From sequence record MT764208.1: a DNA stretch of 64,000 nucleotides; one strand, given 5' to 3'. Shown here piece after piece: positions 1-64,000 of the stretch (positions are counted from its first letter, which is position 1; every line of letters begins with the position of its first letter). The translations under genes were made by a program, and so were the position numbers. The notes beneath the pieces were generated by a model. It worked only from the letters and a program-made list of their open reading frames with translations. It searched no databases and was not told where the DNA came from. The DNA comes from Escherichia phage JEP8.

Positions 1-657
1 CGCGATCATATAAGATACGGTTTCACTTGCCAGCCATACAGCCTTACGGCGAGTGAAGCTCAGTTTGTAATCACCGAAGTCAGTAGCAACCAGTTTCATG
101 TTGTCTTTACGAATAAAGAAATGGAAGTCGGCGGTTCCGGTATATTCGCCCATGTCAAGACAAAACATCTCATTAGGATTGTTTTTGTCAATCTCTTCCC
201 AGCCTTTGATCATCAGACGACCATCAATCGGTAGAAATTCAAGGCGGTCCACTTTAAGCTGATTGCTCATTTTCATAAGCTGTTTCAGATCGTCGTTGCT
301 CAATTCGTAATCTACATCGCTTGCAGGTGGAGTAACTCGGCCTTTCGGTGATACGATAGCGGCAGCACTAGCACCAGGATAGTTAATTTTCAGTCGATCG
401 TTAGACACACGAATGTTTCCAGTGCGGTTATCAACCGTAATATCTGCTTCATCGCCTACCAGATTCAGAATACCCAAGAAAGAGTTAAGATCGTAAATCC
501 CAATTTCGTGTTCCAGTTCTTGATTCAGAGTCGCTTCACCATATACAACGTTTGTCATGTTTTTGGTGATCAGCACATTTCCTTTTTTCAGGATGATACC
601 TGGGTTAATAGCGGAAAAGTTTTTCAGGGTAGCAATGGTTTCTTTAGTCAGTTTCAT
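1..657 (-). CDS. 45: Sliding clamp gp45, C-terminal end cut by window edge
   Basis: Not in ORF track (no stop in window). Minus-strand translation from ATG at 655-657 reads MKLTKETIATLKNFSAINPGIILKKG...IYDLNSFLGILNLV, matching T4 gp45 as recalled; lies next to gp46 as in T4. Confidence 0.8.
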   Translation of the reverse strand, partial: MKLTKETIATLKNFSAINPGIILKKGNVLITKNMTNVVYGEATLNQELEHEIGIYDLNSFLGILNLVGDEADITVDNRTGNIRVSNDRLKINYPGASAAAIVSPKGRVTPPASDVDYELSNDDLKQLMKMSNQLKVDRLEFLPIDGRLMIKGWEEIDKNNPNEMFCLDMGEYTGTADFHFFIRKDNMKLVATDFGDYKLSFTRRKAVWLASETVSYMIA

Positions 658-687
658 CAAATCACCTTTATCATGTTAATCAATTAA

Positions 688-1065
688 TTACGGGTTCACT
701 TCGTGCTCATTTTGAATCTTTAGCATTCTTTCGATAAATTTTTTCTCGGCTTCCTTATCGGATGAGTGAGTATACTTCAATCCAATGTAAGCTGTCAAGT
801 ATTGTTGCAGAGCATAGACAGTAACAGGATTCTTTGCGGTCTTTTTTCCGTCGAGATATACCAGATCACCACGAACATCAAACGCAAGTTTACGACGAAT
901 CACATCATCAACAAATTTATCTAGGACAAAATACCACTCAATACACTCTATCCCGTGACGGTAGTTCATTACATCATTATCTTTGATATAATCAAACGGA
1001 ATATGACATAATTTACTATTTTGTAGGATGAATAGCATTTGTTCTTTTAAGCTCATACGTTTCAT
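688..1065 (-). CDS. Hypothetical protein (rpbA/45.2 position)
   Basis: ORF track 688-1086; start moved to ATG after SD GGGAAG (MKRMSLKEQ...). No recognisable motif. Confidence 0.45.
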   Translation of the reverse strand: MKRMSLKEQMLFILQNSKLCHIPFDYIKDNDVMNYRHGIECIEWYFVLDKFVDDVIRRKLAFDVRGDLVYLDGKKTAKNPVTVYALQQYLTAYIGLKYTHSSDKEAEKKFIERMLKIQNEHEVNP

Positions 1066-1069
1066 TCTA

Positions 1070-1447
1070 TCACTTCCCATCAGCAATTGCGATCAGACGA
1101 GTTACTACTACGCTAGCGGCTTCAATCAGCAGTTCATCAGTGTCAATCTGATAACTTTTTTCGAGAATATCTTTACCTCGAATAGTTTTAGCGCCTTTAG
1201 CAATTGAATCATCGTAATACTTGCGCATTGCAGCGATCCATTCTTTTTGCACCATATCATCAATATGCGCGTACAGTTCAAAGCGTGCTTGCTGCGGGAT
1301 AACCTTCATTTTAGCTTTCTCGCTTTCTGGCATTTGTAGTACCCACGCTTTACGGATCTTGTTCATTGCTCGGTCAAATTCGAGACTGGTTTTCTTGTTC
1401 TGAATGTCTGCTACAGTAATTTTAGCCAGGTTTGCGGAAGTAGTCAT
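1070..1447 (-). CDS. Hypothetical protein
   Basis: ORF track 1070-1462; start moved to ATG 9 nt after GGAG (MTTSANLAK...). Confidence 0.45.
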   Translation of the reverse strand: MTTSANLAKITVADIQNKKTSLEFDRAMNKIRKAWVLQMPESEKAKMKVIPQQARFELYAHIDDMVQKEWIAAMRKYYDDSIAKGAKTIRGKDILEKSYQIDTDELLIEAASVVVTRLIAIADGK

Positions 1448-1477
1448 AATATTAATCTCCAAAATAAAATCAGTATA

Positions 1478-1708
1478 TCACGTTCTAAAGTTTGTTGCAA
1501 CCCCAGCATCAGGGTAATCAAGTTTATCAAATTTGGGGACCAGCATAAACTCATGATGACGACAAGACAACATTTTTGTTATGTCTTCATCGCTGTATAT
1601 GCTGTTTTTCATATCCCCCATACTAACTACATATTCTTCACCGGAATATAGATTGATTAATGTATACAATTCTAACTCCGGCTGCGTTACTCTGTCAAAT
1701 GTTAACAT
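1478..1708 (-). CDS. Hypothetical small protein
   Basis: 76-aa ORF whose ATG overlaps the gp46 stop; possible translational coupling. Confidence 0.35.
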   Translation of the reverse strand: MLTFDRVTQPELELYTLINLYSGEEYVVSMGDMKNSIYSDEDITKMLSCRHHEFMLVPKFDKLDYPDAGVATNFRT

Positions 1709-3392
1709 TCATTTCAGTGAATCGCCCACGTTTAACCATCTTGAGATGACGGCTAAAATCATCAGGGTTATGGTCACGATGGCTGATAATATACACGTTA
1801 TCATCTAACTTGTCAATGATGGAATCAAGTGCTTTTACGCCTTGAACGTCAGTAGCCCCATCATAGATTTCATCGAGTACCAACAAAGAAATATTAGTAC
1901 CAGATACTTTACCAGCAACATCACGCCATGTAAAGAGCATCGCAAGATCAATACGTGCTTTTTCGCCTTGACTGAATGATGTATACGAAAACGATTCACG
2001 CCCCCGTGATTTGATTGTTTCGTTAAACTCTTCATCTAACGTAAAGATATAATCCGCTTCCATGATCTCCAGATAATAAGCAATTCGATCATTGAAATAT
2101 GGAATATATTTCTTGACGATAGACGCCTTAACACCGGAATCCTTCAACATTTCTGTTACAAATCCGCGATGATATTTTTCAAGAACTAGTTTTGATTTTT
2201 CATTGGTAATCTCTACCAGTTCGTGTTCCAGTTTAGCAAGTTCTTCGGAATTGTCAACCCTTTCTTTTTGTAATTCCTGAATTGCTTTCTGGATCTGTTT
2301 AGCCCGACCTACAGATGCCGTTAAATTAGCTCTCTGTGACTCTATAGCGCGTTTAATTTCCAAGACCTTAGTTTGTGCTGTCTGGAAAGAATTGGCTTTC
2401 TCTGCGTATTCTACGCGCTTCTCGTCAATCAGAGACAGCTTATGTTCTGCTTGTGCTTTTTGCTCGCGCACCGCTTGATCATTACCCTGAATGATCGGTT
2501 GTGTACACGTAGGACAGACACCGCCTTTCTCGTGCATATGGATAACACGATCAAAGTTCTGGATCTGTGCCCCAATCTGTGCGATAGCCGTATTAATTTT
2601 AGCCAATGCCGCGCTGGGATCTTCCGGCATAACAACAGCCAATAGCTCATCGGTCAAGCGAGTTTCTTCGGCTTTAAATGCTTTAGCCGATTCCACCTCT
2701 TTATCATACATATTCTGTAAACGCTGGAGATTCTCGGCACTCGCCTTGCTAGCGTCTTCTATGTACTTTTTATGAGTGTTGATTTGTTGCTGAACGTGAT
2801 TAGCTTTCATTTCCTGCATTTGGATATTCTGGGTAATCTCGCGCACATACGCTTTATTCAGTTTATCCATTTCGCCTAGCGTAGCAATATCAAGCAAATC
2901 CTCGACCAGCTTACGGCGACCCGCTGCCGGAAGACTCATAAACGGAACATAACCCGCAGTGCCTAAAACAACAATCTGCTTAAAGCTGGCTAGGTTCATG
3001 CCTATGATACCTTCAAAATATTCCTGAAAGTCTTTGGTGCTTGCGCTCTCATCGATCTTTTGACCGTCGCGATGCACTTCGAATACTTCCGGCTTTTGTC
3101 CACGTTTAATATAAAATTCTTTCCCGTCCAGTTCAAACCAGACTTCGACTAACAGTTTCTTTTTGTTGACGCTGTTAATCAATTGGCCTTTCTTGATACT
3201 ACGAAACGGTTTACCAAACAATACAAAGCAAAGCGCCTCGATCATTGTTGATTTACCAGCACCGTTAACACCAGTGATCAGTGTCTTTTTGAATCCGTCT
3301 AGCTGAATCTCAACAGGTTCAGCACCCACGCTCATTATATTTTGATAGCGCAAGGTTTTAAAATTTAACTTTGCCATTAAGCCACTCCGCAA
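1695..3392 (-). CDS. 46: Recombination endonuclease subunit gp46 (SbcC/Rad50-like ATPase)
   Basis: 565 aa; Walker A GVNGAGKST, long coiled-coil middle, C-terminal LVLDEIYDGATD; adjacent to gp47 as in T4. Confidence 0.9.
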   Translation of the reverse strand: MRSGLMAKLNFKTLRYQNIMSVGAEPVEIQLDGFKKTLITGVNGAGKSTMIEALCFVLFGKPFRSIKKGQLINSVNKKKLLVEVWFELDGKEFYIKRGQKPEVFEVHRDGQKIDESASTKDFQEYFEGIIGMNLASFKQIVVLGTAGYVPFMSLPAAGRRKLVEDLLDIATLGEMDKLNKAYVREITQNIQMQEMKANHVQQQINTHKKYIEDASKASAENLQRLQNMYDKEVESAKAFKAEETRLTDELLAVVMPEDPSAALAKINTAIAQIGAQIQNFDRVIHMHEKGGVCPTCTQPIIQGNDQAVREQKAQAEHKLSLIDEKRVEYAEKANSFQTAQTKVLEIKRAIESQRANLTASVGRAKQIQKAIQELQKERVDNSEELAKLEHELVEITNEKSKLVLEKYHRGFVTEMLKDSGVKASIVKKYIPYFNDRIAYYLEIMEADYIFTLDEEFNETIKSRGRESFSYTSFSQGEKARIDLAMLFTWRDVAGKVSGTNISLLVLDEIYDGATDVQGVKALDSIIDKLDDNVYIISHRDHNPDDFSRHLKMVKRGRFTEMNVNI

Positions 3393-3621
3393 TCACACAT
3401 TCCATAATATTAAATGCTAACACATCTTCATCAATGTTGTAAACACTTGCAGCCTTCACTTTAACTAGTGTGTCTCTGCGATCTGGCAACATGATCACAT
3501 AATCCAGTGTCGCCGGATCATATGTCATAAAGGGATCAATGTAAATCCCTTTATTCAATGCCAGATATTCGCGAAGACCTTCTATAACCCTGTGTCTAAG
3601 GTAGGTCATCGATAGAATCAT
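3358..3621 (-). CDS. Hypothetical protein
   Basis: 87-aa ORF between gp46 and gp47 (T4 46.1/46.2 position). Confidence 0.4.
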   Translation of the reverse strand: MILSMTYLRHRVIEGLREYLALNKGIYIDPFMTYDPATLDYVIMLPDRRDTLVKVKAASVYNIDEDVLAFNIMECVIAEWLNGKVKF

Positions 3622-4214
3622 TTTAGTTTATGTTCCTCTAAAAATTCTTCAATTTCACCTTGCAGGTCTTCCGCTTGCTGTTCCAGAATATCGCGAAATT
3701 CACCTACAGTCAAGCGGTGATCACATTTCACCAGTCTATGCGGGAGAATATACCCCTTGTACATTGTCTCTGACGCTTCCAGGAATACCCCGCTATGCAT
3801 GACAGAGATCCAACCTGTTAGAGTCAATGGAGTATTCGGAAAATAATATTTGCTGGATTGTTTCCACTGGACGAAAGCACCATATACAATCGGATTATAT
3901 TCACCAACCACACTCTTAATAATAGCTTCTACTTTGTCTTTTACAAATACGCCCATATCCATATTGATCATCAATTCTTGTGGATGTATCACTTTAAGAT
4001 AACGATGATAACCATCATCATAATACAGCTTAACCACTGGCTGACCCCACGTAGATGAAATATTCGCTTTCAGATAACCATAAATCGGATTCTTGTAATG
4101 TGATTGTTTTATCGTGTAGTTATGCAACAGCGTAATAAAATGTTGCATTACCAATTTATCTGGATCAGCCGCGACCATAGTCGTATTCATAATATGTTCC
4201 CCCTTCAATCTCAT
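3618..4214 (-). CDS. Hypothetical protein
   Basis: 198-aa ORF; start uncertain (overlaps upstream ORF by 50 nt). Confidence 0.45.
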   Translation of the reverse strand: MRLKGEHIMNTTMVAADPDKLVMQHFITLLHNYTIKQSHYKNPIYGYLKANISSTWGQPVVKLYYDDGYHRYLKVIHPQELMINMDMGVFVKDKVEAIIKSVVGEYNPIVYGAFVQWKQSSKYYFPNTPLTLTGWISVMHSGVFLEASETMYKGYILPHRLVKCDHRLTVGEFRDILEQQAEDLQGEIEEFLEEHKLK

Positions 4215-4482
4215 ATTGTTTCAGGTCTTCTAAAAGTTCATCCATTGCTTGTTTCAGCACATGACGCAGCGTAAAGTAATAGCTTTCATCAAATTCTATT
4301 TCATCGCGAGGAATAGAGCGAAACTTACACTTAACGGTAGTGTCAGTGAGTCGCTTTTCGAGCATCATCCGAACTTCTTCATGCTCTTTGGAATACCATA
4401 CATCAACGGAGATCCCCTTACGGCGAGCAAACATAGGCAACGCTGCATTAAATTCCATTACTTTTTGTGCAAGTGTTTTCAT
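4165..4482 (-). CDS. Hypothetical protein
   Basis: 105-aa ORF, co-oriented and tightly packed. Confidence 0.4.
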   Translation of the reverse strand: MKTLAQKVMEFNAALPMFARRKGISVDVWYSKEHEEVRMMLEKRLTDTTVKCKFRSIPRDEIEFDESYYFTLRHVLKQAMDELLEDLKQYEIEGGTYYEYDYGRG

Positions 4483-4730
4483 CGTACAGACTCCATAGAC
4501 CCACGAGCAATAACATTCTGGGTAATATCAGCAACCTTACGGGATACGATGGTTGCTAGTTCCAGTCTAGTGATATTGTCTCGGTCGAAAGGAATTTCAT
4601 CATGTGTCCACATCCCGTAATTAGAACGGAAGGATAGCATATGTTGACCATTCCGAACAACCTCAAAAACTCGGATCTTAGTAAACTTCTCTAAACTTGC
4701 GTTAAATTCTTTCAGTGTGTCGGTAATCAT
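4479..4730 (-). CDS. Hypothetical protein
   Basis: 83-aa ORF with SD GGGAGG before ATG. Confidence 0.5.
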   Translation of the reverse strand: MITDTLKEFNASLEKFTKIRVFEVVRNGQHMLSFRSNYGMWTHDEIPFDRDNITRLELATIVSRKVADITQNVIARGSMESVR

Positions 4731-4756
4731 AATAACCTCCCATCAATTTTTTAGAG

Positions 4757-4785
4757 AGTATAACGGGGATTTCTCCCCGCGTCAA
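4757..4785 (-). promoter_or_regulatory. PeSL-like early promoter (TTGACG - GGGG..CCCC hairpin spacer - TATACT)
   Basis: Minus strand reads TTGACG cggggagaaatccccgt TATACT; 17-nt spacer forms a hairpin. Confidence 0.55.
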
Positions 4786-5811
4786 CTAACTTTTTGCGCT
4801 ATTTACTTCGGCTAAAAGCTCATCGGAGATACGCTTAACTGCCGCAAGTTCTTCCGGTTCTAGGTTTTGTTCTTCCAGATATTCATAGACCATCTGAATA
4901 GTGCTTTTAACTTCAATAACACCTGTTTCCTGTGATGCGCTACTCTCCAGCTTATGGACCACTTTTAGCTTGTGTACAACGGCCTCTAACGCGCTTTCTA
5001 ACTTAGTTAACCCATTATCAGCGACCGTTGCAATTAGGCGCACACTAAGCCCTTTAAAGCGTTCTACATCGATTTTATCATCTGACGGGTAAGTGATACG
5101 CACATGATAAGTTTTGTCATTCTGGATAAACTCCTTTTTGTGTGTATCTGTATCGAATACCCAAAAACCACGCGGATCATTTTCGTCGCCAGCCGTTAGT
5201 GTGTATGGTGTACCGATATACGTTACGTTACCGCCATCACTGATAGTATGAAAGTGACCGGAAAACACTTCACGGTATTTCTTGAGGAAGTCCGCGCTAT
5301 AACCTTCGGATTTTAACCCTTTATAGAAATAGTAGCCGGACAATTCCCAATGGCCTACACAATATTCGCTGAATGAATTTTGAATAAACTCTAAAACCTC
5401 GGATTTATTGTCATCACAAAACCACGGGAACAGGTCGAATGATACCCCATCAAAGGTAACTGTTTCCGGCTTATCAATAACCTTAATGCAATCATACTGG
5501 CTTAACACTTCGCGCGGTGCGTTAGGCTGGATCTTATTGCGTTTAAACATATCATGATTCCCGACCGTGATATAACAGGTGATTCCTGCCTCTTCCAGTA
5601 ATGGGATGACCTTAGTACGGTTAAATTTCATGGTTTCATGTGTGATAGCCTTGCGACAATCAAACCAATCCCCTGTTTGAATCCATATCTTAATACCATT
5701 TTCTTTAGAATAATCAACAGCTTTCTTGATCGTGTCTAAAATATACTCATGCACCCACGGATCATCGCCACCGATACCAGTATGCAGATCACCCAAAAGC
5801 AAAATTTTCAT
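4786..5811 (-). CDS. 47: Recombination endonuclease subunit gp47 (SbcD/Mre11-like nuclease)
   Basis: 341 aa; calcineurin-like phosphoesterase motifs GDLH, GDWFD, GNHD, GHFH; SD GAGGAAGAG; pairs with gp46. Confidence 0.9.
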   Translation of the reverse strand: MKILLLGDLHTGIGGDDPWVHEYILDTIKKAVDYSKENGIKIWIQTGDWFDCRKAITHETMKFNRTKVIPLLEEAGITCYITVGNHDMFKRNKIQPNAPREVLSQYDCIKVIDKPETVTFDGVSFDLFPWFCDDNKSEVLEFIQNSFSEYCVGHWELSGYYFYKGLKSEGYSADFLKKYREVFSGHFHTISDGGNVTYIGTPYTLTAGDENDPRGFWVFDTDTHKKEFIQNDKTYHVRITYPSDDKIDVERFKGLSVRLIATVADNGLTKLESALEAVVHKLKVVHKLESSASQETGVIEVKSTIQMVYEYLEEQNLEPEELAAVKRISDELLAEVNSAKS

Positions 5812-5855
5812 AGTCTCTTCCTCTCTTCGTTTTCGATGCTCTCACTATATCATAG

Positions 5856-5890
5856 AAAAATAAAAAGGGAAACCCCTTTCGGAGTCTCCC
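5856..5890 (-). terminator. Rho-independent terminator (minus strand)
   Basis: Minus-strand hairpin gggagactcc-GAAA-ggggtttccc followed by TTTTTATTTTT, just after ORF 5902-6189. Confidence 0.55.
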
Positions 5891-5901
5891 TTATAAAGCC
5901 A

Positions 5902-6189
5902 TTACAGCATACTTAATACCGTTTGCCGTGTACTAATCCACATAGCAGAAAGCAGTTCTGGCGTGTGTGGCTGTTTGTAGATATCACGTAACTTTCCGAT
6001 AGCGTAGATATACGCATCACGGTTATCATCGATGATAGCTTGTTCAGCCCACCGCTTAAGGCGTGCAATCTCTCGCGAGTTCTTACGCAAGATCTTTTCC
6101 GCTTTCTTAGCGGCTTTAGCCTCTAGTTCTGCTTGTACTTTGTCTACTTCATTCACTGCAATCTTGTCATGCTGTTCATCGTAAGTCAT
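5902..6189 (-). CDS. Hypothetical protein
   Basis: 95 aa, charged/coiled-coil-like; SD GAGG before ATG. Confidence 0.5.
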   Translation of the reverse strand: MTYDEQHDKIAVNEVDKVQAELEAKAAKKAEKILRKNSREIARLKRWAEQAIIDDNRDAYIYAIGKLRDIYKQPHTPELLSAMWISTRQTVLSML

Positions 6190-6190
6190 G

Positions 6191-6424
6191 TTATTTTACC
6201 TCTGGGATATAATCAATTATTAAAGAAAATTCATCTTCTGATACATTATAGCTATGTGAGATTGTACCCGTCAAGACCTCAAGATCCGGTGATTTGATAT
6301 TGCACGGATCGATAATCACCGGAACGCCGCAATCTCTCAAAAATAATTTGGCGAAATACGGCACGAGGTCAGTTTCAAACTCTGCTTCTTCCAGCAAACG
6401 GGAAATGTTAATTTTCAATCTCAT
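6191..6424 (-). CDS. Hypothetical protein
   Basis: 77-aa ORF overlapping the 3' end of gene 55 by 17 nt. Confidence 0.4.
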
Positions 6425-6941
6425 AAAATTGGTCCAGGCTAGGCAATTCCTCAGTCAATACATCTTCAACCTTTGGCGCTTTCGGTTTATTGACCGATTC
6501 CTCGTAGTTGTTGATTTTATCGTAAATGTCCTGTATGAATGCCTCATCAGCAATCTGGCACATATCAGCGTCGCGTTCGTCATATACATGATGCACAAAA
6601 TATTTGTATTTTGCGGCTGTCGCTGTTCTCTCTTTTTTAATGCGCTGTACAAAAGCATTAAAGCACGCTTGCGTGATGTAAGCATGAGGATTTTTATACT
6701 TTGTCTCGTCAAAATTAATCAAACCCTTGACCGCCGCTTCGATTCCGTCGTCGATCATTTCTTCGCGCCATGTTTGACTATAACCAGAAAAGTTAAAACG
6801 ACGTGATAGATTTTTAGAGATTTGCATAATTGCTAGGCCGATTTGATCGCTCATTGGAACTTGCCGACCTTCTGCTGCAATTTGTTGTTTCCAACGGCAA
6901 ATTTCTTCGTAAAGCTCTTTATTGTTTACATAATCAGACAC
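6408..6941 (-). CDS. 55: Late-transcription sigma factor gp55
   Basis: 177 aa; long stretch FNFSGY...[28 protein letters not shown] matches T4 gp55 as recalled. Apparent GTG start after SD GAGGG (no in-frame ATG upstream). Confidence 0.9.
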
Positions 6942-6981
6942 TTCGCACCCTCGCTATTATTTAGGAAATAACCCTTTCGGG

Positions 6982-8451
6982 CTATTCCCCATTACCATTA
7001 TACTTTCTTTGCTTAGTTATCCACACTCTAACCATCTCTACTGATTCACCGTCAGACGGATCAAGAGTTTTTCCTTTTTTCTTCATGCGATACTTAAATC
7101 CGTTAAATCTTGCATTCTCTTGCTCGTTAAAGTCGAACATCTTTTTAAATGATTTTCTCCCTTTACGCTCACCACATTCTAGCGGAATCATTCGGTCTGT
7201 TATTACATTGGCATTAGGTAGAAACGTTTTTAGATAATCCACCAACGCCCAATCAGGAACATATAGATTAACATTCTCCTTGCTCTCGTTGTCTCTCAGG
7301 TTACAACGCAAACATAATTGAAATGCTGGTTCCAGATAATCAGACACATGACGCGCTTTCAAAAACTCGTTTGTCGGGAGATCACAACTATTAGCAAGAC
7401 CTTTTAAAATATCAATCTCCCATCGTTGAGGGTTAAAGCTGAACATCACAGCAACATTTTTATGATGAATGTAAGAGTTAAGACCATAAGATCCGTAAGG
7501 TATCCGCTCACCAATACCATTTGTGCACGCTTCACGGTCCCGATTCACGGTATAAATGAAGTCATCGCCACATTCATTTTTAACCATATCAACAAGACGT
7601 TCAAAGGTATTGTTTGTTTCTGACTGGTGACGCGACCAGCGTTCGGAGTCAGTCATAAGGATGATGTTAACTCTATCTGTATTTTTATACTCTTTGAAAT
7701 ATAGTCTGGATTCTAGCGCACTCGGAACAAAATCGCAATTTGCATAGTATCGTAGATACTTCCCACTATATGTATCAAAGAGATTTGCACATGCTATCGT
7801 AACCTTTTTAAAGTCTCCCCACGTACCGTGTTTGTTATCGTTCAAGAAAACAATTTTCGACCCATTCTTCCGGTGTCCTTCGTTATGTTTTACCATAACG
7901 TTGATTTTCTTCTCTAATAACGCCTCATAAAGCCCTCTAAGAGAAGAATCGATCATATCAGTACCATCCTTTGCACTTTCTATCTTTTCTTTGATAGCGG
8001 CCTTCTCAGAGTCTTTTAGAACTAAGTTCTGTAGGCATTCCGATTCGTCGGCGATTGGTTCGCAATGCTTCGTGATAAGTTCAAGATTAGACTTAAACGG
8101 ATACTCATTAAATTCAACCAGTTGAGGAACTTCATCAATGTAAAGAGCATATTCACCAAACATTTTTGAACGTTCCATATTAGATAACGCTGTATGTGTA
8201 ATGAATATCACATCAGCACCGTCTTTAACTGATTGCATTATCGACGCTTGCACTGTCTTAAGGCTTCTTAGTCTTGTGCTATCGATCAAGACAGCACGAC
8301 CGCCCATTCTTTTAAACTTATTGTAAGATTGTTCACTTAAAACACGAGATGGCGAAGCAATAACCGCTTTTTCTTTTGTCTCTAGGACGTGGGAAAGTAT
8401 AGCATCAGTTTTCCCCGCCGCTGGCAATGCGATTAATGTTTCAATCTTCAT
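6982..8451 (-). CDS. P-loop NTPase of unknown function (helicase-like N-terminal motifs)
   Basis: 489 aa; Walker A-like ALPAAGKT, then IASPSR, Walker B-like ALYIDEV. Occupies the position immediately upstream of gene 55; no alpha-glucosyltransferase-like gene present. Confidence 0.6.
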   Translation of the reverse strand: MKIETLIALPAAGKTDAILSHVLETKEKAVIASPSRVLSEQSYNKFKRMGGRAVLIDSTRLRSLKTVQASIMQSVKDGADVIFITHTALSNMERSKMFGEYALYIDEVPQLVEFNEYPFKSNLELITKHCEPIADESECLQNLVLKDSEKAAIKEKIESAKDGTDMIDSSLRGLYEALLEKKINVMVKHNEGHRKNGSKIVFLNDNKHGTWGDFKKVTIACANLFDTYSGKYLRYYANCDFVPSALESRLYFKEYKNTDRVNIILMTDSERWSRHQSETNNTFERLVDMVKNECGDDFIYTVNRDREACTNGIGERIPYGSYGLNSYIHHKNVAVMFSFNPQRWEIDILKGLANSCDLPTNEFLKARHVSDYLEPAFQLCLRCNLRDNESKENVNLYVPDWALVDYLKTFLPNANVITDRMIPLECGERKGRKSFKKMFDFNEQENARFNGFKYRMKKKGKTLDPSDGESVEMVRVWITKQRKYNGNGE

Positions 8452-8738
8452 TAGAAACCCTTACGTCGTGCTTTCTGGCATTTCTTGATCATTTTATCAG
8501 AAATTTCGCGCTTAGGTGCAAGCTCTTTCACACCGAAAGCACTAATGCCAAATTCAGAGAGAATATATTCAACCAACAATTCACGCACACGCGCTTTACC
8601 GATATTCACGCCGTTATTTTTCAGATATGTCTGGCCTTCGACTTGCATCAGATCTAAATCAGCGTCGGTAATATTGATTTCTTCCATGCGCCCAAATCGA
8701 GAGTAAACCATGTGTGCGATTGCATTGTGTACTAACAT
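8451..8738 (-). CDS. Hypothetical protein
   Basis: ORF track 8451-8756 starts at TTG; moved to ATG after SD GAGGAA (MLVHNAIAHM...). Confidence 0.45.
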   Translation of the reverse strand: MLVHNAIAHMVYSRFGRMEEINITDADLDLMQVEGQTYLKNNGVNIGKARVRELLVEYILSEFGISAFGVKELAPKREISDKMIKKCQKARRKGF

Positions 8739-8759
8739 AATATATTCCTCACTCAAGAA

Positions 8760-8867
8760 TTACTTAATGATACTTACTTTACCAGATCCATGACAATGAG
8801 CGCAACACCCATCACCACGTAATCCTGTTCCGTTACAGTGTTTACACTTCTTCAACGGTAAAGTCAT
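8760..8867 (-). CDS. Mini-protein with two DnaJ-type CxxCxGxG zinc-finger repeats (35 aa)
   Basis: Below ORF-track cutoff. Translation MTLPLKKCKHCNGTGLRGDGCCAHCHGSGKVSIIK; repeats CKHCNGTG and CAHCHGSG. No clear SD. Confidence 0.35.
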   Translation of the reverse strand: MTLPLKKCKHCNGTGLRGDGCCAHCHGSGKVSIIK

Positions 8868-8907
8868 TATAGCAAATAAAGCAATAATGAACACCGAAAC
8901 TAAATTC

Positions 8908-9177
8908 TCAATAATCATAAATCGCCCTCAGTTCTTTATAGCCTCCAATGTGCTCGTTGTCAATGAATATCTGGGGGTATACAAACCGGAGGCTCTTTGA
9001 GTTCAGCCTCCCCGCCAGTTCTTCAATCATATCACGGTCGGGAATAATGTCAACCCCGACCTGCTTGAATACTGGTTTAAGTGTATACGGAATACCCAGA
9101 TCATCCAGTAGCTTCATTGCACTAATACAACCATAACAATGATAAGCCTCTTTAGGTATACCGTATATCTCGATCAT
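8908..9177 (-). CDS. nrdH: Glutaredoxin-like protein (NrdH-like)
   Basis: 89 aa; CxxC active site (CYGC) near N-terminus; located next to the nrdG/nrdD cluster. Confidence 0.7.
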   Translation of the reverse strand: MIEIYGIPKEAYHCYGCISAMKLLDDLGIPYTLKPVFKQVGVDIIPDRDMIEELAGRLNSKSLRFVYPQIFIDNEHIGGYKELRAIYDY

Positions 9178-9650
9178 TTCTCAGCCTTTAATCTTTCTAG
9201 TTCTTCTTCCAGTTCCTTGATCCGTTGGTCACGTTCAAAGTCACGCTGTAACTTAGTGGCGAATACTCGTTTAAACTGATTGTAATCATCGATTTTAAAC
9301 ACTTCTTCTTCGCCATAGCGACGCACAGAAACTTCGTAGTTATTGAAGAATTGTTGCATCATTGCTTCGGATGATAGTTCTGCTGATACTACTTTAAAAT
9401 ATTGATCTTCGGTAGGTGAAAACCAATTACAAGCATAAAGATAAACCTTTTCATTGTCTGGACACTGATAAGCCTTACCATCGATTTCAATCACAGAAAC
9501 ATATTCAGGTATACTGGATGAATCAATAGCTAAGACTTTAAACGCACGGTCCCCGATAAACTCGGAGATCACACGATTCGCATCACTGGTTGCAAATGCT
9601 TTACGCGCTTGTTCGTTTTTCCACTGATAGGTCATACCAACAACAAACAT
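9174..9650 (-). CDS. Paralogous family member A (GKTY/DGK/ERK-F-F module)
   Basis: 158 aa; GMTYQW, IEIDGKAY, EDQYFKVV; charged C-terminal tail (ELEEELERLKAEK). Confidence 0.55.
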   Translation of the reverse strand: MFVVGMTYQWKNEQARKAFATSDANRVISEFIGDRAFKVLAIDSSSIPEYVSVIEIDGKAYQCPDNEKVYLYACNWFSPTEDQYFKVVSAELSSEAMMQQFFNNYEVSVRRYGEEEVFKIDDYNQFKRVFATKLQRDFERDQRIKELEEELERLKAEK

Positions 9651-9651
9651 A

Positions 9652-10476
9652 TTACCAACCTCGCTCTTTACCGATCAAAAATTCAACTTCACGACGTTTA
9701 ATATCTTCTTGAAGGTCTTTAATCTTCTGGCGATCTTGCATGATTTCGTCCATCTTGTCAAGTGCTGTAATGAAATCATCGAAACGTTCAAAGGTTTTAC
9801 CTTCATTTGCTTCGCCAAATTTAACCATTGTCAGGCCGTAACGACTACTAAACAGACGTTTCAACTGTCCAACGATCTTAGAATCAGTAGTGACGACTTC
9901 CAATTCTTCTACTTCTTGAAAGAATTTTCTATCAGAATCAATAAACCAGCTAATTCCTTTATGGTCTTTATCTTCGGTTGCACTCATTAGAGTATGGTCT
10001 TTACCATCAATTTCAATTACATCAATTTGCCCACATGGACTAACCTTTTTAACAGTAAAAGGTCTATAATTTATTGCTCGTGCAATAACATAATTAAGGT
10101 TTGATACGTTTTCAGCATAATGGCAGAAGTCGGTCATAGCATTCGCATCTTTCCAAGTATAAGTTTTACCAACTTCCCATTTCTGGGGAACTTCTTCGAC
10201 TTCACGAAAGAATTTTCTATCGAATGGACTAAAGAAATATGTTGCAGTCCAAATGTCTTTTCCTGTAGCAGTTTTCGCCGTATGATAAACACCGTCTAGC
10301 TCTATTGCATCAATCCAACCGTTACCCTCGATCTCGATGATGGTAAATGGCTTGTCACCAATAGCTGCACTAATATCGCTGTTAAGTGGAGAAAGAACAC
10401 CTTCTCCGTTAGTAATAAACTCAGTTTTAGCGTTTTCGTCTTTCCAAGTGTAAGTTTTACCAATTTCCCATTTCAT
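9652..10476 (-). CDS. Paralogous family member B (two tandem modules)
   Basis: 274 aa; MKWEIGKTYTWKD...IELDGVYH...DRKFFREV then KWEVGKTYTWKD...IEIDGKDH...DRKFFQEV. Confidence 0.6.
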   Translation of the reverse strand: MKWEIGKTYTWKDENAKTEFITNGEGVLSPLNSDISAAIGDKPFTIIEIEGNGWIDAIELDGVYHTAKTATGKDIWTATYFFSPFDRKFFREVEEVPQKWEVGKTYTWKDANAMTDFCHYAENVSNLNYVIARAINYRPFTVKKVSPCGQIDVIEIDGKDHTLMSATEDKDHKGISWFIDSDRKFFQEVEELEVVTTDSKIVGQLKRLFSSRYGLTMVKFGEANEGKTFERFDDFITALDKMDEIMQDRQKIKDLQEDIKRREVEFLIGKERGW

Positions 10477-10488
10477 AATATATTCCCC

Positions 10489-10974
10489 TTAACCGATTTT
10501 ATCAAGTTCGTTTAATGCTTTCTCTGCTTCCTGTATAGCTTGCACTCTTTCCGGCATTTTGTCAAGAAAATCTTTCAACTCTTCAAAACTGGAGATATGA
10601 CGCAAGGCATTAGCACCGATAGCCGCATGTGATTTGCATTCAAAGCGGATTTTATAATTATCCATAGCCAATTTGAGAAGATCAATTAGATCATGTTCAT
10701 GACCAGGCAATAAAACTTCTTTGAAGCACGCTCGGTCGTCATCGGAAAACCATATATTATCACCAACATCGATAGAACTAATATAATCCCCTTCGTGATT
10801 ATAGATTGAACGTACATTACCCCAACGGTCTACCGTAGCGACAGTAAATGGTTTATCTAGATATGTAAACACACCATCAATATTAGGTTTTTGTTCGTAA
10901 CGCCAACAATCACGCAAAATACGCTTTTCGTCCTCACCAACCAACTTATATGTCTTCCCTTCTTCCCATTTCAT
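10489..10974 (-). CDS. Paralogous family member C
   Basis: Start moved to MKWEEGKTYKL (SD GAGAGATGA); DRACFKEV motif; coiled-coil tail. Confidence 0.6.
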   Translation of the reverse strand: MKWEEGKTYKLVGEDEKRILRDCWRYEQKPNIDGVFTYLDKPFTVATVDRWGNVRSIYNHEGDYISSIDVGDNIWFSDDDRACFKEVLLPGHEHDLIDLLKLAMDNYKIRFECKSHAAIGANALRHISSFEELKDFLDKMPERVQAIQEAEKALNELDKIG

Positions 10975-10978
10975 AATA

Positions 10979-11506
10979 TCATCTCTCATTTTTGATACGT
11001 GATTCTAATTGGATCATACGGTCGCGCGTTTGCTTATATTCGCGGATAGCACCGATTCGGCTAGGCATACCATCCAGTACGCTCTTAATACCTTCTAGGG
11101 TAGTGATTTTAGCAATGCTATTATGCAATCCTGTCTTATCGATCAACTGAATGTCGTAGGCTTCCATAAGCAGACCCAGACGTTCTAAAGTTAGGTCTTC
11201 TTCTTTTTCTTCCGATTCTGGAATCTTAGGTTCAATAGTAACTTCGGTAAAGAAACGACGCTCACCAGCCCAAAACCACACACCGGAACAGCCAATAGGG
11301 GATTCTTTTAACGTCATAGAGTCGAAATCACTACCAATAATAGTAATTTCTCTAACATCACCATCATCGTCAATGTCTTCTACCATAAACGGGCGACCAG
11401 CCAACAAGTCCACAATACATCTGTTAATAGACGACGAAAATTTAGTCAGTTCGGCTTTCGACGCTTCGCATTCAATCTTGTAAGTTTTACCAACTTCCCA
11501 TTCCAT
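10979..11506 (-). CDS. Paralogous family member D
   Basis: Start moved to MEWEVGKTYKI (SD GAGGTGA); ERRFFTEV motif; charged tail. Confidence 0.6.
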   Translation of the reverse strand: MEWEVGKTYKIECEASKAELTKFSSSINRCIVDLLAGRPFMVEDIDDDGDVREITIIGSDFDSMTLKESPIGCSGVWFWAGERRFFTEVTIEPKIPESEEKEEDLTLERLGLLMEAYDIQLIDKTGLHNSIAKITTLEGIKSVLDGMPSRIGAIREYKQTRDRMIQLESRIKNER

Positions 11507-11516
11507 AATAATCACC

Positions 11517-12020
11517 TCAAATAATTTTCACTGGAATACTATTAACAATCTTGTATTGTACTTGATTGTCAGACCCCCGCCACGGCTTCTTCGTTGGCAT
11601 ATCTTTAATATAACGCCCATCGATGAACATGTCAACTGATTCTACAATTTTTCTTTGCTCATCATTCAATTGGTCAAGGGTATAACCGGACCATAGCCAA
11701 ATATCTTTATTTGGCATCCATGATTTTACTTCATCGATGATCCGCTGTACACCCTTTAAATTGCGTTTATACAGTGGATCGCCACCTAAGAATGTTAGCC
11801 CCTGAATAAAATCAGGACTAAGCAGATCCAGAATCAATCCCATTGTATCATCGGTGAATGGTTCCCCGTTCTTAGGATTGAGTATACTGGAATTAAAACA
11901 ACCATCACATGCGTGTGAACATCCGGTAACGTAAAGGGAGACTCTCACTCCCTCACCGTTAACCATATCACAATCTTTAATATCGGCATAGCGTAGTTTG
12001 CCGTATGTATCAGAACTCAT
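11517..12020 (-). CDS. nrdG: Anaerobic ribonucleotide reductase activating protein (radical SAM)
   Basis: ORF track starts at TTG; ATG at 12018-12020. Radical-SAM cluster motif CSHACDGC (Cx3Cx2C); adjacent to nrdD. Confidence 0.85.
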   Translation of the reverse strand: MSSDTYGKLRYADIKDCDMVNGEGVRVSLYVTGCSHACDGCFNSSILNPKNGEPFTDDTMGLILDLLSPDFIQGLTFLGGDPLYKRNLKGVQRIIDEVKSWMPNKDIWLWSGYTLDQLNDEQRKIVESVDMFIDGRYIKDMPTKKPWRGSDNQVQYKIVNSIPVKII

Positions 12021-12162
12021 ATTCAATTACCCCGAACTCGTTTACAATCTGCGCTTTATAGTAACCACCGCGAGATGCCAATAGATAAGCTGGTCTTAGG
12101 TATTCGTATTCACGGATTTCTACTTGTGCGTTTTCAGTTTCCCAAATCAGTAAAGTCCACAT
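12010..12162 (-). CDS. Small hypothetical protein (50 aa) overlapping nrdG start
   Basis: Below ORF-track cutoff; ATG preceded by the cassette RBS GGAGAATCAAAT; translation MWTLLIWETENAQVEIREYEYL... Confidence 0.3.
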   Translation of the reverse strand: MWTLLIWETENAQVEIREYEYLRPAYLLASRGGYYKAQIVNEFGVIEYEF

Positions 12163-12204
12163 ATTTGATTCTCCTGTAAAGTTGTATCTCGTCTTGATGA
12201 ATAT

Positions 12205-12233
12205 AGTATAGGGGATCTCGCGATCCCCGTCAA
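12205..12233 (-). promoter_or_regulatory. PeSL-like early promoter
   Basis: Minus strand TTGACG ggggatcgcgagatcccc TATACT (hairpin spacer). Confidence 0.55.
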
Positions 12234-12237
12234 GAAT

Positions 12238-12765
12238 TTATTTTAAATTTTTTCGAATGTATTCAGACCATTCCTTCCCTGTCATTTCGGACCCGTTCTG
12301 GAAACTGAAATATTCATAAGGCATCGAGTCAAGATAAAACAGGATCATACATCGCGCCATATAATACCAATCACGATTAAAGTAAACTACGTTATCACCA
12401 GTGCCATCAACCCCTTTATCATAACCATCGCGGGTACGGGCTACCCATTGAATAGTATCAGTTTTCTCACGGATAGTAACAGGTTCCCAATATCCAGCAC
12501 ATCCAGCATGACCACACGAACAAGTAAGGAAGTATTGGCCTTTTGCTTTGTTGTCATCCCATTCACGATGGATTGGTTCGACCTCGTGAAACAGTACCAA
12601 ACAATCATGATTATGCAACACTGGCTTACCATCAATCAATGCATGGAATGTATACAAACGACCAGTAGACAAATAGCTATCCTCACGCTCAACCAGTTCA
12701 ATAGCAATCTTTTTAGCTCGTTCTTTGTGTCGTTGTGCTTTACGCTTACGGTTTAATGATTTCAT
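12238..12765 (-). CDS. Hypothetical protein
   Basis: Start moved to MKSLNRKRK (SD GAGGTGAAT); basic N-terminus, Cys/His-rich middle (CSCGHAGCAGYW). Confidence 0.5.
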   Translation of the reverse strand: MKSLNRKRKAQRHKERAKKIAIELVEREDSYLSTGRLYTFHALIDGKPVLHNHDCLVLFHEVEPIHREWDDNKAKGQYFLTCSCGHAGCAGYWEPVTIREKTDTIQWVARTRDGYDKGVDGTGDNVVYFNRDWYYMARCMILFYLDSMPYEYFSFQNGSEMTGKEWSEYIRKNLK

Positions 12766-12782
12766 ATTCACCTCACACATTA

Positions 12783-13325
12783 TCAAAGGTCGCGATATAG
12801 TACATTATGAAAATGAGAACTTGCATTACCAATATTGTAGATAATAAATTCTTCATCCGGCGCTTGCGCTACAAATTGAGTATGAGCAACCGCCACAACC
12901 TTAAAAATACGATCCGTGATCTTGTGTTTAATTTCTGCCCCTACTTCCATAGGAACATATTCATTTGTTTCTGTTTCAGTCGCAAAACAGCCATCTTCTT
13001 CATAAGCACGAACAAATCGGTCGCAATCAGTACGCTTAACAAATTCAAGAGTATATAATTCTCGTGAATTGTCGGTATAGACCAATACAGAATTATTATG
13101 ATAGCGAATCACATACAGGTTATTATCATCGTCAATTACGCAAAAGCTACGGATTCCTTCGCCTTGACTCCAGCAGATATTAACCACCGTTCCTCTAATA
13201 AAAAAACTTTCCTTTAAATTAAAACTAGTCAATGTGCTAGCGTGCATTTTAACAACAACACCATCGCCAATTTCCAGTTTACGAAGTTTAACTTCTTTGC
13301 TCAGTACACAAAACATCATCATCAT
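12783..13325 (-). CDS. Hypothetical protein
   Basis: 180 aa; SD GAGAGGA before ATG. Confidence 0.5.
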   Translation of the reverse strand: MMMMFCVLSKEVKLRKLEIGDGVVVKMHASTLTSFNLKESFFIRGTVVNICWSQGEGIRSFCVIDDDNNLYVIRYHNNSVLVYTDNSRELYTLEFVKRTDCDRFVRAYEEDGCFATETETNEYVPMEVGAEIKHKITDRIFKVVAVAHTQFVAQAPDEEFIIYNIGNASSHFHNVLYRDL

Positions 13326-13354
13326 GTTGTCCTCTCGTTGTTTTCGATGTGAGC

Positions 13355-13382
13355 ATTATACATTAGCTAATCAAGTTGTCAA
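13355..13382 (-). promoter_or_regulatory. Early promoter (TTGACA-16-TATAAT) with conserved leader
   Basis: Minus strand TTGACA acttgattagctaatg TATAAT, then leader CACATCGAAAACAACGAGAGGA. Confidence 0.5.
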
Positions 13383-13392
13383 CACCCCAAAA

Positions 13393-13420
13393 CGAAAAAG
13401 CCGACCCTTTCGGATCGGCT
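13393..13420 (-). terminator. Rho-independent terminator downstream of nrdD
   Basis: Hairpin agccgatccgaaagggtcggct followed by TTTTTCGTTTT on the minus strand. Confidence 0.6.
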
Positions 13421-13425
13421 GAAAA

Positions 13426-15288
13426 TTACATGTGCTTAACGCGGTTTACCATCTCGGAGTGTTTCCCGTGGTTAAATGGACGCAGATCAACAGATCCAAG
13501 ATATCCACTAACGCGACGGATAACATTCATCTTTTCCAGATTGTCATTGCCGCAATCAGGGCAAACAAAACCAGACTCGGTCGCTCTCATTTCCTTATTA
13601 GATCCACATACATGACATACATCAGAAGGAGTATTAACACCGAAGTAGTGCAATTTATCCATTGCATAGTCTACTACAGTTTCAAGACCTTTCAGGTTGT
13701 TTTTCATGTCTGGGAACTCAACATAAGAGATCATGCCACCGGACGCCAGCCAGTGATAATCTTTCTCAAAGTCGATTTTCTCAAATGGTGTGACTTTCCG
13801 GTCTACGTCAAGGTGGAATGAGTTGGTGTACCAGTCTTTATCGGTAGCACCCTTAACAATACCAAATTGCTCTCTGTCCAGTCGATTAAATCGATAGCAA
13901 AGGCTCTCGGCTGGCGTACCGTAAAGACTAAACCCAAGTCCGGTTTCATCCTTCCATTTTTCAGTATAATGACGCAAGATCTTAAGAATATGTTTACCGT
14001 ATCGCTGCGCATCTTCCGAATCAAACGGATGAACACCAAACAGGACGCTCAATACCTCATGTAAACCAATATATCCAAGAGAGATACTAGCGCGACCATC
14101 TTTCAACACTTCCAAAATTTCATCGTTTTGATGAATACGGAAAAATGCACCTTCTGTATACAGCACCGGAGCAACATTGGCTTTAGCGCCTTTTAAAGCG
14201 TCTACGCGACTCATGAGCGCATCAAAGCAAATAGGCATACGATTGGCTAGCTCTTGTTCGAATAGCTCAATTCTGCGCATTACAGACGCTTTACCAGCAC
14301 GACGCGCGGCAATAAGGGCAATACGCGGAAGATTCAGAGTCACAACACCTAAGTTATTACGTCCGTCTAATACTTCTTCTCCTTTCTCATTATGCCACAC
14401 ACCCAGGAAGCTACGACAACCCATCGGGCTAACCGGAACACTAGATCCGGTGATACTACGGTTATTCTTCGCAGAGATATAATCAGGGTAAAGACGCTTA
14501 CTAGAACATTCCAATGCAAGTTGCTTAATGTCGTAGTTCGGATCTTCCGGTTTAAGGTTTAATCCTTCTTCTAAGAACATCACCAGCTTAGGAAACACCG
14601 GAGTGATACCATCTTTACCTAAACCTTTAGTTCGAACGTTCAGGATCGCTTTCTGAATCAGTTTTTCTTCCCAGCTAGTACCCATACCAAAGGTTAAAGT
14701 CACAAAAGGCGTTTGACCGTTGGTGGAGAACAAAGTGTTGATTTCATATTCCAACGCTTGATACCCGTCTAAAGTTTCTTTTTCTGTCTTCTCTTGTGCA
14801 TAGAGAGTATCAGCTTTGATTCCGTAGGTTTCGGCATCAGCAAGGTGTTTATGATATGTTTTCTCAACATACGGTGCTAACACCTGATCGATGTTTGCGA
14901 TTGTGGTCCCTCCATATTGATGACTTGCCACCTGTGCGATAATTTGAGCGGTCACAGCACATGCAACACCGATCGATTTAGGACTTTCGATTTGTGCGCT
15001 ACCCAATTTAAAACCATTCTCTAACATGTCTTTGAGATTAACAAGACAGCAGTTAGTAAACGGCATAGCGGGTGCATAATCCATATCATGATAATGAATA
15101 TCACCGTCTACATGCGCTTTATAGATGTGCTCAGGTAACACGGTTTTAGCAATCTGTTTAGACACAGCACCAGCAATCAGATCTCGACGTGTCGGGAATG
15201 TTCGCGCGTCTTTGTTCGCGTTCTCTTTACTTACTTCGTTTTCTTTACCCGTTGCGATCTCTGTAATGTCTTTGATTAGTTTTTCCAT
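13426..15288 (-). CDS. nrdD: Anaerobic ribonucleoside-triphosphate reductase
   Basis: 620 aa; C-terminal glycyl-radical motif RVSGYLG and Zn-ribbon cysteines (CHVCGS...CPDCG); uninterrupted ORF. Confidence 0.92.
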   Translation of the reverse strand: MEKLIKDITEIATGKENEVSKENANKDARTFPTRRDLIAGAVSKQIAKTVLPEHIYKAHVDGDIHYHDMDYAPAMPFTNCCLVNLKDMLENGFKLGSAQIESPKSIGVACAVTAQIIAQVASHQYGGTTIANIDQVLAPYVEKTYHKHLADAETYGIKADTLYAQEKTEKETLDGYQALEYEINTLFSTNGQTPFVTLTFGMGTSWEEKLIQKAILNVRTKGLGKDGITPVFPKLVMFLEEGLNLKPEDPNYDIKQLALECSSKRLYPDYISAKNNRSITGSSVPVSPMGCRSFLGVWHNEKGEEVLDGRNNLGVVTLNLPRIALIAARRAGKASVMRRIELFEQELANRMPICFDALMSRVDALKGAKANVAPVLYTEGAFFRIHQNDEILEVLKDGRASISLGYIGLHEVLSVLFGVHPFDSEDAQRYGKHILKILRHYTEKWKDETGLGFSLYGTPAESLCYRFNRLDREQFGIVKGATDKDWYTNSFHLDVDRKVTPFEKIDFEKDYHWLASGGMISYVEFPDMKNNLKGLETVVDYAMDKLHYFGVNTPSDVCHVCGSNKEMRATESGFVCPDCGNDNLEKMNVIRRVSGYLGSVDLRPFNHGKHSEMVNRVKHM

Positions 15289-15334
15289 TGTATCACCTAT
15301 GAAAAAGCGGGATTTTCTCCCGCTCGTTGATAGT

Positions 15335-15829
15335 TTATTTTACCAGTTCTGCTAATTCTTTTTCTTTAGCTTCCAGTTCAGCTTTAAGCTGTTTAATCTC
15401 TTGTCGCTTCTTATTAGCGGCTTCCTGCTTACTATTGCGGATAATCTGATCTAGATACAACTCCCAATCCTGAATATTTTTGATAATATAACCGTCAACA
15501 TTAATTGGTCGGATATTTAGTACAGCTTCCAGTTTAGTCGCAAAAACTTTAATTGCTGGTGTGAAGTATTCATATTCGTTATCTTCAAACCAATAACCTA
15601 GACTTGCATTCTCAATACGAAGACGAAGTTCAAGATCAAGGTCTTTATCTTCGGTGTAAAGATCTTGCACATGCCCCATCGAACTAACAACAACTTTAAA
15701 ACGAATTTTATCAACACCACCAAACACATCAGTAAGGATACCAGCAATTGAGCTATTAGCGCAAGATTGGTCGCTGAATGCGTCAAGGTTTTCTTTAGTT
15801 ACAGTATACCAAACATCTTGTACCCACAT
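15335..15829 (-). CDS. Paralogous family member E (divergent)
   Basis: 164 aa; NEYEYFTPAI motif and coiled-coil tail (KQLKAELEAKEKELAELVK); SD GAGAGGA. Confidence 0.5.
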   Translation of the reverse strand: MWVQDVWYTVTKENLDAFSDQSCANSSIAGILTDVFGGVDKIRFKVVVSSMGHVQDLYTEDKDLDLELRLRIENASLGYWFEDNEYEYFTPAIKVFATKLEAVLNIRPINVDGYIIKNIQDWELYLDQIIRNSKQEAANKKRQEIKQLKAELEAKEKELAELVK

Positions 15830-15859
15830 AATATAATCCTCTCGTTGTTAAGTGGGAGT

Positions 15860-15887
15860 ATTATAGCATACTCCCTTCGCATGTCAA
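15860..15887 (-). promoter_or_regulatory. PeSL-like early promoter
   Basis: Minus strand TTGACA ...gggagtatgc TATAAT actccc; hairpin spans the -10. Confidence 0.5.
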
Positions 15888-17062
15888 GCACTAACTTTTT
15901 TCTTTACTGCTTTCACCTTCTGGCGAATTGCTCGAATCTCTTCGATCTCTTTTTCAGTCTCTTTAACAATTTCTTTGCGATTCTGAATATCTGTATCGAG
16001 ATTATCATCAAGTTTAGGCAGCATGTCAATCAAGAACTTTTTAAAGTCTTTCAGGTTTCGGATAACAGCACCTTCACCCATTACCGCCACCCCTACACCA
16101 TCCGGCAGATCACCAAACAGCTTAACCAGTTCAGACAGATGATCATGATCTTCTAGTGCTTCTTCCGGTTCAGATGGCAGTTCAACAAAGTTATAACGTT
16201 CATCATTGCTGATCAAGTGATACCAGCAAAGCCCAAAAGATTTAGGAGTATATTCTACACCATCAACTTCAACCGCGTCAACACTTCCGAAAGAATCTAC
16301 TTTAGTTGCCTTAAATCCGTGTTCCAGCTTTTGAACAATTTCAATAACATGACTGGATACGGTTTCCGTATTAAACCAATGAGGCAAATTATGTGGATTT
16401 GGCTTGTAGCGTTCGCCTACTTTAAATCTCTGACCACGCTCTTGCATACGGACATATTCAACTCGCGTGATTTCCGCGAAGTATTCAAATTCGCCACCGT
16501 CAAACACACAAGCCCATTGATCACAAAAACGATCTGCCTTAACAGTTTCACCTTTCGCGGTGATCATGGTAGCTGATCCGTGCAATTCTTCTTCAACTAA
16601 AAAGCCATATTCGACAAAATCAACAAGTTTCATAGCTTCTTTGTGATCTGGATCATGCTCTCCCCAGAATCGCTTAAATTCTTGCAAACCTTCTGGGGTA
16701 AACGAATAACATTTACCTTTTTCAAAGTAAGTCGGCATTGCATCCTCTTTCTTGTTCATCGCTTCGTATGCCTCTTTTGAGATGCGTTTAAAGTATTTAC
16801 GCTCATTGTGCATAATCATAGTAGCCCAATAATCAACAATATCATTAGCGGAATAAACTACATCTCCAGCTTCAATAGTAATAACATGACCGTGGTCATC
16901 TTTTTCTAATACTTTAAAGCCCTTTTCTACGATTTCAGCAACCCGAATATGACCACGGCGCGAAGCATCGGTCAGAATAATTGAATAGCGAGAAAAGTCT
17001 AGAAACTCATCTTTACCACCTTCACGGAATGCATAGTAATGACCTTCAAAGAATTTAGCCAT
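15884..17062 (-). CDS. Paralogous family member F (multi-module, 392 aa)
   Basis: ERKYFKRI and ERYNFVEL motifs, VDAVEVDGVEY; C-terminal coiled-coil. Confidence 0.6.
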   Translation of the reverse strand: MAKFFEGHYYAFREGGKDEFLDFSRYSIILTDASRRGHIRVAEIVEKGFKVLEKDDHGHVITIEAGDVVYSANDIVDYWATMIMHNERKYFKRISKEAYEAMNKKEDAMPTYFEKGKCYSFTPEGLQEFKRFWGEHDPDHKEAMKLVDFVEYGFLVEEELHGSATMITAKGETVKADRFCDQWACVFDGGEFEYFAEITRVEYVRMQERGQRFKVGERYKPNPHNLPHWFNTETVSSHVIEIVQKLEHGFKATKVDSFGSVDAVEVDGVEYTPKSFGLCWYHLISNDERYNFVELPSEPEEALEDHDHLSELVKLFGDLPDGVGVAVMGEGAVIRNLKDFKKFLIDMLPKLDDNLDTDIQNRKEIVKETEKEIEEIRAIRQKVKAVKKKVSA

Positions 17063-17093
17063 AATATAATCCTCTCGTTGTTTAGATGTGAGT

Positions 17094-17122
17094 ATCTTAC
17101 TACTCCCGTTTCATCATGTCAA
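17094..17122 (-). promoter_or_regulatory. PeSL-like early promoter
   Basis: Minus strand TTGACA tgatgaaacgggagtag TAAGAT actccc. Confidence 0.55.
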
Positions 17123-17685
17123 GCGTTAAATGACTTTTGGATCTCTTTCAGTTCAGCTACTTTATCGGCGCTGAATTTAGCGTAGGTATCATGTCGAATA
17201 ATTTCACTTTCAAGAAAGGTTTCCAGCCGAGATCTATTTTCAATAAGGAACTCTTTCAGGTCTTCCGCGTTCTTGATAAAGATTTTATTGTCAGTAATGT
17301 CATCTTCAATCGCAAAGGAGATAGAGCGAACTTTACCAAACAAGTTAATCAGATCTTCCAGAGATTCTTCTTTCTTAACTGGTTTCATTTCTTCAAACTG
17401 CTTTTTAGTGATGCGTTTAAAGTATTTGCGCTCGCTTGCATCAATCATGATTGACGCACCCTCATAATCATGAGTTTCTACCAAATACACTTTACCCATA
17501 ACATTAACCGTAAGAACTTTAAAGCCCCTGTGAAGCACACCATACAGGAACTTGTTATGTTGTGGATAGCGTTTAACAAATTCCTCTGCGGACTCAGCAT
17601 TACGGAAAGTGTAATAACGACCTCGTTCAAAAACAGCATCATTTGAAGACTTAGCTGGATACAATTTATACGTTTTCTGTACCAT
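17119..17685 (-). CDS. Paralogous family member G
   Basis: Start moved to MVQKTYKLY (SD GAGGA); ERKYFKRI motif; coiled-coil tail. Confidence 0.6.
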   Translation of the reverse strand: MVQKTYKLYPAKSSNDAVFERGRYYTFRNAESAEEFVKRYPQHNKFLYGVLHRGFKVLTVNVMGKVYLVETHDYEGASIMIDASERKYFKRITKKQFEEMKPVKKEESLEDLINLFGKVRSISFAIEDDITDNKIFIKNAEDLKEFLIENRSRLETFLESEIIRHDTYAKFSADKVAELKEIQKSFNA

Positions 17686-17699
17686 AATATAATCCTCTA

Positions 17700-17972
17700 T
17701 CATTTCACTAATTGAACAGCACGGAACAGAATGCGCTCACACGGAAGCAGCATAAATTCCCAACGCGGATCAAAGTCTTTAGCGGTGTATGTTTTCCCAT
17801 CAACCGAGATTTCACTTACATAACCAACAGGTGACACTTTAAGAACAGTAAATCCATTCTTGATGACTTCGTAGGTATCTTTCACTCCTTCGTATTCATC
17901 ATCTAAGAAGTCTTTACGTGCTTGCTCAGATTTAAAAACATAGGCAACACCGGATTTAAACATCTTACGCAT
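17700..17972 (-). CDS. Paralogous family member H (single module, 90 aa)
   Basis: Start moved to MRKMFKSGVAYVFK after RBS GGAGAATCAAC; ISVDGKTYTAKDF motif. Confidence 0.5.
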   Translation of the reverse strand: MRKMFKSGVAYVFKSEQARKDFLDDEYEGVKDTYEVIKNGFTVLKVSPVGYVSEISVDGKTYTAKDFDPRWEFMLLPCERILFRAVQLVK

Positions 17973-18003
17973 TGTTGATTCTCCTTCTTGATTAGATGGG
18001 AGC

Positions 18004-18032
18004 ATTTTACTACTCCCATTTCTTATTGTCAA
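18004..18032 (-). promoter_or_regulatory. PeSL-like early promoter
   Basis: Minus strand TTGACA ataagaaatgggagtag TAAAAT; lies inside the TTG-extended ORF-track ORF, supporting the shorter CDS. Confidence 0.55.
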
Positions 18033-18035
18033 CTA

Positions 18036-18509
18036 CTATCTTAAACTTTTTATGAATTGTTTCTTATACTTCTTCGTGATCTCTTCTCTTGTATCAGCGT
18101 CGCAGTAATCGAAACCTTCTGCGTCCATAATAGCAACCATCTCCGCGCGGGTCAAGCGTGAAAATAGTTTTACTTTATCAACGGCATATTGAGGATGTAA
18201 ATGATTGTTGGTGTAGTCTCCTTTGATGTAATTAACATAGTTTGTAGCCCAAACAACGAAATCAGCACCTAAAGCACCAACACCAAACCGCTTAAAGTCT
18301 CCGGTCAACGATCCTTCTAGGCGGTTGCAACACGAATGAAGCAATCCCCTTACGCGGCCTTGCCCTTTCCCATCTAGATCATGATCATGGTCAAGATGGT
18401 TTTTGCTCATATCCTCAAAAAGTGGCAATTGACAAAGGGGGCAAATGCCCCCCTGTTTTTCGAATAGTTCTTGTTTGTACTCTTTAGCACTCTTAGCAGT
18501 CAGTAACAT
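18036..18509 (-). CDS. 49: Endonuclease VII (Holliday junction resolvase) gp49
   Basis: 157 aa from ATG (MLLTAKSAKEY) after SD GGAGGGTGA; Zn-binding CPLC...HLDHDHDLDG...GLLHSCCN resembles T4 endo VII. Confidence 0.85.
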   Translation of the reverse strand: MLLTAKSAKEYKQELFEKQGGICPLCQLPLFEDMSKNHLDHDHDLDGKGQGRVRGLLHSCCNRLEGSLTGDFKRFGVGALGADFVVWATNYVNYIKGDYTNNHLHPQYAVDKVKLFSRLTRAEMVAIMDAEGFDYCDADTREEITKKYKKQFIKSLR

Positions 18510-18533
18510 AAATTCACCCTCCAAAGAAGGTAT

Positions 18534-18815
18534 TTAACCATTAATCTTGTTTTTGACTACAAAGGATCTGAACTCATCAAAACCACCTATATAATCACCA
18601 TTATAGAAAATCTGCGGCATGGTGGCAATAACTTCTACCCCTGAGCGATCCTGAATGTCGGCAATGATAGAATCAATCTTTACCGGACGACCGTTTTCGT
18701 CTACACCATCATTAACCGGAATGTAGATGTAAGGGATCTTACGCGATTCACAAAGGCGCTTTGCATTCTGGCAATACTTACAGTTGTAACCTTCAAAACC
18801 AAAAATTTCTACCAT
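18534..18815 (-). CDS. nrdC: Glutaredoxin/thioredoxin NrdC
   Basis: 93 aa from ATG (MVEIFGFEGYNCKYCQNAKRL...TMPQIF...IGGFDEF); CxxC redox motif; resembles T4 NrdC. Confidence 0.8.
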   Translation of the reverse strand: MVEIFGFEGYNCKYCQNAKRLCESRKIPYIYIPVNDGVDENGRPVKIDSIIADIQDRSGVEVIATMPQIFYNGDYIGGFDEFRSFVVKNKING

Positions 18816-18823
18816 GTTATACC

Positions 18824-19636
18824 TCAATCTACGTTAGTTACATAAACTTCTTGCGTATCAGAAGACTTACCACCTGAACGATCTAGGCAATAGGTCTTAT
18901 TCAACAGGACGCAGTTTAAATCATTCCGCTTGATAAAGTCAAGGAGATGATCATTTACCTTTCCCTTATGATGTGTGACATTACTGATACCAAACTGAAA
19001 ACCACGCGCCATAATAGATTCTACCCACTGATAGAATTTAATCTCTTCCTCGTTACTCCAGAACTTATTGTATTCCGCAGAAGTGATAAGGTACGGCGGG
19101 TCCAAATAAACGAAATCACCTGGCAAGATCTCGATCTCGTCATAGCGACCAGACGTAAAACTGATTCGACCGTCTTTGTTTTCTTCCTTAAAATTCAGGA
19201 CACGCTCTACCGCGTTTTCGTTAAAAGTCCGGCGACCAAAATTAGCATTAAATTCTCCCTTTCGGTTATGGCGGTTAATGTTGCTAAAACTGTGCTGAAT
19301 CAACACAAACAGAGATAGCGGATCTGGATTCTCGTTATACTTCTTACGGAATATCATGTAAGCGTCTTTATCATCACGAGACAAATCATTTTCGGCAATA
19401 ATACGCTTGATCGTAGAAACCGGATCAGGACACTCGTCAATCGCTTTGTACGCGTCAATTAAGCGGTGATCATAGTCATTAGCCAGCACATCACCTTCGA
19501 CGTACAGAGACACGCTCAAGCCGCCACAGAAGGCATCAACAAAGCGGTTATAGCGCTTAGGGAAATACTTACTAACACCGGGCAATAGCTTTTCCTTATT
19601 GCCAGTATAGGGAATTAAACCTAATGCTTTCTTCAT
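18824..19636 (-). CDS. dam: DNA N6-adenine methyltransferase Dam
   Basis: 270 aa; PYTGNKEKLLP...FVDAFCGGLSVS...DFVYLDPPYLIT...YNKFW match T4 Dam as recalled; DPPY catalytic motif. Confidence 0.88.
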   Translation of the reverse strand: MKKALGLIPYTGNKEKLLPGVSKYFPKRYNRFVDAFCGGLSVSLYVEGDVLANDYDHRLIDAYKAIDECPDPVSTIKRIIAENDLSRDDKDAYMIFRKKYNENPDPLSLFVLIQHSFSNINRHNRKGEFNANFGRRTFNENAVERVLNFKEENKDGRISFTSGRYDEIEILPGDFVYLDPPYLITSAEYNKFWSNEEEIKFYQWVESIMARGFQFGISNVTHHKGKVNDHLLDFIKRNDLNCVLLNKTYCLDRSGGKSSDTQEVYVTNVD

Positions 19637-20067
19637 TATCCCTTCCTCAAATAAGTTCGCTCAATCTCTACCAGTTCGAAAAAATCTTGCCAGTCGCAAG
19701 GAAAATTGCAGTTTCCGAAATGATCCTCTTTGTAAAGTTCTTTACCGGATGGCAGCTTAATATCTGTTACGCTGTAGTATCCGCAACAATCGCAATCACC
19801 ATCTGTATATTCTGTTTTGGTAGGAATATCCATCATTGCCAGATACAAAGGTACATCGTCTTGCTCAAAGTTCATGTAACCTTCATGGTCGAATGAAACA
19901 AAGTTATCATCGCCACCGAAAGGGATATAATGGTCATAATCGGTTACAGGTTGACCGTGCAATTCCCATTCTACAATTTTAACATTACCGCTAAACTTGA
20001 TGCCCATAATTTCAACAAGAAAATGAGTATCGTCAATGTAAATCTTACTAGGAGTTGGATAACCCAT
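19636..20067 (-). CDS. Hypothetical Cys-rich protein
   Basis: 143 aa; DGDCDCCGYY...GNCNFPCDW. Confidence 0.5.
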   Translation of the reverse strand: MGYPTPSKIYIDDTHFLVEIMGIKFSGNVKIVEWELHGQPVTDYDHYIPFGGDDNFVSFDHEGYMNFEQDDVPLYLAMMDIPTKTEYTDGDCDCCGYYSVTDIKLPSGKELYKEDHFGNCNFPCDWQDFFELVEIERTYLRKG

Positions 20068-20077
20068 TATATAATCC

Positions 20078-20374
20078 TCATATCTCAGAGAATAGAATCT
20101 CTGTTAGCTTCACTGACTGCTCTCTGAATGTTAGCGTATACTCGAAAGGAAAGTCAACACCCAACTTCAAAAGAGAATAGCCTACCGCCTCTTTATGCTT
20201 ATCGGTTAGGGCGATCCTAACCAATTCCCGTTGAATCTCTTTAGGCGGTGAATGGATAGTAACACGGGTATCATGTAATGTCCAGTCACCATTTCGAATT
20301 AAGATTAACGGTTTATCATCATTGAAGATCACCGACCCCTTTCCGGTCGGTGAATGTTTTATATTAATCATCAA
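20078..20374 (-). CDS. Hypothetical protein
   Basis: 98-aa ORF, co-oriented. Confidence 0.45.
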   Translation of the reverse strand: MMINIKHSPTGKGSVIFNDDKPLILIRNGDWTLHDTRVTIHSPPKEIQRELVRIALTDKHKEAVGYSLLKLGVDFPFEYTLTFREQSVKLTEILFSEI

Positions 20375-20585
20375 ATTCTAAGAAATATTCTGGAACGATA
20401 TAACCGTTAAAGTCATTGCACTTATAAAAATGTGGTGCATTCAATGCTGGATGAGCATTAGTAAAGAGTTTACCCTCTAGAAACAGAATGTAATTAATCG
20501 GTCTAATACCGACAGAATCAGGATCTAAACCTTTTTCTTTCAGTTCAGCCAGCGTTAAAACTCGTCCAGATCGTAACTTAGCCAT
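20364..20585 (-). CDS. Hypothetical protein
   Basis: 73-aa ORF. Confidence 0.4.
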   Translation of the reverse strand: MAKLRSGRVLTLAELKEKGLDPDSVGIRPINYILFLEGKLFTNAHPALNAPHFYKCNDFNGYIVPEYFLEFDD

Positions 20586-20871
20586 GATTTACCCCCAATT
20601 CATCAAGATTATGTCGCAGCATTTCAGAGTATTTTTCTACTTCCTTGATCTTAGTGTGGATCTCCACGATCTCATCTTCACTATCAGATAGTTTAATGGC
20701 AATCGCGAGCGTGCTTTTACCAGCTTTCATAGTCTCTTTCCGTTCAACCAATAGATCCGCGTGTTTCAATAGCAATTCTTCACGTCGAACATAAGCGACG
20801 GTCAAAGCCTCATCAGCGATTTCTAAAGCATTTTCAGCGACACCAACAACCATTTTACGAGTAGACAGCAT
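20578..20871 (-). CDS. Hypothetical protein
   Basis: 97-aa ORF, helical/charged. Confidence 0.45.
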   Translation of the reverse strand: MLSTRKMVVGVAENALEIADEALTVAYVRREELLLKHADLLVERKETMKAGKSTLAIAIKLSDSEDEIVEIHTKIKEVEKYSEMLRHNLDELGVNHG

Positions 20872-20885
20872 AAATTCACCTCACA

Positions 20886-21194
20886 TTATTTCACGTTAAC
20901 GCCGTCATCAATCCAGCCGACGCTATTTTGTTTAACAGTTTTACCATAGGATGCATACTTAATCAAGCATGGTTTAACATCATTATCAAATCTTCCTAAA
21001 CGTACTCCCAAATCAGGAATATCCATGTATGCGGCTTTATATCCCCATGTGCCGTATTCAGAATCAATCTCAACCGGACGGCCTTTAAAAGCATACACTA
21101 CACCGTGACGGTCAACGATAACATAGCGATAGCCAGCCGGAAGATACACAGTTTCGCCGTAAACTTTAACTGGAGTAGCAGAAGAGATAAACAT
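20886..21194 (-). CDS. Hypothetical protein
   Basis: Start moved to MFISSATPVKVYG after SD GAGGA. Confidence 0.45.
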   Translation of the reverse strand: MFISSATPVKVYGETVYLPAGYRYVIVDRHGVVYAFKGRPVEIDSEYGTWGYKAAYMDIPDLGVRLGRFDNDVKPCLIKYASYGKTVKQNSVGWIDDGVNVK

Positions 21195-21220
21195 AATATA
21201 ATCCTCACATCGTTCATTTG

Positions 21221-21257
21221 ATGCGGTCATTATATGATAACCGCATTTTCATGTCAA
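21221..21257 (-). promoter_or_regulatory. PeSL-like early promoter
   Basis: Minus strand TTGACA tgaaaatgcggttatca TATAAT; gcggt/accgc hairpin spans the -10. Confidence 0.45.
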
Positions 21258-21264
21258 CAGTTTT

Positions 21265-21603
21265 TTAAAAATCTTCTTCCGGTTTATATCGACCGTCATC
21301 GACTGGTTTTGGACTGAATCCTTTATGCGTGCGCGGCTTCGCTTCCGGTTTACCAGCAATCATCAAACCAAAACATTTCAGCCCCTTATAACACATAACA
21401 ATATCAACCACGGTCCACGTTATAGGCCATACGATTGCAGCAATACAAAATGCTCCTGTATCGACCTCTTTGGTGTCCTTGTCGAATCTGGCGTACAAGC
21501 AGAATACTAGATACGAGATCATTGCACCAGTAGTCCAGATATAAAGCACATTAACAATATCTTGTGTTGTCACATTATCCTCCTTACATGTCTTGCAGTG
21601 CAT
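21265..21603 (-). CDS. Hypothetical membrane protein (start uncertain)
   Basis: Two hydrophobic segments (LYIWTTGAMISYLVFCLYA, AFCIAAIVWPITWTVVDIV). Confidence 0.4.
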   Translation of the reverse strand: MHCKTCKEDNVTTQDIVNVLYIWTTGAMISYLVFCLYARFDKDTKEVDTGAFCIAAIVWPITWTVVDIVMCYKGLKCFGLMIAGKPEAKPRTHKGFSPKPVDDGRYKPEEDF

Positions 21604-21862
21604 AAAAGCATTTTTCTTCATAGTCATAGAAAATGTCAAAGTATGCTTTTTCCACATACTCGCCATTAATCCAAGCGGCAGTAACAATCAGAGTGGTCCA
21701 GTTAGATCCGCTCTCAACGGTAAAGGTTTTAATACCCAGCTTCGCTGCCAAGTCGAACGCAAACCGGACGCAACCACGGCAGGAAGTGATATTGGAAGTT
21801 TTGATTTTAAAGCCACCGCGAGTTTTAGAAATTTCTACTTTAGCGAAAGACAGGTTGCTCAT
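21584..21862 (-). CDS. Hypothetical protein
   Basis: 92 aa from ATG (MSNLSFAKVEI...) after cassette RBS AGGAGAATCAAA. Confidence 0.5.
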   Translation of the reverse strand: MSNLSFAKVEISKTRGGFKIKTSNITSCRGCVRFAFDLAAKLGIKTFTVESGSNWTTLIVTAAWINGEYVEKAYFDIFYDYEEKCFYALQDM

Positions 21863-21904
21863 TTTGATTCTCCTTAAGAAAGTGTGTTTCGTTTTGATGT
21901 GTGT

Positions 21905-21933
21905 AGTATAGGGGATCACCGATCCCCTGTCAA
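21905..21933 (-). promoter_or_regulatory. PeSL-like early promoter
   Basis: Minus strand TTGACA ggggatcggtgatcccc TATACT; perfect 17-nt hairpin spacer. Confidence 0.6.
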
Positions 21934-21941
21934 CAACTTTT

Positions 21942-22205
21942 TTATGATTTTAGTGAATTAACCACCACATCAAAATGATGTACAGAGTACACCTTATTAA
22001 ACACATATTCATCGTGTTTAGGAATCGCCCCTAATCGCTCTATTTCGCTCGCTAACACGATAAAACGTTTATCCGGTGCATTTACCTTATATGCTTCAAC
22101 AACGCACGGAAAACGCGTTTTAGCGAGTTCGGGATAGTTTTCTGACTCCATCAGGACAATGAATACCCTATTACATTGATTGTAGAATCCGGTTTTTGAT
22201 TTCAT
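21942..22205 (-). CDS. Hypothetical protein (start uncertain)
   Basis: ORF track 21942-22271 begins with GTG; likely ATG at MKSKTGFYNQ. Confidence 0.35.
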   Translation of the reverse strand: MKSKTGFYNQCNRVFIVLMESENYPELAKTRFPCVVEAYKVNAPDKRFIVLASEIERLGAIPKHDEYVFNKVYSVHHFDVVVNSLKS

Positions 22206-22509
22206 CAAGTTTTCTTCTCTGTGAAATTCGTGCAATCTTCCTTTCATGATTTCGTTGGTTCTTGTCTTCACAGTTTACCCACTCAACAAGGTCTTTACCT
22301 AACTCGAAAGCCCATTCTCGGTCCTGCTTTACGTTTTGTAGGTATGGACTTTCCGACACTCGAAGAAGTGATCTTGTCGTAACAAGAATGATCTCAGGAA
22401 TGTTCGGATGTTCCTTTCCATATACAATAGGACGCGAGTCACTATCAATACCCTGTAAGAAGGTGTATCCTGAATCACTTAGAATCATATACTTTTTCAT
22501 TTCACACAT
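22171..22509 (-). CDS. Hypothetical protein
   Basis: 112 aa from ATG after SD GAGGAA. Confidence 0.45.
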   Translation of the reverse strand: MCEMKKYMILSDSGYTFLQGIDSDSRPIVYGKEHPNIPEIILVTTRSLLRVSESPYLQNVKQDREWAFELGKDLVEWVNCEDKNQRNHERKIARISQRRKLDEIKNRILQSM

Positions 22510-22766
22510 CACAGTTTCCTCAACCAGTTATTAAAGCGAGCAAACCATGACGCTTTTCGTGCTTCTTTTACTTTATGTGCACGCAAACCACTGAAACACC
22601 ATTCATAATCATCACTGAAATATGATTCAACAGGAACACCCGCATTTCGTAGTTCTCTGGTCTTTATCATGAATCCTTGACATAAGGGGCGACCTTCAAC
22701 AATGATAGGAAGTTTAACTTTTTCCATGAAAGTATACCCAGCACGGTCAATAATTTCAATTTTCAT
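22509..22766 (-). CDS. Hypothetical protein
   Basis: 85 aa; SD GGAGATAA. Confidence 0.45.
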   Translation of the reverse strand: MKIEIIDRAGYTFMEKVKLPIIVEGRPLCQGFMIKTRELRNAGVPVESYFSDDYEWCFSGLRAHKVKEARKASWFARFNNWLRKL

Positions 22767-23010
22767 TTACATTATCTCCATAGATCTTTCCATCAATATC
22801 AATTTCACCAGCACGAACATCTAGGATAAGATGCGGTAGGTGAATGCAGTTTTCCCACCCTACTCGCTTCATTTCTGAAACAGTGACGTAAGCCCACCCG
22901 TTCGCTGTAATAAAGTCTACTTCAACCTTGAGAGGAAAGCAAGACTTTTCTATGTCTTCAAATCCGATAATGTGTTTTGTCGTTGAATATGGAATATATC
23001 CGGTGATCAT
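22756..23010 (-). CDS. Hypothetical protein
   Basis: 84 aa; SD AAGGAGA. Confidence 0.45.
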   Translation of the reverse strand: MITGYIPYSTTKHIIGFEDIEKSCFPLKVEVDFITANGWAYVTVSEMKRVGWENCIHLPHLILDVRAGEIDIDGKIYGDNVNEN

Positions 23011-23441
23011 TTTGTGATCTCCTTATACTCAACACACCATAAGCGGGTAGCCCATGATAAACGCTCATAACGCTGGCAGAAATCGGACCATAGATATTGT
23101 GTACCGTCTTGCATGGTTGAAATATGCGTTTTCTCACCTACTTTCACGAAAGAAGTATTCGATTTTGTGATCTCGACCGGAGTATATCCGAAAGCGGGTT
23201 CCAAGCCAACATCTGAACTAAATGCCAATTTAACAGAATTTGTTTTTCTGACCGCTGTCCGGTTTCCTTCTGGGTACAGCACAGCAGGTTTAGCGCCTAA
23301 GCGGATAAACTCAGTGTTTTTAATAAACAGAATATCATGATAACCGTCATATTCCGACACTTCCATAGTAACAGGAAAATCGACATGTTCTAAACCTGGT
23401 AGATCTCGCATATCATGAAAGGTCGCCATCAACTTTTTCAT
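23007..23441 (-). CDS. Hypothetical protein
   Basis: Start moved to MKKLMATFHDM after SD GAGGAA. Confidence 0.45.
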   Translation of the reverse strand: MKKLMATFHDMRDLPGLEHVDFPVTMEVSEYDGYHDILFIKNTEFIRLGAKPAVLYPEGNRTAVRKTNSVKLAFSSDVGLEPAFGYTPVEITKSNTSFVKVGEKTHISTMQDGTQYLWSDFCQRYERLSWATRLWCVEYKEITK

Positions 23442-23451
23442 TCTATATTCC

Positions 23452-23649
23452 TCACTCTTCTGTTTCATTTCTTTTATATGGTACTATAACAGGATTAATA
23501 CAGCAAGCACCAATTACGTTATGAGCACCACAATTTAAGCATTTATAATCATGGAACTTATTAAGGAATCGACCAAACTCATAACCGACTAGCGCCGCAT
23601 GTACTTGAGTCTCGATCTCATCCATATCAGCCAATGTTTTAACCTTCAT
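23452..23649 (-). CDS. Hypothetical small Cys-containing protein
   Basis: Start moved to MKVKTLADMDEI after SD GAGGA; contains CLNCG...CC. Confidence 0.4.
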   Translation of the reverse strand: MKVKTLADMDEIETQVHAALVGYEFGRFLNKFHDYKCLNCGAHNVIGACCINPVIVPYKRNETEE

Positions 23650-23659
23650 AATATAATCC

Positions 23660-23950
23660 TCAAATTGTAGTTTTGCGAAGATGGTCATTACATGCTTTTA
23701 ATGCATCGGTCGCGGTGTCATAGCGAGTATTATCATAGCACCAATAACCATCTGTCAACTGATAAATTAATCCATCCTTTTTAGCTTCGATGAAAGACAA
23801 TTCTTTGAAAGTTTCTACTTTCTTTGCTGATACTCCACGGTCACGTCGCTTATACAGTTTAGCTAAAATGCGTTCAGCTTGTTCCTCTTTATCTCCAGAC
23901 AGATCCCAGATGATGTTTCGGATATGCTTGATTAATTGTTCAGTGGTCAT
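23660..23950 (-). CDS. Hypothetical protein
   Basis: 96 aa after cassette RBS AGGAGAATCAAAG. Confidence 0.5.
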   Translation of the reverse strand: MTTEQLIKHIRNIIWDLSGDKEEQAERILAKLYKRRDRGVSAKKVETFKELSFIEAKKDGLIYQLTDGYWCYDNTRYDTATDALKACNDHLRKTTI

Positions 23951-23969
23951 CTTTGATTCTCCTTAGTTG

Positions 23970-23997
23970 GTATGCGTGCATTATAGCATTGTGATTA
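23970..23997 (-). promoter_or_regulatory. Early promoter (TTGACA-16/17-TATAAT) with conserved leader
   Basis: Minus strand TTGACA ...TATAAT then leader and GGAGAATCAAAG. Confidence 0.5.
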
Positions 23998-24051
23998 TCT
24001 TTGTCAACACCCAAAAACAAAAAAGGCTACCCCGAAGGATAGCCCATAAAA

Positions 24052-24831
24052 TTACACGCGAGCACCGTAGATCGTGCCTACTTTATCCCAGCGAGGGGCA
24101 TTGCCAGTAACAGCCTTACCAGCCGCTCCGCCATTATATTCCGATCCCCGTCCACGGATATTACATTTACCACCAGCGCCACCAGCATCACCACCGTTAC
24201 CGCCATTATATACACCGTTGACAGACCCTTTACCTGGCGCGGAAATAGTACCAGCAGTAGCACCCTGTTCCATTTTAGCAGACCCACCAGCAGCGCCAAA
24301 TGGACGACCGCCGCCACCTCCAAAAGTCAATTTCATTTGTGGAAAAGGAGACCAGTATCCTCCGCCACCACCACCACCGCCACCGCAAATAGCGCCGTTA
24401 TTTGTGATGCGTAAGCGTGTGCCTATACCGTTGTTAATTGCATTACCACCAGCACCACCAGCGGAGTTATTGCCACCATTACCACCACGCCCCCAAACAT
24501 GAACACCTGCATTAATGATCAATGTTACATATTCGTTTGTTAACGAGCTAGGGAAGTCAAGACAAGGAACGCCAGTAGATTGGGAAACAATATTACCCGT
24601 GATAGTAATTACTACCGGAGTAGATCCTTGTGCTTTCATCCAGTTAATAAGAGTGTCTTTATTGTAAGAGTTACTAGCACCAATGCTATAATGAATCTCT
24701 TTAGAGCGTCCGACCATTGCCGACATATACGCCGGACGACCTAAGCGTACAGCTTGCATTGCGGCGCTCATCCACCGTTGACCAGTCTCGGACACCGCAG
24801 ATGATCCTACCCATCCAGAAGATATTGCCAT
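24052..24831 (-). CDS. Glycine-rich protein resembling T2/T6-type gp38 tail-fibre adhesin
   Basis: 259 aa; N-terminus MAISSGWVGSSAVSETGQRWMSAAMQAVRLG..., then glycine-rich blocks (GRGGNGGNNSAGGAGGN, GGGGGGGGGYW, GGGGGRPFGAAGG, GGNGGDAGGAGG). Resemblance to gp38 is from memory, not a search. Confidence 0.55.
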   Translation of the reverse strand: MAISSGWVGSSAVSETGQRWMSAAMQAVRLGRPAYMSAMVGRSKEIHYSIGASNSYNKDTLINWMKAQGSTPVVITITGNIVSQSTGVPCLDFPSSLTNEYVTLIINAGVHVWGRGGNGGNNSAGGAGGNAINNGIGTRLRITNNGAICGGGGGGGGGYWSPFPQMKLTFGGGGGRPFGAAGGSAKMEQGATAGTISAPGKGSVNGVYNGGNGGDAGGAGGKCNIRGRGSEYNGGAAGKAVTGNAPRWDKVGTIYGARV

Positions 24832-24845
24832 AAAATTTCCTCACA

Positions 24846-24868
24846 AGAAAAGCCCCAATTAAGGGGCA
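24846..24868 (-). terminator. Rho-independent terminator (minus strand)
   Basis: Hairpin gccccttaattggggc followed by TTTTCTTGT, directly upstream of the gp38-like gene. Confidence 0.5.
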
Positions 24869-24885
24869 TTGATTGATAATATTAC

Positions 24886-25107
24886 TTAGATGACCTCTGC
24901 TTCACCATCCAGGAAGAAAGACCATGTTTTGTTAGGATAGCGAAGCGCCCATGATTCAGCAGTTTTAACACCAGCTTCGAACAATTGACGGCTGGTTACT
25001 TTAGCCATACCATCTTCGATGGCAACGTTTTCAATAATCATCGGGTACTTAGCGCCACGCATGAAACCGAAACCAGCGGAAGATTTGATAATTTTAACAG
25101 TTGCCAT
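24886..25107 (-). CDS. Hypothetical protein
   Basis: 73 aa after cassette RBS AGGAGAATCAAAA. Confidence 0.5.
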   Translation of the reverse strand: MATVKIIKSSAGFGFMRGAKYPMIIENVAIEDGMAKVTSRQLFEAGVKTAESWALRYPNKTWSFFLDGEAEVI

Positions 25108-25148
25108 TTTTGATTCTCCTAGAAAGTGTATCTCGTTTCGATGTGTGT

Positions 25149-25177
25149 ATTATGCAATAACACCGGAACGCTGTCAA
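25149..25177 (-). promoter_or_regulatory. Early promoter (TTGACA-17-CATAAT) with conserved leader
   Basis: Minus strand TTGACA gcgttccggtgttattg CATAAT then CACACATCGAAACGAGATACAC leader. Confidence 0.5.
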
Positions 25178-25195
25178 CACTTTCTAAGAAAAATT

Positions 25196-25480
25196 TTAAA
25201 CTAATCGAATGTAGCCCAAAATTTCAGCACTTTTAGCCAGATCTAAAATTTCCCATTCAAGATCGCCGTAGTCATAATTTGCAACCATCAACTGACCATT
25301 TTTCATGCAGCAATCATGAGAGAAAATTTGCCCCGCATAAACTACGATAGTGATAAACTTTCCTGATTCTGGCGGTGTGGAAGACAAAGCGACCATATGA
25401 CCATTCAGCTTAGTCACCAGTGATGGAACAATAAAATTCGGGCTTACCTTAATACCGTTAAATTCGTTTGTGTCTTTCAT
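25196..25480 (-). CDS. Hypothetical protein
   Basis: 94-aa ORF. Confidence 0.45.
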   Translation of the reverse strand: MKDTNEFNGIKVSPNFIVPSLVTKLNGHMVALSSTPPESGKFITIVVYAGQIFSHDCCMKNGQLMVANYDYGDLEWEILDLAKSAEILGYIRLV

Positions 25481-25827
25481 GCCAGACCTCGCAAAACACT
25501 AATAGCATAATCATGCTGGTTATTCATAATATCAATTGCATTGTGATAACGAGCTAAACCATCAAGGATAAATTCTTGTTTATCCTGTTTCAGTTTGGTA
25601 TCACGCGCAGCCATAAGAGCATCGAGAACAGGTCCAAAGTGATTATCTAATTCATCTTCGGTTGCAATGTTTCCTATTGCCTCGTCGATCCGTGATTCTA
25701 ATGCTTGCTTTTCGTTGATCACTTGCTGGGTATATTCCAACACATCAAGAATATCGCGGGTAACGTCGCCGTGATAAGGTATTCCCGCATGAAGATGATC
25801 AATTAATCGCTGAATATCGATGTTCAT
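25477..25827 (-). CDS. Hypothetical protein
   Basis: 116-aa ORF, helical. Confidence 0.45.
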   Translation of the reverse strand: MNIDIQRLIDHLHAGIPYHGDVTRDILDVLEYTQQVINEKQALESRIDEAIGNIATEDELDNHFGPVLDALMAARDTKLKQDKQEFILDGLARYHNAIDIMNNQHDYAISVLRGLA

Positions 25828-26162
25828 TTGTAACCCTCCTCTGAAAGCACATCCCAGATCGTTGAGTCAAGGTGCATTAAATTCCACATAATAGAGTCAT
25901 AACTACCGAAGCCAGAAGTAAAAATTACATCACACTGGCGATAGGTCTTATGAAAATCGGTGGCTGTCTCTGCATCAATCGGCATATCGTCACCAGAAAG
26001 CACCAGACATTTAAGAATCATAACTCTGTTAGCCGTTGGCGCTTGCTTAGTCTTTTCAGCATATTTTTCGATGATCCGTTTTGCCTTTTCTTCTTTGATA
26101 CGTCCAGACCAAATCCGGTTTCGGTATTGATTCATAATAATTTCAATCACATCATTTTGCAT
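25824..26162 (-). CDS. Hypothetical protein
   Basis: 112-aa ORF. Confidence 0.45.
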   Translation of the reverse strand: MQNDVIEIIMNQYRNRIWSGRIKEEKAKRIIEKYAEKTKQAPTANRVMILKCLVLSGDDMPIDAETATDFHKTYRQCDVIFTSGFGSYDSIMWNLMHLDSTIWDVLSEEGYK

Positions 26163-26361
26163 TCTTCACGGTCTCCATAATTGTTTTGTAAGCCAGTTTA
26201 AGATGATCACCGAAAAACTTTGCAGTGTTACCCTTCGGATCGCGGAGCATGGTTTCTACGATCTCATCGGCAGTAACAATTTCTCCTTTCTTTGCTGCAT
26301 GTTCTACCATATACTTCAAAGTTTCTTCGGAAGCAAGTGCTGCGGCTACTGGATTAATCAT
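26152..26361 (-). CDS. Hypothetical protein
   Basis: 69 aa after cassette RBS AAGGAGAATCAAA. Confidence 0.45.
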   Translation of the reverse strand: MINPVAAALASEETLKYMVEHAAKKGEIVTADEIVETMLRDPKGNTAKFFGDHLKLAYKTIMETVKNAK

Positions 26362-26390
26362 TTTGATTCTCCTTTGTTGTCGATGTATGC

Positions 26391-26419
26391 ATTATGCTAT
26401 ACCCTATTCCGGTTGTCAA
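26391..26419 (-). promoter_or_regulatory. Early promoter (TTGACA-17-CATAAT)
   Basis: Minus strand TTGACA accggaatagggtatag CATAAT. Confidence 0.5.
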
Positions 26420-26430
26420 CACCTAAAAAC

Positions 26431-26460
26431 GAAAAAGCCACCCTTTCGGATGGCTTTTGA
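26431..26460 (-). terminator. Rho-independent terminator (possibly bidirectional)
   Basis: Hairpin agccatccgaaagggtggct flanked by A-run and T-run. Confidence 0.55.
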
Positions 26461-26688
26461 TTATATTTTATTCTAATCCATTTGTATAGTAGTGTTTGAA
26501 TCGACCTTTGCTAAACTCGTTAAACATAGTAACCAATTTACCACCACTTTCCAATGATAGCACTTCCTCGTCTTAGACGGGTCTTCCGATTCGGCAGTAA
26601 TTGAACACGCGAAAGTATGAGGAAGCCAAATAGTTGTGTTAATGCTAGTATTCTTTTACTTCTGGTATGCATCCCACAGTGACTAACA

Positions 26689-27087
26689 TTAAGCCAGTCG
26701 AGTGAGTTTATAAATTGTTTTAAAGCATAGAGCTTTGATATCGTCTAAAACGCTCTGTAACGAGCTATCAACATCATTATAAATCTCACTAGCCATTTGC
26801 GTTAACTCTTGCAAATAGGCAATTTCGCTCATCTCCTTGCGGACGACCAACGTTGGCTGATAACGACCAGTGATCCCAATATTGGTTTCAGTGAAATCAT
26901 CAACCAATTCTTGCATTTCAAGATAGAACTCTTCTAGAGCCTTATGTTTTGCATAAGATCCAGGACCAGTTACTCCAAAATGCGCAGAATGCATATAAGT
27001 AACACTCATCAGACATTCACCGATAAAGCGGTCAACTTTATTAGCTTTCCCCTCTTCGGACGTCTTTAGAAAATCAATGAATTTCAT
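26689..27087 (-). CDS. Hypothetical protein
   Basis: Start moved to MKFIDFLKTSEEG after SD GGAGAA. Confidence 0.45.
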   Translation of the reverse strand: MKFIDFLKTSEEGKANKVDRFIGECLMSVTYMHSAHFGVTGPGSYAKHKALEEFYLEMQELVDDFTETNIGITGRYQPTLVVRKEMSEIAYLQELTQMASEIYNDVDSSLQSVLDDIKALCFKTIYKLTRLA

Positions 27088-27376
27088 GTTCTTTATTCTC
27101 CATATTATGCAACATAACAAACTGTTGTGCGGCATATTCCCCCATAATAAAACACTGCTTAGAATCCATACATTTACTACGAGCATACATCTTCATAATA
27201 TGGGCATGAAATTTCTGGCTGGTTTCAATGGAAGGAGATATTTTGTTTACATATACTATCATTGCACCGTCGAAATAATCAGTAAAGTCACCAGTTGGAT
27301 CATATTGATCAGCACTGACGCTTCCGACCGCAGTAAAGCATATTGCCGCTGTTAGAGTTTTACGAATAAATGACAT
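27074..27376 (-). CDS. Secreted/periplasmic protein with signal peptide
   Basis: 100 aa; N-terminal MSFIRKTLTAAICFTAVGSVSA looks like a cleavable signal peptide. Confidence 0.5.
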   Translation of the reverse strand: MSFIRKTLTAAICFTAVGSVSADQYDPTGDFTDYFDGAMIVYVNKISPSIETSQKFHAHIMKMYARSKCMDSKQCFIMGEYAAQQFVMLHNMENKEHEIH

Positions 27377-27445
27377 AAGTCATTCCCCCAGATTTAAAAA
27401 TATTCAGTTATATTTATAATCTGGGGCTTTATTTATGATTAACTC

Positions 27446-28042
27446 TTAGTTGGTAGTACCATCAATAAAATGTTTACGGCACACAGAAACATATTTATCC
27501 TCTGCACCAACTTCGATTTGAGCACCATCGCGAATAACATTACCCTCTTTATCTACACGAAGGACCATTGTTGCTTTCTTGCCACAATGACAAATACCCT
27601 TCATTTCGACCAGTTTATCAGCAAATGCCATTAATGCCGCAGATCCTTCAAATAGATTGCCCTGAAAGTCAGTGCGAAGGCCATAGCACAGTACAGGGAT
27701 ATTTGCATCATCAACAAGCGCACACAAGCCTAAAACATGCTCTTTAGTCATAAATTGGGCTTCATCTACAAAAACTGCATCTGGACGCCATCGATCCGGT
27801 CTACGCTTACCTAACGATTCACGATAAACCAAGTCGAAAAGATCATCCGATTTAGTGAAGGTGATCGCTGGAGCACTTAGGCCAATTCGGGAAACAACTT
27901 CACTTTCTGAATCTCGATTATCAATCGCTGGCTTAAGAATTAATACTCGCATATCACGTTCGGTATAGTTATAAGCACTTTGTAACAGGGAAGTTGATTT
28001 GCCAGCGTTCATAGATGCATAGTAGAAATATAATTGCGCCAT
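27446..28042 (-). CDS. tk: Thymidine kinase
   Basis: 198 aa; Walker A MNAGKST, FVDEAQF, C-terminal Zn cysteines (CHCGKKA...VCRKHF); typical TK1-family layout. Confidence 0.9.
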   Translation of the reverse strand: MAQLYFYYASMNAGKSTSLLQSAYNYTERDMRVLILKPAIDNRDSESEVVSRIGLSAPAITFTKSDDLFDLVYRESLGKRRPDRWRPDAVFVDEAQFMTKEHVLGLCALVDDANIPVLCYGLRTDFQGNLFEGSAALMAFADKLVEMKGICHCGKKATMVLRVDKEGNVIRDGAQIEVGAEDKYVSVCRKHFIDGTTN

Positions 28043-28335
28043 TAATTAATCTCCAAAAATCCAGCAAGACCTAAACCGATATAAACCCAGATACAAAGGA
28101 AAAAGAAGCAAACACCCATAGCAAAGATAAATCCGCGTAGTGTCTTTGGATAACCTACCCAATATTCCCGACCATCTTCTAACCGGATCAGCTTATTTCC
28201 TTGAGAGTCCATATCAATTACAACATGTTTATTTCTGGATTGTAACAGATACTGCTTGACAATCTCAATACCCGCCATAATAACAATAACGAAAATAAAA
28301 GTCCACACAACAAGATTAATGATAGTCTCAAGCAT
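28042..28335 (-). CDS. Membrane protein (two TM segments)
   Basis: 97 aa; hydrophobic N- and C-terminal helices. Confidence 0.5.
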   Translation of the reverse strand: MLETIINLVVWTFIFVIVIMAGIEIVKQYLLQSRNKHVVIDMDSQGNKLIRLEDGREYWVGYPKTLRGFIFAMGVCFFFLCIWVYIGLGLAGFLEIN

Positions 28336-28570
28336 TTTCTATCACCTCCACCCAATCAGGTGTTTCCTGAAAGACTCCTTCGCCTTCATGATGGTCGCAA
28401 CCTTTATTGCTGCAATACATCCACCAATCCCACATTCCCCACGGTAAACGATGCATATCGTCGTTACAGCAAGTGAAGATGATAGGCCAACCACATCTAC
28501 CACAACGGCAGTTTTCCTTCATGTGAGCGGTATTAGGCTTCTTCATAGATGACTCCAATATAATCGACAT
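28328..28570 (-). CDS. Cys-rich small protein
   Basis: 80 aa; CRCGRCG...CCNDD...CSNKGCDHHEG. Confidence 0.4.
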   Translation of the reverse strand: MSIILESSMKKPNTAHMKENCRCGRCGWPIIFTCCNDDMHRLPWGMWDWWMYCSNKGCDHHEGEGVFQETPDWVEVIENA

Positions 28571-28737
28571 TTACATTTAGGGCAATGCGGTTCTTTAATA
28601 TAATACCCGTCTGTCTTCGGAACACTAACAGGAGCGGTTTTTATATTGTATTCAGTGAAACAACGAAAACAAGTTACGTTTTCTACAGACTGACGTTTCA
28701 CCCAATCACCGGAATATAGATCATTTTTATTTGTCAT
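28543..28737 (-). CDS. Zinc-ribbon small protein
   Basis: Start moved to MTNKNDLYSG after SD GGTGG; CFRCF...CPKCKC. Confidence 0.4.
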   Translation of the reverse strand: MTNKNDLYSGDWVKRQSVENVTCFRCFTEYNIKTAPVSVPKTDGYYIKEPHCPKCKCRLYWSHL

Positions 28738-29182
28738 ATTCAACCACCACAATGTTAATGTCTGGAGTAGCAATATTAATGATCTCTTCTACACATTCCC
28801 ACTCAAGGCCACCGATACCGCAACCGATTTTAGGAATATAGAAAGGCTGTATAGCACCCTCAAAAACATCATTGAGAGACTCAAATCCTTTCAGGATAGC
28901 ACCATATTCAGCATTTGGACCCGGTCGGAATTGGGTATAGAGATTCACCCCGCACCAGTTATAACCATTAACTTGATGCGTCCAGATACTAAACCCACCC
29001 AACTTTTCTACCTTACCGCGAGAAGTTTGCTTGTCAATCTCTAACGCTTGCGGGAACTCTTTCGCGATCTTCGCAGCAATACCAGCGCCCATAGTATGAA
29101 AACAATTACAACCATGAATTAAATGACCGTTTCCTTGTTTAAACAGGGCGATGAGATCGCCCTTTACAGTATCAATAATCAT
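28727..29182 (-). CDS. Macro-domain protein (ADP-ribose binding/processing)
   Basis: 151 aa; HGCNCFHTMGAGIAAKIAKEF and IGCGIGGLEW are typical macro-domain signatures. Confidence 0.65.
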   Translation of the reverse strand: MIIDTVKGDLIALFKQGNGHLIHGCNCFHTMGAGIAAKIAKEFPQALEIDKQTSRGKVEKLGGFSIWTHQVNGYNWCGVNLYTQFRPGPNAEYGAILKGFESLNDVFEGAIQPFYIPKIGCGIGGLEWECVEEIINIATPDINIVVVEYDK

Positions 29183-29197
29183 AATATAAACCTCTCA

Positions 29198-29557
29198 TTA
29201 GTCACGGGAAGACAACCCAGCCATAAAACGGCTTAACAGTGTGTCGCGATAAGCAAAGCATAATTGCTTATCAGGGGCAGTATCACACAGGTTGCGTTTT
29301 GTTTTAGCAAAGCTGGCAATACTCAGATCCCATGCTCGATTTTTTCGTTTTTCGTCTCGACCTTGTTTATATGCTTCATCAAGTTCGAGCGCGATAAAAT
29401 CACTACACATGTTATCATCATCACAGAAAGTTTTAATGATCTTTTTGTTGATCTCAAATCCTTTGTATTCGAACTTTGGATAAGGGCGCTCATTACTAGC
29501 AAGCGCACCAGCCGAGAACATCATAACAATCATAGCAATTATTGTCAACTTTTTCAT
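29198..29557 (-). CDS. Secreted Cys-containing protein (signal peptide)
   Basis: 119 aa; N-terminal MKKLTIIAMIVMMFSAGALA; four cysteines in the mature part. Confidence 0.5.
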   Translation of the reverse strand: MKKLTIIAMIVMMFSAGALASNERPYPKFEYKGFEINKKIIKTFCDDDNMCSDFIALELDEAYKQGRDEKRKNRAWDLSIASFAKTKRNLCDTAPDKQLCFAYRDTLLSRFMAGLSSRD

Positions 29558-29564
29558 ATATTCC

Positions 29565-30155
29565 TCAATAGCGTTTAGTCTTAAGAATGCCTTTACTCTT
29601 TAGATGGTTAGCCTTTTTTAGTACGTCATCAGCATAACCTAATCCGGCTTTATAGTTCCATCCAGCATTGTAAGAAGCTAGCGCGAGTCTGATATTACCG
29701 TTTCGAATATCCAGCCAGTATGCTAACTCATCCATCGCGTAGAATGCAGAAACCTCGCGATTCATGATAAAGTTGATAGTCTGGCGATCACTCATTTTAA
29801 CACCGCGCTTTGCATTTTTCGCTTTCACCGTTTTAAGGTAATTTTGAAATAATCCATAAGCATGATGATTTTTCTTTGGTGCTAAGTTTGCACCCGCGCT
29901 TGATTCTTGCCATGCGATACCCGCCAGGATGTGACCTAAACCCTTTCCGTTATAGCGAATATTCGGATGGTACTTTTTCAACTTACCGCTTTTCTCGAAT
30001 TGCTCGCCGTATTGATAGGCGAAATGTAAATTATCTAGTTGGTGTGCTGTAAAGTTGTCTATCGGCGCTTTTTTGATCGGTGCGCTAGTCGATGCGTGTG
30101 TAGCACCAACGGCTAGTGACAGACTCAATACTATCGCTTTTAGAACTTTTAACAT
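29565..30155 (-). CDS. Secreted lytic transglycosylase-like protein (SLT domain)
   Basis: 196 aa; signal peptide MLKVLKAIVLSLSLAVGATHA; SLT motifs AWQESS, YGLFQ, ASYNAG. Confidence 0.6.
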   Translation of the reverse strand: MLKVLKAIVLSLSLAVGATHASTSAPIKKAPIDNFTAHQLDNLHFAYQYGEQFEKSGKLKKYHPNIRYNGKGLGHILAGIAWQESSAGANLAPKKNHHAYGLFQNYLKTVKAKNAKRGVKMSDRQTINFIMNREVSAFYAMDELAYWLDIRNGNIRLALASYNAGWNYKAGLGYADDVLKKANHLKSKGILKTKRY

Positions 30156-30240
30156 TAATTTCTCCTGTTTGGCTTAACTTTCTGATTTCATAATATAGCC
30201 CTATCACCAGAAAGTCAAGCATTAACTCAACCAATTTCCA

Positions 30241-30663
30241 TTATTGGTCTACCTTCAAAACAACCGCCGACATTTTACCCGCCAGTCGTTTTGGATTCTC
30301 TATAATCATTCGGCAGCATAGACCGTGATATGGCTTACCCTCTTCGATTAGATCTACTGTCATCCCGATCCACATGTTACCGTCAGTAATTTCTAATCGA
30401 TTAGGTCGGTCTTCCATTTTCAGGAAGTCGAAGATCTCCGGCAAACGAGTTTCTATCTTATTGAATAGTTCCATTGTCTTATGTTCATCGATATGACGAT
30501 CGGTTAGACGGTCGATCATATGCGGACTAAAGCGAATGAAAATATACTCGCCGTAACCATCATTCAAGCACTTTTCTTTGATCTGCGCATTGGTTTTGCG
30601 CATTTCGGTTTCGAAGAATCTACGCAGCTTACTACGGCGAACATGTACGTTAATTGTTTCCAT
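30241..30663 (-). CDS. Hypothetical protein
   Basis: Start moved to METINVHVRR after SD AAGGA. Confidence 0.45.
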   Translation of the reverse strand: METINVHVRRSKLRRFFETEMRKTNAQIKEKCLNDGYGEYIFIRFSPHMIDRLTDRHIDEHKTMELFNKIETRLPEIFDFLKMEDRPNRLEITDGNMWIGMTVDLIEEGKPYHGLCCRMIIENPKRLAGKMSAVVLKVDQ

Positions 30664-30667
30664 TTTA

Positions 30668-31003
30668 TTATCCTTTCTTAAACAAATTGCGAAGCCAGTA
30701 TACAAACGGGATTTCTTTAAACTTGAACTTGTCAATAGTTAATTCTTTAGTAGCAAGATGAATACCATAAGCATCATGTGTAACTATATGCCATTTTCTA
30801 TAGTCCAAATGTGAACAACCGTCTGGATCTAGGTTAATAAGAGTTTCTCGCTCACTAGGATTATTTTTCCACAATTTTGTAATAGGATCGCACATAATTC
30901 GACCTAGCGTACCATGAATAATCTCACAACGGTAAAGTTTTCCAGCAGTGAGATAGGCGCACCCGTCATAGTCGGTATAAACAAACACTTCTTTAACACT
31001 CAT
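30668..31003 (-). CDS. Small paralog 3 (C[SA]HL motif family)
   Basis: Start moved to MSVKEVFVYTDYDG after SD AAGGAG; DGCSHLDYRKWHIV. Confidence 0.45.
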   Translation of the reverse strand: MSVKEVFVYTDYDGCAYLTAGKLYRCEIIHGTLGRIMCDPITKLWKNNPSERETLINLDPDGCSHLDYRKWHIVTHDAYGIHLATKELTIDKFKFKEIPFVYWLRNLFKKG

Positions 31004-31031
31004 TTTAATACTCCTTTGTTTCGATGGGGGT

Positions 31032-31060
31032 ATATTACTACCCCCGATCATGTGTGTCAA
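31032..31060 (-). promoter_or_regulatory. PeSL-like early promoter
   Basis: Minus strand TTGACA cacatgatcgggggtag TAATAT; gggggta..taccccc hairpin. Confidence 0.5.
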
Positions 31061-31306
31061 CTACTTTTTCAAGATTTTTTTGATCACATTCCAAAGACCT
31101 TTATTCTCAGGTTGTTTTGGTTCTTCGATCAGTGTCCATGTTCGACCGTCTAAGTGTGCACAATTTTTAAGACAAATAAAAATCTGGTGTCCCTTATCAT
31201 CACGGATATAACCACTATTCGCAAATCTTTCATGTGGTGTATATTCATACAGTGTATTTGGTGTAATATACTTGCGGTTACTATAAGGTGTCATCACATA
31301 CATCAT
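31061..31306 (-). CDS. Small paralog 2 (C[SA]HL motif family)
   Basis: Start moved to MMYVMTPYSN after SD GGGAG; CAHLDGRTWTLI. Confidence 0.45.
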   Translation of the reverse strand: MMYVMTPYSNRKYITPNTLYEYTPHERFANSGYIRDDKGHQIFICLKNCAHLDGRTWTLIEEPKQPENKGLWNVIKKILKK

Positions 31307-31497
31307 GGTACTAACTCCCATTTATCACCGCGAAGATGAGAACATCCACCATCAAGAAGGATCGTAATACGAAACCCCGCATCATCTTCAATATACCCGA
31401 TAGTCGGTGGATGTTCGTCGTCTCGTGCCGGGGTAAAATCATACATCTTCCCCGGTGTGATATCATTGCCTTTATTGCTATTGGTATAAACTTGCAT
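31303..31497 (-). CDS. Small paralog 1 (C[SA]HL motif family)
   Basis: 64 aa; GGCSHLRGDKWELV. Confidence 0.45.
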   Translation of the reverse strand: MQVYTNSNKGNDITPGKMYDFTPARDDEHPPTIGYIEDDAGFRITILLDGGCSHLRGDKWELVP

Positions 31498-31518
31498 TTT
31501 CTTAATCTCCTATATTAA

Positions 31519-32217
31519 CTAACCACGGGTATAGTGTTCCAGAACAACTGTCAGATGAATATATTCTAATAGATCTTTCCAAAAGTCAACATCTGGTTCT
31601 TCCGGCATACCGTTTTTCTTTGCCTCTTCACGAGCGAGTTTAACACGCTCGTAGAGATCTTTCAATTCTTCCCGCACATTATCAAAGGTTCTTTCTCCTA
31701 ACTTACACGCTAAAATCGAAGAACGTCTCGCGAGCGGGAATTGTATATCACCTGTCTGATAGATTTCAAGTAGCTGATAACCAACACGCAGAGCATGAGA
31801 AAGATCTTTCCAGTTACTGAAATACTTTTCAGATTTGGCTACCTGTTTCTTGAGATAACCAGACAAACCCCACATACCAACATGATAGAATTTATCGCGA
31901 TGTGTTCGGATGTATTCCCATTCTCTGGAGGATTCAACCAACATGTTACTAGGCGCGTGCACCATGTCAATAGCACCGATATCGCCTTTACATGCCAGAT
32001 TGATAAACCGTTTTAGACTGAACATATTAACGTCAATATCGTCTTTGGTGTTCTTGATACCTTGACCGCTAGTGCTTTGGTCATAGTGTTCTTTCATCGA
32101 TCCTAAGATAATTTCTTTCGCAGTCGGAACAAAGATACCACGATAATCTTTATCGGAATTTTCAGTATCAAGGCCGTATAAGTGAGACCCGAAGACCATT
32201 TTAACCATTGTATGCAT
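31519..32217 (-). CDS. Predicted nucleotidyltransferase (Pol-beta-like fold)
   Basis: 232 aa; N-terminal VFGSHLYGLDTENSDKDYRGIF fits the G[GS]x9-13 D-x-[DE] signature; SD GAGGG. Confidence 0.55.
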   Translation of the reverse strand: MHTMVKMVFGSHLYGLDTENSDKDYRGIFVPTAKEIILGSMKEHYDQSTSGQGIKNTKDDIDVNMFSLKRFINLACKGDIGAIDMVHAPSNMLVESSREWEYIRTHRDKFYHVGMWGLSGYLKKQVAKSEKYFSNWKDLSHALRVGYQLLEIYQTGDIQFPLARRSSILACKLGERTFDNVREELKDLYERVKLAREEAKKNGMPEEPDVDFWKDLLEYIHLTVVLEHYTRG

Positions 32218-32303
32218 AATTAAACCCTCAGTTGATTAAGAGATTGCATCATACCATCATAAAAATAAAAAGCCAACCCTTTTCGGATTGGCTTGATGAA
32301 AAA

Positions 32304-32720
32304 TTAGAGAGATTCGGTAAAGGTACGAGCGATAACATCACGTTGCTGGTCTGGAGTCAGACTATTGAAGCGCACTGCGTAACCAGAAACGCGAATTGTA
32401 AGCTGCGGGTACTTCTCAGGATGTTCAACAGCGTCCAGCAACATTTCTCGTAACAATACATTAACATTCAAATGCTGACCACCTTCGACAACCGGAGCAC
32501 CATTATCTACAATGACAGGACGGAAGCTAGTTGTGTGCAGTGCCAGCGAATCGACGTCTTCTGCGGTGATCACATGGTCTTCTGCGAAAGTTTTACTAAC
32601 AATTACTTTAGCACCGATCAGTGCTTTCGGTTCGGATACCAGAATCATAGGCGCGAAGTGTCCACCAATAATAGTACCTTTATGCTCACCTTTCATGATT
32701 TGAATTGCTTTAAATTCCAT
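32304..32720 (-). CDS. grcA: Autonomous glycyl-radical cofactor (GrcA/YfiD-like)
   Basis: 138 aa; C-terminus [11 protein letters not shown]...[39 protein letters not shown] nearly identical to E. coli GrcA as recalled; glycyl-radical motif RVSGYAV. Confidence 0.85.
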
Positions 32721-32855
32721 AATTCACCTCTTATAGATCAGGACGTTCGTCATTAACTTTTCCAACCAAAACACCATAGAGTTTATCAGGTTGGACTTTA
32801 CGATTCTTTTTAATTGTAGCACGAAATCGACGAGCTACGCTATCTTTATTTTTCA

Positions 32856-33341
32856 TTAGTTGATACCTAAGCCAATGAAAATAGGTTGGTCTTCTACATT
32901 ACCCATCCCAACACTAAGTCGATTCACTTCTAAAAACTGCAATACGCTGTCAGTAAATCCGCGCATGGTAGTATCTAGGATAAAAATTGTTTTGTCAAGA
33001 CTACGACCTCGCCATGTGATCGGATTCAGGAAAGTTCGGATCGACGTACAATCTACATTTGAAATATTTACATTTTCACCGCGACCGCGATCTCGGATCG
33101 TTTTGGCATGTTCCCGCGTCGTTGAAACGATAAAGACACTATAGCCTTTTCTAGTATAATGGTCATATAACTTGATTGTAGCGTCTGTATGCCCTGTCTG
33201 ACGTCCTAAATTGATTGAGACGATGGAATCTAGGTCATCAGCAAAATTGCGTCGCTTACGACGTTCTATGATGCCATTTACGGCAGATACACACGCAGCA
33301 TAAATCAAATCTTTACTTTCTAATTTTACATCAATATTCAT
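32856..33341 (-). CDS. Hypothetical protein
   Basis: 161 aa; SD GGAG. Confidence 0.5.
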   Translation of the reverse strand: MNIDVKLESKDLIYAACVSAVNGIIERRKRRNFADDLDSIVSINLGRQTGHTDATIKLYDHYTRKGYSVFIVSTTREHAKTIRDRGRGENVNISNVDCTSIRTFLNPITWRGRSLDKTIFILDTTMRGFTDSVLQFLEVNRLSVGMGNVEDQPIFIGLGIN

Positions 33342-33403
33342 GGTAAAGTCTCCAGTGAACGGGGAGAGATCCTTAGATTGTCTCCCCGTTGATGGTTAAT
33401 ATT

Positions 33404-33793
33404 TTATTTTGGATCTGGGTATTTGCTGTGTGGTAATTGTAGATGAGGACCATCTTTAAAACTAGTCCAATCCCCACCCCATTCAACAGGAACACCCAAT
33501 TCTCGACCAGCTTGTTTAAATGCATCAGCGATCATGCGGTAATATTTCATGTTCCATGTATCTTTATCTTTCGGATACGCTACAACGTCAACCGCGAAAC
33601 CGTGAAGATGACGAGATTTCATAGTCTTAGATTTACCTTCCGCAACATATTTCTTTTGCGTTTCTAGACTACGCACACCTTCCGTAATACCAAAATCGAC
33701 CGGAGTCAGTTCTAATGCACGATGAACGACTTTTACCAGGTCTGGATGTACACCAACAAGCCGATCTTTGCTTCTTTGAGATAATCTAAACAT
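33404..33793 (-). CDS. Endolysin, L-alanyl-D-glutamate peptidase (peptidase M15, T5-like)
   Basis: 129 aa; VHPDLVKVVHRALELTPVDFGITEGVRS...SRHLHGFAVDV...WGGDW resembles T5-type endolysin; HxxxxxxD and H motifs for Zn binding. Confidence 0.75.
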   Translation of the reverse strand: MFRLSQRSKDRLVGVHPDLVKVVHRALELTPVDFGITEGVRSLETQKKYVAEGKSKTMKSRHLHGFAVDVVAYPKDKDTWNMKYYRMIADAFKQAGRELGVPVEWGGDWTSFKDGPHLQLPHSKYPDPK

Positions 33794-33821
33794 TATTCAC
33801 CCCCTTTGTGAGTGATAATAT

Positions 33822-34013
33822 TTAGATTCCTGCAATCCTGCATAGAGTTCTTGTATTAGCACCAATCAGGATAGCATTGACTACAACCATTCCCCAATCA
33901 ACCCACGGATTATTATAAATGCTAAATCCGTTTGTTATGCCAAATACAAGCATTCCGGTACACATACTCAGAGCAATAATCAACATCACGGTAAAACCAA
34001 ATGCAAATTTCAT
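33822..34013 (-). CDS. Small membrane protein
   Basis: 63 aa, two hydrophobic helices. Confidence 0.45.
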   Translation of the reverse strand: MKFAFGFTVMLIIALSMCTGMLVFGITNGFSIYNNPWVDWGMVVVNAILIGANTRTLCRIAGI

Positions 34014-34014
34014 A

Positions 34015-34281
34015 TTATTTTCCTTTTCTCTGTTTACGTTTATAAAAGTAATACATTACCTCATCGCGTCCGGTGATCCAACATGCTAGGGCAGTAAACA
34101 GGTTTACAATTCCCAACACACCTACTGACGCGGCGCTGTCAACAGACATAGGAACAGTAAAGGCCATAGCTAACATAGCAATGCCACAAATGACATTAAG
34201 CACCATTATAATAAGACCGAAGAAAACCATTGTCAATCCTCCCAAATAAGAAAACCAACAATCACGCCAGTGATAAGACAT
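34015..34281 (-). CDS. Small membrane protein
   Basis: 88 aa, hydrophobic, basic C-terminus. Confidence 0.45.
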   Translation of the reverse strand: MSYHWRDCWFSYLGGLTMVFFGLIIMVLNVICGIAMLAMAFTVPMSVDSAASVGVLGIVNLFTALACWITGRDEVMYYFYKRKQRKGK

Positions 34282-34412
34282 GATGCGCCGCTAATAAGAC
34301 AACCAGCACCAAGTGATTCCCACCAGATCAGAGAAGCGACAATAACGCAAATTCCCCAGACTACCGCAATCACAACATAGGCAAGGGTCGCCCAAAACAT
34401 ATATTTGTTCAT
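34233..34412 (-). CDS. Small membrane protein (59 aa)
   Basis: Below ORF-track cutoff; ATG overlaps the upstream stop in ATGA; MNKYMFWATLAYVVIAVVWGICVIVASLIWW... Confidence 0.4.
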   Translation of the reverse strand: MNKYMFWATLAYVVIAVVWGICVIVASLIWWESLGAGCLISGASCLITGVIVGFLIWED

Positions 34413-34597
34413 AATAAACCCAACTCACCAAACAAATAAGAAAAAAGCCATATCAACAGAAACGAGGCAATTGATCCGACAAGCAAAATGATATTAGAGA
34501 ATCCACCGTCTACCCAGGCAACAAAACAGAATACGCTAGTATAGAAGCATAAACCCATTACAAAGCATACTATAAGCAACCATAGATAAAACGTCAT
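34409..34597 (-). CDS. Small membrane protein
   Basis: 62 aa, hydrophobic. Confidence 0.45.
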   Translation of the reverse strand: MTFYLWLLIVCFVMGLCFYTSVFCFVAWVDGGFSNIILLVGSIASFLLIWLFSYLFGELGLL

Positions 34598-34658
34598 AGA
34601 AAGTCCTCCAGCGAGATAAATTAGTGCGGGTAGTGGAATGTACTACCCGCTTTGTTAA

Positions 34659-34817
34659 TCAACGCAGAGCTTCTTCTAGCGCGATCCCAAACCATCCACA
34701 AACAACGCCCATACAGACAGCTACAAGAAGATTCATTCTCTCTTTAGGGATCATTGCAATCATAACAACAACCATACAGAAAGCCATTACCATTGATGTT
34801 AACATTTGTTCAACCAT
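34659..34817 (-). CDS. Small membrane protein (52 aa)
   Basis: Below ORF-track cutoff; SD AAGGTG; MVEQMLTSMVMAFCMVVVMIAMIPKE... Confidence 0.4.
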   Translation of the reverse strand: MVEQMLTSMVMAFCMVVVMIAMIPKERMNLLVAVCMGVVCGWFGIALEEALR

Positions 34818-34819
34818 TA

Positions 34820-35152
34820 TCACACCTTTAAAGTCATAGACGCATAAACATTAATGCCAGGCCAGTTAGGATCGCAATTATACTCAACATCCCACAAATA
34901 AAGCGGTTTAGATGTATCAGCCAAGTTTTTAAAATCTTCTACCCACATTTCAAGGCTATATGATGGATAAACTAGGCTATCATATCCGCCGTAACGTTGG
35001 CCTACTGGTCGGTCAGTAAAAACTACCTCAAGATCCGGTAATTCTTTTTCAAGGATAACCGCCAGCGCATAAATCAGACGGTCTTCCTTGTTACGCTGCC
35101 GAAGGACCGTTGTCAGTTGGTTTTTCTGGTTCACTAGCAAGCACCTCCACAT
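34820..35152 (-). CDS. Hypothetical protein (start uncertain)
   Basis: ORF track 34820-35158 begins with GTG; overlaps the upstream ORF. Confidence 0.35.
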   Translation of the reverse strand: MWRCLLVNQKNQLTTVLRQRNKEDRLIYALAVILEKELPDLEVVFTDRPVGQRYGGYDSLVYPSYSLEMWVEDFKNLADTSKPLYLWDVEYNCDPNWPGINVYASMTLKV

Positions 35153-35411
35153 TTTCACAGAATGAAATTTTCACAGACACAATTTTACCATAAGTGAAGA
35201 ATGAATATACATTATCGATATATTCAACGTCACCTACAATCACATCAAACTGCGGATCAGCAACCGCCGCAACATATTCTACCAGTTCATCAAGAGAATG
35301 CAACTTAATTTCATCAATTCGGCTGTATTTGGTTGCATCTTTGATTTTAAAACCACGTTCTTTCAGCTTATCAATTAGAATTTCACGCGGAGTTTCAAAC
35401 AGTTTGCTCAT
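35091..35411 (-). CDS. Hypothetical protein
   Basis: 106 aa; SD GAGGA. Confidence 0.45.
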   Translation of the reverse strand: MSKLFETPREILIDKLKERGFKIKDATKYSRIDEIKLHSLDELVEYVAAVADPQFDVIVGDVEYIDNVYSFFTYGKIVSVKISFCENVEVLASEPEKPTDNGPSAA

Positions 35412-35432
35412 AATATAATCCTCACATTAAAT

Positions 35433-35633
35433 CTAAAATTTGTTAACGACGAATTGCATAATTAGACTAATCATAAACATTGCAAACCAAGTATAAATGC
35501 AACAGATAAAAGCTACATACAATTCAATCTGGTCAGAGAATACACCGGGTAAAAGCATTAGCAAAATAACAACAGTAAAGACGCTAGCGATACCCGCAAC
35601 AAAACCAATATCATTTTTACTAATCGTCATCAA
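35433..35633 (-). CDS. Small membrane protein
   Basis: 66 aa, two hydrophobic helices. Confidence 0.45.
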   Translation of the reverse strand: MMTISKNDIGFVAGIASVFTVVILLMLLPGVFSDQIELYVAFICCIYTWFAMFMISLIMQFVVNKF

Positions 35634-35827
35634 GTCACCGTTTTGTAAAGAAACACAATAAAATCCAAGACAAGAAAGACAGTGTAAATGATCATCGTCA
35701 AGACAGTAAACACTGTCAAATTTTCATCGTTAGTTAATTCATAGTCGCCCATCCATACAATAACAAGATATAGCATTGAAAGAATGGAAGCACCTACTAA
35801 GTTAAAAAACATATTCTTTAGCGTCAT
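35630..35827 (-). CDS. Small membrane protein
   Basis: 65 aa; ATGA overlap with upstream gene. Confidence 0.45.
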   Translation of the reverse strand: MTLKNMFFNLVGASILSMLYLVIVWMGDYELTNDENLTVFTVLTMIIYTVFLVLDFIVFLYKTVT

Positions 35828-35828
35828 G

Positions 35829-36011
35829 TTAACAATCCTCGCGGCTTAAGTCAACAGCAATTGCATACAGAATAATGAATATACTAGCAGATCCGAGAAT
35901 CAATGCACCGTCACATTTTGAAACTCGCTCATCAAAATGCAACATTATCCATCCGAGGATGTTAAAGGCGCACACCGCGCCTATGTTATCTAACCAATTA
36001 ATCTTTTTCAT
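35829..36011 (-). CDS. Small membrane protein
   Basis: 60 aa, hydrophobic. Confidence 0.4.
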   Translation of the reverse strand: MKKINWLDNIGAVCAFNILGWIMLHFDERVSKCDGALILGSASIFIILYAIAVDLSREDC

Positions 36012-36019
36012 AATATACC

Positions 36020-36346
36020 TTAGAAAGAAACAGTTTTCAAGAAATCCAGATTTTCAGTACCGAATACAGAAAAGTAGTGTTTTCCTTTTTCGGTTTTAGA
36101 GAAAGCGATTGTCTTCTCTACATGGTGACGGAAGCCAGACAGACGATCACCCAGGTCAAGGCGGCAAGCGTAAGTAGTGCCGTTTTCGAAAGTAACCTCG
36201 ATTTGAGTTTTGTCGTATTCGCTTTCATAGGCTTTTGCTGCCGCTTCCAGTGCTTTACGCTCGAAGTCTTCGAAGTGGAATACTTCGTTTGCGTTAGCGA
36301 ATACAGAAGATTCAGAGAAGATAACTTTAACAGATACTGGTTTCAT
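36020..36346 (-). CDS. Hypothetical protein
   Basis: 108 aa, soluble. Confidence 0.5.
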   Translation of the reverse strand: MKPVSVKVIFSESSVFANANEVFHFEDFERKALEAAAKAYESEYDKTQIEVTFENGTTYACRLDLGDRLSGFRHHVEKTIAFSKTEKGKHYFSVFGTENLDFLKTVSF

Positions 36347-36387
36347 TTGATACTCCTTAGTAGTTCGTGTTTCGTTTCGATGGGTGT

Positions 36388-36416
36388 ATTATGCTATACA
36401 CCCTCTCGTGTGTCAA
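36388..36416 (-). promoter_or_regulatory. PeSL-like early promoter
   Basis: Minus strand TTGACA cacgagagggtgtatag CATAAT; gggtgta..tacaccc hairpin spans the -10. Confidence 0.5.
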
Positions 36417-36424
36417 CAACTTTT

Positions 36425-36613
36425 TTAGTCTTTTTTCATAATTTCTAGAGCAGTTTCTACAGCACCTTTCCAACCCTCCCACATAATGGACATAGTAATG
36501 AAGTTAAAGCACCCGCAGGAATCAGCCTTTTTAGAAATAAACCATTCTGCAAACTCTTCGCTCATACCATGCTCTTTAGCGGATTCGCGTAATTGTTCAA
36601 TTTGGTCTTCCAT
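36425..36613 (-). CDS. Hypothetical protein
   Basis: 62-aa ORF. Confidence 0.4.
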   Translation of the reverse strand: MEDQIEQLRESAKEHGMSEEFAEWFISKKADSCGCFNFITMSIMWEGWKGAVETALEIMKKD

Positions 36614-36622
36614 AGTATCACC

Positions 36623-36823
36623 TCAACACTTAACGTTATTCAAACGATTTTGAAAGTACATATAGCAAGCATAATTTTGTTTTGGCTGTACCGTATCAGA
36701 TAAGCACGCTTTTACAGCCTCGCGGTCCGATGGGTCTACGCCCTCAGCGTTAAGCAATGCTAAGATCTGATAATAGCGTACTCTCAGTTGCGTTAATGGT
36801 TTCTCTCCCATAAAACCCTCCAA
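36623..36823 (-). CDS. Hypothetical protein
   Basis: 66-aa ORF. Confidence 0.4.
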   Translation of the reverse strand: MEGFMGEKPLTQLRVRYYQILALLNAEGVDPSDREAVKACLSDTVQPKQNYACYMYFQNRLNNVKC

Positions 36824-37051
36824 TTAAAGTTGTTCTGCAATGTATGCGGTGCATTTACGGAGTTTAGCCATCGCACCACCTTTCATGTCGCTTGCACCTA
36901 CAAGGTTCATAATCTCTAAGCGGTCAGCCGGATTCAGTCTAGTAGCCCAGATCTGGTTAGCCAGTTCCATTTTACCCATCTGCGGTTCCATCTCTAACAG
37001 TTCGCGCTCAAATTCGATAATTTCTTTTGCTGCGTCTTTAAAGTTAATCAT
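36824..37051 (-). CDS. Hypothetical protein
   Basis: 75-aa ORF. Confidence 0.45.
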   Translation of the reverse strand: MINFKDAAKEIIEFERELLEMEPQMGKMELANQIWATRLNPADRLEIMNLVGASDMKGGAMAKLRKCTAYIAEQL

Positions 37052-37080
37052 TTTGGTCCTCCCGTTTCGTTGATGGTTAT

Positions 37081-37109
37081 ATTGTAGGGGAGTTATCCTC
37101 CCCTGTCAA
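37081..37109 (-). promoter_or_regulatory. PeSL-like early promoter
   Basis: Minus strand TTGACA ggggaggataactcccc TACAAT; perfect hairpin spacer. Confidence 0.55.
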
Positions 37110-37117
37110 CACTTTTA

Positions 37118-37303
37118 TCAGAAATATGCAATATAGTTTGCCAGTCCTACAGAGTCATCATTCGGCATTGCTTTTACTGCCAGTTCAAACCCTGCTTCAA
37201 CTTTCTGTTTAGCGGATTCTTCGTTATAACCCCAGATTACCAGAATAGCTACTACGTTTTCTTTGCTTACTGCTTTAAGTGCTTTAGTGATGCGACGTGC
37301 CAT
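37118..37303 (-). CDS. Hypothetical protein
   Basis: 61 aa after cassette RBS GGAGAATCAAATT. Confidence 0.45.
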   Translation of the reverse strand: MARRITKALKAVSKENVVAILVIWGYNEESAKQKVEAGFELAVKAMPNDDSVGLANYIAYF

Positions 37304-37349
37304 AATTTGATTCTCCGTTTAAGAAAGTGTGTTTCGTTTCGATGGGTGT

Positions 37350-37378
37350 ATTATGCTATAGGCCGGATCTGGTGTCAA
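37350..37378 (-). promoter_or_regulatory. Early promoter (TTGACA-17-CATAAT)
   Basis: Minus strand TTGACA ccagatccggcctatag CATAAT then conserved leader. Confidence 0.5.
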
Positions 37379-37403
37379 CAACTTTTTTAAAAAAATTTTA
37401 GGC

Positions 37404-37431
37404 AATAAAAAAGCCACTCCGAAGAGTGGCT
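37404..37431 (-). terminator. Rho-independent terminator
   Basis: Hairpin agccactcttcggagtggct followed by TTTTTTATT on the minus strand. Confidence 0.55.
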
Positions 37432-37576
37432 TATAGGGAAGGTAGCGAATCTTCCTTGTCTCCAACCTGCTAGCGGACTAGCAAGTGAATGCTTTAGCGT
37501 ACCGGATCGCCCACATACGCTGTAATAAATGCGGCTAGGTGACGTCCAAATCATTCTAACCGCGCTGTCTTTAGTT
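37432..37576 (-). ncRNA. Candidate small structured RNA (late-promoter to terminator, no ORF)
   Basis: About 150-190 nt without an ORF of 12 aa or more; bounded upstream by minus-strand TATAAATA (37583-37590) and downstream by the terminator; four or five predicted hairpins; GC-richer than flanks. Confidence 0.25.
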
Positions 37577-37581
37577 CACTA

Positions 37582-37800
37582 TTATTTATATCGCTTTCTC
37601 TCGCGACGTTTTTGATCTTCTTCCTTGATAGAGTTAAATGCATCAAAAAGACACATGACACTGATAATGAACATAACCGTATTTTCTACGATATCCCACG
37701 GCTTCGCATCAGTACAGATCCCCCAAACGGTAAGAAATGCAAATAAGGCAGAAGAGATCACAAGCATGATACTTGCTAAGATATAAAAAGTCATTTTCAT
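37582..37800 (-). CDS. Small membrane protein
   Basis: 72 aa; hydrophobic with basic C-terminus (KRRERKRYK). Confidence 0.45.
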   Translation of the reverse strand: MKMTFYILASIMLVISSALFAFLTVWGICTDAKPWDIVENTVMFIISVMCLFDAFNSIKEEDQKRRERKRYK

Positions 37801-37991
37801 GGTTTTACCTCAATTCTTCGATATTCATCACACATCCACGCAGTAAGCAAGAATCCCAACACATAAGCAACAAAATACGTTAATGCTTCTTCTGGTTCGG
37901 TGCTATGCGCCATCATCAGACCAGCGAGAAAGGTCTTAACAATTACATTTAAAATAATTAGCCACGCAAATAATTTCATCGTTTGCCCCAT
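37797..37991 (-). CDS. Small membrane protein
   Basis: 64 aa; ATGA overlap with upstream gene. Confidence 0.45.
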   Translation of the reverse strand: MGQTMKLFAWLIILNVIVKTFLAGLMMAHSTEPEEALTYFVAYVLGFLLTAWMCDEYRRIEVKP

Positions 37992-38200
37992 TTCGGACGA
38001 GTCTGTTCAAACTTATACATTACGTAACAATCTCGAATCATCCACGTAACAAGAGCACCAGTCAACACAGACAACACACAGAAGAAGTAAAACGGTCCGG
38101 TTGCATTATCAACATGAGCAAGCCATGTAAAGAAAACACATGCAAGGAATGTAAAGAACATCATAAAGCACAAAAAAGCGAAATATTTTATACTACTCAT
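37976..38200 (-). CDS. Small membrane protein
   Basis: ORF track starts at TTG; ATG at MSSIKYFAFLCFMMFF... Confidence 0.45.
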   Translation of the reverse strand: MSSIKYFAFLCFMMFFTFLACVFFTWLAHVDNATGPFYFFCVLSVLTGALVTWMIRDCYVMYKFEQTRPKWGKR

Positions 38201-38307
38201 ATCGCCACCATACAACAGATCATAAGAAAACCCAACGCAATAAGAATTGCATCAAATTTAGTGAACTCCGGTCCACCTATCAACATCATTCGTTCCTGTT
38301 CAGTCAT
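38197..38307 (-). CDS. Small membrane protein (36 aa)
   Basis: Below ORF-track cutoff; ATGA overlaps at both ends; MTEQERMMLIGGPEFTKFDAILIALGFLMICCMVAI. Confidence 0.3.
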   Translation of the reverse strand: MTEQERMMLIGGPEFTKFDAILIALGFLMICCMVAI

Positions 38308-38546
38308 AGATCACAGATCCATCTAAAAGCACCACATACAGCGATCAGGAGTGTAGGAACACTTGAGAAGAAAACCAACGTACAAAAATCATCTAGTGTA
38401 ATACCGGAATAACTACCGACTGCAATCACACCGATGATCAGACACAGAAAGAAAACAAATGCAATCAGAAACAAAGTATTGCTAAACAGTTTAGTGATCA
38501 TTAGACACCCCACGACGATCAATTTCAAAAACTTTTTTATCATCAA
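38304..38546 (-). CDS. Small membrane protein
   Basis: 80 aa, three hydrophobic segments. Confidence 0.45.
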   Translation of the reverse strand: MMIKKFLKLIVVGCLMITKLFSNTLFLIAFVFFLCLIIGVIAVGSYSGITLDDFCTLVFFSSVPTLLIAVCGAFRWICDL

Positions 38547-38694
38547 CGAAGCATGTCACAACTGCCTCGTTGACTTCCGCAAATTGTTGTGTTACCCACT
38601 TAAGGTCAGATCGAAACAATGTTCTATTAATAACAAATGTTTTACCGCTCTTATCCTTACCCATAAATTTTGCTTTAACCATATCCAATTCCAT
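38491..38694 (-). CDS. Hypothetical protein
   Basis: 67 aa; SD AAGGTGA. Confidence 0.45.
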   Translation of the reverse strand: MELDMVKAKFMGKDKSGKTFVINRTLFRSDLKWVTQQFAEVNEAVVTCFVDDKKVFEIDRRGVSNDH

Positions 38695-38703
38695 ATTATC
38701 ACC

Positions 38704-38862
38704 TTATTTGCTAATCGCTAAACCTAATCCGAAGAGAGCACCCGAGGCTACAGTATACCCGAAAGTTTCAAAGGCAGTAAAGACATCTAAGCCACCAGCT
38801 AACAGAGTTGCAGTAAACAGAGTACCAGCTACGAACATAAAAGTTTTACCGATAAATTTCAT
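38704..38862 (-). CDS. Small membrane/secreted protein (52 aa)
   Basis: Below ORF-track cutoff; cassette RBS GGAGAATCAAAAA; MKFIGKTFMFVAGTLFTATLLAGG... Confidence 0.4.
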   Translation of the reverse strand: MKFIGKTFMFVAGTLFTATLLAGGLDVFTAFETFGYTVASGALFGLGLAISK

Positions 38863-38898
38863 TTTTTGATTCTCCTTTCGTTTCGTTTCGATGGGAGT

Positions 38899-38927
38899 AT
38901 CTTACTACCCCCGTTTCATGTTGTCAA
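38899..38927 (-). promoter_or_regulatory. PeSL-like early promoter
   Basis: Minus strand TTGACA acatgaaacgggggtag TAAGAT then conserved CGAAACGAAACGAAAGGAG leader. Confidence 0.5.
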
Positions 38928-38933
38928 CTATTT

Positions 38934-39308
38934 TTAAGAATATTTTACTTCGTCTACAATGTCTTTCATGACATTGATTTCCATTCCGGTCAGAACACGT
39001 TGGAACATGTGCTGCACATACGCTTTCAGATATTCATTTGATGGCTTGCTATCGAAAGTCTTTTTAGTGTAGTAGTCATCACCGAAAGCTACTGTAATTA
39101 CATTTTCGTCGTCGTTCCAAGCGATATAAGCAAATTTGCCGTTATCCCAGAAGCGAGCACTAATTGCTACTTTTGTTGAATCGAATCCTACTTCGCTGTG
39201 AGATTCAAGAACTACTTGCGTGCCAGTTTCTTTATGAATGTAGTAGCGGGATACTAAGTCAAAGTTACGGGTGTAGTGACATTCGAATTTATCTTTAAAC
39301 ATCATCAT
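38934..39308 (-). CDS. Hypothetical protein
   Basis: 124 aa; cassette RBS GGAGAATCAAAAA. Confidence 0.5.
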   Translation of the reverse strand: MMMFKDKFECHYTRNFDLVSRYYIHKETGTQVVLESHSEVGFDSTKVAISARFWDNGKFAYIAWNDDENVITVAFGDDYYTKKTFDSKPSNEYLKAYVQHMFQRVLTGMEINVMKDIVDEVKYS

Positions 39309-39342
39309 TTTTTGATTCTCCTAAGTGTGTTTCGATGTGTGC

Positions 39343-39371
39343 ATTATGCTATAGTCGTTTATGGTTGTCAA
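39343..39371 (-). promoter_or_regulatory. Early promoter (TTGACA-17-CATAAT)
   Basis: Minus strand TTGACA accataaacgactatag CATAAT. Confidence 0.5.
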
Positions 39372-39381
39372 CACATAAAAA

Positions 39382-39407
39382 CAAAAAACCCCGAAAAATT
39401 TTCGGGG
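39382..39407 (-). terminator. Rho-independent terminator downstream of gp57B
   Basis: Hairpin ccccgaaaatttttcgggg followed by TTTTTTGTTTTT on the minus strand. Confidence 0.6.
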
Positions 39408-39414
39408 TATAAAA

Positions 39415-39879
39415 TTACAGTTTGGTCGTCCACTCCAGGTCTAGATCTTCGACATACTCATGAGATCGGACAATCTCTAAATCGAACTCTAGGTCAGTGC
39501 CAAATTTACGCGCACCAACATCATAAGAAAGCGTGATATGCGGTACATATTCAGGATAATCCCACGTCGCACCTAAAGCAGTTCCGATATCGTGTCTGAA
39601 TTGCATGTAGTCGCTTTCAAATGCCAGCACAAGTGCATTAGTACCGGATTGAGTTTCAAACACTTTAAGATGACACAGAGAGCCTAAGAACTTTTCCCCT
39701 TCTTCTGGGATAAACGGAACATAGACACGAGAATATAAGATAGTGCTATGCAGTTTATCACGAGGAACGGCATTAGGCAGATCGTAGAACTCCTGCAATT
39801 TTTCAATGCGGTCTAGTGTATCCTCAGTGAATTTAACAGCCGCATATGTACCTTTAACGGATTCTCGAAACGGGGTCAT
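39415..39879 (-). CDS. 57B: gp57B-like protein
   Basis: 154 aa from ATG after SD GGAGG; size and position relative to 57A/gene 1 match T4 57B. Confidence 0.6.
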   Translation of the reverse strand: MTPFRESVKGTYAAVKFTEDTLDRIEKLQEFYDLPNAVPRDKLHSTILYSRVYVPFIPEEGEKFLGSLCHLKVFETQSGTNALVLAFESDYMQFRHDIGTALGATWDYPEYVPHITLSYDVGARKFGTDLEFDLEIVRSHEYVEDLDLEWTTKL

Positions 39880-39881
39880 AA

Positions 39882-40142
39882 TCAAGCCTCCGTGATCAGT
39901 TCTACTTCCTCTTTATCGTCTTCCGCTGCTTCGTCTTTAGGGAGAAGTGCTTTCACTTCTTCGACAATAGCATCAAGGGAAACAGTGCCGTTTTCGTCTG
40001 GCTGAATACCCAGAATGCGTACCAGTTCCATCAATACACGCTCACGATCTTTCAGTTGGCCTTCTAAGAATGCGGCCTTTTCTTGAGTGTCAAACAGACG
40101 TACTTTCAGGACATTAATCATTTGTTCATGCTGATTGGACAT
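39882..40142 (-). CDS. 57A: Tail-fibre assembly chaperone gp57A
   Basis: 86 aa from ATG after SD AGGAGATG; small acidic coiled-coil protein; position before gene 1 as in T4. Confidence 0.7.
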   Translation of the reverse strand: MSNQHEQMINVLKVRLFDTQEKAAFLEGQLKDRERVLMELVRILGIQPDENGTVSLDAIVEEVKALLPKDEAAEDDKEEVELITEA

Positions 40143-40174
40143 ATTCACATCTCCTACTTGTTGATAACTTTTTA

Positions 40175-40831
40175 TTAAATGTTCGCGAGAATCGCGCTTT
40201 CAAATTCTTCTAATGTGCCATTATTTATAATGATGGTTTCACCGTCAATAGGCAAAATTCCTTTTTCGGTGGAGTGAGTCGATACAATACCAGTATCACG
40301 CTGAATATGCAACACCTTAGCACCCATAGCACGCATGAGAGCAATTTCAATAGGCTGACGCACATCAACCACTACAAAATACCCTTCTTCATTTTTGCGC
40401 TTCATAAACTCATCCACAAAGAGATTACACCAATAAAGCGGATTGATCAAGTTAACCATTATATCAGTACCGAGAGTGGTTAACATGAGACGAATAGACC
40501 AGACGTTATTATGTTTTTCGCCGATCTCATTAACAACCTTGTAAATCTCAGCCAGACGATCACAAGTAAAGGAGCTACCGCCATACTTCGAATCTAGCAT
40601 AAGCAGACACTGAATAAACCACTTATGCGCGGTATAGGTATCAATACCTAGATCGGCTTCTCTGTCACGCCCTAACCCGTCAAAGTCAAGATAAGTCAGA
40701 CCTAAGTCTGGTTGACATTCGCATAAGATTTCTTTGATCGGTGCTGCCAGTTGATAACTGTGTCCATCAATGATTAACGCGGCAGTGTCTTTTCCTACTC
40801 GCTTTTTACCACAAAGTGCAATCAATTTCAT
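40175..40831 (-). CDS. 1: Deoxynucleoside monophosphate kinase (gene 1)
   Basis: 218 aa; P-loop CGKKRVGKDT; LTTLGTDIMVN and VDVRQP resemble T4 dNMP kinase as recalled. Confidence 0.85.
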   Translation of the reverse strand: MKLIALCGKKRVGKDTAALIIDGHSYQLAAPIKEILCECQPDLGLTYLDFDGLGRDREADLGIDTYTAHKWFIQCLLMLDSKYGGSSFTCDRLAEIYKVVNEIGEKHNNVWSIRLMLTTLGTDIMVNLINPLYWCNLFVDEFMKRKNEEGYFVVVDVRQPIEIALMRAMGAKVLHIQRDTGIVSTHSTEKGILPIDGETIIINNGTLEEFESAILANI

Positions 40832-40846
40832 TATATAAGCCTCTTA

Positions 40847-41437
40847 TTATTTTCTAAAAACAGGGTGCATAGCTTTAATACCTTCCACCCGCTGACGATC
40901 CGCCGCCTGAATTGCTGGGCGAGGAACGATCAGTTGACCATCACGTTCAATGCTCATTGTTTTAAAGGGAAGAATTGCAGTACACACCAGAGATTCATGC
41001 ATATCATCGGTGTATGTTAACTCAAGTTCCCCCAATTGTGAACACCAACAACCATAAAAGTTAAAGGTGCAAACAATGTTACGGCGTTCATTGTCCATCA
41101 TGTGGACTTGAACGGCTTCCGGCATTGAATCCTTCCACGCTGTGGAGTTACCGTTATTGTAGTCTACTATAGAAAGCATCCATGTGTAAAGGTTTAGATA
41201 GCTTTCCAAATGCTCATCGACAATAAACCGGACTACCAACGGGTCAAACTCCACATGACTAGACGGATAATCAGCAACCGCCAAACCATATTGACCAGCA
41301 ACTTGCTTAGTCGGTGGAATGGTTATAGCAGGAAGTGTAACACCTTGAGCATTTAAAGTAAAGCCTTTTGTTAGCTGTCCATCTGGAATATTGATCTGCC
41401 AGTTACTAGGGTTAGCATAGTTAAAGAGATTAGACAT
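40847..41437 (-). CDS. 3: Tail completion/sheath stabiliser protein gp3 (by synteny)
   Basis: 196 aa between gene 1 and gp2, the T4 gp3 position. Confidence 0.55.
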   Translation of the reverse strand: MSNLFNYANPSNWQINIPDGQLTKGFTLNAQGVTLPAITIPPTKQVAGQYGLAVADYPSSHVEFDPLVVRFIVDEHLESYLNLYTWMLSIVDYNNGNSTAWKDSMPEAVQVHMMDNERRNIVCTFNFYGCWCSQLGELELTYTDDMHESLVCTAILPFKTMSIERDGQLIVPRPAIQAADRQRVEGIKAMHPVFRK

Positions 41438-41626
41438 TACTGATTCCTCAAATGAAAATATTTATTAACAATTGTCGCTTTGCGACGTGCCGTAGGCACT
41501 GACTAATTTTTAACCGAAACAAATTTTTATTATTCTAAAGATCTTTCTTCGTTTTGGTTATGTTTTAACCAATAACTATATTTTTATACAGTAATAAATA
41601 AAACGGGTACTATACGAGGACTTCTT

Positions 41627-41881
41627 ATGACAGAAGACATTTTGTTAAAACTCTATGATCGTTTGGATAACGAATTAGCAACATTGCGGGGTGAAGTTCT
41701 CTATTTGTCTAAATGCAATACAGATCTGCTTAAGCAGATTGCAGAAAGGGATGATCAAATAAAATCCCTTTCAGGTGCATTACGTGATCGCGACAAGGCA
41801 TTAGAGATTTTACAGCGTGTTACCAATAAGGAAGAATTAAAAGACTTCTTACATGGTTATGCTCATGCCATCGATCTATAA
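41627..41881 (+). CDS. Small coiled-coil protein on the opposite strand between gp3 and gp2
   Basis: 84 aa; SD GAGGA 6 nt before ATG; near-late-promoter AATAAATA about 30 nt upstream; ends at a bidirectional terminator. Confidence 0.5.
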   Translation: MTEDILLKLYDRLDNELATLRGEVLYLSKCNTDLLKQIAERDDQIKSLSGALRDRDKALEILQRVTNKEELKDFLHGYAHAIDL

Positions 41882-41907
41882 TAAAAAAGCCCGTCATTGA
41901 CGGGCTT
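41882..41907. terminator. Bidirectional terminator between convergent ORF 41627-41881 and gp2
   Basis: Palindrome gcccgtca-t-tgacgggc flanked by A-run (plus) and T-rich sequence. Confidence 0.55.
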
Positions 41908-41911
41908 AATC

Positions 41912-42733
41912 TTATGCATCCTTCCAAACTTTCCTTGCGTCGTATTTCTTGCCTTTTGACATAAACTGATATGTAGGCATATAGATAATATTGCTCCAGT
42001 CTTTCGGGCTAATCTCAACAAGTTTTGTTTTAATGTGTCCCGGTAGATATGCTTTGATCATATGGTCACTACCACGCATACCTTTTACATCGCTCCATTT
42101 GATTTTTAAGCGTGTTTTATTGCTCAAGGTAGGAGTAGATGCATATTGCTTTAAAAGTGCCTCTAAAAACTGCTGACGGGCTTTAGGAGTTACATAGTGT
42201 AAGTTAAGACCCAACATTACAGTATTACCCGCCTTTGTCTTAGAATCACCCAGACAAATGATCAGCGGGAAAACATCCCAATATGGCAAAGTGTCTTTAT
42301 ACTTCGCATCATACATAAAGGTATAGATTCGCCCTACTTGCGGTTTTACAATCTGGTGTCCCTTTATTCCCGCTTTTATTGTTTTAGTAAACCACTCCTG
42401 TGATTTTTCTTTAGGGCGACTCTTTGATACAGCACGCATAGACGCACGAAAATCATTAATCATCATCATTGCGCGTTGCTGCTTATTGAGACCCTTTGCG
42501 CCTTTCCCTTTTAGTTTTTCAACTTCTATTGCTGTTTTAATTTCGCTGGCATAACGAGACATACTTTTAGTGAAAGTCGCATAGGCTATTCCCTTAGAAT
42601 CTGCAAATGCTTTAGCTGTCATGCCTTTGGCTTTTGCTTTCGCAAATTCTACACCCAATTCGACCCACTGTTTAGACTTTCGTTTTTGGGGAGACGGCTT
42701 TTCGTCTTCGGTGATTATTTCAAATACGCTCAT
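41912..42733 (-). CDS. 2: DNA end protector protein gp2
   Basis: 273 aa (T4 gp2 about 274 aa), basic; position between gp3 and gp4. Confidence 0.7.
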   Translation of the reverse strand: MSVFEIITEDEKPSPQKRKSKQWVELGVEFAKAKAKGMTAKAFADSKGIAYATFTKSMSRYASEIKTAIEVEKLKGKGAKGLNKQQRAMMMINDFRASMRAVSKSRPKEKSQEWFTKTIKAGIKGHQIVKPQVGRIYTFMYDAKYKDTLPYWDVFPLIICLGDSKTKAGNTVMLGLNLHYVTPKARQQFLEALLKQYASTPTLSNKTRLKIKWSDVKGMRGSDHMIKAYLPGHIKTKLVEISPKDWSNIIYMPTYQFMSKGKKYDARKVWKDA

Positions 42734-42744
42734 AATATTATCCT

Positions 42745-43221
42745 CTATTTGTTAAGCCCTTTAAAGCCAAACACTTTCTTTAATGCATGTTCGGTTATGA
42801 TCTTAAACTCCATGTTATGCTTTTGGCACAAATCAACCGCAGCTTTCCACTTTTCCGTGTTTACAGTATATGTGTAACACTCTTGCATGTATCTTTGCTT
42901 AGTCTTAGTGGTTATTCTTTTTGGCCTTTCCGGTGGCCGTGTCTCTTTTGCCGGTTTAACTTCCCACAAGAACTCTTTACCATCTACAAATTTCACCCAA
43001 AAATCCATATGATACTTTCTGGATCGTTTATCTGCGCTAGACCAGTAAGGTATAATCACACACTCAGAGTTCCATTTAGACACGCTAGGACTACGGTCCA
43101 AAAATTTCATTATGTGCAATTCCCAGCTTGATCTATAAGTGATTTTATGCAAGTTGTTTCCTTTGTACTTCTCAGGATTTTCTGGCTTGAACTTGCCCTT
43201 ATAAGTGTTAGATCCTCCCAT
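42745..43221 (-). CDS. 4: Head completion protein gp4
   Basis: 158 aa; MGGSNTYKGKFKPENPEKYKGNN...ITYRSSWEL...KPAKETRPPE resembles T4 gp4 as recalled. Confidence 0.8.
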   Translation of the reverse strand: MGGSNTYKGKFKPENPEKYKGNNLHKITYRSSWELHIMKFLDRSPSVSKWNSECVIIPYWSSADKRSRKYHMDFWVKFVDGKEFLWEVKPAKETRPPERPKRITTKTKQRYMQECYTYTVNTEKWKAAVDLCQKHNMEFKIITEHALKKVFGFKGLNK

Positions 43222-43236
43222 TTTAGCACCCTTTAT

Positions 43237-43244
43237 TATAAATA
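43237..43244 (+). promoter_or_regulatory. T4-type late promoter TATAAATA upstream of gp53
   Basis: Exact TATAAATA about 33 nt upstream of the gp53 ATG, followed by CATAATACTATT. Confidence 0.6.
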
Positions 43245-43276
43245 CATAATACTATTTATCAATTGAGGGTGCTAAA

Positions 43277-43831
43277 ATGCTCTTTTCTTTCTTCCCTGCC
43301 ATTGAATACAACGGCAAGATGATTACTGACATTGTGCGCAATTACCGCGCATATTTCAACGCAATAATTTCTGATTATAACATACAAACATATTACATTC
43401 AAGGTAGTCCACGACCGGAACAAGTTGCATATGAAGTATACGGAAACCAACAACTTTATTGGATCTTGCTGATGCTTAATGACGTATACGATCCGTTCCA
43501 TGACTGGATCACCGATCAAGAGACAGCATATGAATCAGCCGAACAACGATATGCAAACGTAGGAGGAAATCAAGTATTATACCACGTTGATATTGACGGA
43601 AACAAGTATTGGAATCTTACCGAATATCCGAAAGGATCAAGCAATTGGTATGATAAAGGGGATATTCATCATCGTCATTTGCAGTTTCAAGGTGCATTAT
43701 CGGCGGTAGACACACTGGAAGATGCGATCCTCCGCAATGAGGAACGACGCAAGATCAAGATCATAGATCCTACACAAATTAAACAATTTATTAACGCATT
43801 CATTCGAGAAATGGAAAAGGCTGATGTGTAA
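43277..43831 (+). CDS. 53: Baseplate wedge protein gp53
   Basis: 184 aa; MLFSFFPAIEY...YYIQGSPRPEQVAYEVYGNQQLYWILLM resembles T4 gp53 as recalled; precedes gp5. Confidence 0.85.
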   Translation: MLFSFFPAIEYNGKMITDIVRNYRAYFNAIISDYNIQTYYIQGSPRPEQVAYEVYGNQQLYWILLMLNDVYDPFHDWITDQETAYESAEQRYANVGGNQVLYHVDIDGNKYWNLTEYPKGSSNWYDKGDIHHRHLQFQGALSAVDTLEDAILRNEERRKIKIIDPTQIKQFINAFIREMEKADV

Positions 43832-43842
43832 GGTGATTAATT

Positions 43843-45642
43843 ATGCTAATGTTTAATAACTCCGTTAAATGGTTTACCGGAATTGTAGAAAACAGGGAAG
43901 ACCCATTAATGCTGGGGCGTGTTCAGGTTAGGATTCATGGTATACATCCCTCGCTATCCGCGCACGGTGACATTCAAGGTCTTCCAACCGAAGATCTATT
44001 ATGGATTACGCCAGTACAAGATATTACAAGCGCGGCGATCTCCGGTATAGGTCAAAGCCCTACTGGTATTGTTGAAGGTTCAATGGTATTTGGTTTGGCT
44101 TTAGATGAACGTTATTTAAACTGCGTTATTCTTGGTACTATTGCCGGACAATATACAGAGAAACCACTCACTACAGAAGGTTTTTGCGACCCTTCTGGTG
44201 CATATCCTCGTTATATTGGTAATGATGTTAATATTCTTGCTCGTGGCGGTATTAACCCAGAAACCGGGCAAACAACAAAACCTGATAGTGTCTATATTCG
44301 AGATGAAAACACTGGAGTTGCAGTAAATCCAGACGACGAGCCATTAGACCAAATTCCGGTTGATGATAATCCTGATTTTACAATAGAAAAAATGCTGCGG
44401 GGCGATGAGGGATATCGCGAGAAATGGTATCTTGATTCAGAAGGATATCCGACAATAGGCATCGGGCATTTGATCATTTATAAGAAAACCAGTGATCTTG
44501 ATATTATCAATAATGAACTTTCTAAGCTGGTAGGGCGTGAAGTTACAAACGGAAGACTTACCGCCGAAGAAGTTAGTAAAGTATTTGCCGACGATATAGA
44601 AAAGACTCGTCGTGATATGCGCAAACATCCACGAATTGCACCTGTCTATAATAAATGTAATGCCTCACGTCGTATGGCATTAGAAAATATGGCGTTTCAA
44701 ATGGGTGTTGGTGGATTGGGTAAATTTAAGAATAGTCTTGCTGCGATGTTAGCGGAAGAATGGAAACAAGCCTATGATGGATTACGTCAATCGGTATGGG
44801 CTAACCAAACTCCAGGACGATCCAGCCGTGTTTCTAAAATTATTCTTACTGGCAACTTAGAATCATATGGCGTAATTGCTCCAAAGAAAGAGGAATCAAT
44901 TTCTGATGATCCGCGAGCACGTTTGAGAAATGCCCGTATTGCTGCCTATAAGACGCAGAGAGCAGAAGAAGACCCAGAAGCACCGTTTACCCCACAAGAC
45001 ACACGAATCATGTTTAAAGAGCCTAAGAGTTCGTATTCTGCAAGGTATCCTTATAACCATGTGTACGAGTCAGAGAGCGGTCATATTATCGAGATTGATG
45101 ATACTCCTTCTCATGAGCGATATCATCGTAAACATCCTTCGGGTACATTTGAAGAAACCAGACCGGACGGAACGAGGGTAGAAAAGATTGAAGGCGATGA
45201 TTATCTGATCGTTAAACAAGGCCGGAAAGTAAACGTTAAGGGTAATTTGCAAGTTGTTGTTGAAGGTGACGCGCAAGTTTATTATATGGGTAATGTGATG
45301 CAAACCGTTGATGGTAACGTCACTGAATTTATTCGTGGTAATGTTAATCAGACCGTTGAAGGTACTGCTAACATGCATGTTGTAGGTGATGTTACCGCTC
45401 AGCTTGACGCTAATTTGACGGCTAACGTCAAGGGTAATGCTGAATTAATGATCGAGGGTAACACTACCGAAACAATTAAAGGTAACTATGATTTAACCGT
45501 TGAGGGTAATTTTAATATGACCGTCAATGGCACTAAATCAGATCAGGTTAATGGTGACTGGTCCCGTAATTGTGGTGCAAGCGTTAAAGATATTGCATCT
45601 GGTACAGTTAAAATTGATGGTAGCCGTATTGATCTTGGGTGA
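43843..45642 (+). CDS. 5: Baseplate hub/central spike protein with lysozyme domain gp5
   Basis: 599 aa; N-terminal OB-like part, T4-lysozyme-like segment (YLDSEGYPTIGIGHLI), C-terminal VxGxxxxxV beta-helix repeats. Confidence 0.9.
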   Translation: MLMFNNSVKWFTGIVENREDPLMLGRVQVRIHGIHPSLSAHGDIQGLPTEDLLWITPVQDITSAAISGIGQSPTGIVEGSMVFGLALDERYLNCVILGTIAGQYTEKPLTTEGFCDPSGAYPRYIGNDVNILARGGINPETGQTTKPDSVYIRDENTGVAVNPDDEPLDQIPVDDNPDFTIEKMLRGDEGYREKWYLDSEGYPTIGIGHLIIYKKTSDLDIINNELSKLVGREVTNGRLTAEEVSKVFADDIEKTRRDMRKHPRIAPVYNKCNASRRMALENMAFQMGVGGLGKFKNSLAAMLAEEWKQAYDGLRQSVWANQTPGRSSRVSKIILTGNLESYGVIAPKKEESISDDPRARLRNARIAAYKTQRAEEDPEAPFTPQDTRIMFKEPKSSYSARYPYNHVYESESGHIIEIDDTPSHERYHRKHPSGTFEETRPDGTRVEKIEGDDYLIVKQGRKVNVKGNLQVVVEGDAQVYYMGNVMQTVDGNVTEFIRGNVNQTVEGTANMHVVGDVTAQLDANLTANVKGNAELMIEGNTTETIKGNYDLTVEGNFNMTVNGTKSDQVNGDWSRNCGASVKDIASGTVKIDGSRIDLG

Positions 45643-45650
45643 GGTAACTA

Positions 45651-46217
45651 ATGGTTGAAATTCTTCCGATGAGTTCAAAATTGGAGGATATCAGCGAGCG
45701 AGAAATCTTTGAGGTGGTGTTCTCTTATAAAGCAACGCCACCGGATGCAAATACCACATACACGATTAAAGAGTTTAAGATCAGCGAGTATCGCCCTAAT
45801 AAGGGCGTTACCGTTGAAGAAACTAAAATATCTGGTGAGTATCGGGATAGTTTTTCGCTTGGCACGGATTCTCTTAAATATATAACGAAAGATAGAATTA
45901 AAAAATCTGCCGGAAGTTTTGATGATTTACCAGATCCAACTACCGCAGATCTATATTATTTTAACGCTCCTACACGTCTACAGGAGGTTTATACTTATAA
46001 AGTCACCCTAACCTATATCCAATCTGTTTCAGAGTCTTCTGGTGGTTCTGGTGAAGGAAATAGTGGTGGTTCCAATAGCCGAGAGGGTGCTGGTGAAACT
46101 AATCCGCCTCCGGTAGTAACCGAACACACAATAGAGAAAGTTTATACTCAAACCGTTTTTGGAAATTGGGATGTGTGGTCGCAGCAACTAAGAGATTATG
46201 TACATAGGGGTGTTTAA
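45651..46217 (+). CDS. Hypothetical protein (gp5.1 position)
   Basis: 188 aa directly after gp5; Gly/Ser-rich linker SSGGSGEGNSGGSNS. Confidence 0.5.
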   Translation: MVEILPMSSKLEDISEREIFEVVFSYKATPPDANTTYTIKEFKISEYRPNKGVTVEETKISGEYRDSFSLGTDSLKYITKDRIKKSAGSFDDLPDPTTADLYYFNAPTRLQEVYTYKVTLTYIQSVSESSGGSGEGNSGGSNSREGAGETNPPPVVTEHTIEKVYTQTVFGNWDVWSQQLRDYVHRGV

Positions 46218-46283
46218 TGGCTGGCGGGTGTCGATGCCCCGCCGTCATAAATAGTTATATAATGATTTAATATGAGGTGTTTT

Positions 46284-47024
46284 ATGATTAAAGTGCATGA
46301 CGATTTCAAAGAACTTTATAATGTATGCTCTGAACGTTTTTATTATGATGAAACGAGCGGAACAATTAGACGAAAATATGATTGTAAGAGCAATCATTAT
46401 AAAGCGGGTGATGTAGTAGGATATAAAAGAAAACAAAAAAGAACAAATAGTGAAGATGATGTGTGCTATCTGTTTACTAAGATTGATGGAGTTTCTTATT
46501 CAATTCAACAAATTGTCTTCTTGCTTACCGACGGATATATACCAAATTGCATCGATCATATTAACAGAGACACACTAGATAATCACCGTGAAAATCTTCG
46601 TGATGCATCGCGAAGCGGAAATGCTCGCAATAAGTGCAAAGTATATAAAAATGGTTTCGCCTCTTCCGATTACATTGGTGTGTCTAAGCGGGGTTCTGGA
46701 TTTAGGTGTCGTATTAGAATAAACCATGTTATTGCATATGATGAAACGTTCGAAAATGAAACATCTGCTGCATATGCATATAACGTAGAATGTATAAAAT
46801 TAGGTGTCAGTGAGTATACCAACTTTAATAAATTTGAAGACGAAGAATCTGTTAGGAAACTTTACGAAAAAGAGAAAGAAAATAAAGAGTTTCAAGAATA
46901 TTGGAAGGGAACACATAAACAGGGTAAAAGATGGGGTGCTAAAGTTAAGAGTGTGCGTTTGGGTACATTCGAAACAAGGGAAGAAGCTAGACTAGCTATA
47001 ATTCGCTACAAAGAGGGGTTTTGA
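46284..47024 (+). CDS. Free-standing HNH homing endonuclease with AP2-like DNA-binding domains
   Basis: Start moved to ATG 46284 after SD GAGGTG; HNH motif [26 protein letters not shown]; two AP2-like segments ([19 protein letters not shown]; [22 protein letters not shown]). Inserted between gp5.1 and gp5.4. Confidence 0.75.
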
Positions 47025-47317
47025 TGGCTGGTTTATCATATGACAAAGCAAAAACTACTGGACATGGTAATTACGGTCCGACAATAATTAATGCAACTCA
47101 ATCTAAGGTATTTGTTGAGGGTATCCCTGTATTAGTCGAAGGAGACCCAATTACACCACACACAAAAACAACAAAGCCTTATGATACACACGGGGGAACT
47201 ACGGTCGCCAGTACCCCGAAAGTATTTGTTACCGGAAAGAAAGCAATTCAAATGGCAGATCGTATTAGCTGTGGCGATACCGTCGCTATGGCATCACCGA
47301 AGGTATTCATAAAATGA
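47021..47317 (+). CDS. 5.4: PAAR-repeat spike tip protein gp5.4
   Basis: 98 aa; size, position before gp6 and repeated G..V..G.P segments fit gp5.4/PAAR. Confidence 0.7.
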
Positions 47318-49218
47318 CAAAGCAAAAGATTACACAAATTCCTGATATTTTTAATGCTGCTACATTCGATGAAATTAAAAGCGCATTAACAGACTGGATG
47401 AGAAACCAGGAAGAATTTAAAGATTTTGATTTTAATGGTGCTGGTATTAACGTATTGATGGACTTGCTCGCATATAACACTCTGTATATTCAGCAATTCG
47501 CTAACGCCGCGCTATATGAATCTTTTATCAGAACTGCAATTAAGCGTAGTTCAGTTGTTCAAGCCGCGCAAGATTTAGGATATTTGCCAGCAAGTAAAAC
47601 TAGTGCATCGACTACAATTATGTTGCACGTAACACATCCTCGAAATCCGGCAAGTATTCGAATCCCACGAGGAACTAAATTTATTGCAAGTGTGGACCGC
47701 CAGACGTCTTATACGTTTGTTACTACAGAAGACGTTGTGAGCGTTTTAGGTTCAAATGGTTTATATACGCCTATGCTTAAAGTCGCGCAAGGTCGTATTG
47801 TTCGTACAGAAATGTTATTTGATCCGAAGAAACAAATTCTGATCCGCGATCCAGATATTGACCGCGCTCAGGTTAAGTTGTGGGTAGACGGTGCTGAATG
47901 GAAAGACTGGACGCGAGAAAGTATTGTTAATGCAACTGGCGCTAGTAATATTTTCTATATGCGTGAAACCGTAGACGGTCATACCGAAATCTTCTTTGGT
48001 GAAGGTGAATCAACTTTATCTGCTGCTGGCGGTGCACTGGAAGCAAATTATATTGGTGGACTTAAGCCGTCAACTGGTGCTAATATCGTAATTGAATATA
48101 TTAGCACTAAAGGCGCGGAAGCAAACGGATCTGTCAATTTCACATACGCGGATACCCTTGCATCTATCTCTATTGTTAAAATTATTGAGAATCCGACAAA
48201 TGATCGTGATTATGTCGGTGCAGATGGTGGTGGTGATCCTGAATCAATCGAACGTATTCGTGAACTTGCTCCGGTAATGCGTGAATCTCAGCGTCGTTGT
48301 GTTACTGCTTCCGACTATGAGGCTTTTGTGTCTAGCCGTTTTGGTAGTATTGTTCAGGCGGTACAATGTTTCACCGACCGAGAAAAACCGGGTTATGCTT
48401 TTGTTGCGGTTAAGCCTAAATCTGGCTTGCGCTTGACAACTGTTCAAAAAGAAGATATGCGGGATTATCTGGCAAAATATAATCTTGCCCCTATCACGCC
48501 GAGCATCATTGACCCTAACTATCTGTATATTAAACAGAATATTAAAGTTTCCTATTCAATCAATGACTTGTCAGAATCAGAGCAGTGGTTGCGCGGTGCG
48601 GTTATTGATCAGATTGATGCATATTATACCGACGAAGTGGAAATTTTTAACCAGACCTTTAGTAAGTCTAAAATGCTTGCGCGTATTGACAAAGCTGATG
48701 TATCTGTGATAGGTTCTAGTGCAGAAATCGAGATGGTGCGAGAGATCGACAACTTCTATAAAGCACCGATGGCTGGAATCAAGTTTTTAAACCAGTATAA
48801 GAGCGGAATCAAGTCTAGTTCATTCAACTTCGAAAAGGACGACAAGCAATATCCGATCCATTATGTAAGTACAGAAATGAACAAAGAATCCGGTTTAGCT
48901 AAATTGCTGGTTGGACCTTTCCCTGTTGGTTCTGCAATCGCTTTACCGCACTATTCCGGCACTGATTTTGATAAAGAGGTTATCGACGGTGCAGACCTAT
49001 ACTTTGAGGTTGGAGAGGTTCAGCATTATGAAGACCTTATTTCATGGGATCTGGGTAAACTGAATATCAATAGCGATCGCTTTACGGGTTCATATATTGA
49101 GTTGACAGCTAAACCGATTGCTGATAACATCTTTACTAAAGACGGTTCTTTGATCGTGTTTGAAAACGATCTCCGTCCTCAGTACACAACTATTAGTCTG
49201 GAGGCAATTGCTCAATGA
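47314..49218 (+). CDS. 6: Baseplate wedge protein gp6
   Basis: 634 aa; N-terminus [54 protein letters not shown] resembles T4 gp6 as recalled. Confidence 0.88.
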
Positions 49219-52200
49219 TTAAAGCGCCTAGTGTAACTAGCTTGACAATAGAAAAATTGTCTGCTAATCAGGCGTATATCACATGGGATGACGTAGGCGA
49301 AAACTTCTTTTATTTTGTGGAGTTAGCCGAAACCAGAACACGAGACGGGGAGATCATCCCCGTCGATGAGTTAAGCTGGGTAAACCTGGGATATACTGCC
49401 GAACAAAACTGGTTTGAGGATAAAAACCTTTTTCCAGAATATTATTACAAATTTCGTGTAGCAGTAGCCGCAGAAGGATTTGAACAAAGTAAATGGATTG
49501 AAACCGAAGAGTTTCAGACATTTAAAACAAACGCATATAATTTTTCTATGATGCGAGAGTTCAACCTTGCAAACGAGTTTGTTAAGCAAAAGTTTACATA
49601 TGATAATCGTGATTATATTAAATTCAATACTGATTTAATTCAAGCATCATTGATGAAGGAAGATTTTGTCTTTAGTCCTGAATATGCAAACATGACAAAT
49701 ATCTCAAACTACATTGTAGTTGATGAGAACTTTCATGAAATACAGGATCACATAGAAAAAGTTTGTATTGATATAAACCGCACTATGTTAGCGGAAATGA
49801 ACGGTGTTTTGTACCTTTTCGAACGGTTCCAGCCGATCGTGAAAGTGTCAAATGATAAAGGTCAATCATGGAAAGCATACAAGGCTTTTAATGACCGTGT
49901 AGGAAATCCGGTTTCCCGCACATGCGTTTATCAGTCTAAAACCACTACTTACGTTTTAGGATATGACCGAATCTTTTACGGACGACAAGCTAGAGATACT
50001 CGATGGAGCGCGGACGATGTTCGATTTAGTGATGATACGATCACTTTTGCAAAGGTTGGTGACGAGAACGATTTAGGCTTTGACGTTGAGGTCTTTGGTG
50101 TGTTTTCCAGATTAACAGGGGACACCACAAAATACGCCGAAGCTATGGCGTGCAGTGATGACTATTTGTGGGTTGGTGCTAAAGATGTTATTCGCCGGAT
50201 TCGTCTTAAGAATACTCCAGTTGATACCGTACAGGGTTCGCCTACGTTTGGCGAAAAAATATTCGACCCTGATGTTATCCGAGTAACAGGAAATGATAAA
50301 GCTGTCATTCAGAAAATGGATGTGATCGACGGTAAATTGCTTGTGTTTGTTACTGGTGAAGTTAAACAGCGTTATCAAGATCCAACTAAACCAGAAAACG
50401 TTGTTCCGTCAGATGATGCGGGTGTATACTTAATCGAGAGTGATGGTCTGTCTTTTCAGAGAGTATTTGGCAACACTCCGCAGGAAAGGGAATATATTCA
50501 GCATGGGTTCAGTAATATGTCAACCAATGGTGATGAGGTGTTCATAAGCCATTATAATCATCACTTCGAAAGCATTTTACCTGATCCAGAAACTGCCGCG
50601 AAATATGAATTAAGCGAAGCCGTAAAATATTCTCAGGAGCCAACTTATCTAACTGATAAGAAAATACATCAAACTACTTTCAGAGCAAGTTATGATGATT
50701 TGCGTATCTGGGAGTTAGGACCGCAAGCGTATTATAATGAGGCTGATTATACATGGATGCGTCGAAACGGTGTTCGTGTGTGGATCACAAATGATAATCG
50801 CCCGTTGGTTGTTTATCCAGAGGTTATCTATACTCAAGAAGTTGATACGTCTGGCATTCTTGACCAAAATAGGGTTAACCGAGAAGTTTATGATAAGGGG
50901 ACCGTGACCTGTTATCTGAACAATGTTAAATTTGAAGGATTCAAACAATATGCATCCGGTGTAATGTTCCATAAAAACACGGGAGAGATCATAGGATTCT
51001 ATCAATTTAATTACCGTGTTCGTGATCAAGTTGGTGTATACTGGAAGCCAACAAATGTAGCATTTGTTGCTGAATTGCAAAATCAGGTTCGAGAGGTTCC
51101 CTGGGTTCCGGTTCACTACGATCGAGAGCAAGATCCAGATTTGCGACCTTTACTGAATAAGATGACACCGGATAGCTTTTTACTTGAGAACGAAAATTTC
51201 AGAAAATTCTCTGAATATTATCTGCAATTCTTAAGTGATGGTTCAGGAACATATTATAATAAACTAAAAAATCTGATTAAAAACAAATATCCACGCGAGC
51301 AAGATGCATATGAGTATCTTTGGTCAGAAATGAACAAACGAAACATCTATGCAGACAAAAACAAGCGAGATGCGGTAGTAAGATTCTTTGAATCCCGCAA
51401 ATCAGATTTTTATTCCACTAAGGGCGTGGAGGCTTCTTATAAGTTCCTGTTTAAGTTACTGTATAATGAAGATGTGGAAATTGAGGTTGAATCGCAAGCC
51501 GGACTAGAGTATGATATTGTCGTTAGTTCAACGAACATTGACGAGGATATCGTAGGTCGCACGATCTATACTCAAACCGGACGGGCTAACGTGACGTATC
51601 TTGAAAGGGAATATGAAGGTGGTCGCCTACGCTGGCGAGTAACCATTCATAACCTGATCGGGCGGTTCGAAGAAGGTCAAGTGATCAAATCAGAGAAAAC
51701 AGCGTTTGAAGGGATGATCCTTGTTGGTGTACGTGGTAAAGAGTTGTTGAGTAGTTCAATCGACTATATCAACCGCTCACGAAGCCAATACACCATGAAG
51801 ATTAAAAGTGCATTGCCAGTTTCTCGCTATGCAAATGATGTAATGCGATTCGTTCATCCTGTCGGCTTTGGGTTTATCGGTGTTACCCTGCTTACGATGT
51901 TCATTAACAGCGGGTTAAGCATGAAACACACAGAGACGATAATTCAATCTCTAAAAAATTATAAGTTTGACAGCGGATTGCCTAGCGTGTATCCTGATCG
52001 GGTGGCAGACCTTGACGTTGACGGAAACATTAAGAAAGACCCGCTTACCGGAAAAGCATTATACTTAACGTCACCGACAATGGGCGAAGAGTTCCCCGTT
52101 CCTCCTGAATATGATCAGGAGAACAGCGAATTGTTCCACGGACTTAAAGCAAGCGAACGAAGATTTGCAATGAGTCCACTGTTTGACCAGTCGGCGGTAA

Positions 52201-52301
52201 CATTCTCTATGTTCCGTGAACTTGTAGATAAACGGTTGAAGGATAATATAGGGAATCCACGAGATCCGAAGAATCCGACACAGAGGAAAATTAATGGCTA
52301 A
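49215..52301 (+). CDS. 7: Baseplate wedge protein gp7
   Basis: 1028 aa; N-terminus [39 protein letters not shown] resembles T4 gp7; size matches. Confidence 0.88.
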   Translation: MIKAPSVTSLTIEKLSANQAYITWDDVGENFFYFVELAETRTRDGEIIPVDELSWVNLGYTAEQNWFEDKNLFPEYYYKFRVAVAAEGFEQSKWIETEEFQTFKTNAYNFSMMREFNLANEFVKQKFTYDNRDYIKFNTDLIQASLMKEDFVFSPEYANMTNISNYIVVDENFHEIQDHIEKVCIDINRTMLAEMNGVLYLFERFQPIVKVSNDKGQSWKAYKAFNDRVGNPVSRTCVYQSKTTTYVLGYDRIFYGRQARDTRWSADDVRFSDDTITFAKVGDENDLGFDVEVFGVFSRLTGDTTKYAEAMACSDDYLWVGAKDVIRRIRLKNTPVDTVQGSPTFGEKIFDPDVIRVTGNDKAVIQKMDVIDGKLLVFVTGEVKQRYQDPTKPENVVPSDDAGVYLIESDGLSFQRVFGNTPQEREYIQHGFSNMSTNGDEVFISHYNHHFESILPDPETAAKYELSEAVKYSQEPTYLTDKKIHQTTFRASYDDLRIWELGPQAYYNEADYTWMRRNGVRVWITNDNRPLVVYPEVIYTQEVDTSGILDQNRVNREVYDKGTVTCYLNNVKFEGFKQYASGVMFHKNTGEIIGFYQFNYRVRDQVGVYWKPTNVAFVAELQNQVREVPWVPVHYDREQDPDLRPLLNKMTPDSFLLENENFRKFSEYYLQFLSDGSGTYYNKLKNLIKNKYPREQDAYEYLWSEMNKRNIYADKNKRDAVVRFFESRKSDFYSTKGVEASYKFLFKLLYNEDVEIEVESQAGLEYDIVVSSTNIDEDIVGRTIYTQTGRANVTYLEREYEGGRLRWRVTIHNLIGRFEEGQVIKSEKTAFEGMILVGVRGKELLSSSIDYINRSRSQYTMKIKSALPVSRYANDVMRFVHPVGFGFIGVTLLTMFINSGLSMKHTETIIQSLKNYKFDSGLPSVYPDRVADLDVDGNIKKDPLTGKALYLTSPTMGEEFPVPPEYDQENSELFHGLKASERRFAMSPLFDQSAVTFSMFRELVDKRLKDNIGNPRDPKNPTQRKING

Positions 52302-53289
52302 TGAAAATAGTGTGATCTATCGCTCAATAATTACTAGTAAATTTAGAACGGAAAAACTTCTGAATTTCTATAATTCTGTAGGCGATGAGGCAAATCAAAT
52401 TACAATTTATGGAACGTTTGGACGTTCGGAGCCGTGGTCAGAAAACGAAAAAGAGGTGGGCTTTGCCCCACCTTATCCGACCGATTCAACGGCTGGCGTT
52501 GTTGATATGTGGACCCATATGATGGGGGCGGTTAAGATTAACAAATCACTTCTTGATGCGGTTATCCCTCGTAAAGATTGGGGTGATACCGGACAGGATA
52601 ACCCGCGCACGTTCTTTATCAATGACGTTGTTGTTGTAAACTCAGCACCATATAACCGTACAGATGTTGGTAGCGGTTGGATGGTGTATCGAGTGACAGA
52701 TGTTCCTGATCGCGGTTATTGTTCTATTTCAAGCATTGACGCAAAAGTAGAGTGTTTGAAATTGGGTGGAAAATGGACCCCTACGCATGAATCAATCGCG
52801 CCACCAGTAGGGAAAGGCGATTCTATTGATATGGGTGACGGATATCGTTGGGAATATTTGTACACAATTCCACCTGATGCGGCGATCAACCGTTGCACCA
52901 ATGAACATATTGTTGTACCGTTCCCCGATGAACTGCGACAAGATCCGGCGCGTTGGGGCTATGACAATGTGATCACCTGGTATAATGACTATAATCTGCT
53001 TTATCGGCTGAAAGTAGTAACTTTGCGTTTTCAGGCTTATATGGACTCTGCGCAATTCCCAACTACCGCGTTAGTGGGTAATACTGGTTTCCGTCAGTTA
53101 AGCATTATCCTTAACCCATTGGAAAAGAAAGCACGCCCTAGCGATCCAGACGTTAAAGCGGTTAAAGATCAGTACCGTCCGCAAGACTTAGAGCCACACT
53201 CAGGAGAAATGATCTACATGGAAAACCGACAACCTATCGTTCGGTCATTAGATCAAACAGAACTTGTTTCTGTATTGTTTGAGTTCTAA
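52294..53289 (+). CDS. 8: Baseplate wedge protein gp8
   Basis: 331 aa; SVIYRSIITSKFRTEKLLNFYNS...FGRSEPWSENEKEVGFAPPYPTDS resembles T4 gp8. Confidence 0.88.
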   Translation: MANENSVIYRSIITSKFRTEKLLNFYNSVGDEANQITIYGTFGRSEPWSENEKEVGFAPPYPTDSTAGVVDMWTHMMGAVKINKSLLDAVIPRKDWGDTGQDNPRTFFINDVVVVNSAPYNRTDVGSGWMVYRVTDVPDRGYCSISSIDAKVECLKLGGKWTPTHESIAPPVGKGDSIDMGDGYRWEYLYTIPPDAAINRCTNEHIVVPFPDELRQDPARWGYDNVITWYNDYNLLYRLKVVTLRFQAYMDSAQFPTTALVGNTGFRQLSIILNPLEKKARPSDPDVKAVKDQYRPQDLEPHSGEMIYMENRQPIVRSLDQTELVSVLFEF

Positions 53290-53303
53290 GTGTATGATTT
53301 AAA

Positions 53304-53336
53304 AGCCAATTCGAGAGAGTTGGCTTTTCTGTTTTT
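53304..53336 (+). terminator. Rho-independent terminator after gp8
   Basis: Hairpin agccaattcgagagagttggct followed by TTTTCTGTTTTT. Confidence 0.6.
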
Positions 53337-53340
53337 GGTG

Positions 53341-53369
53341 TTGACAATCTTGTCTGGTAAAGGTATAAT
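53341..53369 (+). promoter_or_regulatory. Consensus sigma70 promoter (TTGACA-17-TATAAT) inside the late module
   Basis: TTGACA atcttgtctggtaaagg TATAAT, then leader GCTCACATCTAAACAACGGAGGATAAATT-ATG (same leader family as the minus-strand cassettes). Confidence 0.7.
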
Positions 53370-53398
53370 GCTCACATCTAAACAACGGAGGATAAATT

Positions 53399-53632
53399 AT
53401 GGCACGTCGTAAATTTACAGATAATTGTGAAGCAATTCAGGTATCCCCTTGCGGTTGGGATGTGATCGCGAACGGTGAAAAGATCGGAGAGATCATCGAT
53501 CATACTCATTCATCATTAGCCGATTACACCGATGAACTATGGGAGGGTATCAACTTCATGAATGACACTAAACGATTCAAGACTATCGACGAAGCTATCT
53601 ATTTTGTGTATAATCCAACTTTCGGTATGTGA
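53399..53632 (+). CDS. Hypothetical protein, cassette ORF 1
   Basis: 77 aa (MARRKF...); SD GGAGGA. Confidence 0.55.
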   Translation: MARRKFTDNCEAIQVSPCGWDVIANGEKIGEIIDHTHSSLADYTDELWEGINFMNDTKRFKTIDEAIYFVYNPTFGM

Positions 53633-53643
53633 GGAACTAGAAA

Positions 53644-53976
53644 ATGGCACGCGTAAATATTAAATTGCATTACACAATGAATAAAGCTAAGTTCCCAATG
53701 CAAAAGCATTACTATGGTCTACGTGCACAAGATCCTAAACTCTATGGTACTCATTGGTTTTGTAAACATGATAACCAATGGCACACATACGAAGAAATGC
53801 ACGAGATGATGAAACAGGGTATTGAATTTAGTTATTCTAATTATGACCATCGTATAACTTGCATTCGAAAATTGAAACGATGGATTCGTAAGAATCCGCA
53901 ATTTAAAAACTTTGTGTTCTTTATGTCTCATGTTTATTTGGGGCATAGCGTTACCGTCACAGCAAAGGTTAAATAA
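53644..53976 (+). CDS. Hypothetical protein, cassette ORF 2
   Basis: 110 aa (MARVNI...), His/Tyr/Trp-rich; SD GAGGAA. Confidence 0.55.
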   Translation: MARVNIKLHYTMNKAKFPMQKHYYGLRAQDPKLYGTHWFCKHDNQWHTYEEMHEMMKQGIEFSYSNYDHRITCIRKLKRWIRKNPQFKNFVFFMSHVYLGHSVTVTAKVK

Positions 53977-54815
53977 TGGCACGACTTTCTAAACAAGAAC
54001 AAAAATTACACGACCGAGCAATGGAGTTGATTAATTCAGATCGCCCATTGACATATGAAGAAAAAGAATTTTGCTATAATAACTATCATGGCGATGGGCT
54101 AGGTGGTTCCGGTGCATTCTTTACCCCAGAAGGGCTTGCATGGGATTTTACCATCGATGCACATTGCACAGGAAAAGTATTGGATCTTTGTGCTGGGATC
54201 GGTCGCTTATCTTTTTGTATGTTACATCGTTGTAAGCCAGAAAAGATCGTATGCGTCGAACTCAATCCAGAATTTGCGCGGATTGGCAAGCGACTATTAC
54301 CGGAAGCAGAATGGATCACCAGCGATGTATTCGAATTTGAGTCAAACGAAAAATTCGATGTTGTAATTAGCAATCCACCTTTCGGGAAAATCAATACAAC
54401 CGACACAAAGGATGTATTTGAGTACACTGGCGGCGAATTTGAATTTAAGGTTATGACGCTAGGGCAAAAGTTTGCCGATGTTGGCTATTTTATTGTTCCT
54501 GTGGGTTCCGCTGGTTTTGCTTATTCCGGCAGACCTTATTATGACGGGACCATGAAGTCTAATAAATATCTAAAATGGAGCAAACAAACTGGTTTGGTGA
54601 CTTATGCCGGATGTGGGATCGATACATCAATCTATCGCGATGAATGGCACAGTACCAACGTTTTAACAGAAGTGGTTGAGGTTCGGTATTACGAGAAAGA
54701 AGCCGTAGAAGCGCCTAAATCGCGTCCTAACGAACAAATAGAAGAAAGTAAGGAGATTACCTTACCGAAACAGGAAAGCGAGTCTGGGACGCTCTCAGAT
54801 TTGTTTGACATTTAA
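53976..54815 (+). CDS. SAM-dependent amino-methyltransferase (putative DNA N6-adenine/N4-cytosine MTase), cassette ORF 3
   Basis: 279 aa (MARLSK...); motif I VLDLCAGIGRLS then motif IV NPPFG (gamma-class order); target cannot be resolved from sequence. Confidence 0.6.
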   Translation: MARLSKQEQKLHDRAMELINSDRPLTYEEKEFCYNNYHGDGLGGSGAFFTPEGLAWDFTIDAHCTGKVLDLCAGIGRLSFCMLHRCKPEKIVCVELNPEFARIGKRLLPEAEWITSDVFEFESNEKFDVVISNPPFGKINTTDTKDVFEYTGGEFEFKVMTLGQKFADVGYFIVPVGSAGFAYSGRPYYDGTMKSNKYLKWSKQTGLVTYAGCGIDTSIYRDEWHSTNVLTEVVEVRYYEKEAVEAPKSRPNEQIEESKEITLPKQESESGTLSDLFDI

Positions 54816-54819
54816 TTAT

Positions 54820-54846
54820 AAGCCGTCCTTGTGGGCGGCTTTTTTG
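54820..54846 (+). terminator. Rho-independent terminator after the MTase cassette
   Basis: Hairpin aagccgtccttgtgggcggctt followed by TTTTTTG. Confidence 0.55.
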
Positions 54847-54855
54847 TATGTATTT

Positions 54856-54863
54856 TATAAATA
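54856..54863 (+). promoter_or_regulatory. T4-type late promoter TATAAATA upstream of gp9
   Basis: Exact TATAAATA 28 nt upstream of the gp9 ATG. Confidence 0.6.
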
Positions 54864-54890
54864 ATACATCATAACATGAGGAATTAAACA

Positions 54891-55745
54891 ATGGCACAAG
54901 TTCCAAAGAAAAGAATAGACACAGGTACTGTCGGCAATCCATCGACTGGCGATATCTTATATGATGGCGGCAATAAAATTAACGATAACTTTGATTCAAT
55001 ATATGACGCATTTGCTGATCAGCGGTTTAAAGACGTAGACCACGGTGTGGGAAGAATGGTTATTCATGCAACCGGATACTATCAGAAGCATCCACGTCAA
55101 AGCTACGCTGGTTCCGCTGTTGAGATTGGGAGTCTACACGATATCGATACAACTCAAGGCGCACTTATTGCTATTCTACCTAAAGCAAAGGTCGGCGAGG
55201 GTGTTGTATTCATAAATAGTAACGGTAGCCTTTCAACGACGACACCGCTCAATATTCGAACTCAAGCAGGTGATTCTATTAGCGGTTATTCCGGTGATGC
55301 TACAATAACACAACCATTTTCAAAAGTCACTGTTTGGTGTACTGCCGTTGAAGGTAGTCGCGTAACGTGGCGATTGGGTATCGAAAGTATGTTTACCGAT
55401 ACAACAACGCCATTAGATAAAACAGTTAACGTAACTGGAGTAGCAACAAACGTTGCTATTGCCGCAAAAACAGAATACGTTTCCATCAAATTATTAACTA
55501 CCGCTAGCAATACATCCGGTTCAAAAATGCGTTCAAGTGAAACGCTACTGATGATTGATTCTAAAGCCGGAAAAGTTTATGCGACGGAATATGCAGTTTT
55601 GCAGAAGACAGAAGATGAACTATACACGGTTCGTTATTTCATCGGTTCCGGCGATAAAGTATATGCAGAGTATAAGGCTACTGGCGAAAATATTCGTTTA
55701 GCAGTTAAAGCCGTAGACACTATTAAAATCGGGGTTGCTACATGA
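54891..55745 (+). CDS. 9: Baseplate wedge / long-tail-fibre attachment protein gp9
   Basis: 284 aa; IDTGTVGNPSTGDILYDGGNKINDNFDSIYDAF resembles T4 gp9. Confidence 0.88.
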   Translation: MAQVPKKRIDTGTVGNPSTGDILYDGGNKINDNFDSIYDAFADQRFKDVDHGVGRMVIHATGYYQKHPRQSYAGSAVEIGSLHDIDTTQGALIAILPKAKVGEGVVFINSNGSLSTTTPLNIRTQAGDSISGYSGDATITQPFSKVTVWCTAVEGSRVTWRLGIESMFTDTTTPLDKTVNVTGVATNVAIAAKTEYVSIKLLTTASNTSGSKMRSSETLLMIDSKAGKVYATEYAVLQKTEDELYTVRYFIGSGDKVYAEYKATGENIRLAVKAVDTIKIGVAT

Positions 55746-57544
55746 AACAATTAATTAATATCGGTAACGTTGTTGATGACGGTACAGGTGATTATCTAAG
55801 AAAAGGTGGTCAAAAGATTAATGACAACTTTTCTGAACTTTATAATAAGCTGGGGGATGGTGATATCCCTCATGCATCCGGCGCATGGAAAACTCACACA
55901 CAACCAGTATTAAAACCAAATTTTGGTGATGCATGGGCGATTAATACAACGAACAACGCTGTTTCTGTTGAATTGCCTAAAGGAAGCGCGAGTGATTATA
56001 ATAAAACAATTAAACTTCGTGATGTTTGGCGCTCATGGGCTGCACATAACGTAACGTTGAAGCCAGCACAAGGTGATACCATTAAGGGATCTCCAATCGA
56101 CCGTGAGTTGTATAAAGATTTCATGGATGTTGAATTGGTTTATTGTGCGCCTGGACGTTGGGAATATGTCGAAAATAAACGAGTAGATACTATCACCACT
56201 TCCGATTTAAGCACAGTCGCCAAAGAAGTTTATATTGCAACCGAAGGACAAACAGACTTCCCCAATGTGTTTGGTTCCAATACTTACAATATTCGAAATG
56301 TTGAAGTGTATTATCGCGGTAACTTGCTTTATTATGGCAAGGATTTAACCGATGATTCTAACTATGGTTCAATCGGTGAAAACGGTGATATTGTTCCGCT
56401 GGACGGTAAAAGCATTAAATTACGCTTCCCTTGTTCGGCTGGTGATACCATTCAAATCATCACTTATATGGACGGTATCGCATCTTTCCGGTCAAGCTAT
56501 ATTACTCATACAATCCGCGTTTATGAAACAGGAATGACCACTTTGGAATCCATCCCTGGTGAAGTTTGGGTTGGTGAACTGGCTAATAAGAAAGAATTTA
56601 CTAATGCGGAATTAGGCGTAAGTAAGAGAGATCTTATTAATCCAAATTCATTTGAATTGCTGATCAACGGCACACAAATGATTAAAGCGGGTGATGCTGA
56701 TTTACCTTCCTTTATTTGTGAAGGCGCTGACGGTGAAACGGAAGAAACCTGCGTACTTGCTGGCGGTCAATGGGTGGAATCTGGGGAAGATTATTCATTG
56801 ATGTTCGACGAAAACAGCGTGGTGACTGGTATTAAATTATCTAAAGCACTAGATAACCGAGATACTATCACAATTCGCTGGTTTAATAATGATATCGGAA
56901 CATTAATGGAATGGGACGGTGTAGGCGGTATTAAAGAAAAAGCAGATAAAATCTATCTTAATAACGAAGATGAAGTTACTCTGACAAATCGAATTGAATA
57001 TACCGATTTCCAGAATCCAAGCCAAGCAACTAAACGCCCAATGGAAGATTATACAGGTCGTGTGATGGATATCTATTCCATATTCGATATTTTCTATCCT
57101 ATAGGCACAATTTATGAAAATGCGCATAACCCAGCTAACCCAGCGACATATATGGGATTTGGTACATGGGTACGTTATGCAGAAAAAGAATTTTTAGTTG
57201 GTTGGTCTTCTGACGCAAGCGATCAAAACTTCGCACTAAACAACAACGATCTTGATACACATGGTCAACCTACACACACCGCAGGTGGTAACGGTGGTGA
57301 TGTTGCATACCAGATCAAGAAAAATATGATTCCTGAATTACAGAGCGACGTTCGAGTTCTTGTAAAAGATGATAACGGAAATATTATCATTGGTGGTTGT
57401 CAGGTAGACCCTGATGCAGTAGGTCCAGCGTTTACCAAATATCGCGAAGATAATGTTAAAGTTAATCAGGGAAATACCGACCCATCAATGATTGGTATTC
57501 TTCCTCCATACAGAACTGTCTATCGTTGGCTAAGGGTAGGTTAA
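55742..57544 (+). CDS. 10: Baseplate wedge / short-tail-fibre attachment protein gp10
   Basis: 600 aa; MKQLINIGNVVDDGTGDYLRKGGQKINDNF and C-terminal YTKYRED...YRWLRVG resemble T4 gp10. Confidence 0.88.
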   Translation: MKQLINIGNVVDDGTGDYLRKGGQKINDNFSELYNKLGDGDIPHASGAWKTHTQPVLKPNFGDAWAINTTNNAVSVELPKGSASDYNKTIKLRDVWRSWAAHNVTLKPAQGDTIKGSPIDRELYKDFMDVELVYCAPGRWEYVENKRVDTITTSDLSTVAKEVYIATEGQTDFPNVFGSNTYNIRNVEVYYRGNLLYYGKDLTDDSNYGSIGENGDIVPLDGKSIKLRFPCSAGDTIQIITYMDGIASFRSSYITHTIRVYETGMTTLESIPGEVWVGELANKKEFTNAELGVSKRDLINPNSFELLINGTQMIKAGDADLPSFICEGADGETEETCVLAGGQWVESGEDYSLMFDENSVVTGIKLSKALDNRDTITIRWFNNDIGTLMEWDGVGGIKEKADKIYLNNEDEVTLTNRIEYTDFQNPSQATKRPMEDYTGRVMDIYSIFDIFYPIGTIYENAHNPANPATYMGFGTWVRYAEKEFLVGWSSDASDQNFALNNNDLDTHGQPTHTAGGNGGDVAYQIKKNMIPELQSDVRVLVKDDNGNIIIGGCQVDPDAVGPAFTKYREDNVKVNQGNTDPSMIGILPPYRTVYRWLRVG

Positions 57545-57545
57545 T

Positions 57546-58190
57546 ATGATTTCGAAAACACGTTCAAAAGCTAGTGTATTTTCCAGCGATGCGGCGTTTA
57601 TTTCATACGATCCAGGATCGAAAGATCCTGTTATCGGTGGTTCTCGTCCTATTGGTGGTGTTAATGTCGATCAATCAAGAAAAGGTTCCTATGTAAGCAA
57701 CGTTCAATCTGCAATTGATGACCTTTATTCATTGTCAATGATCCGAATTGGTGATGTGTTGGTTACAACCAACTCAACTCCACCACAAGCCGCAGGACAG
57801 ATTGAAACTCTGTCATTTTCTGGTTCTGTTAACAATCAGCATAATCCAGACGCAAACAAAGTATTAATTGATGTTTTGGGTTATCCATTTATTGTTGATG
57901 TTGGGTCTTCCGGTGTTTCTCTATGTGAAAAAGTAACGGAAAAATTTACCGAACTAATGAATAAAAACATTATGTTCAAAGAAGTAAAAAGAAAAGGAAG
58001 TAGCAACGACCAATTAGAAATTCATTATATCGATTCTCTTGAACATCCACCAACCGATATTAACAAGTACGGAATTACAATTACAGGAAATGTTGATTCT
58101 CCTGCTCGTGTTGGTTATGGTTCATGGTCTCGAATGGGTACAGAAGAGAAATTTGGAACTACCCTATATTATTTCAAACGTATTGCATAA
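57546..58190 (+). CDS. 11: Baseplate wedge protein gp11
   Basis: 214 aa (T4 gp11 219 aa); position between gp10 and gp12. Confidence 0.8.
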   Translation: MISKTRSKASVFSSDAAFISYDPGSKDPVIGGSRPIGGVNVDQSRKGSYVSNVQSAIDDLYSLSMIRIGDVLVTTNSTPPQAAGQIETLSFSGSVNNQHNPDANKVLIDVLGYPFIVDVGSSGVSLCEKVTEKFTELMNKNIMFKEVKRKGSSNDQLEIHYIDSLEHPPTDINKYGITITGNVDSPARVGYGSWSRMGTEEKFGTTLYYFKRIA

Positions 58191-58201
58191 GGTGATGTAT
58201 A

Positions 58202-59602
58202 ATGGCAAACAATACTATTAACCATGTAAAAGACGATGCTCAATACGTCAAGTTTAACCCTGTAAATGATTGGCCTCAAAGCATTACCAACGTACAAGCG
58301 GCTTTAGCCGCTATTAATGGCTTTGCCGTAAATGGATTACCAGACGCTACGGAAGATACAGCCGGGATCGCTGCAATCGCAACTCAGGAAGAAGTAAACG
58401 ACGGGACAGTAGACAATAAGATCGTGACTCCAAAAACACTGGCTGTTAAAATGTCACGTCCAGATGCCACAAAAGAAGTAAAAGGCATTACCCGATTTGC
58501 CACGATGGAAGAATCGCTGCAAGAGAGCAACGAGAACATGGCAATCGGTCCAGACACACTAAACCATTACTTCACCACTAAAAAGGCGTCAGAGAGCGTT
58601 CAGGGGACTATTAAGATATGTTCTCTTGAGGCGGCAAAGATTGGCAGTGATGACACAATGGCAGTAACACCGAAAAAGATGCACACTGCCATTGCACAGA
58701 TTGTACCTGGATTAATTCCAGATCAAAACACAGCAACCGAAAGCGCACAGGGTTTAGTTCAGTTAGCAACCAATGCGCAAGTTTTACAAGGCCAGATTCG
58801 AGAAGGTTTTGCAATTAGTCCTTATGCATTTGCAAATGCTCGCGCCAATGAGAATCAGGCGGGTACTGTTAAGATCGCCAGTCAGTCACAGATGAATGCT
58901 GGTTCAGATGATACTGTAGTTGTTTCTGCTAAGAAGTTTGCAAGCACTAAGGCAACAACGTCTCAATACGGTATTGTTAAACTACGAGACACCGTAGGAA
59001 GTGAGGCTAACGCTGCACTATCAGCAAATGCTAAGGTTCTTCCTAGCACTGGCGGTACGGTAAGCGGAAACGTCTATAAAGGTTCAAACTCAGACGGCAA
59101 CCAGTTTGTTACTAAAAATGAATTAGCAAATCACGCAATGCCAATTGGTGGTATTATCCTTTCTGGATTCAATGCCGATCGAGGTGACTTTCTGATCTGT
59201 AATGGTCGTTCACTGAATAAAAATCAATATCCGCAATTATTTTCTGCGATTGGTTATACATTTGGTGGTTCAGGTGACAATTTTAACATTCCTGATATGC
59301 GCGGTTTAGTTGCTCGTGGTTGCGATCATGGAAGAAACCTTGATCCAGGTCGTCGATTTGGTTCTTATCAAGAAGATGCAATGCAGAGAATTACTGGTAA
59401 ATTCCCTGTAGCTGACCGCTGGCGCGGTTGGTATGGTGGCGCATTTACTGCCCAGCGCGGTCAATGGAGCACGAACTATAAAAACGGTGGTGGTGATGAT
59501 TGGGGTACTACTGTTAACTTTGACTCAGGAAGATCCGTAAGAACGGCTAACGAGACTCGCGTCAAGAGTCTGGCATTAAACTATATCATAAGGGTGCGCT
59601 AA
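58202..59602 (+). CDS. 12: Short tail fibre protein gp12
   Basis: 466 aa; N-terminus and C-terminal LNYIIRV resemble T4 gp12; shorter than T4 (527 aa). Confidence 0.85.
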   Translation: MANNTINHVKDDAQYVKFNPVNDWPQSITNVQAALAAINGFAVNGLPDATEDTAGIAAIATQEEVNDGTVDNKIVTPKTLAVKMSRPDATKEVKGITRFATMEESLQESNENMAIGPDTLNHYFTTKKASESVQGTIKICSLEAAKIGSDDTMAVTPKKMHTAIAQIVPGLIPDQNTATESAQGLVQLATNAQVLQGQIREGFAISPYAFANARANENQAGTVKIASQSQMNAGSDDTVVVSAKKFASTKATTSQYGIVKLRDTVGSEANAALSANAKVLPSTGGTVSGNVYKGSNSDGNQFVTKNELANHAMPIGGIILSGFNADRGDFLICNGRSLNKNQYPQLFSAIGYTFGGSGDNFNIPDMRGLVARGCDHGRNLDPGRRFGSYQEDAMQRITGKFPVADRWRGWYGGAFTAQRGQWSTNYKNGGGDDWGTTVNFDSGRSVRTANETRVKSLALNYIIRVR

Positions 59603-61371
59603 TGATTGAACAATTAAACATCCACGAGATCCCACATGTTGACGGTGTACCAAGCGAAGGACAGCACCGTATTAACTGGATCAAGAATGGCGAATGTTTA
59701 AGCGCAGCAACGACACAGACTGGCAATGACGGGACGCTTAACCGCGCCCCGGTTGCAATTCAAGAAAACGTTGCACGCGTAAACGAAAACGCAAAATCAA
59801 CCGTTGCTAAAGTTAACGAGGTTGTAACGGCGGTTAACGATATTAAAACAACTTTAGGGGTAATTTCTGACGGAAGTATCATTGATGTGGTTAACCAGAC
59901 TGTCGCAAAAGTTGAATCCGTCGAAGAGAACTTAGGAGAAACAGCAAGAACTCTACAAACAACGGTAGACGCTGTATCAGAACTTAACATCAAGATTGGT
60001 GATCGCCCCGCTGCCGATCCGAGCACAAGAACAATCTATGATGACATTTCTTTCATCAAACAAGAAATGGGTTCTTATCCTAACTTTAATATCAATGGTT
60101 CCCCTGATGCTGGCAGTTCCGGTTCTGGCATCAAATACCGAGTTATTCAGAATACCGCAGCATTAAATGACCACGGTCGCCGAATCATTCAGCTTGAAAA
60201 CGACTGGCAAGATTCTGACGTAGGCGAGTTAACAAGACAAGTTAACAAAATGCGCAGTGAGATCGGCGACACGTCTCTTGCAACACAAGAAAATGTGTAT
60301 GTTCGTCTCCGCACCAACGCAAGAAACATTGCTAACTTATCAAACGAAGTTCTAGAAGTCAAGAAAGCAATTTTGTTTGATTCAATCCCTGATATCGGGA
60401 CTAAAGTCACTACGCTGGGAACTAATTATGAACGTCTAAACAATGATGTTAATGGTGTAGATTCCGGTATTCGTCCTCGTCTTCTGGCTGTCGAGAATAA
60501 GATCGGAACGCCTCAATCGGCTGGAAGCATTGACTATCGATTAACCAACACAGAGCGAGAATTTTTAGATCTTAAACAGGTTGTTGGTGTAAGCGGTGCT
60601 GACGGTTTGCGCGGTGAAGTTGTTCGACTTTCCAATGAGATTGGCACTGACAGCGATCGACATACTCTAGCCGGACGTATTAAAGTTGTAGAAAACACTC
60701 AGGGTCGGTTAGAAGCAAGCGTACAGGACATGGAACAGCTTGTAGGTGATCGCGAATCAGGTTTGACCGCTGGCGTTATTAAACTATCAAGTGATATCTA
60801 TGGCGATGATGGTTCAGAAGATCCATTTACTCAGAAAGGCGTGATTAAAATCGTCAAAGAGCTACAAACATCTAACGGAAACAAAGTAGATGATGTACCT
60901 GATGACGGTTTCCATTATCTGCGTAAGCGCGGAGAATGGGTGCAAGTTGCATATGCTGCTGGAGCATTTAAAAATACCGCAGATATTACGGTTGAACTTG
61001 ACGAACAGGATGTTTATAAACCGATTCCGCTAAACGATATGACCGAAGAAGTTCCTGCGCGTGGAATGGTTAAGAGCGAATCTCTTGTTACGGTTAACGA
61101 CAAAGGCTTATTCCGTTGTGATTTCCGTTGTTCTGTAAATGCGGCACATAACGCTACTTTCGTAGTCGGTATTGCTAAAAATGGTCTGATTGTACATGAG
61201 GTACGAAATGGTCATTATGGAGCTGATGATTTAATTAGCTATTCTACCAGTGCTTTCCTAAATATTGAAAAGGGCGACCGGATCGATATTCGCATTAAGG
61301 GCGTATCCGAAGAAGCATTAGCGCAACAGCTACAAATTAAAGAGTTCCTCTTTGGGATTTCTCCGGTATAA
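59602..61371 (+). CDS. wac: Fibritin (whisker/neck fibre, wac) with extra C-terminal domain
   Basis: 589 aa; N-terminus IPHVDGVPSEGQHRINWIKNGE resembles T4 fibritin; coiled-coil middle; foldon-like DDGFHYLRKRGEWVQV followed by about 130 more residues. Confidence 0.8.
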   Translation: MIEQLNIHEIPHVDGVPSEGQHRINWIKNGECLSAATTQTGNDGTLNRAPVAIQENVARVNENAKSTVAKVNEVVTAVNDIKTTLGVISDGSIIDVVNQTVAKVESVEENLGETARTLQTTVDAVSELNIKIGDRPAADPSTRTIYDDISFIKQEMGSYPNFNINGSPDAGSSGSGIKYRVIQNTAALNDHGRRIIQLENDWQDSDVGELTRQVNKMRSEIGDTSLATQENVYVRLRTNARNIANLSNEVLEVKKAILFDSIPDIGTKVTTLGTNYERLNNDVNGVDSGIRPRLLAVENKIGTPQSAGSIDYRLTNTEREFLDLKQVVGVSGADGLRGEVVRLSNEIGTDSDRHTLAGRIKVVENTQGRLEASVQDMEQLVGDRESGLTAGVIKLSSDIYGDDGSEDPFTQKGVIKIVKELQTSNGNKVDDVPDDGFHYLRKRGEWVQVAYAAGAFKNTADITVELDEQDVYKPIPLNDMTEEVPARGMVKSESLVTVNDKGLFRCDFRCSVNAAHNATFVVGIAKNGLIVHEVRNGHYGADDLISYSTSAFLNIEKGDRIDIRIKGVSEEALAQQLQIKEFLFGISPV

Positions 61372-61380
61372 GAAATTAAA

Positions 61381-61403
61381 GGGGCGTTAAGCCCCTTTTT
61401 CGT
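61381..61403 (+). terminator. Rho-independent terminator after wac
   Basis: Hairpin ggggcgttaagcccc followed by TTTTTCGTTT. Confidence 0.6.
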
Positions 61404-61417
61404 TTATAGGTGATATT

Positions 61418-62350
61418 ATGTCAGGATATGTAACAAATAACCCAAGAGAATTAAAAGACGCTATTCTGCGTCGTTTAGGCGCACCAGTAATTAACGTAGA
61501 AGTAACAGAAGACCAGATTTACGATTGTATTCAGAGAGCACTAGAACTCTATGGGGAATATCATTTCGATGGTGTGAATAAAGGATATAAAGTATTTCGT
61601 GTTAGTGCAGAGCAAGCGCAACACGGGGTATTTGATTTAAGCGATTCTGGGGTATTCGCAGTAACTAAAATAATTAGAACAAACGTAGGTAGCGCGGCTA
61701 CGATGGATGGCACTGCCGTTTATCCGTGGTTTACTGACTTTCTGTTGGGTTTAGCTGGTGTAAATGGCGGTTTAGGATCTGGATGTAGTAAATTTTATGG
61801 TCCAAATGCAATGGGCGGTGATCTAGGATATTTCGAACAGCTTATGAGCTATCGAGCCACTATGCAAAATATGCTTAATCCACTGCCAGACTATTGGTAT
61901 AATAGCGCAAACGGACAACTTAAGATTACAGGAAACTTCCGAGAAGGTGATCTCATTGTTGTTGAATTATATGTTAAAAGCTATGTAGACGTTCCTGATA
62001 TGATCGGCGCGGTTGCTGGTTATGCTCATGCTGGAGGATGTTCTACCGCTGGCGGGATTAGCGCCGTTTATGATAATCCAACTGCTGGTTTAAGCGGGAT
62101 TGTTGCTGGCATGGGACCGATCAGTGAGAACAAGCAGGGCGCATATAATAACCGTTGGGTTAAAGACATGGCAACCGCTTTCACTAAGGAGGTGTGGGGG
62201 TCCATCATGGCTAAACATCAAGGTCTGCAATTACCAGGTGGTGTCACTGTTGATGGTATCCGAATCATTGAAGAAGCACGCGCCGACATTGAGAAATTGC
62301 GACAAGAACTAGAATTATTAGATCCTCCGTTCGGCATCCTCATGATTTGA
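61418..62350 (+). CDS. 13: Neck protein gp13
   Basis: 310 aa (T4 gp13 309 aa); SD GGTGA; position before gp14. Confidence 0.8.
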
Positions 62351-62356
62351 TTTATT

Positions 62357-62372
62357 GGGGGAGTATTCCCCC
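62357..62372 (+). promoter_or_regulatory. Intercistronic stem-loop between gp13 and gp14
   Basis: GGGGG-agtatt-CCCCC hairpin immediately upstream of the gp14 SD (GGAG); no strong U-tract. Confidence 0.35.
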
Positions 62373-62386
62373 ATTTGGAGTAACAT

Positions 62387-63127
62387 ATGTTTAACAACAC
62401 TCTTTTTGCTCGCCTTGAATCGCAAAAGGATTATGAGAATACACGACAAACAGAGATTCTTAATCCTTATGTGAACTTTCACAAATATACAAATACTCAG
62501 ACGTTAGCCGACGTTATGGTCGCCGAAGCTATACAGATGCGAGGTGTAGAATTATATTACATCCCTCGTGAATTTGTCAAGCCAGATATGATCTTTGGTG
62601 AGGATGTTCAAAGCAAATTTACTAAAGCATGGAAATTTGCGGCTTATATTAACTCATTTGATGGGTATGAAGGAGCGGGTAATTTCTTCTCTAGTTTCGG
62701 GTATCAAGCTAATGACGAACTAACTTTTACGGTTAACCCCAACCTATTCAAACATCAAGTAGATGATCAAGAGCCAAAATCAGGTGACTTGATTTATATT
62801 CCAATGAGTAATGATCTATTTGAAATTAATTACGTCGAGCCATATCAGCCGTTTTTTCAGGCTGGCAAAAATGCCATGCGTAAAATTATTGCAGAGAAAT
62901 TCGTGTATAGCGGCGAGGAATTGCGACCAGAATTACAACGCAATGAGGGCATTAATGTTGATGAGTTCGCAGATCTGGATCTTGCACCGATCACTAATCT
63001 GGACGGGTTAACAGATATCAACTTAGATCAGTACAAAGAAGATAAGCAATTCAGAAGCGAAGGACAAGATTTTATTGATCCGTTTGATCCTATTAATGGC
63101 ACTGGTTCACCTTTGGCTAATTTTTGA
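62387..63127 (+). CDS. 14: Neck protein gp14
   Basis: 246 aa (T4 gp14 256 aa); position between gp13 and gp15. Confidence 0.8.
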
Positions 63128-63987
63128 TAAATACTCATAAACAAGGGGGTCAAATGTTTGGATGGCACTACAATTCGTCACTACGAAGATATATTGTATT
63201 GCTGGGTAATTTATTCTCCGGCGTACAAATTAAAAGGGTGCGTAGCGACGGTGAGCGTTTTATTAAAGTTCCTATCACCTACGCAAAGAAAGAAAAATTC
63301 ATGATGAGTCTGGACAAATATAACAATATCTCAAGTGAGGAAGACGTAGCAAAGGTAGAAACTATTTTACCACGTATGTGTCTTTCTTTGATTGATATGA
63401 CATACGCCCAGAACTTTAAAACCAATATTGCAAATAAGACAGTACCAAAATATACAGCGGATGGAATCAGGAGCGTAACACAATATAATCCTGTACCATA
63501 TAAGTTTACTTTCGAGTTAGGGATTTATACGCGTAACGAAGATGATATGTTTCAGATAATTGAACAGATTCTTCCTTACTTCCAGCCTCATTTTAACTGT
63601 AAGATTAAAGAACTACACGGTAATGATGTATGGATTGATCGAGATATTCAGGTCACAATTAGTTCTATTACTCCAGATGAACAGGTAGGCGAAGATAAGT
63701 TTTCTCGTCGTCGTCTTGAGTGGACCATTATGTTTGAGTTCATCGGGTTTATCTATCCTCCAGCTACCGACGTTAAGGGGGAAATTAGAACGATTTATCT
63801 TGATTTTCATGCCAATTCTCGTGAATTGAATCCTAGCGGTAATTTTGAATCAGTGGATCACGAGGTCGTTAAACGTGATGTTGAGCAAGAAGAATGGGAC
63901 GGAACTATCAAAGAATCATATTCTAGTGATATTCCAATACCAGTTGCGCCGACTCCACCGGGTCCACGTATTGTAAGAGAATTTTAA
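63124..63987 (+). CDS. 15: Tail sheath stabiliser / tail completion protein gp15
   Basis: 287 aa; [27 protein letters not shown]...[16 protein letters not shown]...[19 protein letters not shown] resembles T4 gp15. Confidence 0.88.
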
Positions 63988-64000
63988 GAGGTATTTTATT

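What the first reader, a model, noticed from the sequence alone, without database searches (positions are those of the whole stretch)
27074..30155. Cluster of signal-peptide proteins including an SLT-type lytic transglycosylase
Three early-strand genes encode proteins with N-terminal signal peptides: 27074-27376, 29198-29557 (four Cys) and 29565-30155 (ES / GLFQ / SYNAG motifs of soluble lytic transglycosylases). A periplasm-targeted murein enzyme expressed early, next to a small secreted Cys protein, may remodel the cell wall or act in superinfection exclusion; the small neighbour could be its regulator.
Basis: partly seen in the sequence, partly recalled or inferred. Interest (0 to 1): 0.5.

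Follow-up and report, generated by a model that had tools for sequence, protein, structure and literature searches.

The report
T4-type rI, vs and vs.1 genes
The three "secreted" genes are the already catalogued T4-family genes rI (lysis-timing antiholin), vs and vs.1 (a small exported cell-wall-cutting enzyme), so the find is ordinary. The exception is vs, which is annotated as acting on a cytoplasmic enzyme yet looks like an exported protein.

Summary
The window is an RB49-like T4-type coliphage (Krischvirus, about 98% DNA identity).

- **27074-27376** is rI, the periplasmic antiholin.
- **29198-29557** is vs, annotated "valyl-tRNA synthetase modifier".
- **29565-30155** is vs.1.

All three have Sec-type signal peptides.

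**Vs** has four invariant Cys and a predicted four-helix mature domain. In seven of seven lineages checked it lies immediately 3' of vs.1, from an 8-nt overlap to a 7-nt gap. But vs.1 also occurs without vs in Aeromonas T4-like phages, Ackermannviridae and Ounavirinae.

rI lies 1.8 kb away, behind six genes for cytoplasmic or membrane proteins, so only vs.1-vs is a real pair.

**Verdict:** known genes. The one thing worth following is the clash between the Vs annotation (cytoplasmic ValRS binder) and its exported-protein features.

The parts
29565..30155 (-). vs.1: 196-aa precursor of a Sec-exported, single-domain family-1 (SLT/GH23) lytic transglycosylase
30093..30155 (-). Signal peptide of Vs.1 (aa 1-21, predicted cleavage THA|ST)
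   Evidence: Rule-based scan. 22/23 homologues have one. Low pLDDT for residues 1-30.
29904..29906 (-). Codon GAA for the catalytic Glu84 of Vs.1 (WQES motif)
   Evidence: Read directly from the sequence. Invariant in 23 homologues and in the T4, Acinetobacter, Aeromonas, Kuttervirus, Mooglevirus and Vibrio-phage homologues.
29198..29557 (-). vs: 119-aa precursor of a small exported four-Cys helical protein (family PF26829, annotated 'valyl-tRNA synthetase modifier')
   Evidence: phrog_1256 E 2e-33. Annotated vs in RB49. PF26829 on its close homologues. Four invariant Cys plus G114 and L115. AF2 mature domain is four helices with pLDDT about 90.
29498..29557 (-). Signal peptide of Vs (aa 1-20, predicted cleavage ALA|SN)
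   Evidence: The N-terminal about 20 residues vary in sequence but are uniformly hydrophobic across 34 homologues.
29558..29567 (-). vs.1 stop codon / vs ribosome-binding-site junction (TGAGGAATAT then ATG): a 7-nt spacer with the GAGGA site overlapping the stop codon
   Evidence: Read from the sequence. The same junction is an 8-nt overlap in T4 and a 1-4-nt overlap in L006, L009, L010/L011, L012 and L013.
30190..30218 (-). Sigma-70-like promoter candidate TTGACT-17-TATTAT between regB and vs.1, followed by the AGGAG ribosome-binding site
   Evidence: 10/12 consensus match and sequence. The 1986 T4 record marks a potential -35/-10 at the equivalent place before ORF 61.4 = vs.1. Consensus match only: promoter-like sites are not enriched in the region (18 found against 14.8 expected).
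27074..27376 (-). rI: 100-aa precursor of the periplasmic antiholin RI (lysis inhibition)
   Evidence: Pfam Antiholin PF24205, 83.1 bits, E 1.2e-23. phrog_1246. Annotated rI in RB49. Matches PDB 6psk/6psh antiholin at E 0.009. Conserved Cys pair C69/C75.
27311..27376 (-). Signal peptide of RI (aa 1-22, predicted cleavage VSA|DQ)
   Evidence: T4 RI was shown experimentally to have a cleavable Sec signal peptide (PMC8385771).
27446..29182 (-). Intervening genes not predicted to be exported: tk, a 97-aa two-TM protein, two small zinc-binding-domain proteins, and the tk.4 macro-domain protein
   Evidence: Pfam TK, Phage_zn_bind, Phage_zn_bind_2 and Macro. PHROGs. TM scan.

Best explanation
The region is the conserved regB - vs.1 - vs - tk.4 ... 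tk - rI block of a T4-type (RB49-like Krischvirus) phage.

**Shown or strongly supported**
- Vs.1 is made as a precursor with a cleavable Sec signal peptide. Its mature domain of about 175 aa, strongly basic (pI about 9.9), is a one-domain family-1 lytic transglycosylase.
- It has the single catalytic Glu (E84, in the E-S motif), the GLFQ, SYNAG and Tyr motifs, and a goose-lysozyme/SLT fold.
- Vs is made from the next cistron, whose ribosome-binding site overlaps the vs.1 stop codon. It also carries a cleavable signal peptide, and its mature part is a four-helix protein with four invariant Cys.
- RI is the periplasmic antiholin.

**Inferred**
- The genes are read leftward from early promoters, as the T4 orthologues are (early RNA, protein from mid-infection).
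- Vs.1 is exported well before holin triggering. In the periplasm it cuts MurNAc-GlcNAc bonds non-hydrolytically, giving 1,6-anhydroMurNAc ends.
- It therefore locally remodels or pre-weakens the sacculus during infection. It works alongside the cytoplasmic e-type endolysin that the phage also has, not in place of it.
- Vs, folded with disulfides in the periplasm, is the most likely physical partner of Vs.1 (restraining, targeting or stabilising it) in Straboviridae.
- RI works separately, on the holin.

The biochemical identities are firm. The physiological role of Vs.1 and any Vs-Vs.1 contact are hypotheses.
For: **Identity**
- 98% DNA identity to RB49, ECD7 and FL20, whose annotation gives rI, tk, tk.4, vs, vs.1 and regB in this order. 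T4 has the same order.

**Vs.1**
- Pfam SLT above the gathering score.
- E84, G101, S161, Y162, A164, G165 and Y174 invariant. The motifs are kept in ten divergent homologues.
- No invariant second acidic residue between E84 and G101. This fits a transglycosylase rather than a g-type lysozyme.
- Signal peptides in 22/23 homologues.
- Homologues in 2085 phage records.
- A separate T4 e-type lysozyme lies at 44383-44868.

**Expression**
- T4 vs and vs.1 are classed 'early RNA, middle protein' and both proteins were detected by mass spectrometry (PMC9697503 supplement).
- Promoter-like site before vs.1.

**Vs**
- 34/34 homologues have signal peptides, and 32/34 have exactly four Cys in the mature part.
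- Helical model.
- Full-length His-tagged T4 Vs was insoluble in the E. coli cytoplasm (PMC8076793).

**Pairing**
- vs lies immediately 3' of vs.1, from an 8-nt overlap to a 7-nt gap, in the window, T4, L006, L009, L010/L011, L012 and L013.

**RI**
-. Cleavable signal peptide shown for T4 RI (PMC8385771).
Against: - No enzymatic, localisation or genetic data exist for Vs.1 in the literature I could search.
- The signal-peptide calls come from a simple rule-based script, not SignalP.
- vs.1 occurs without vs in Aeromonas phage 31, Kuttervirus, Mooglevirus and a Vibrio Ackermannviridae phage. Vs therefore cannot be an obligatory partner.
- No Vs-SLT fusion protein exists among 1.84 billion representatives.
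- The Vs fold has no informative structural relative and does not resemble known lysozyme inhibitors.
- Vs.1 is strongly basic while Vs is near neutral, so there is no obvious charge complementarity.
- Vs is annotated as binding cytoplasmic ValRS (Muller and Marchin, cited in PMC8076793). From my own memory of the 1960s-70s literature, T4 infection stabilises a temperature-sensitive ValRS in vivo, which needs Vs in the cytoplasm.
- Adjacency in T4-like phages may reflect only conserved synteny.
Confidence: 0.7

Rival explanations
1. Vs is what its annotation says: a cytoplasmic protein that binds host valyl-tRNA synthetase. On this view its hydrophobic N-terminus is not used for export, or only part of the pool is exported. 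Its position next to vs.1 is inherited gene order with no functional meaning.
For: - Annotated 'valyl-tRNA synthetase modifier' in RB49, T4 and PHROG 1256.
- The biochemical work of Muller and Marchin is cited in PMC8076793.
- vs.1 functions without vs in several phage groups.
- No Vs-SLT fusions exist.
- From memory, T4 rescues ts-ValRS hosts in vivo.
Against: - All 34 homologues keep an n/h/c-type signal with an AxA-like site, while the sequence of that segment drifts freely. That is the pattern of a true signal peptide.
- The four invariant Cys are spaced CX5C and CX8C at helix ends. This is not a typical zinc knuckle.
- The protein was insoluble when made in the cytoplasm with an N-terminal tag.
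- vs is always translationally coupled to an exported enzyme.
- The 1986 T4 sequence record names this ORF only 'ORF 60.9'. I could not trace the basis for equating it with the genetic locus vs.
Confidence: 0.3
2. Vs.1 acts in superinfection exclusion or resistance to lysis from without, by altering the murein that incoming phage must cross.
For: It is early-expressed and periplasmic, like the known T4 exclusion proteins Imm and Sp (timing; the comparison with Imm and Sp is from my own knowledge).
Against: - A glycan-cutting enzyme would ease rather than block penetration.
- No similarity to Sp or Imm was found.
- No experimental hint turned up in the searched literature.
Confidence: 0.07
3. 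Vs.1 is a secreted (signal-peptide) endolysin, that is, the phage's main lysis enzyme, or a virion-borne murein enzyme used at entry.
For: - SLT-domain endolysins and virion transglycosylases exist. Weak PHROG hits to a 'lytic tail protein' and an 'internal virion protein' (E 0.002-0.005).
Against: - The phage has a T4 e-type lysozyme, and T4-type lysis uses e, t and the spanins (established knowledge).
- T4 vs.1 RNA is early, not late.
- A cleavable Sec signal is not expected on a virion protein assembled in the cytoplasm.
- Only the SLT core matches the tail and virion proteins, and those are much larger.
Confidence: 0.05
4. Vs.1 is a catalytically dead SLT-like murein-binding protein.
For: The Pfam score is only modestly above threshold, and PDB sequence hits are marginal.
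Against: The catalytic Glu and all family-1 motifs are invariant across Straboviridae, Ackermannviridae and Ounavirinae homologues. That argues for selection on catalysis.
Confidence: 0.05

Closest known systems
Phage T4 Vs.1 (ORF 61.4, NP_049725; PHROG 600)
   Same: Orthologue. 52.5% identity over 158 aa. Same position between regB and vs. Same signal peptide and the same WQES, G(L/M)FQN and SYN(A/S)G motifs.
   Different: The window protein is 15 aa longer, with an extra low-confidence segment after the signal peptide. Neither protein has a demonstrated function. The SLT similarity of T4 vs.1 was already noted (PMC1524935).
Family-1 bacterial lytic transglycosylases (E. coli Slt70, MltC, MltE; P. 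aeruginosa Slt, MltF, MltD)
   Different: Vs.1 is only the catalytic domain. It has no superhelical, LysM, lipoprotein-anchor or ABC-type accessory modules. Sequence identity is 13-22%. It is phage-encoded and soluble.
'Specialised' small secreted transglycosylases of secretion systems (EtgA of the EPEC type III system; VirB1, IagB and IpgF by my own knowledge)
   Different: The sequence match is not significant. There is no secretion apparatus here, and Vs is unrelated to EscI. The analogy is functional only and untested.
Phage T4 Vs (ORF 60.9, P13310; Pfam PF26829 ValRS_modifier)
   Same: Same family. 29% identity, the same four Cys, the same C-terminal GL(S/L)xR, the same signal-type N-terminus, and the same position 3' of vs.1.
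   Different: It diverges very fast: tblastn with the window protein does not reach T4-type Vs. The ValRS-binding activity described for T4 has not been tested for any RB49-type protein.
Phage T4 RI antiholin (PDB 6psh, 6psk; Pfam PF24205)
   Same: Family member by HMM (83 bits). Conserved Cys pair. Adjacent to rI.-1 and downstream of tk. Signal peptide present.
   Different: Only about 19% identity to T4 RI in the alignment. The gene rI.1, present between tk and rI in T4, is absent here.

Membership tests
Family-1 lytic transglycosylase (Pfam SLT PF01464, GH23) | Match to the SLT profile above the curated threshold | tested here: met
   25.6 bits against a cut-off of 21.3, E 9.6e-6, residues 76-167.
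Family-1 lytic transglycosylase (Pfam SLT PF01464, GH23) | Catalytic Glu in an E-S motif at the end of a helix | tested here: met
   W-Q-E84-S. Invariant in 23 homologues and in ten divergent phage homologues, one of which has E-T. It lies at the end of helix 74-84 in the model.
Family-1 lytic transglycosylase (Pfam SLT PF01464, GH23) | Motifs II-IV (G-L-x-Q, A/S-Y-N-x-G, downstream Tyr) | tested here: met
   GLFQ 101-104, SYNAG 161-165 and Y174. G101, S161, Y162, A164, G165 and Y174 are invariant. The motif definition is from my own knowledge of the Blackburn and Clarke classification.
Family-1 lytic transglycosylase (Pfam SLT PF01464, GH23) | Goose-lysozyme/SLT alpha-helical catalytic fold | tested here: met
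Family-1 lytic transglycosylase (Pfam SLT PF01464, GH23) | Non-hydrolytic cleavage giving 1,6-anhydroMurNAc, with no second catalytic carboxylate | tested here: inconclusive
   No invariant Asp or Glu between E84 and G101 in the alignment, which fits a transglycosylase. The reaction product itself cannot be tested with these tools.
Sec-exported periplasmic protein | Tripartite cleavable signal peptide (basic n-region, hydrophobic h-region, small residues at -3 and -1) | tested here: met
   Rule-based scan: RI, Vs and Vs.1 all positive. 34/34 Vs and 22/23 Vs.1 homologues positive. SignalP was not available.
Sec-exported periplasmic protein | Demonstrated export and cleavage | not testable with these tools
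   Shown experimentally only for T4 RI (PMC8385771). I found nothing for Vs or Vs.1.
T4 RI antiholin (Pfam PF24205) | Profile match above threshold, conserved Cys pair, synteny with rI.-1 and tk | tested here: met
   83.1 bits against 27. C69 and C75 invariant. RB49 and T4 gene order.
T4 RI antiholin (Pfam PF24205) | Binds the periplasmic domain of holin T and imposes lysis inhibition | not testable with these tools
   Known for T4 RI (abstract of PMC8385771). Not examined for this phage.
Vs / ValRS_modifier family (Pfam PF26829, PHROG 1256) | Sequence membership | tested here: met
   phrog_1256 E 2e-33. Homologues at 80-97% identity carry PF26829. Aligns with T4 Vs with all four Cys conserved.
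Vs / ValRS_modifier family (Pfam PF26829, PHROG 1256) | Binds and modifies host valyl-tRNA synthetase | not testable with these tools
   Reported for T4 (Muller and Marchin, cited in PMC8076793). No data for RB49-type phages.
Vs / ValRS_modifier family (Pfam PF26829, PHROG 1256) | Cytoplasmic location, as required to meet ValRS | tested here: not met
   Sequence predicts a cleavable signal peptide in every family member, plus four invariant Cys. This is a prediction only, and a cytoplasmic precursor pool cannot be excluded.

The most novel reading that the evidence does not exclude
The protein family annotated for decades as 'valyl-tRNA synthetase modifier' (Vs) may be primarily an exported, disulfide-bonded periplasmic protein. 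On this reading its real partner is the co-translated lytic transglycosylase Vs.1, acting for example as a phage-encoded regulator or inhibitor of a murein enzyme. The ValRS association would then be secondary: a precursor pool, a moonlighting activity, a post-lysis association in extracts, or a mis-assignment of the genetic locus to this ORF.
Probability: 0.25. Interest if true: 0.6.

Novelty: already known. Interest (0 to 1): 0.27.

Why it matters
As it stands the finding re-discovers three catalogued T4-family genes, so it adds little.

Vs.1 remains a worthwhile target. It is one of the most widely conserved uncharacterised early genes of large virulent myoviruses: 2085 phage records across Straboviridae, Ackermannviridae and Ounavirinae. 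It is an enzyme with an obvious assay, yet no role is known for a transglycosylase exported long before lysis.

The Vs discrepancy matters for annotation. Hundreds of phage genomes propagate 'valyl-tRNA synthetase modifier', or even 'valyl-tRNA synthetase', for a protein that by sequence should leave the cytoplasm. Resolving this would either reveal a new periplasmic partner of a murein enzyme or show how an apparent secretory protein acts on a cytoplasmic synthetase.

Tried and rejected
- **Vs as a paralogue of RI** (both are small, exported, helical and have a CX5C pair). hhalign probability 4.6%; rejected.
- **Vs-SLT fusion proteins ('Rosetta stone').** There are 28 representatives in 1.84 billion proteins. 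All are stand-alone at 77-136 aa, apart from one 2552-aa hit that is an ankyrin-repeat protein and spurious.
- **Direct PDB sequence relatives of Vs.1.** None by phmmer. The profile gives only EtgA at E 0.06.
- **NCBIfam names for the three proteins and the 97-aa membrane protein.** None.
- **Non-coding RNA in 26000-31500.** No Rfam match at E <= 0.1.
- **Charge complementarity between mature Vs.1 and Vs.** Not evident.
- **Literature on vs.1 or Vs function.** Ten full-text searches. Only Nolan 2006 (SLT similarity), the 2022 T4 omics tables, the 2021 RI signal-peptide paper and a 2021 expression screen were relevant. Miller 2003 and Muller and Marchin 1975 are not held.


Full report
**What the window is.** The 4.3-kb stretch around the finding is 98% identical to RB49-group coliphages (genus Krischvirus, Straboviridae; FL20, ECD7, RB49). 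The 196-aa protein is 100% identical to that of phage GEC-3S. RB49's annotation over the aligned stretch reads, on the same strand: regB, vs.1, vs, tk.4, three unnamed small genes, tk, rI, rI.-1. T4 has the same order. All real genes here are on the minus strand, consistent with the negative GC skew of positions 1-44000. ORFs on the plus strand all lie within genes on the other strand. No Rfam family matches in 26000-31500.

**Checking the observation.** The three ORFs exist as stated. A rule-based scan (basic n-region, uncharged hydrophobic h-region, small residues at -3 and -1) predicts these cleavable signals:
- RI: ...AVGSVSA|DQ
- Vs: ...SAGALA|SN
- Vs.1: ...VGATHA|ST

This is my own crude script, not SignalP, but the prediction is backed by conservation. 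34 of 34 Vs homologues (two N-terminally short and scoring weakly) and 22 of 23 Vs.1 homologues have such an N-terminus; the exception is truncated. The sequence of that segment drifts freely while its hydrophobic character is kept. For T4 RI the signal peptide has been shown experimentally to be cleaved after Ala24, with the mature protein released into the periplasm (PMC8385771). The four Cys of the 119-aa protein are real and invariant (C45, C51, C91, C100). The ES, GLFQ and SYNAG motifs of the 196-aa protein are real.

**Is it a cluster?** In a rough gene call of the window (about 116 genes), the only proteins that look soluble and exported are these three. The other hydrophobic N-termini belong to tiny membrane proteins. 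So the grouping is somewhat more than chance. However, vs.1 and vs are adjacent, while rI lies 1.8 kb further on. Between them are thymidine kinase, a two-TM 97-aa protein, two small zinc-binding-domain proteins and the macro-domain protein Tk.4. In Acinetobacter-type T4-like phages and two metagenomic relatives the block is compact: vs.1, vs, about 141 aa, about 99 aa, rI. In the Acinetobacter phage L006, where I translated them, all five have signal-like N-termini. An 'envelope' gene neighbourhood may therefore be ancestral, interrupted here by tk and its neighbours.

**Vs.1 (29565-30155).**
- Pfam SLT is matched above the curated threshold (25.6 against 21.3 bits). PHROG 600 is labelled 'unknown function'.
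- Across 23 homologues E84, G101, S161, Y162, A164, G165 and Y174 are invariant. The same motifs are present in T4, Acinetobacter, Aeromonas, Kuttervirus, Mooglevirus and Vibrio-phage homologues.
- There is no invariant second carboxylate after the catalytic Glu. This fits a lytic transglycosylase rather than a g-type lysozyme.
- By sequence profile the nearest solved structure is EtgA, the small secreted transglycosylase of a type III secretion system, at a non-significant E 0.06.
- The mature protein is about 19.8 kDa and very basic (pI 9.9).
- tblastn finds homologues in 2085 phage records: Straboviridae of many hosts, Ackermannviridae and Ounavirinae.
- The phage also encodes a T4 e-type lysozyme at 44383-44868, so Vs.1 is an additional murein enzyme, not the endolysin.
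- In T4, vs.1 and vs belong to the 'early RNA, middle protein' class and both proteins were detected (PMC9697503 supplement).
- A TTGACT-17-TATTAT site and an AGGAG ribosome-binding site precede vs.1. The 1986 T4 record marks a potential promoter at the equivalent place. This is a consensus match only.

**Vs (29198-29557).** PHROG 1256 and RB49's annotation call it 'valyl-tRNA synthetase modifier'. Its close relatives carry Pfam PF26829, ValRS_modifier.
- The family is small, fast-evolving and phage-restricted. There are 28 representatives among 1.84 billion clustered proteins, all stand-alone at 77-136 aa apart from one spurious ankyrin-repeat hit.
- The window protein shares only 29% identity with T4 Vs.
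- Invariant features are the four Cys (spaced CX5C and CX8C), Y63, G66 and a C-terminal G-L.
- The model shows a disordered signal segment and a four-helix mature domain with pLDDT about 90. Its fold search returns only generic helical bundles. It is unrelated to RI.
- T4 Vs has the textbook signal MTKILVLCIGLISFSASASA|DTS. The mature form would be 11.0 kDa against 13.1 kDa for the precursor.
- In a systematic expression study, N-terminally His-tagged T4 Vs ('Valyl') was insoluble in the E. coli cytoplasm (PMC8076793).

Every sequence feature says 'exported, disulfide-bonded'. The annotation says 'binds a cytoplasmic synthetase'. I could not read the original papers. The 1986 sequence record names the ORF only 'ORF 60.9'. 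From memory, T4 infection stabilises temperature-sensitive ValRS in vivo, which argues for a cytoplasmic pool. I leave this as an unresolved contradiction.

**The vs.1-vs pair.** The two cistrons are separated by 7 nt here, with the vs ribosome-binding site overlapping the vs.1 stop codon. They overlap by 8 nt in T4 and by 1-4 nt in L006, L009, L010/L011, L012 and L013. The upstream genes were confirmed as Vs.1 homologues. In all seven lineages where I found vs, it sits directly after vs.1. The reverse does not hold. Aeromonas phage 31 has vs.1 followed by unrelated genes. The Kuttervirus, Mooglevirus and Vibrio Ackermannviridae homologues have no Vs-like neighbour. Vs is therefore a lineage-specific companion, not a requirement for Vs.1.

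**RI (27074-27376).** It matches Pfam Antiholin strongly (E 1.2e-23). It matches the solved T4 RI chains weakly but specifically (E 0.009). It keeps the conserved Cys pair. It is the antiholin that binds holin T and mediates lysis inhibition in T4 (abstract of PMC8385771). It needs no new explanation.

**How it most likely works.**
- Shown by sequence and structure prediction: Vs.1 is a signal-peptide-bearing single-domain family-1 lytic transglycosylase, Vs is a signal-peptide-bearing four-Cys helical protein translated from the next, coupled cistron, and RI is the antiholin.
- Inferred: Vs.1 is exported through Sec from early or mid infection. It nicks glycan strands from the periplasmic side well before the holin fires, remodelling or pre-weakening the sacculus as an accessory to, not a substitute for, e-lysozyme lysis.
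- Also inferred: Vs is its likeliest partner in Straboviridae, perhaps restraining an enzyme that would otherwise be dangerous while progeny are being made.

The precedent of small secreted transglycosylases that work with a small partner (EtgA-EscI, listed) shows that such an arrangement exists elsewhere, nothing more.

Rivals are Vs as a genuinely cytoplasmic ValRS modifier with meaningless adjacency, Vs.1 in superinfection exclusion, Vs.1 as endolysin or virion enzyme, and Vs.1 as an inactive binder. They are weighed in their own sections. The first is serious. The others are poorly supported.

**Known or new.** The genes are annotated in dozens of genomes. The SLT similarity of vs.1 was reported by Nolan et al. 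[quoted passage not shown] No paper in the searchable library reports a function for Vs.1 or comments on the Vs signal peptide. That library lacks most subscription-journal papers, so absence is weak evidence. The finding is therefore 'already known' as a feature.

What remains open is the role of a very widespread exported phage transglycosylase, and the annotation conflict for Vs.

**Verdict.** Interest is low to moderate (0.27). The most novel reading not excluded is that Vs is really a periplasmic partner of Vs.1 (probability about 0.25, interest 0.6 if true).

Noticed in passing
window 29198-29557; also L002 3887-4234 (T4 vs): The family annotated 'valyl-tRNA synthetase modifier' has a Sec-type signal peptide and four invariant Cys in all 34 homologues. 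This conflicts with a cytoplasmic target. Some phage records even label it 'valyl-tRNA synthetase'.
   Followed up: partly
L006 2432-4278; L012 1983-3829; L013 1983-3847: In Acinetobacter-type T4-like phages, vs.1, vs, an approximately 141-aa gene, an approximately 99-aa gene and rI are contiguous. In L006, where I translated them, all five have signal-like or membrane-anchor N-termini. This looks like a compact 'periplasmic' gene block.
   Followed up: partly
window 30668-31497 (minus strand): Three tandem small paralogues (130, 86 and 64 aa; 28-36% identity). They share a motif of the form I-x-L ... C-(S/A)-H-L ... W. No Pfam match.
   Followed up: partly
window 33822-38862 (minus strand): A dense run of at least a dozen tiny ORFs (52-88 aa). 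Each is predicted to have one to three transmembrane segments.
   Followed up: no
window 32304-32720 (minus strand): A 138-aa protein ending in a glycyl-radical domain (Pfam Gly_radical, E 1.5e-16). It is the GrcA-like 'vs.6' type, a spare glycyl-radical module.
   Followed up: no
window 44383-44868 (plus strand): A homologue of T4 lysozyme (gene e), 43% identity, at the point where the coding strand switches.
   Followed up: no
window 26689-27186 and 27074-27376: The longest ORF for rI.-1 (165 aa) would overlap rI by 113 nt. RB49 annotates rI.-1 as 132 aa (399 nt), so the real start is probably the internal ATG, giving a short overlap.
   Followed up: partly
window 28328-28773 (minus strand): Two adjacent small Cys-rich proteins match two different 'phage zinc binding domain' families (PF23895, PF23903). 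The longest ORFs overlap by 28 nt, and RB49 annotates shorter versions.
   Followed up: no
L003 2495-3112, L004 2501-3049, L005 2501-3076: Vs.1 homologues of Kuttervirus, Mooglevirus and a Vibrio Ackermannviridae phage, none of which has a vs neighbour, carry 3-5 Cys. Nearly all Straboviridae Vs.1 proteins have none in the mature part. Aeromonas phage 31 breaks the pattern: it has no vs and no Cys.
   Followed up: partly
L004 1-3049 (Shigella phage ESh20, Mooglevirus): Here the Vs.1 homologue lies directly downstream of rIIA and a 373-aa gene. This is a different neighbourhood from the T4-like phages, but again next to genes annotated as lysis-related.
   Followed up: no
L014 (GenBank X04567, T4 58.3-65.5 kb, 1986): The original T4 sequence record names the vs and vs.1 ORFs only 'ORF 60.9' and 'ORF 61.4'. 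It marks a potential -35/-10 promoter just before ORF 61.4. The later assignment of the genetic locus vs to ORF 60.9 could not be traced here.
   Followed up: no

What the first reader, a model, noticed from the sequence alone, without database searches (positions are those of the whole stretch)
28727..29182. Macro-domain protein in the early region
HGCNCFHTMGAGIAAKIAKEF and IGCGIGGLEW point to an ADP-ribose-binding/hydrolysing macro fold. In a phage this could reverse host ADP-ribosylation-based defence or stress signalling, or process NAD-derived signals. It overlaps a downstream zinc-ribbon ORF (28543-28737), which suggests coupled expression.
Basis: partly seen in the sequence, partly recalled or inferred. 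Interest (0 to 1): 0.55.

Follow-up and report, generated by a model that had tools for sequence, protein, structure and literature searches.

The report
Phage macrodomain gene tk.4 (AdfM orthologue)

Summary
The ORF at 28727-29182 (minus strand, 151 aa) is real, and both quoted motifs are present. The window is an RB49-like Krischvirus (98.5% DNA identity). The ORF is gene tk.4, annotated since 2003 as "contains A1pp phosphatase motif".

A 2025 preprint named T4 Tk.4 AdfM: deleting it sensitises T4 to DarTG2. The likeliest function here is therefore removal of ADP-ribose that host DarT2 puts on thymidine in phage single-stranded DNA.

One nuance is new. The catalytic lysine of DarG, TARG1 and PhiKZ AdfM is a near-invariant glutamine here (Gln84, 252/255 homologues), as in SCO6735, where that Gln is essential. 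The longer SCO6735 loop is absent.

The 11-nt overlap with the zinc-ribbon ORF is real. That ORF occurs in 233 phage records against 2786 for the macrodomain, so a general functional link is unsupported.

Verdict: already known, low interest.

The parts
28727..29182 (-). tk.4 / adfM orthologue: 151-aa stand-alone macrodomain of the ALC1/TARG1-like class
29075..29116 (-). Codons for H23-G-C-N26-C-F-H-T-M-G-A-G-I-A36, the first ADP-ribose-binding loop. It includes Asn26 (codon 29105-29107), which is equivalent to DarG N22 and SCO6735 N27.
   Evidence: N26 is invariant in 254/255 homologues. Alignment. N27S nearly kills SCO6735 (PMC9411070), and an Asn mutant reduces PhiKZ AdfM activity (PMC13309987).
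28931..28945 (-). Codons for N80-L-Y-T-Q84. Gln84 (codon 28931-28933) occupies the position of the catalytic Lys of DarG (K80), TARG1 (K84) and PhiKZ AdfM (K78), and of Gln85 in SCO6735.
   Evidence: Three independent alignments agree. Q is present in 252/255 homologues and in T4 Tk.4. SCO6735 Q85A is inactive (PMC9411070).
28799..28834 (-). Codons for P117-K-I-G-C-G-I-G-G-L-E-W128, the phosphate-binding GxG loop of the macro fold
   Evidence: P117, G120 and G122 are invariant; G125 and W128 are present in at least 90%. The loop aligns to PRIGCGL(A/D) of SCO6735, BT1257 and TARG1.
29191..29196 (-). Shine-Dalgarno-like GAGAGG, 8 nt upstream of the tk.4 ATG and 1 nt after the vs stop codon
   Evidence: Read directly from the sequence.
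28543..28737 (-). 64-aa zinc-ribbon ORF (Phage_zn_bind_2, RB49p090 homologue) whose start overlaps the tk.4 3' end by 11 nt. It is co-transcribed; a functional link is not established.
   Evidence: Pfam PF23903 at 1.1e-23. Overlap read. Distribution. A macro-then-Zn module is shared with Vequintavirus.
30190..30218 (-). Sigma-70-like promoter match (TTGACT-17-TATTAT, 10/12) in the regB/vs.1 intergenic gap. It is a candidate promoter for the vs.1-vs-tk.4-...-tk block.
   Evidence: Consensus scan and sequence. This is a consensus match only and is not evidence of function.

Best explanation
The gene is the Krischvirus (RB49-type) orthologue of T4 tk.4, recently named adfM (anti-DarT factor, macrodomain). 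It encodes a stand-alone 151-aa macrodomain of the ALC1/TARG1/DarG-like class.

Proposed mechanism. The gene is expressed from the prereplicative minus-strand block. The protein binds the ADP-ribose that the host toxin DarT2 (of the DarTG2 system) attaches to N3 of thymidine in single-stranded phage DNA. It hydrolyses the ribose-base bond, releasing free ADP-ribose and restoring replicable DNA. It thus acts as an orphan 'antitoxin half' carried by the phage.

The active site is of the SCO6735 type, not the DarG type. Asn26 and Gln84, together with the G120-x-G122 phosphate loop, would position the distal ribose for water-mediated cleavage. There is no catalytic lysine.

Shown here: the ORF, the macro fold, the class assignment, orthology and synteny with T4 tk.4, and conservation of Asn26, Gln84 and GxG.

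Taken from the literature: the T4 tk.4 knockout is sensitive to DarTG2. SCO6735, which has the same Asn/Gln pair, removes DarT-made thymidine-ADPr, and its Q85A mutant is inactive.

Inferred: this protein has the same substrate and chemistry, and it protects this phage.
For: Orthology. The window is 98.5% identical to RB49, and the ORF is the annotated tk.4. It is 44% identical, E 4e-45, end to end with T4 Tk.4. Flanking gene order is shared: tk ... tk.4, vs, vs.1, regB.

Active site. N26, Q84, G120 and G122 are (near-)invariant across 255 homologues. They align with SCO6735 N27, Q85 and its GxG loop.

Function, from the literature. T4 tk.4 is the only DarTG2-specific hit in a transposon screen, and a clean deletion is DarTG2-sensitive (10.1101/2025.11.20.689424). 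T-even phages resist DarTG2 independently of AdfA and AdfN (PMC11257639). SCO6735 removes DarT thymidine-ADPr faster than DarG or TARG1, with Q85A dead and N27S nearly dead (PMC9411070). The PhiKZ macrodomain AdfM de-ADP-ribosylates DarT2-modified DNA in vitro (PMC13309987).

Context. The same block of the window carries other counter-defence genes, Acb1 and Dmd.
Against: No experiment exists for this phage or any Krischvirus. Identity to the tested T4 protein is only 44%.

The T4 evidence is genetic and comes from one preprint. Hydrolysis of thymidine-ADPr by a Tk.4-type protein has not been shown.

The protein lacks the catalytic Lys of DarG, TARG1 and PhiKZ AdfM. It also lacks the 4-6-residue longer 'mobile loop', with its DNA-contacting lysine, that the SCO6735 paper links to high DNA activity. 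Transfer of mechanism from either model is therefore imperfect.

Within the class the protein is roughly equidistant from BT1257/SCO6735, DarG, TARG1 and the phosphatase Poa1p. The fold alone does not fix the substrate.

The family is very broad: 2786 phage records, plus chromosomal orphans such as the Pelagimonas gene with no DarT nearby. This hints at uses beyond DarTG2.
Confidence: 0.65

Rival explanations
1. Non-catalytic neutralisation. The macrodomain protects by binding, either to DarT2 itself or to ADP-ribosylated DNA, rather than by hydrolysis.
For: Catalytically dead SCO6735 Q85A, DarG K80A and TARG1 K84A all inhibit DarT in vitro, and SCO6735 does so most strongly (PMC9411070). The classical catalytic lysine is absent here. 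No biochemical data exist for Tk.4-type proteins.
Against: DarG's dedicated DarT-binding C-terminal domain is missing; only profile positions 2-141 of 338 are matched. Near-invariance of the pocket residues N26, Q84 and GxG across 255 diverse homologues fits a conserved catalytic or ligand pocket better than a toxin-specific interface. SCO6735, with the same residues, is a fast hydrolase.
Confidence: 0.08
2. Small-molecule ADP-ribose derivative hydrolase. This is the historical annotation, ADP-ribose-1''-phosphate phosphatase (Poa1p-like), or an O-acetyl-ADP-ribose deacetylase. It would clear by-products of RNA repair or sirtuin reactions, or NAD-derived immune signals.
Against: The only phenotype known for an orthologue is DarTG2 sensitivity. 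The H at that position is also present in SCO6735, BT1257, TARG1 and ALC1, so it is not diagnostic of phosphatase activity. No Tpt1/KptA-type gene was noticed next to it.
Confidence: 0.1
3. Eraser of protein or RNA ADP-ribosylation. It would reverse marks written by the phage's own Alt/Mod-type transferases, or by other host ART defences. Uracil-linked RNA ADP-ribosylation is one candidate substrate.
For: TARG1 and SCO6735 also hydrolyse Glu/Asp-linked protein ADPr (PMC9411070) and uracil-ADPr in RNA (PMC13036486). RB49 has a putative alt gene (PMC1524935). The family is far more widespread than a single defence system would seem to require.
Against: No phenotype or substrate of this kind is known for Tk.4. 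In the T4 screen, tk.4 was dispensable without DarTG2. T4 Alt and Mod enzymes modify arginine (established knowledge of the family, not tested here), a linkage that TARG1-class enzymes are not reported to cleave.
Confidence: 0.12

Closest known systems
T4 Tk.4 = AdfM (anti-DarT factor, macrodomain); bioRxiv 10.1101/2025.11.20.689424
   Same: Full-length homologue (44% identity, E 4e-45). Nearly the same size (151 vs 155 aa). Same position between the tk cluster and vs. Same HGCNCFHTMG, NLYTQ and IGxGIG motifs, including Gln at the 'lysine' position.
   Different: Only 44% identical. The downstream neighbours differ: zinc-ribbon ORFs here, DUF7202 and DUF7438 genes in T4. The host phage has a different genus. 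The anti-DarTG2 phenotype is shown only for T4.
Streptomyces coelicolor SCO6735 / Bacteroides BT1257 (PDB 5E3B, 2FG1), the Gln-type ALC1-like macrodomains
   Different: Only 23% identity. The 4-6-residue longer mobile loop that defines the SCO6735 subclass is absent. SCO6735 and BT1257 are cellular; this protein is viral.
DarG antitoxin macrodomain (M. tuberculosis 5M3I, T. aquaticus 5M3E) and PhiKZ gp104 AdfM (PMC13309987)
   Different: The catalytic Lys (DarG K80, PhiKZ K78) is Gln here. There is no C-terminal DarT-binding domain and no adjacent darT. Identity is 19-24%. The name 'AdfM' therefore covers two different active-site types.
Human TARG1/OARD1 (PDB 4J5R/4J5S)
   Same: Best Foldseek hit (E 5e-11, TM 0.76-0.82, about 28-30% identity). 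Shares the MGAGIA and PRIGCG motifs and has similar length.
   Different: The TARG1 catalytic dyad Lys84/Asp125 is replaced by Gln84/Gly124-Gly125. TARG1 has Ser where this protein has Asn26.

Membership tests
Macro domain superfamily (Pfam PF01661) | Profile match above the curated gathering score | tested here: met
   29.9 bits against a cutoff of 22, covering profile positions 1-118 of 118.
Macro domain superfamily (Pfam PF01661) | Three-layer alpha/beta/alpha fold with a central mixed sheet | tested here: met
Macro domain superfamily (Pfam PF01661) | Conserved GxG phosphate-binding loop | tested here: met
   G120-C-G122 is invariant in 101/101 and 253/255 homologues.
Macro domain superfamily (Pfam PF01661) | Binds ADP-ribose | not testable with these tools
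   Needs ITC, a crystal structure or another binding assay.
ALC1/TARG1/DarG-like macrodomain class | Closest structural neighbours are class members, clearly ahead of the MacroD, coronaviral and PARG types | tested here: met
AdfM, T4 Tk.4 type | Full-length sequence homology to T4 Tk.4 | tested here: met
   44% identity over 153 columns, E 4e-45.
AdfM, T4 Tk.4 type | Conserved genomic position (downstream of vs, upstream of the tk cluster) | tested here: met
   Gene order compared.
AdfM, T4 Tk.4 type | Confers resistance to DarTG2 | not testable with these tools
   Shown only for T4. Needs a deletion or complementation plaque assay.
DarG antitoxin (NCBIfam NF048014 equivalog; PADLOC DarG) | Score at or above the equivalog cutoff | tested here: not met
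   49.5 bits against a cutoff of 250.
DarG antitoxin (NCBIfam NF048014 equivalog; PADLOC DarG) | C-terminal DarT-binding domain | tested here: not met
   The protein is 151 aa. Only profile positions 2-141 of 338 and 3-141 of 329 are matched.
DarG antitoxin (NCBIfam NF048014 equivalog; PADLOC DarG) | Catalytic lysine (K80) | tested here: not met
   Gln84 occupies that column.
DarG antitoxin (NCBIfam NF048014 equivalog; PADLOC DarG) | Encoded next to a darT toxin gene | tested here: not met
   The neighbours are vs and a zinc-ribbon ORF.
SCO6735/BT1257 subclass of ALC1-like macrodomains | Gln in place of the catalytic Lys, held by a conserved Asn | tested here: met
   Q84 and N26 align with Q85 and N27.
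SCO6735/BT1257 subclass of ALC1-like macrodomains | Mobile loop about five residues longer than in DarG and TARG1 | tested here: not met
   There is a 6-residue gap relative to BT1257 in the profile alignment and in MAFFT. 53 of 101 homologues share the short form.
Poa1p-like ADP-ribose-1''-phosphate phosphatase | Conservation of residues probed in Poa1p (H23, S30) | tested here: inconclusive
   Our H23 and T30 align with them. However, the His is shared with non-phosphatase class members, and the role of these residues could not be read because the paper is not in the library.

The most novel reading that the evidence does not exclude
Tk.4-type phage macrodomains may be a third active-site architecture within the ALC1-like class: the Asn/Gln pair of SCO6735 on the short-loop scaffold of DarG and TARG1. 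In that case the two proteins independently named 'AdfM' (T4 Tk.4 and PhiKZ gp104) would use different chemistry.

In Krischvirus and Vequintavirus this macrodomain travels with a Phage_zn_bind_2 zinc-ribbon gene as a two-gene module. The partner might target or extend the macrodomain, for example to other ADP-ribosylated substrates such as RNA, or to other NAD-linked defences. In jumbo phages the same zinc-ribbon gene sits between Acb1-like, Sir2 and NUDIX genes, which hints at such a link.
Probability: 0.15. Interest if true: 0.45.

Novelty: already known. Interest (0 to 1): 0.2.

Why it matters
The gene adds one more confirmed counter-defence gene to the prereplicative block of an RB49-like phage, alongside Acb1 and Dmd. 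It predicts that Krischviruses resist DarTG2. That prediction is useful when choosing therapeutic phages or interpreting host range.

The one point beyond the literature concerns the active site. The whole Tk.4-type family (252/255 sequences) has Gln where DarG, TARG1 and PhiKZ AdfM have the catalytic Lys, and it lacks the long loop of the other Gln-type enzymes. A biochemical study of T4 AdfM should therefore not assume DarG-like chemistry. This is an incremental refinement, not a discovery.

Tried and rejected
(1) DarG membership was rejected. Only the macro half matches, the score is far below the equivalog cutoff, there is no catalytic Lys, and there is no adjacent darT.

(2) Full membership of the SCO6735 subclass was rejected because the defining long loop is missing.

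(3) An obligatory macrodomain/zinc-ribbon pair was rejected.
- The zinc-ribbon family occurs in 233 phage records against 2786 for the macrodomain.
- T4 has unrelated genes at that position.
- In Mydovirus KB57, Pantoea phage Phynn and the jumbo phages GAP32 and CBB, the zinc-ribbon gene has other neighbours, and the adjacent ORFs are not macrodomains.
- Only Krischvirus and Vequintavirus share the macro-then-Zn arrangement.

(4) I looked for a DarT partner next to a cellular family member (Pelagimonas P0106). None was found; it is an orphan in a housekeeping context.

(5) Searches for tRNAs and Rfam families in the window found nothing.

(6) A literature search for biochemistry on Tk.4 found only three papers mentioning tk.4 with ADP-ribose, and none contains enzymology. 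The Poa1p structure paper was not in the library.

(7) One Python call failed on a file path and was repeated. One literature call failed on a too-short term.

Full report
**What is there**

The window carries an ATG-started ORF at 28727..29182 on the minus strand, encoding 151 aa. A GAGAGG ribosome-binding site lies 8 nt upstream, just after the stop codon of the preceding gene.

The 2.8 kb around the ORF is 98.5% identical to Escherichia phage RB49 and 97.8-98.5% identical to the other Krischvirus genomes listed among 58 matching records. The protein is 100% identical to that of phage Cognac. The A1pp/macro assignment of tk.4 orthologues was already published in 2006 (PMC1524935).

**Fold and class**

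The protein passes the Pfam Macro gathering threshold (29.9 vs 22 bits, full-length profile) and matches PHROG 335 at 1.5e-62. An AlphaFold2 model built on a 101-sequence alignment is very confident (pLDDT 97.5, pTM 0.91).

- then a clear step down to 14.1 for coronaviral and MacroD-type domains.

A profile of the family against PDB sequences ranks the same proteins within about four orders of magnitude of one another. The protein therefore belongs to the ALC1/TARG1/DarG-like class but sits in no characterised subfamily of it.

**Orthology with T4 Tk.4**

T4 Tk.4 (NC_000866, 60922..61389) aligns end to end at 44% identity, E 4e-45. It occupies the same slot: downstream of vs, vs.1 and regB, and upstream of the small tk.x genes and tk.

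A November 2025 preprint reports that tk.4 is the single T4 gene whose transposon mutants are depleted on a DarTG2-expressing host. A clean deletion sensitises T4 to DarTG2. The authors named it adfM and proposed, without biochemistry, that it removes ADP-ribose from DNA (10.1101/2025.11.20.689424).

This fits an earlier report that T-even phages resist DarTG2 by a factor other than AdfA or AdfN (PMC11257639). Independently, the chimallivirus PhiKZ macrodomain gp104, also named AdfM, was shown in vitro to remove ADP-ribose from DarT2-modified DNA (PMC13309987).

**Active site: the one nuance beyond the literature**

In three independent alignments, Gln84 occupies the column of the catalytic lysine of DarG (K80), TARG1 (K84) and PhiKZ AdfM (K78). 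The alignments are phmmer to 5M3I, the family profile to TARG1 and BT1257, and a MAFFT alignment of ten reference sequences. T4 Tk.4 has the same NLYTQ motif.

Across 255 family members, Gln is present in 252 and Asn26 in 254. Gln at this position is the hallmark of SCO6735, BT1257 and ALC1. SCO6735 removes DarT-made thymidine-ADPr from ssDNA faster than DarG or TARG1. Its Q85A mutant is dead and N27S nearly dead, and a water-mediated mechanism was proposed (PMC9411070).

The missing lysine is therefore not evidence of inactivity. The Tk.4 family has exactly the Asn/Gln pair that works in SCO6735.

However, the Tk.4-type proteins lack the 4-6-residue longer 'mobile loop' that defines the SCO6735 subclass and carries a DNA-contacting lysine. 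They combine the Gln chemistry with the short-loop scaffold of DarG and TARG1. It follows that T4/RB49 'AdfM' and PhiKZ 'AdfM' are not the same kind of active site, and they share only 18-19% identity.

**Not a DarG**

The only hits in the PADLOC and NCBIfam libraries are the DarG models, but they cover only the macro half (positions 2-141 of about 330). The score is 49.5 bits against an equivalog cutoff of 250. There is no C-terminal DarT-binding domain, no catalytic lysine and no darT neighbour. The protein works like the enzymatic half of an antitoxin but is not a member of that family.

**Rival functions**

The historical 'A1pp phosphatase' label cannot be excluded from sequence. Poa1p is among the best structural matches. 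The HxCNC motif is shared, with Poa1p H23 and S30 aligning to our H23 and T30. But the His is also present in SCO6735, BT1257, TARG1 and ALC1.

SCO6735 and TARG1 also act on Glu/Asp-linked protein ADPr and on uracil-ADPr in RNA, so wider substrate scope is possible. Catalytically dead SCO6735 still inhibits DarT by binding, so a partly non-catalytic contribution is possible too.

The family is large:
- 2786 phage records across Straboviridae, Vequintavirinae, Felixounavirus, Pakpunavirus, Ackermannviridae and others.
- 5008 50%-identity cluster representatives.
- Chromosomal orphans without a DarT neighbour.
- Fusions to NUDIX and DUF4326 domains.

This matches a survey in which 41% of myoviruses carry a macrodomain (PMC9503650).

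**The zinc-ribbon overlap**

The 64-aa ORF at 28543..28737 is a Pfam Phage_zn_bind_2 protein (1.1e-23). Its ATG lies 11 nt inside tk.4. Overlaps or tiny gaps link every gene from vs.1 to tk here, and they are also the rule in T4. The overlap therefore indicates compact co-transcription and possibly translational coupling.

Functional coupling is not supported in general:
- The zinc-ribbon family occurs in 233 phage records against 2786 for the macrodomain.
- T4 has unrelated genes (DUF7202, DUF7438) at that position.
- In other lineages the zinc-ribbon gene has different neighbours.

One arrangement is shared. Vequintaviruses carry the closest non-Krischvirus macrodomain (68% identity), followed after one small ORF by a 78%-identical zinc-ribbon gene, in otherwise unrelated flanks. 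This suggests a two-gene module exchanged between these E. coli phage groups.

**Expression**

All genes in this part of the window run on the minus strand in the order of the T4 prereplicative region. A sigma-70-like site (10/12) lies in the regB/vs.1 intergenic gap, and a stronger one (11/12, with an extended -10 TG) lies inside the 5' end of vs. These are consensus matches only. 'Early region' is a reasonable inference by synteny and is not shown.

**Verdict**

The gene is an already annotated orthologue of a gene whose counter-defence role was reported in 2025.

The most likely function is removal of DarT2-made thymidine ADP-ribosylation from phage ssDNA, using an SCO6735-like Asn/Gln active site (confidence about 0.65). 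The remainder is split among small-molecule ADPr processing, protein or RNA de-ADP-ribosylation, and binding-only neutralisation.

Novelty: already known. Interest: low (0.2). The Gln-for-Lys, short-loop architecture and the macro-plus-zinc-ribbon module are minor leads.

Noticed in passing
window 28543-28737 (-) and locus L004 2501-3405 (Escherichia phage JLBYU08): The macrodomain gene and the Phage_zn_bind_2 zinc-ribbon gene occur together, in the same order, in Krischvirus and in Vequintavirus. The macrodomains are 68% identical and the zinc-ribbon proteins 78% identical, while the flanking genes are unrelated. This looks like a two-gene module exchanged between E. coli phage lineages.
   Followed up: partly
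L006 2015-4409 (Cronobacter phage GAP32) and L007 (Pectobacterium phage CBB): In Mimasvirus jumbo phages the homologue of the zinc-ribbon ORF sits directly between an Acb1-like 2H phosphoesterase and a Sir2 gene. A Nudt16-like NUDIX/cREC_REC protein follows, and a nicotinamide phosphoribosyltransferase lies a few genes upstream. This is an NAD/nucleotide-signal processing neighbourhood.
   Followed up: partly
window 28328-28570 (-): A second small zinc-binding ORF (80 aa, Pfam Phage_zn_bind PF23895, 2e-33) overlaps the first zinc-ribbon ORF by 28 nt. A 97-aa ORF with no Pfam or NCBIfam match follows at 28042-28335 (PHROG 16027). These replace T4 tk.1, tk.2 and tk.3, which belong to other families.
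   Followed up: partly
window 29520-29548 (-): This is the best sigma-70-like promoter match of the region: TTGACA-17-TATGAT, 11/12, with an extended -10 TG. It lies inside the first 40 nt of the vs coding sequence. If functional, it would give a transcript that skips the vs start and begins just upstream of tk.4.
   Followed up: no
window 39415-39885 (-) and 38491-38694 (-): The same minus-strand block carries an Acb1 anti-CBASS phosphodiesterase homologue (PF23474, 1.5e-51; annotated '57B RNA ligase' in RB49) and Dmd (PF17587, 7.6e-16). At least three known or likely counter-defence genes therefore lie within about 11 kb.
   Followed up: partly
L005 2495-3280 (Escherichia phage HY02); proteins P0230, P0244: Some family members are longer. 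The Felixounavirus copy has a C-terminal extension of about 100 aa with no Pfam match. Metagenomic homologues are fused to a NUDIX domain (P0230) or preceded by DUF4326 (P0244).
   Followed up: no
window 29565-30155 (-): The vs.1 homologue (196 aa) has a weak but above-threshold SLT lytic transglycosylase match (PF01464, 25.6 bits vs 21.3) and a hydrophobic N-terminus. This agrees with the old vs.1 annotation.
   Followed up: no

Follow-up and report, generated by a model that had tools for sequence, protein, structure and literature searches.

NrdC.11, a RlaP-family nucleotidyltransferase, beside a triplet of small predicted SH3-like proteins in a Krischvirus genome

Genes and expression signals between vs.6 and regB

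The DNA analysed here, a 64-kb stretch that we call the window, belongs to the Krischvirus lineage (RB49/Phi1/GEC-3S-like) of RB49-like T4-type coliphages. Between positions 30668 and 32217 its minus strand encodes four proteins of 232, 64, 81 and 111 aa, exactly where the initial annotation had located them (Table 1). The largest is the product of nrdC.11 and the three small ones, here paralogs 1 to 3, are encoded by the genes that follow it; next comes regB, a neighbour outside the small-paralog family that starts 4 nt past the stop codon of paralog 3. Two of the small genes could be read from other starts: one at 31321 would extend paralog 2 to 86 aa, and the longest mechanical ORF at paralog 3, opening with TTG, has 130 aa.

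Table 1 Features of the nrdC.11 region, with positions in the window
Feature	Position	Strand	Evidence
Terminator-like hairpin and T-run after vs.6	32270..32294	-	10-bp stem, 5 GC pairs
Sigma-70-like promoter candidate TTGGCT-17-TATGAT with TG, upstream of nrdC.11	32248..32276	-	Consensus scan
nrdC.11, RlaP-family Pol-beta nucleotidyltransferase, 232 aa	31519..32217	-	Pfam, PHROG, BLASTP, annotation
Small paralog 1, 64 aa, acidic, pI 4.6, bare SH3-like beta-barrel (predicted)	31303..31497	-	
Small paralog 2, 81 aa, predicted SH3-like core and tail	31061..31306	-	PHROG 15978, E 3.5e-60
Early-type promoter TTGACA-17-TAATAT between paralogs 2 and 3	31032..31060	-	Consensus match
Inverted repeat GATCGGGGG...CCCCCATC enclosing the -10 hexamer	31022..31050	-	RNA fold
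Small paralog 3, 111 aa	30668..31003	-	PHROG 6261, E 1.1e-37; dN/dS 0.15
regB endoribonuclease	30241..30663	-	Pfam REGB_T4, E 2e-48, and annotation

A 21-nt spacer separates nrdC.11 from paralog 1, and the ATG of paralog 2 overlaps the TGA of paralog 1 (ATGA), a tight packing of nrdC.11 and the first two paralogs that is compatible with their co-regulation. GGAG Shine-Dalgarno sequences lie at 31507-31510 for paralog 1, at 31315-31318 for paralog 2 (9-12 nt upstream of its ATG) and at 31011-31014, as part of AAGGAG, for paralog 3. The Shine-Dalgarno sequence of regB is GGAU, as noted for RB49 (PMC3014915). Upstream, the hairpin after vs.6, at a position where a terminator is annotated in GEC-3S and G2494, marks the boundary of the nrdC.11 transcription unit. 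The promoter candidate preceding nrdC.11 is graded weak and relatives carry no promoter annotation at the equivalent position; GEC-3S has a promoter with -35/-10 signals annotated at the equivalent of the early-type one between paralogs 2 and 3. The segment 31000-31075, which covers the inverted repeat around the -10 hexamer of the latter, is predicted to fold at -18.1 kcal/mol (z -2.5).

Across seven Krischvirus genomes, dN/dS amounts to 0.03 for nrdC.11 and to 0.25, 0.22 and 0.15 for the 64-, 81- and 111-aa genes, so that all four are under purifying selection. In the same genomes dS is 0.22-0.31 at paralogs 1 and 2 but 0.07-0.11 in the genes on either side; this increase, combined with purifying selection, points to allele exchange, which is typical of accessory genes. 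PADLOC defence-system models gave no relevant match.

NrdC.11 as a member of the RlaP family

In Pfam the 232-aa protein falls into RlaP (PF10127; E 2.2e-14, 54.2 bits for a gathering cutoff of 23), its residues 7-191 aligning with model positions 24-198 of 249; in PHROGs it matches PHROG 388, 'nucleotidyltransferase' (E 1.7e-79). BLASTP aligns it over the full length of T4 NrdC.11, apart from a gap of 104 aa (E 2e-50), the T4 protein also matches PF10127, and the annotations of RB49, Phi1 and JSE name the gene nrdC.11. By sequence it is therefore an ortholog of T4 nrdC.11 and a member of the RlaP family. The nucleotidyltransferase signature GS...D-x-D reported in the initial annotation is present (FGSHLYGLDTENSDKDY) and can be read straight from the sequence as F-G10-S11...S-D22-K-D24; further downstream, AIDMVH aligns with ALDMLH of T4 NrdC.11, and its Asp is probably the third metal ligand. 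The same annotation described the activity as unknown, which is outdated: the Pseudomonas enzymes PfRlaP and PaRlaP add 1-2 NMP to RNA 3'-OH ends in vitro, and T4 NrdC.11 has been assigned to their family (PMC12776372). No solved structure for NrdC.11 was found when sought by sequence.

The two phage proteins differ by an insertion of ~104 aa in T4 NrdC.11 (T4 residues ~130-240), which the 232-aa protein lacks, its length being close to that of the canonical PF10127 model. We considered whether fusion with a copy of the small domain could account for this insertion and rejected the idea, as the small-family profile has no match in that T4 region. The genomic settings differ too, since nrdC.11 lies between vs.6 and regB here and between mobD and nrdC.10 in T4. 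Although the name RlaP comes from an association with RNA ligase, Krischvirus nrdC.11 does not adjoin an RNA ligase gene: a phmmer search of the 64-kb window with T4 Rnl1, Rnl2, PseT and other seeds matched nrdC.11 only, and in a Krischvirus genome the PseT homolog is encoded far from it. T4 NrdC.11 likewise lacks an RNA-ligase or RNA-repair neighbourhood, so that such an absence does not exclude RlaP membership.

By analogy with the bacterial RlaP biochemistry, from which we infer the activity of the phage enzyme, NrdC.11 would extend damaged RNA at its 3'-OH by 1-2 nucleotides in a template-independent manner. tRNAs that have lost a nucleotide to an anticodon nuclease of the host could then be restored by the RNA ligase and the polynucleotide kinase that the phage encodes elsewhere in its genome. 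The nucleotidyltransferase is Krischvirus NrdC.11 of the RlaP family and needs no new explanation.

A small phage protein family with a predicted SH3-like fold

The paralogy initially proposed for the three small proteins is real. BLASTP relates the 64- and 81-aa proteins to each other with an E value of 3e-12 (40% identity), and the 111-aa protein to the 64-aa (E 6e-5) and 81-aa (E 2e-3) ones. All three match PHROG 6261 and/or PHROG 15978 (E 3.5e-60 to 6e-6), the 64- and 81-aa proteins matching both; these are two families in PHROGs, but our profile searches unite them into one superfamily. A profile built from the three paralogs revealed no fourth copy in the window. The core motif proposed in the initial annotation holds in part: its C-[SA]-H-L-x4-W half is common to all three proteins, but the full pattern, applied as a regular expression, matches none of them, because the 64- and 81-aa proteins carry [IV]-x-D-D-x-G instead of D-x-G and the 111-aa protein lacks the D-D-x-G half.

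Profile searches extended the family to ~331 clusters at 50% identity (representatives with E<=1e-3), mostly of 58-70 aa and seen only in phage and metagenome sequences; two family peptide patterns run over 185,579 bacterial and archaeal species genomes yielded no confirmed relative. Pfam has no model for the core, and literature searches retrieved no function, fold or distribution for PHROG 6261/15978, nor anything on the RB49 locus tags, protein accessions or PHROG identifiers. The family motifs are T-x-G-K-x-Y, D-D-x-G and C-x-H-L...W, and the small proteins match the family significantly by profile; in the alignment Y19 and W60 are invariant and T14, K17, I36, D39 and H54 are conserved in at least 90% of the sequences. 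The domain is generally acidic, with a median net charge of -5 and a median pI of 4.75 over 228 family domains. The core is acidic in 84% of the members, paralog 1 included. Duplication is recurrent: two family genes occur in each of L006, L021 and Bas09, tandem gene pairs in W011D and Bas11, and two or three family domains within a single chain in P0022, P0024 and P0027. Fusion partners comprise DUF3850 (once), a Tad2-like match below the Pfam cutoff (once) and regions without Pfam match, and are uninformative on function.

Structure prediction suggests that these proteins are small SH3-like beta-barrels, usually acidic. The predicted barrel has five strands, the conserved D-D-x-G turn forming a distal hairpin and a 3-10 helix preceding the final strand, and the model combines these features with the structural similarity to SH3 domains that characterises an SH3-like fold. 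In the AlphaFold2 model of paralog 3, pLDDT is 83-94 for most of the core, ~61 in a loop inserted into it and ~50 in the tail, a 35-aa C-terminal extension that ends in a predicted basic amphipathic helix. Paralog 2 also has a basic amphipathic C-terminal tail by charge analysis (PKQPENKGLWNVIKKILKK), and both paralogs 2 and 3 have a basic net charge whereas paralog 1 is acidic. A Foldseek search of the PDB gave nothing below E 0.69, the Pfam SH3, KOW and Tudor models found no sequence match in the small proteins, and no solved structure for the family was retrieved by sequence or PDB profile search. The T-x-G-K-x-Y, C-x-H-L and W elements distinguish the family from canonical SH3, KOW, Tudor and SH3b domains.

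Two candidate relationships were rejected. Gp54 of phage Bas11 (PDB 9AXB) is a small SH3-like beta-barrel that directly triggers the defence protein CapRel(SJ46); the barrel is described as six-stranded and of a different topology (PMC11578894). It resembles the small paralogs in size (66 aa), as a non-essential small phage protein of unassigned function, and in a local C-x-H...W stretch; however, hhalign gave a probability of 4.8%, the score against the family HMM was 1.4 bits, Gp54 was not found in the PDB profile search with the family at E<=10, and Bas11 carries true family members apart from it (bas11_0078 and bas11_0079). The VOC/FosA-glyoxalase resemblance reached 13-19 bits in NCBIfam against cutoffs of 180-305, the overlap being a ~20-residue L-D-P-D-G hairpin of the 111-aa protein, and the glyoxalase matches in Foldseek spanned 29 columns at E 0.7.

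A lineage-specific neighbourhood and the possible role of the small proteins

The initial annotation correctly recognised a Pol-beta-type nucleotidyltransferase followed by three tandem paralogs, and from this order proposed a functional module of an enzyme and its small partners. Comparative evidence does not support the latter, as the adjacency is confined to Krischvirus. Of the phage records, 1,723 contain an NrdC.11/RlaP homolog, and tblastn with the family consensus detects the small family in 155; both are found together in 58, all Krischvirus, leaving 1,665 RlaP-bearing records without a family member by this search. An RlaP gene lies beside the small family in none of 20 non-Krischvirus lineages that carry it. 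The nucleotidyltransferase belongs to a known family whose distribution is unrelated to that of its small neighbours, which is in effect the outcome that the initial annotation named as refuting its proposal. Among T4-like phages, consensus tblastn finds the small family in Krischvirus only, and profile scans of 42-68 kb and 105-154 kb of T4 found none. In T4, nrdC.11 is ~6 kb away from the regB-vs.6 slot, which holds Vs.3-Vs.5; we rejected these as homologs of the small paralogs since, despite the shared slot, they have no profile match and look helical. No conserved neighbour of any kind was found around family members, the adjacent genes varying among terminase, Lar, HNH, dUTPase, helicase/PD-(D/E)XK, exonuclease and CsrA-like ones. 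The proximity of nrdC.11 and the paralogs looks like lineage-specific gene shuffling, with no conserved partnership. It also illustrates that, where the early regions of T4-like phages vary, neighbouring genes are weak grounds for assuming a functional module.

On balance, we lean towards reading the locus as two separate things side by side in a variable early region of the genome, the RlaP-type NrdC.11 and an early accessory SH3-like triplet. On this reading the 64-, 81- and 111-aa genes go back to one gene, tripled in tandem, whose product is a predicted SH3-like beta-barrel of ~60 residues, and they are transcribed early, paralogs 1 and 2 probably together with nrdC.11 and translationally coupled, paralog 3 from its own early promoter and coupled to regB. 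The GGAG Shine-Dalgarno sequence, a RegB target motif, precedes all three, which are thus probably shut off after the early period. Most likely, the paralogs are accessory host-takeover or anti-defence factors, not enzymes. They would act stoichiometrically, with the SH3-like surface as the binding site for a protein of the host or of the phage, and the basic amphipathic C-terminal helix gained by two of the copies could provide a second contact. Such a protein-binding accessory role is suggested by the small size, the acidic core, the recurrent duplication, the variable C-terminal additions and the setting among small early genes, the mechanism itself being conjectured from predicted fold, charge and context; the net basic charge of paralogs 2 and 3 leaves room for nucleic acid or membrane binding by these two.

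An explanation that we consider unlikely broadens the initially proposed module to RNA repair: the SH3-like proteins would be accessory subunits of phage RNA-repair enzymes (RlaP, polynucleotide kinase-phosphatase, RNA ligase), recognising damaged tRNA ends or a host ribotoxin and guiding or regulating the enzymes. Some loci give a weak hint of this. The three small genes lie directly downstream of RlaP in Krischvirus; in L011 a family member lies directly upstream of genes for a PHA02142-OB-domain protein, a putative RNA ligase, and a kinase plus HAD_PNKP protein; in Bas09 one of the two members overlaps the start of a HAD_PNKP phosphatase gene; in L014 the gene next to a family member is CsrA-like and a HAD_SAK_2 gene lies at a distance of 1.9 kb, and repair genes occur within 2-3 kb of family members in L014 and other Drexlerviridae. 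The fusion partner DUF3850, an ASCH-like and possibly RNA-binding domain, fits as well. A directly adjacent repair gene is seen in 3 of ~21 lineages (Krischvirus counted) where ~0.5 would be expected, with a Poisson P of ~0.01-0.1 that varies with the assumed background rate, the expectation being rough. However, RlaP itself is adjacent in none of the 20 lineages examined beyond Krischvirus, nearly all RlaP-bearing records show no family member by consensus tblastn, and no RNA-repair gene was detected in the DNA examined from 16 of the 20 lineages, a coverage that is uneven (+-8 kb with precomputed Pfam/phmmer seeds in some, near neighbours or short contigs in others). The repair-gene seeds came partly from the loci that first showed the association, which introduces ascertainment bias, both gene classes reside in early accessory regions, which raises the odds of chance proximity, and the strong acidity of typical members argues against direct RNA binding. 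We are decidedly doubtful of the broader proposal that the family is an accessory part of phage RNA-repair/anti-ribotoxin systems, whose members would work alongside RlaP, PNKP or RNA ligase and bind either the anticodon nuclease of the host or the complex of enzyme and damaged tRNA; if true, it would explain the direct adjacency to three types of repair enzymes in three unrelated lineages (Krischvirus, contig L011 and Bas09).

Nor do we give much credence to the idea that the paralogs bind nucleic acid as KOW-, Tudor- or Sm-like beta-barrels and act on mRNA or DNA independently of NrdC.11, modulating, for example, RegB or S1 cleavage or the fate of early transcripts. The translational coupling of paralog 3 to regB and the GGAG sequences on all three genes would suit this role, as would the net basic charge and Lys-rich C-terminal helices of paralogs 2 and 3 and the nucleases or helicases that are frequent neighbours in other phages; yet the predominantly acidic core, shared by paralog 1, speaks against it, no Pfam nucleic-acid-binding family was matched, and T4 and most regB-bearing phages have no detected family member. 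That the three small genes are duplicates in decay, or spurious ORFs devoid of function, is hardly credible and effectively refuted. They are short, have no functional annotation and differ between close relatives (identity is 86-100% for paralog 1, and for paralog 2 it falls to 80% at the nucleotide level in one contig), but the reading frames are intact, with the dN/dS of 0.15-0.25 across the seven Krischvirus sequences, full-length tblastn matches exist in 58 of 58 Krischvirus records, the Shine-Dalgarno sequences are good, the models are confidently folded and the same motifs are kept in hundreds of distant homologs.

The useful outcome concerns the three small genes, which belong to a sizeable phage and metagenome family with neither a Pfam model nor a described function. 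Duplication has occurred in it repeatedly, giving tandem genes in some cases and several domains in tandem within one chain in others, and the family is present in widely used model phages, namely those of the RB49 group and, among the T1-like BASEL phages, Bas09 and Bas11. Comparable small proteins made early by phages have often proved to inhibit or trigger host defences, and these defence-related precedents make the family worth studying by gene deletion and pull-down.

The nrdC.11 enzyme and its surroundings

Between positions 30200 and 32800 the window is 97-98% identical to Phi1, RB49, GEC-3S and about 55 other genomes of Krischvirus, a T4-like genus of the Straboviridae. In RB49 and GEC-3S the minus-strand order is vs.6, nrdC.11 ("nucleotidyltransferase"), three hypothetical proteins, regB and vs.1, so that the genes considered here are annotated genes of a well-known phage group. 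The four minus-strand ORFs of the initial annotation were confirmed from the sequence, as was the G-S...D-x-D signature of the 232-aa protein (present as FGSHLYGLDTENSDKDY); the protein matches Pfam RlaP (PF10127; 54 bits, cutoff 23).

Genes of the locus
Gene	Product	Coordinates	Strand	Remarks
vs.6	138 aa	32304-32720	minus	C-terminal region matches glycyl-radical domain (Pfam Gly_radical, E 1.5e-16)
nrdC.11	232 aa	31519-32217	minus	ORF as initially placed
paralog 1	64 aa	31303-31497	minus	ORF as initially placed
paralog 2	81 aa	31061-31306	minus	ATGA overlap with preceding stop; GGAG 9-12 nt upstream of start
paralog 3	111 aa	30668-31003	minus	ORF as initially placed

T4 NrdC.11 aligns over the full length of the 232-aa protein (E 2e-50), apart from about 104 extra residues in the middle of the T4 sequence. 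The Krischvirus protein matches the Pfam RlaP model continuously (residues 7-191 on model positions 24-198), whereas the T4 match ends at model position 142; therefore T4 carries an insertion and the Krischvirus protein is of canonical length. This insertion (about residues 130-240; T4 locus L008, 13436-14446) is absent from both the Krischvirus ortholog and the Pfam model. NrdC.11 from most other T4-like phages aligns in two pieces and, judging by sequence, a T4-type insertion appears to be common among them. According to a December 2025 preprint that also assigns T4 NrdC.11 to this family (PMC12776372), two RlaP enzymes from Pseudomonas extend RNA 3'-OH ends by one or two NMP, with a preference for damaged RNA. 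Earlier comparative work had led to the prediction that RlaP puts back, before ligation, nucleotides removed by ribotoxins such as RloC (PMC7824862). This biochemistry and this prediction offer a good working answer for the activity left unassigned in the initial annotation: the 232-aa protein would carry out RlaP-type nucleotide addition at RNA 3' ends. The enzyme itself is already known, not new. No RNA ligase or polynucleotide kinase gene was found in the 64-kb window; a PseT homolog sits elsewhere in a Krischvirus genome, and RNA-repair genes are likewise scattered in T4.

The neighbouring vs.6 encodes a GrcA-like glycyl-radical protein, which looks like a phage-borne spare part for an oxygen-damaged glycyl-radical enzyme. 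In phage JSE (L041, 237-767), a homing endonuclease gene absent from the window and RB49 is inserted between vs.6 and nrdC.11, so this junction is plastic. Elsewhere in the window, a Cys/His/Trp-rich 80-aa ORF (28328-28570, minus strand; CRCGRCGW...CCNDD...CSNKGCDHH) downstream of the tk.4 macro-domain gene may encode a small zinc-binding protein, and GC skew turns from negative to positive near 44 kb (about 44000), presumably through a change of predominant coding strand.

A duplicating family of small phage proteins

The three small genes had been read as paralogs, and their alignment bears this out: pairwise BLASTP is significant (E 3e-12, 6e-5 and 2e-3) and all three products match PHROG 6261 and/or 15978 (function unassigned). 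A profile built from them revealed no further copy in the 64 kb. The core motif initially proposed matches none of the three as written, and only its C-[SA]-H-L-x4-W part is common to all; [IV]-x-D-D-x-G occurs in the 64- and 81-aa proteins, and the 111-aa protein lacks that half.

Word-indexed searches with the three proteins recovered almost only Krischvirus copies and one distant 65-aa relative, but when 1.84 billion representative proteins were scanned in full with HMMER, 331 matched at E<=1e-3, mostly stand-alone proteins of 58-70 aa. The rough family consensus is MKVKTDYEGCEYITAGKVYEV...GYITDDEGDEILILLKGCAHLDGGAWEVVE; Y19 and W60 are present in all of 45 aligned sequences, and conservation of T14, K17, I36, D39 and H54 is 90% or higher. 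Read by eye, the retrieved sequences show Tyr, Phe or Trp in place of the family His in several members, and Ser in place of the Cys in one or more, substitutions that speak against a strict dyad for catalysis or metal binding. Pfam scans found no model for the family core. As a rule this core is acidic (median net charge -5, pI 4.75; 228 domains); those of paralogs 2 and 3 are near-neutral, with Lys-rich, amphipathic C-terminal tails, and the predicted structure of paralog 3 shows the shared core, a loop inserted into it, and a low-confidence tail with a helix at its end. Among characterised proteins the nearest structural neighbour is Gp54 of phage Bas11, a direct trigger of the CapRel defence protein (PMC11578894); the likeness is at fold level only, and Gp54 was rejected as a homolog (hhalign probability 4.8%).

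Consensus tblastn detected members in 155 isolated phage genomes. They belong to Krischvirus, to ~136-kb Vibrio phages, to T1-like Drexlerviridae infecting E. coli, Shigella and Klebsiella, to Pseudomonas Flaumdravirus (KIL1-like) and to one phage of Maribacter. No relative turned up when 185,579 species genomes of bacteria and archaea were scanned by pattern, a test that limits the family to phage and metagenome sequences. It duplicates repeatedly, with two genes each in phage Bas09 and two other loci (L006, L021), a tandem pair in phages W011D and Bas11, and two or three domains per chain in three database proteins (P0022, P0024, P0027). Across seven Krischvirus sequences, all genes of the locus are under purifying selection (dN/dS 0.03 for nrdC.11, 0.25, 0.22 and 0.15 for the three paralogs, 0.06 for regB), and synonymous divergence of paralogs 1 and 2 is two- to four-fold above that of their flanks, which points to an exchange of divergent alleles at this spot.

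In T1-like Bas11 (L043, 47025-47653) and W011D (L017, 4977-5923), a member of ~64-70 aa is immediately followed by a 145-245-aa protein that has another, more diverged copy of the domain at its N-terminus. The metagenomic protein P0006 (ENA contig, 83 aa) resembles paralog 1 in its N-terminal half and paralog 2 in its C-terminal half and basic tail; it looks like a hybrid of the two, the expected product of unequal crossing-over between tandem copies.

Genomic contexts of enzyme and small family

The enzyme and its small neighbours had been proposed to form a functional module, an idea that comparison does not sustain: such a module is not conserved. NrdC.11/RlaP homologs occur in 1,723 phage records and the small family, by consensus tblastn, in only 155; every one of the 58 records that have both is a Krischvirus. 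In 20 independent non-Krischvirus contexts, surveyed through precomputed Pfam labels and record annotation, with phmmer seeds and by scanning neighbours directly against Pfam, no RlaP gene adjoins a member (0/20), the nearest candidate being an NTase-like ORF with no Pfam match, 6.6 kb off on the other strand (locus L029). The adjacency is therefore Krischvirus-specific, and gene turnover is known for the region in which it sits. T4 has its nrdC.11 about 6 kb away from regB, with mobD and nrdC.10 on either side, and its regB-vs.6 slot holds Vs.3, Vs.4 and Vs.5, which proved unrelated to the small family.

No recurrent neighbour emerged across the 20 contexts, where members stand near terminase, Lar, HNH, dUTPase, an SF1 helicase with PD-(D/E)XK nuclease, an exonuclease, a CsrA-like protein and many small unknowns. 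That the family is nevertheless linked to RNA-repair genes is a lead, not support, and we regard it as improbable. One member lies directly upstream of genes for a PHA02142-OB-domain protein and a kinase plus HAD_PNKP protein (L011, 8001-10618), one of the two in Bas09 overlaps the start of a HAD_PNKP phosphatase gene (L010, 656-1451), and another stands beside the CsrA-like gene, 1.9 kb from a HAD_SAK_2 gene (L014, 808-3313); 2-3 kb separate the member from the phosphatase gene in other Drexlerviridae. Direct RNA-repair neighbours thus occur in 3 of about 21 lineages, Krischvirus counted, against roughly 0.5 expected, but this sample is small, the early-region background rate is an assumed one, and detection was partly seeded from the loci in which the pattern was first seen.

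Expression and likely role

A terminator, annotated in relatives too, lies 3' of vs.6. Genes nrdC.11 and paralogs 1 and 2 form a tight unit (a 21-nt spacer, then an ATGA overlap), and paralog 3, preceded by an early-type promoter (TTGACA-17-TAATAT, annotated in GEC-3S), ends 4 nt before the regB start. The -10 hexamer of this promoter is enclosed by a GC-rich inverted repeat (GATCGGGGG...CCCCCATC; 31022-31050, minus strand; -18.1 kcal/mol as RNA, z -2.5), which could occlude the promoter or serve in termination or processing of read-through transcripts. GGAG, the RegB cleavage motif, is present in the Shine-Dalgarno of all three small genes (31011-31014, 31315-31318 and 31507-31510, minus strand). 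The regB gene, unlike them, has GGAU, as published for RB49 regB (PMC3014915). We infer that the small genes are probably expressed early and then silenced by RegB through these GGAG sites. Across the window GGAG is depleted (210 versus 273 +/- 14 in shuffles, all of which had at least 210).

The most economical reading of the small proteins is that they would be accessory factors that serve host takeover or anti-defence by binding to a protein of the host or of the phage. It is based on their acidic beta-barrel of ~60 residues with no catalytic signature, on repeated duplication and the exchange of alleles, on C-terminal additions that vary, and on a location among small early genes. The observation behind the initial annotation is real, and consists of a known enzyme and an uncharacterised but catalogued small phage protein family. 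What is modestly new is the placement of the three genes in a broad, repeatedly duplicating SH3-like family that was encountered here in phage and metagenome sequences alone and whose weak link to RNA-repair neighbourhoods deserves attention.
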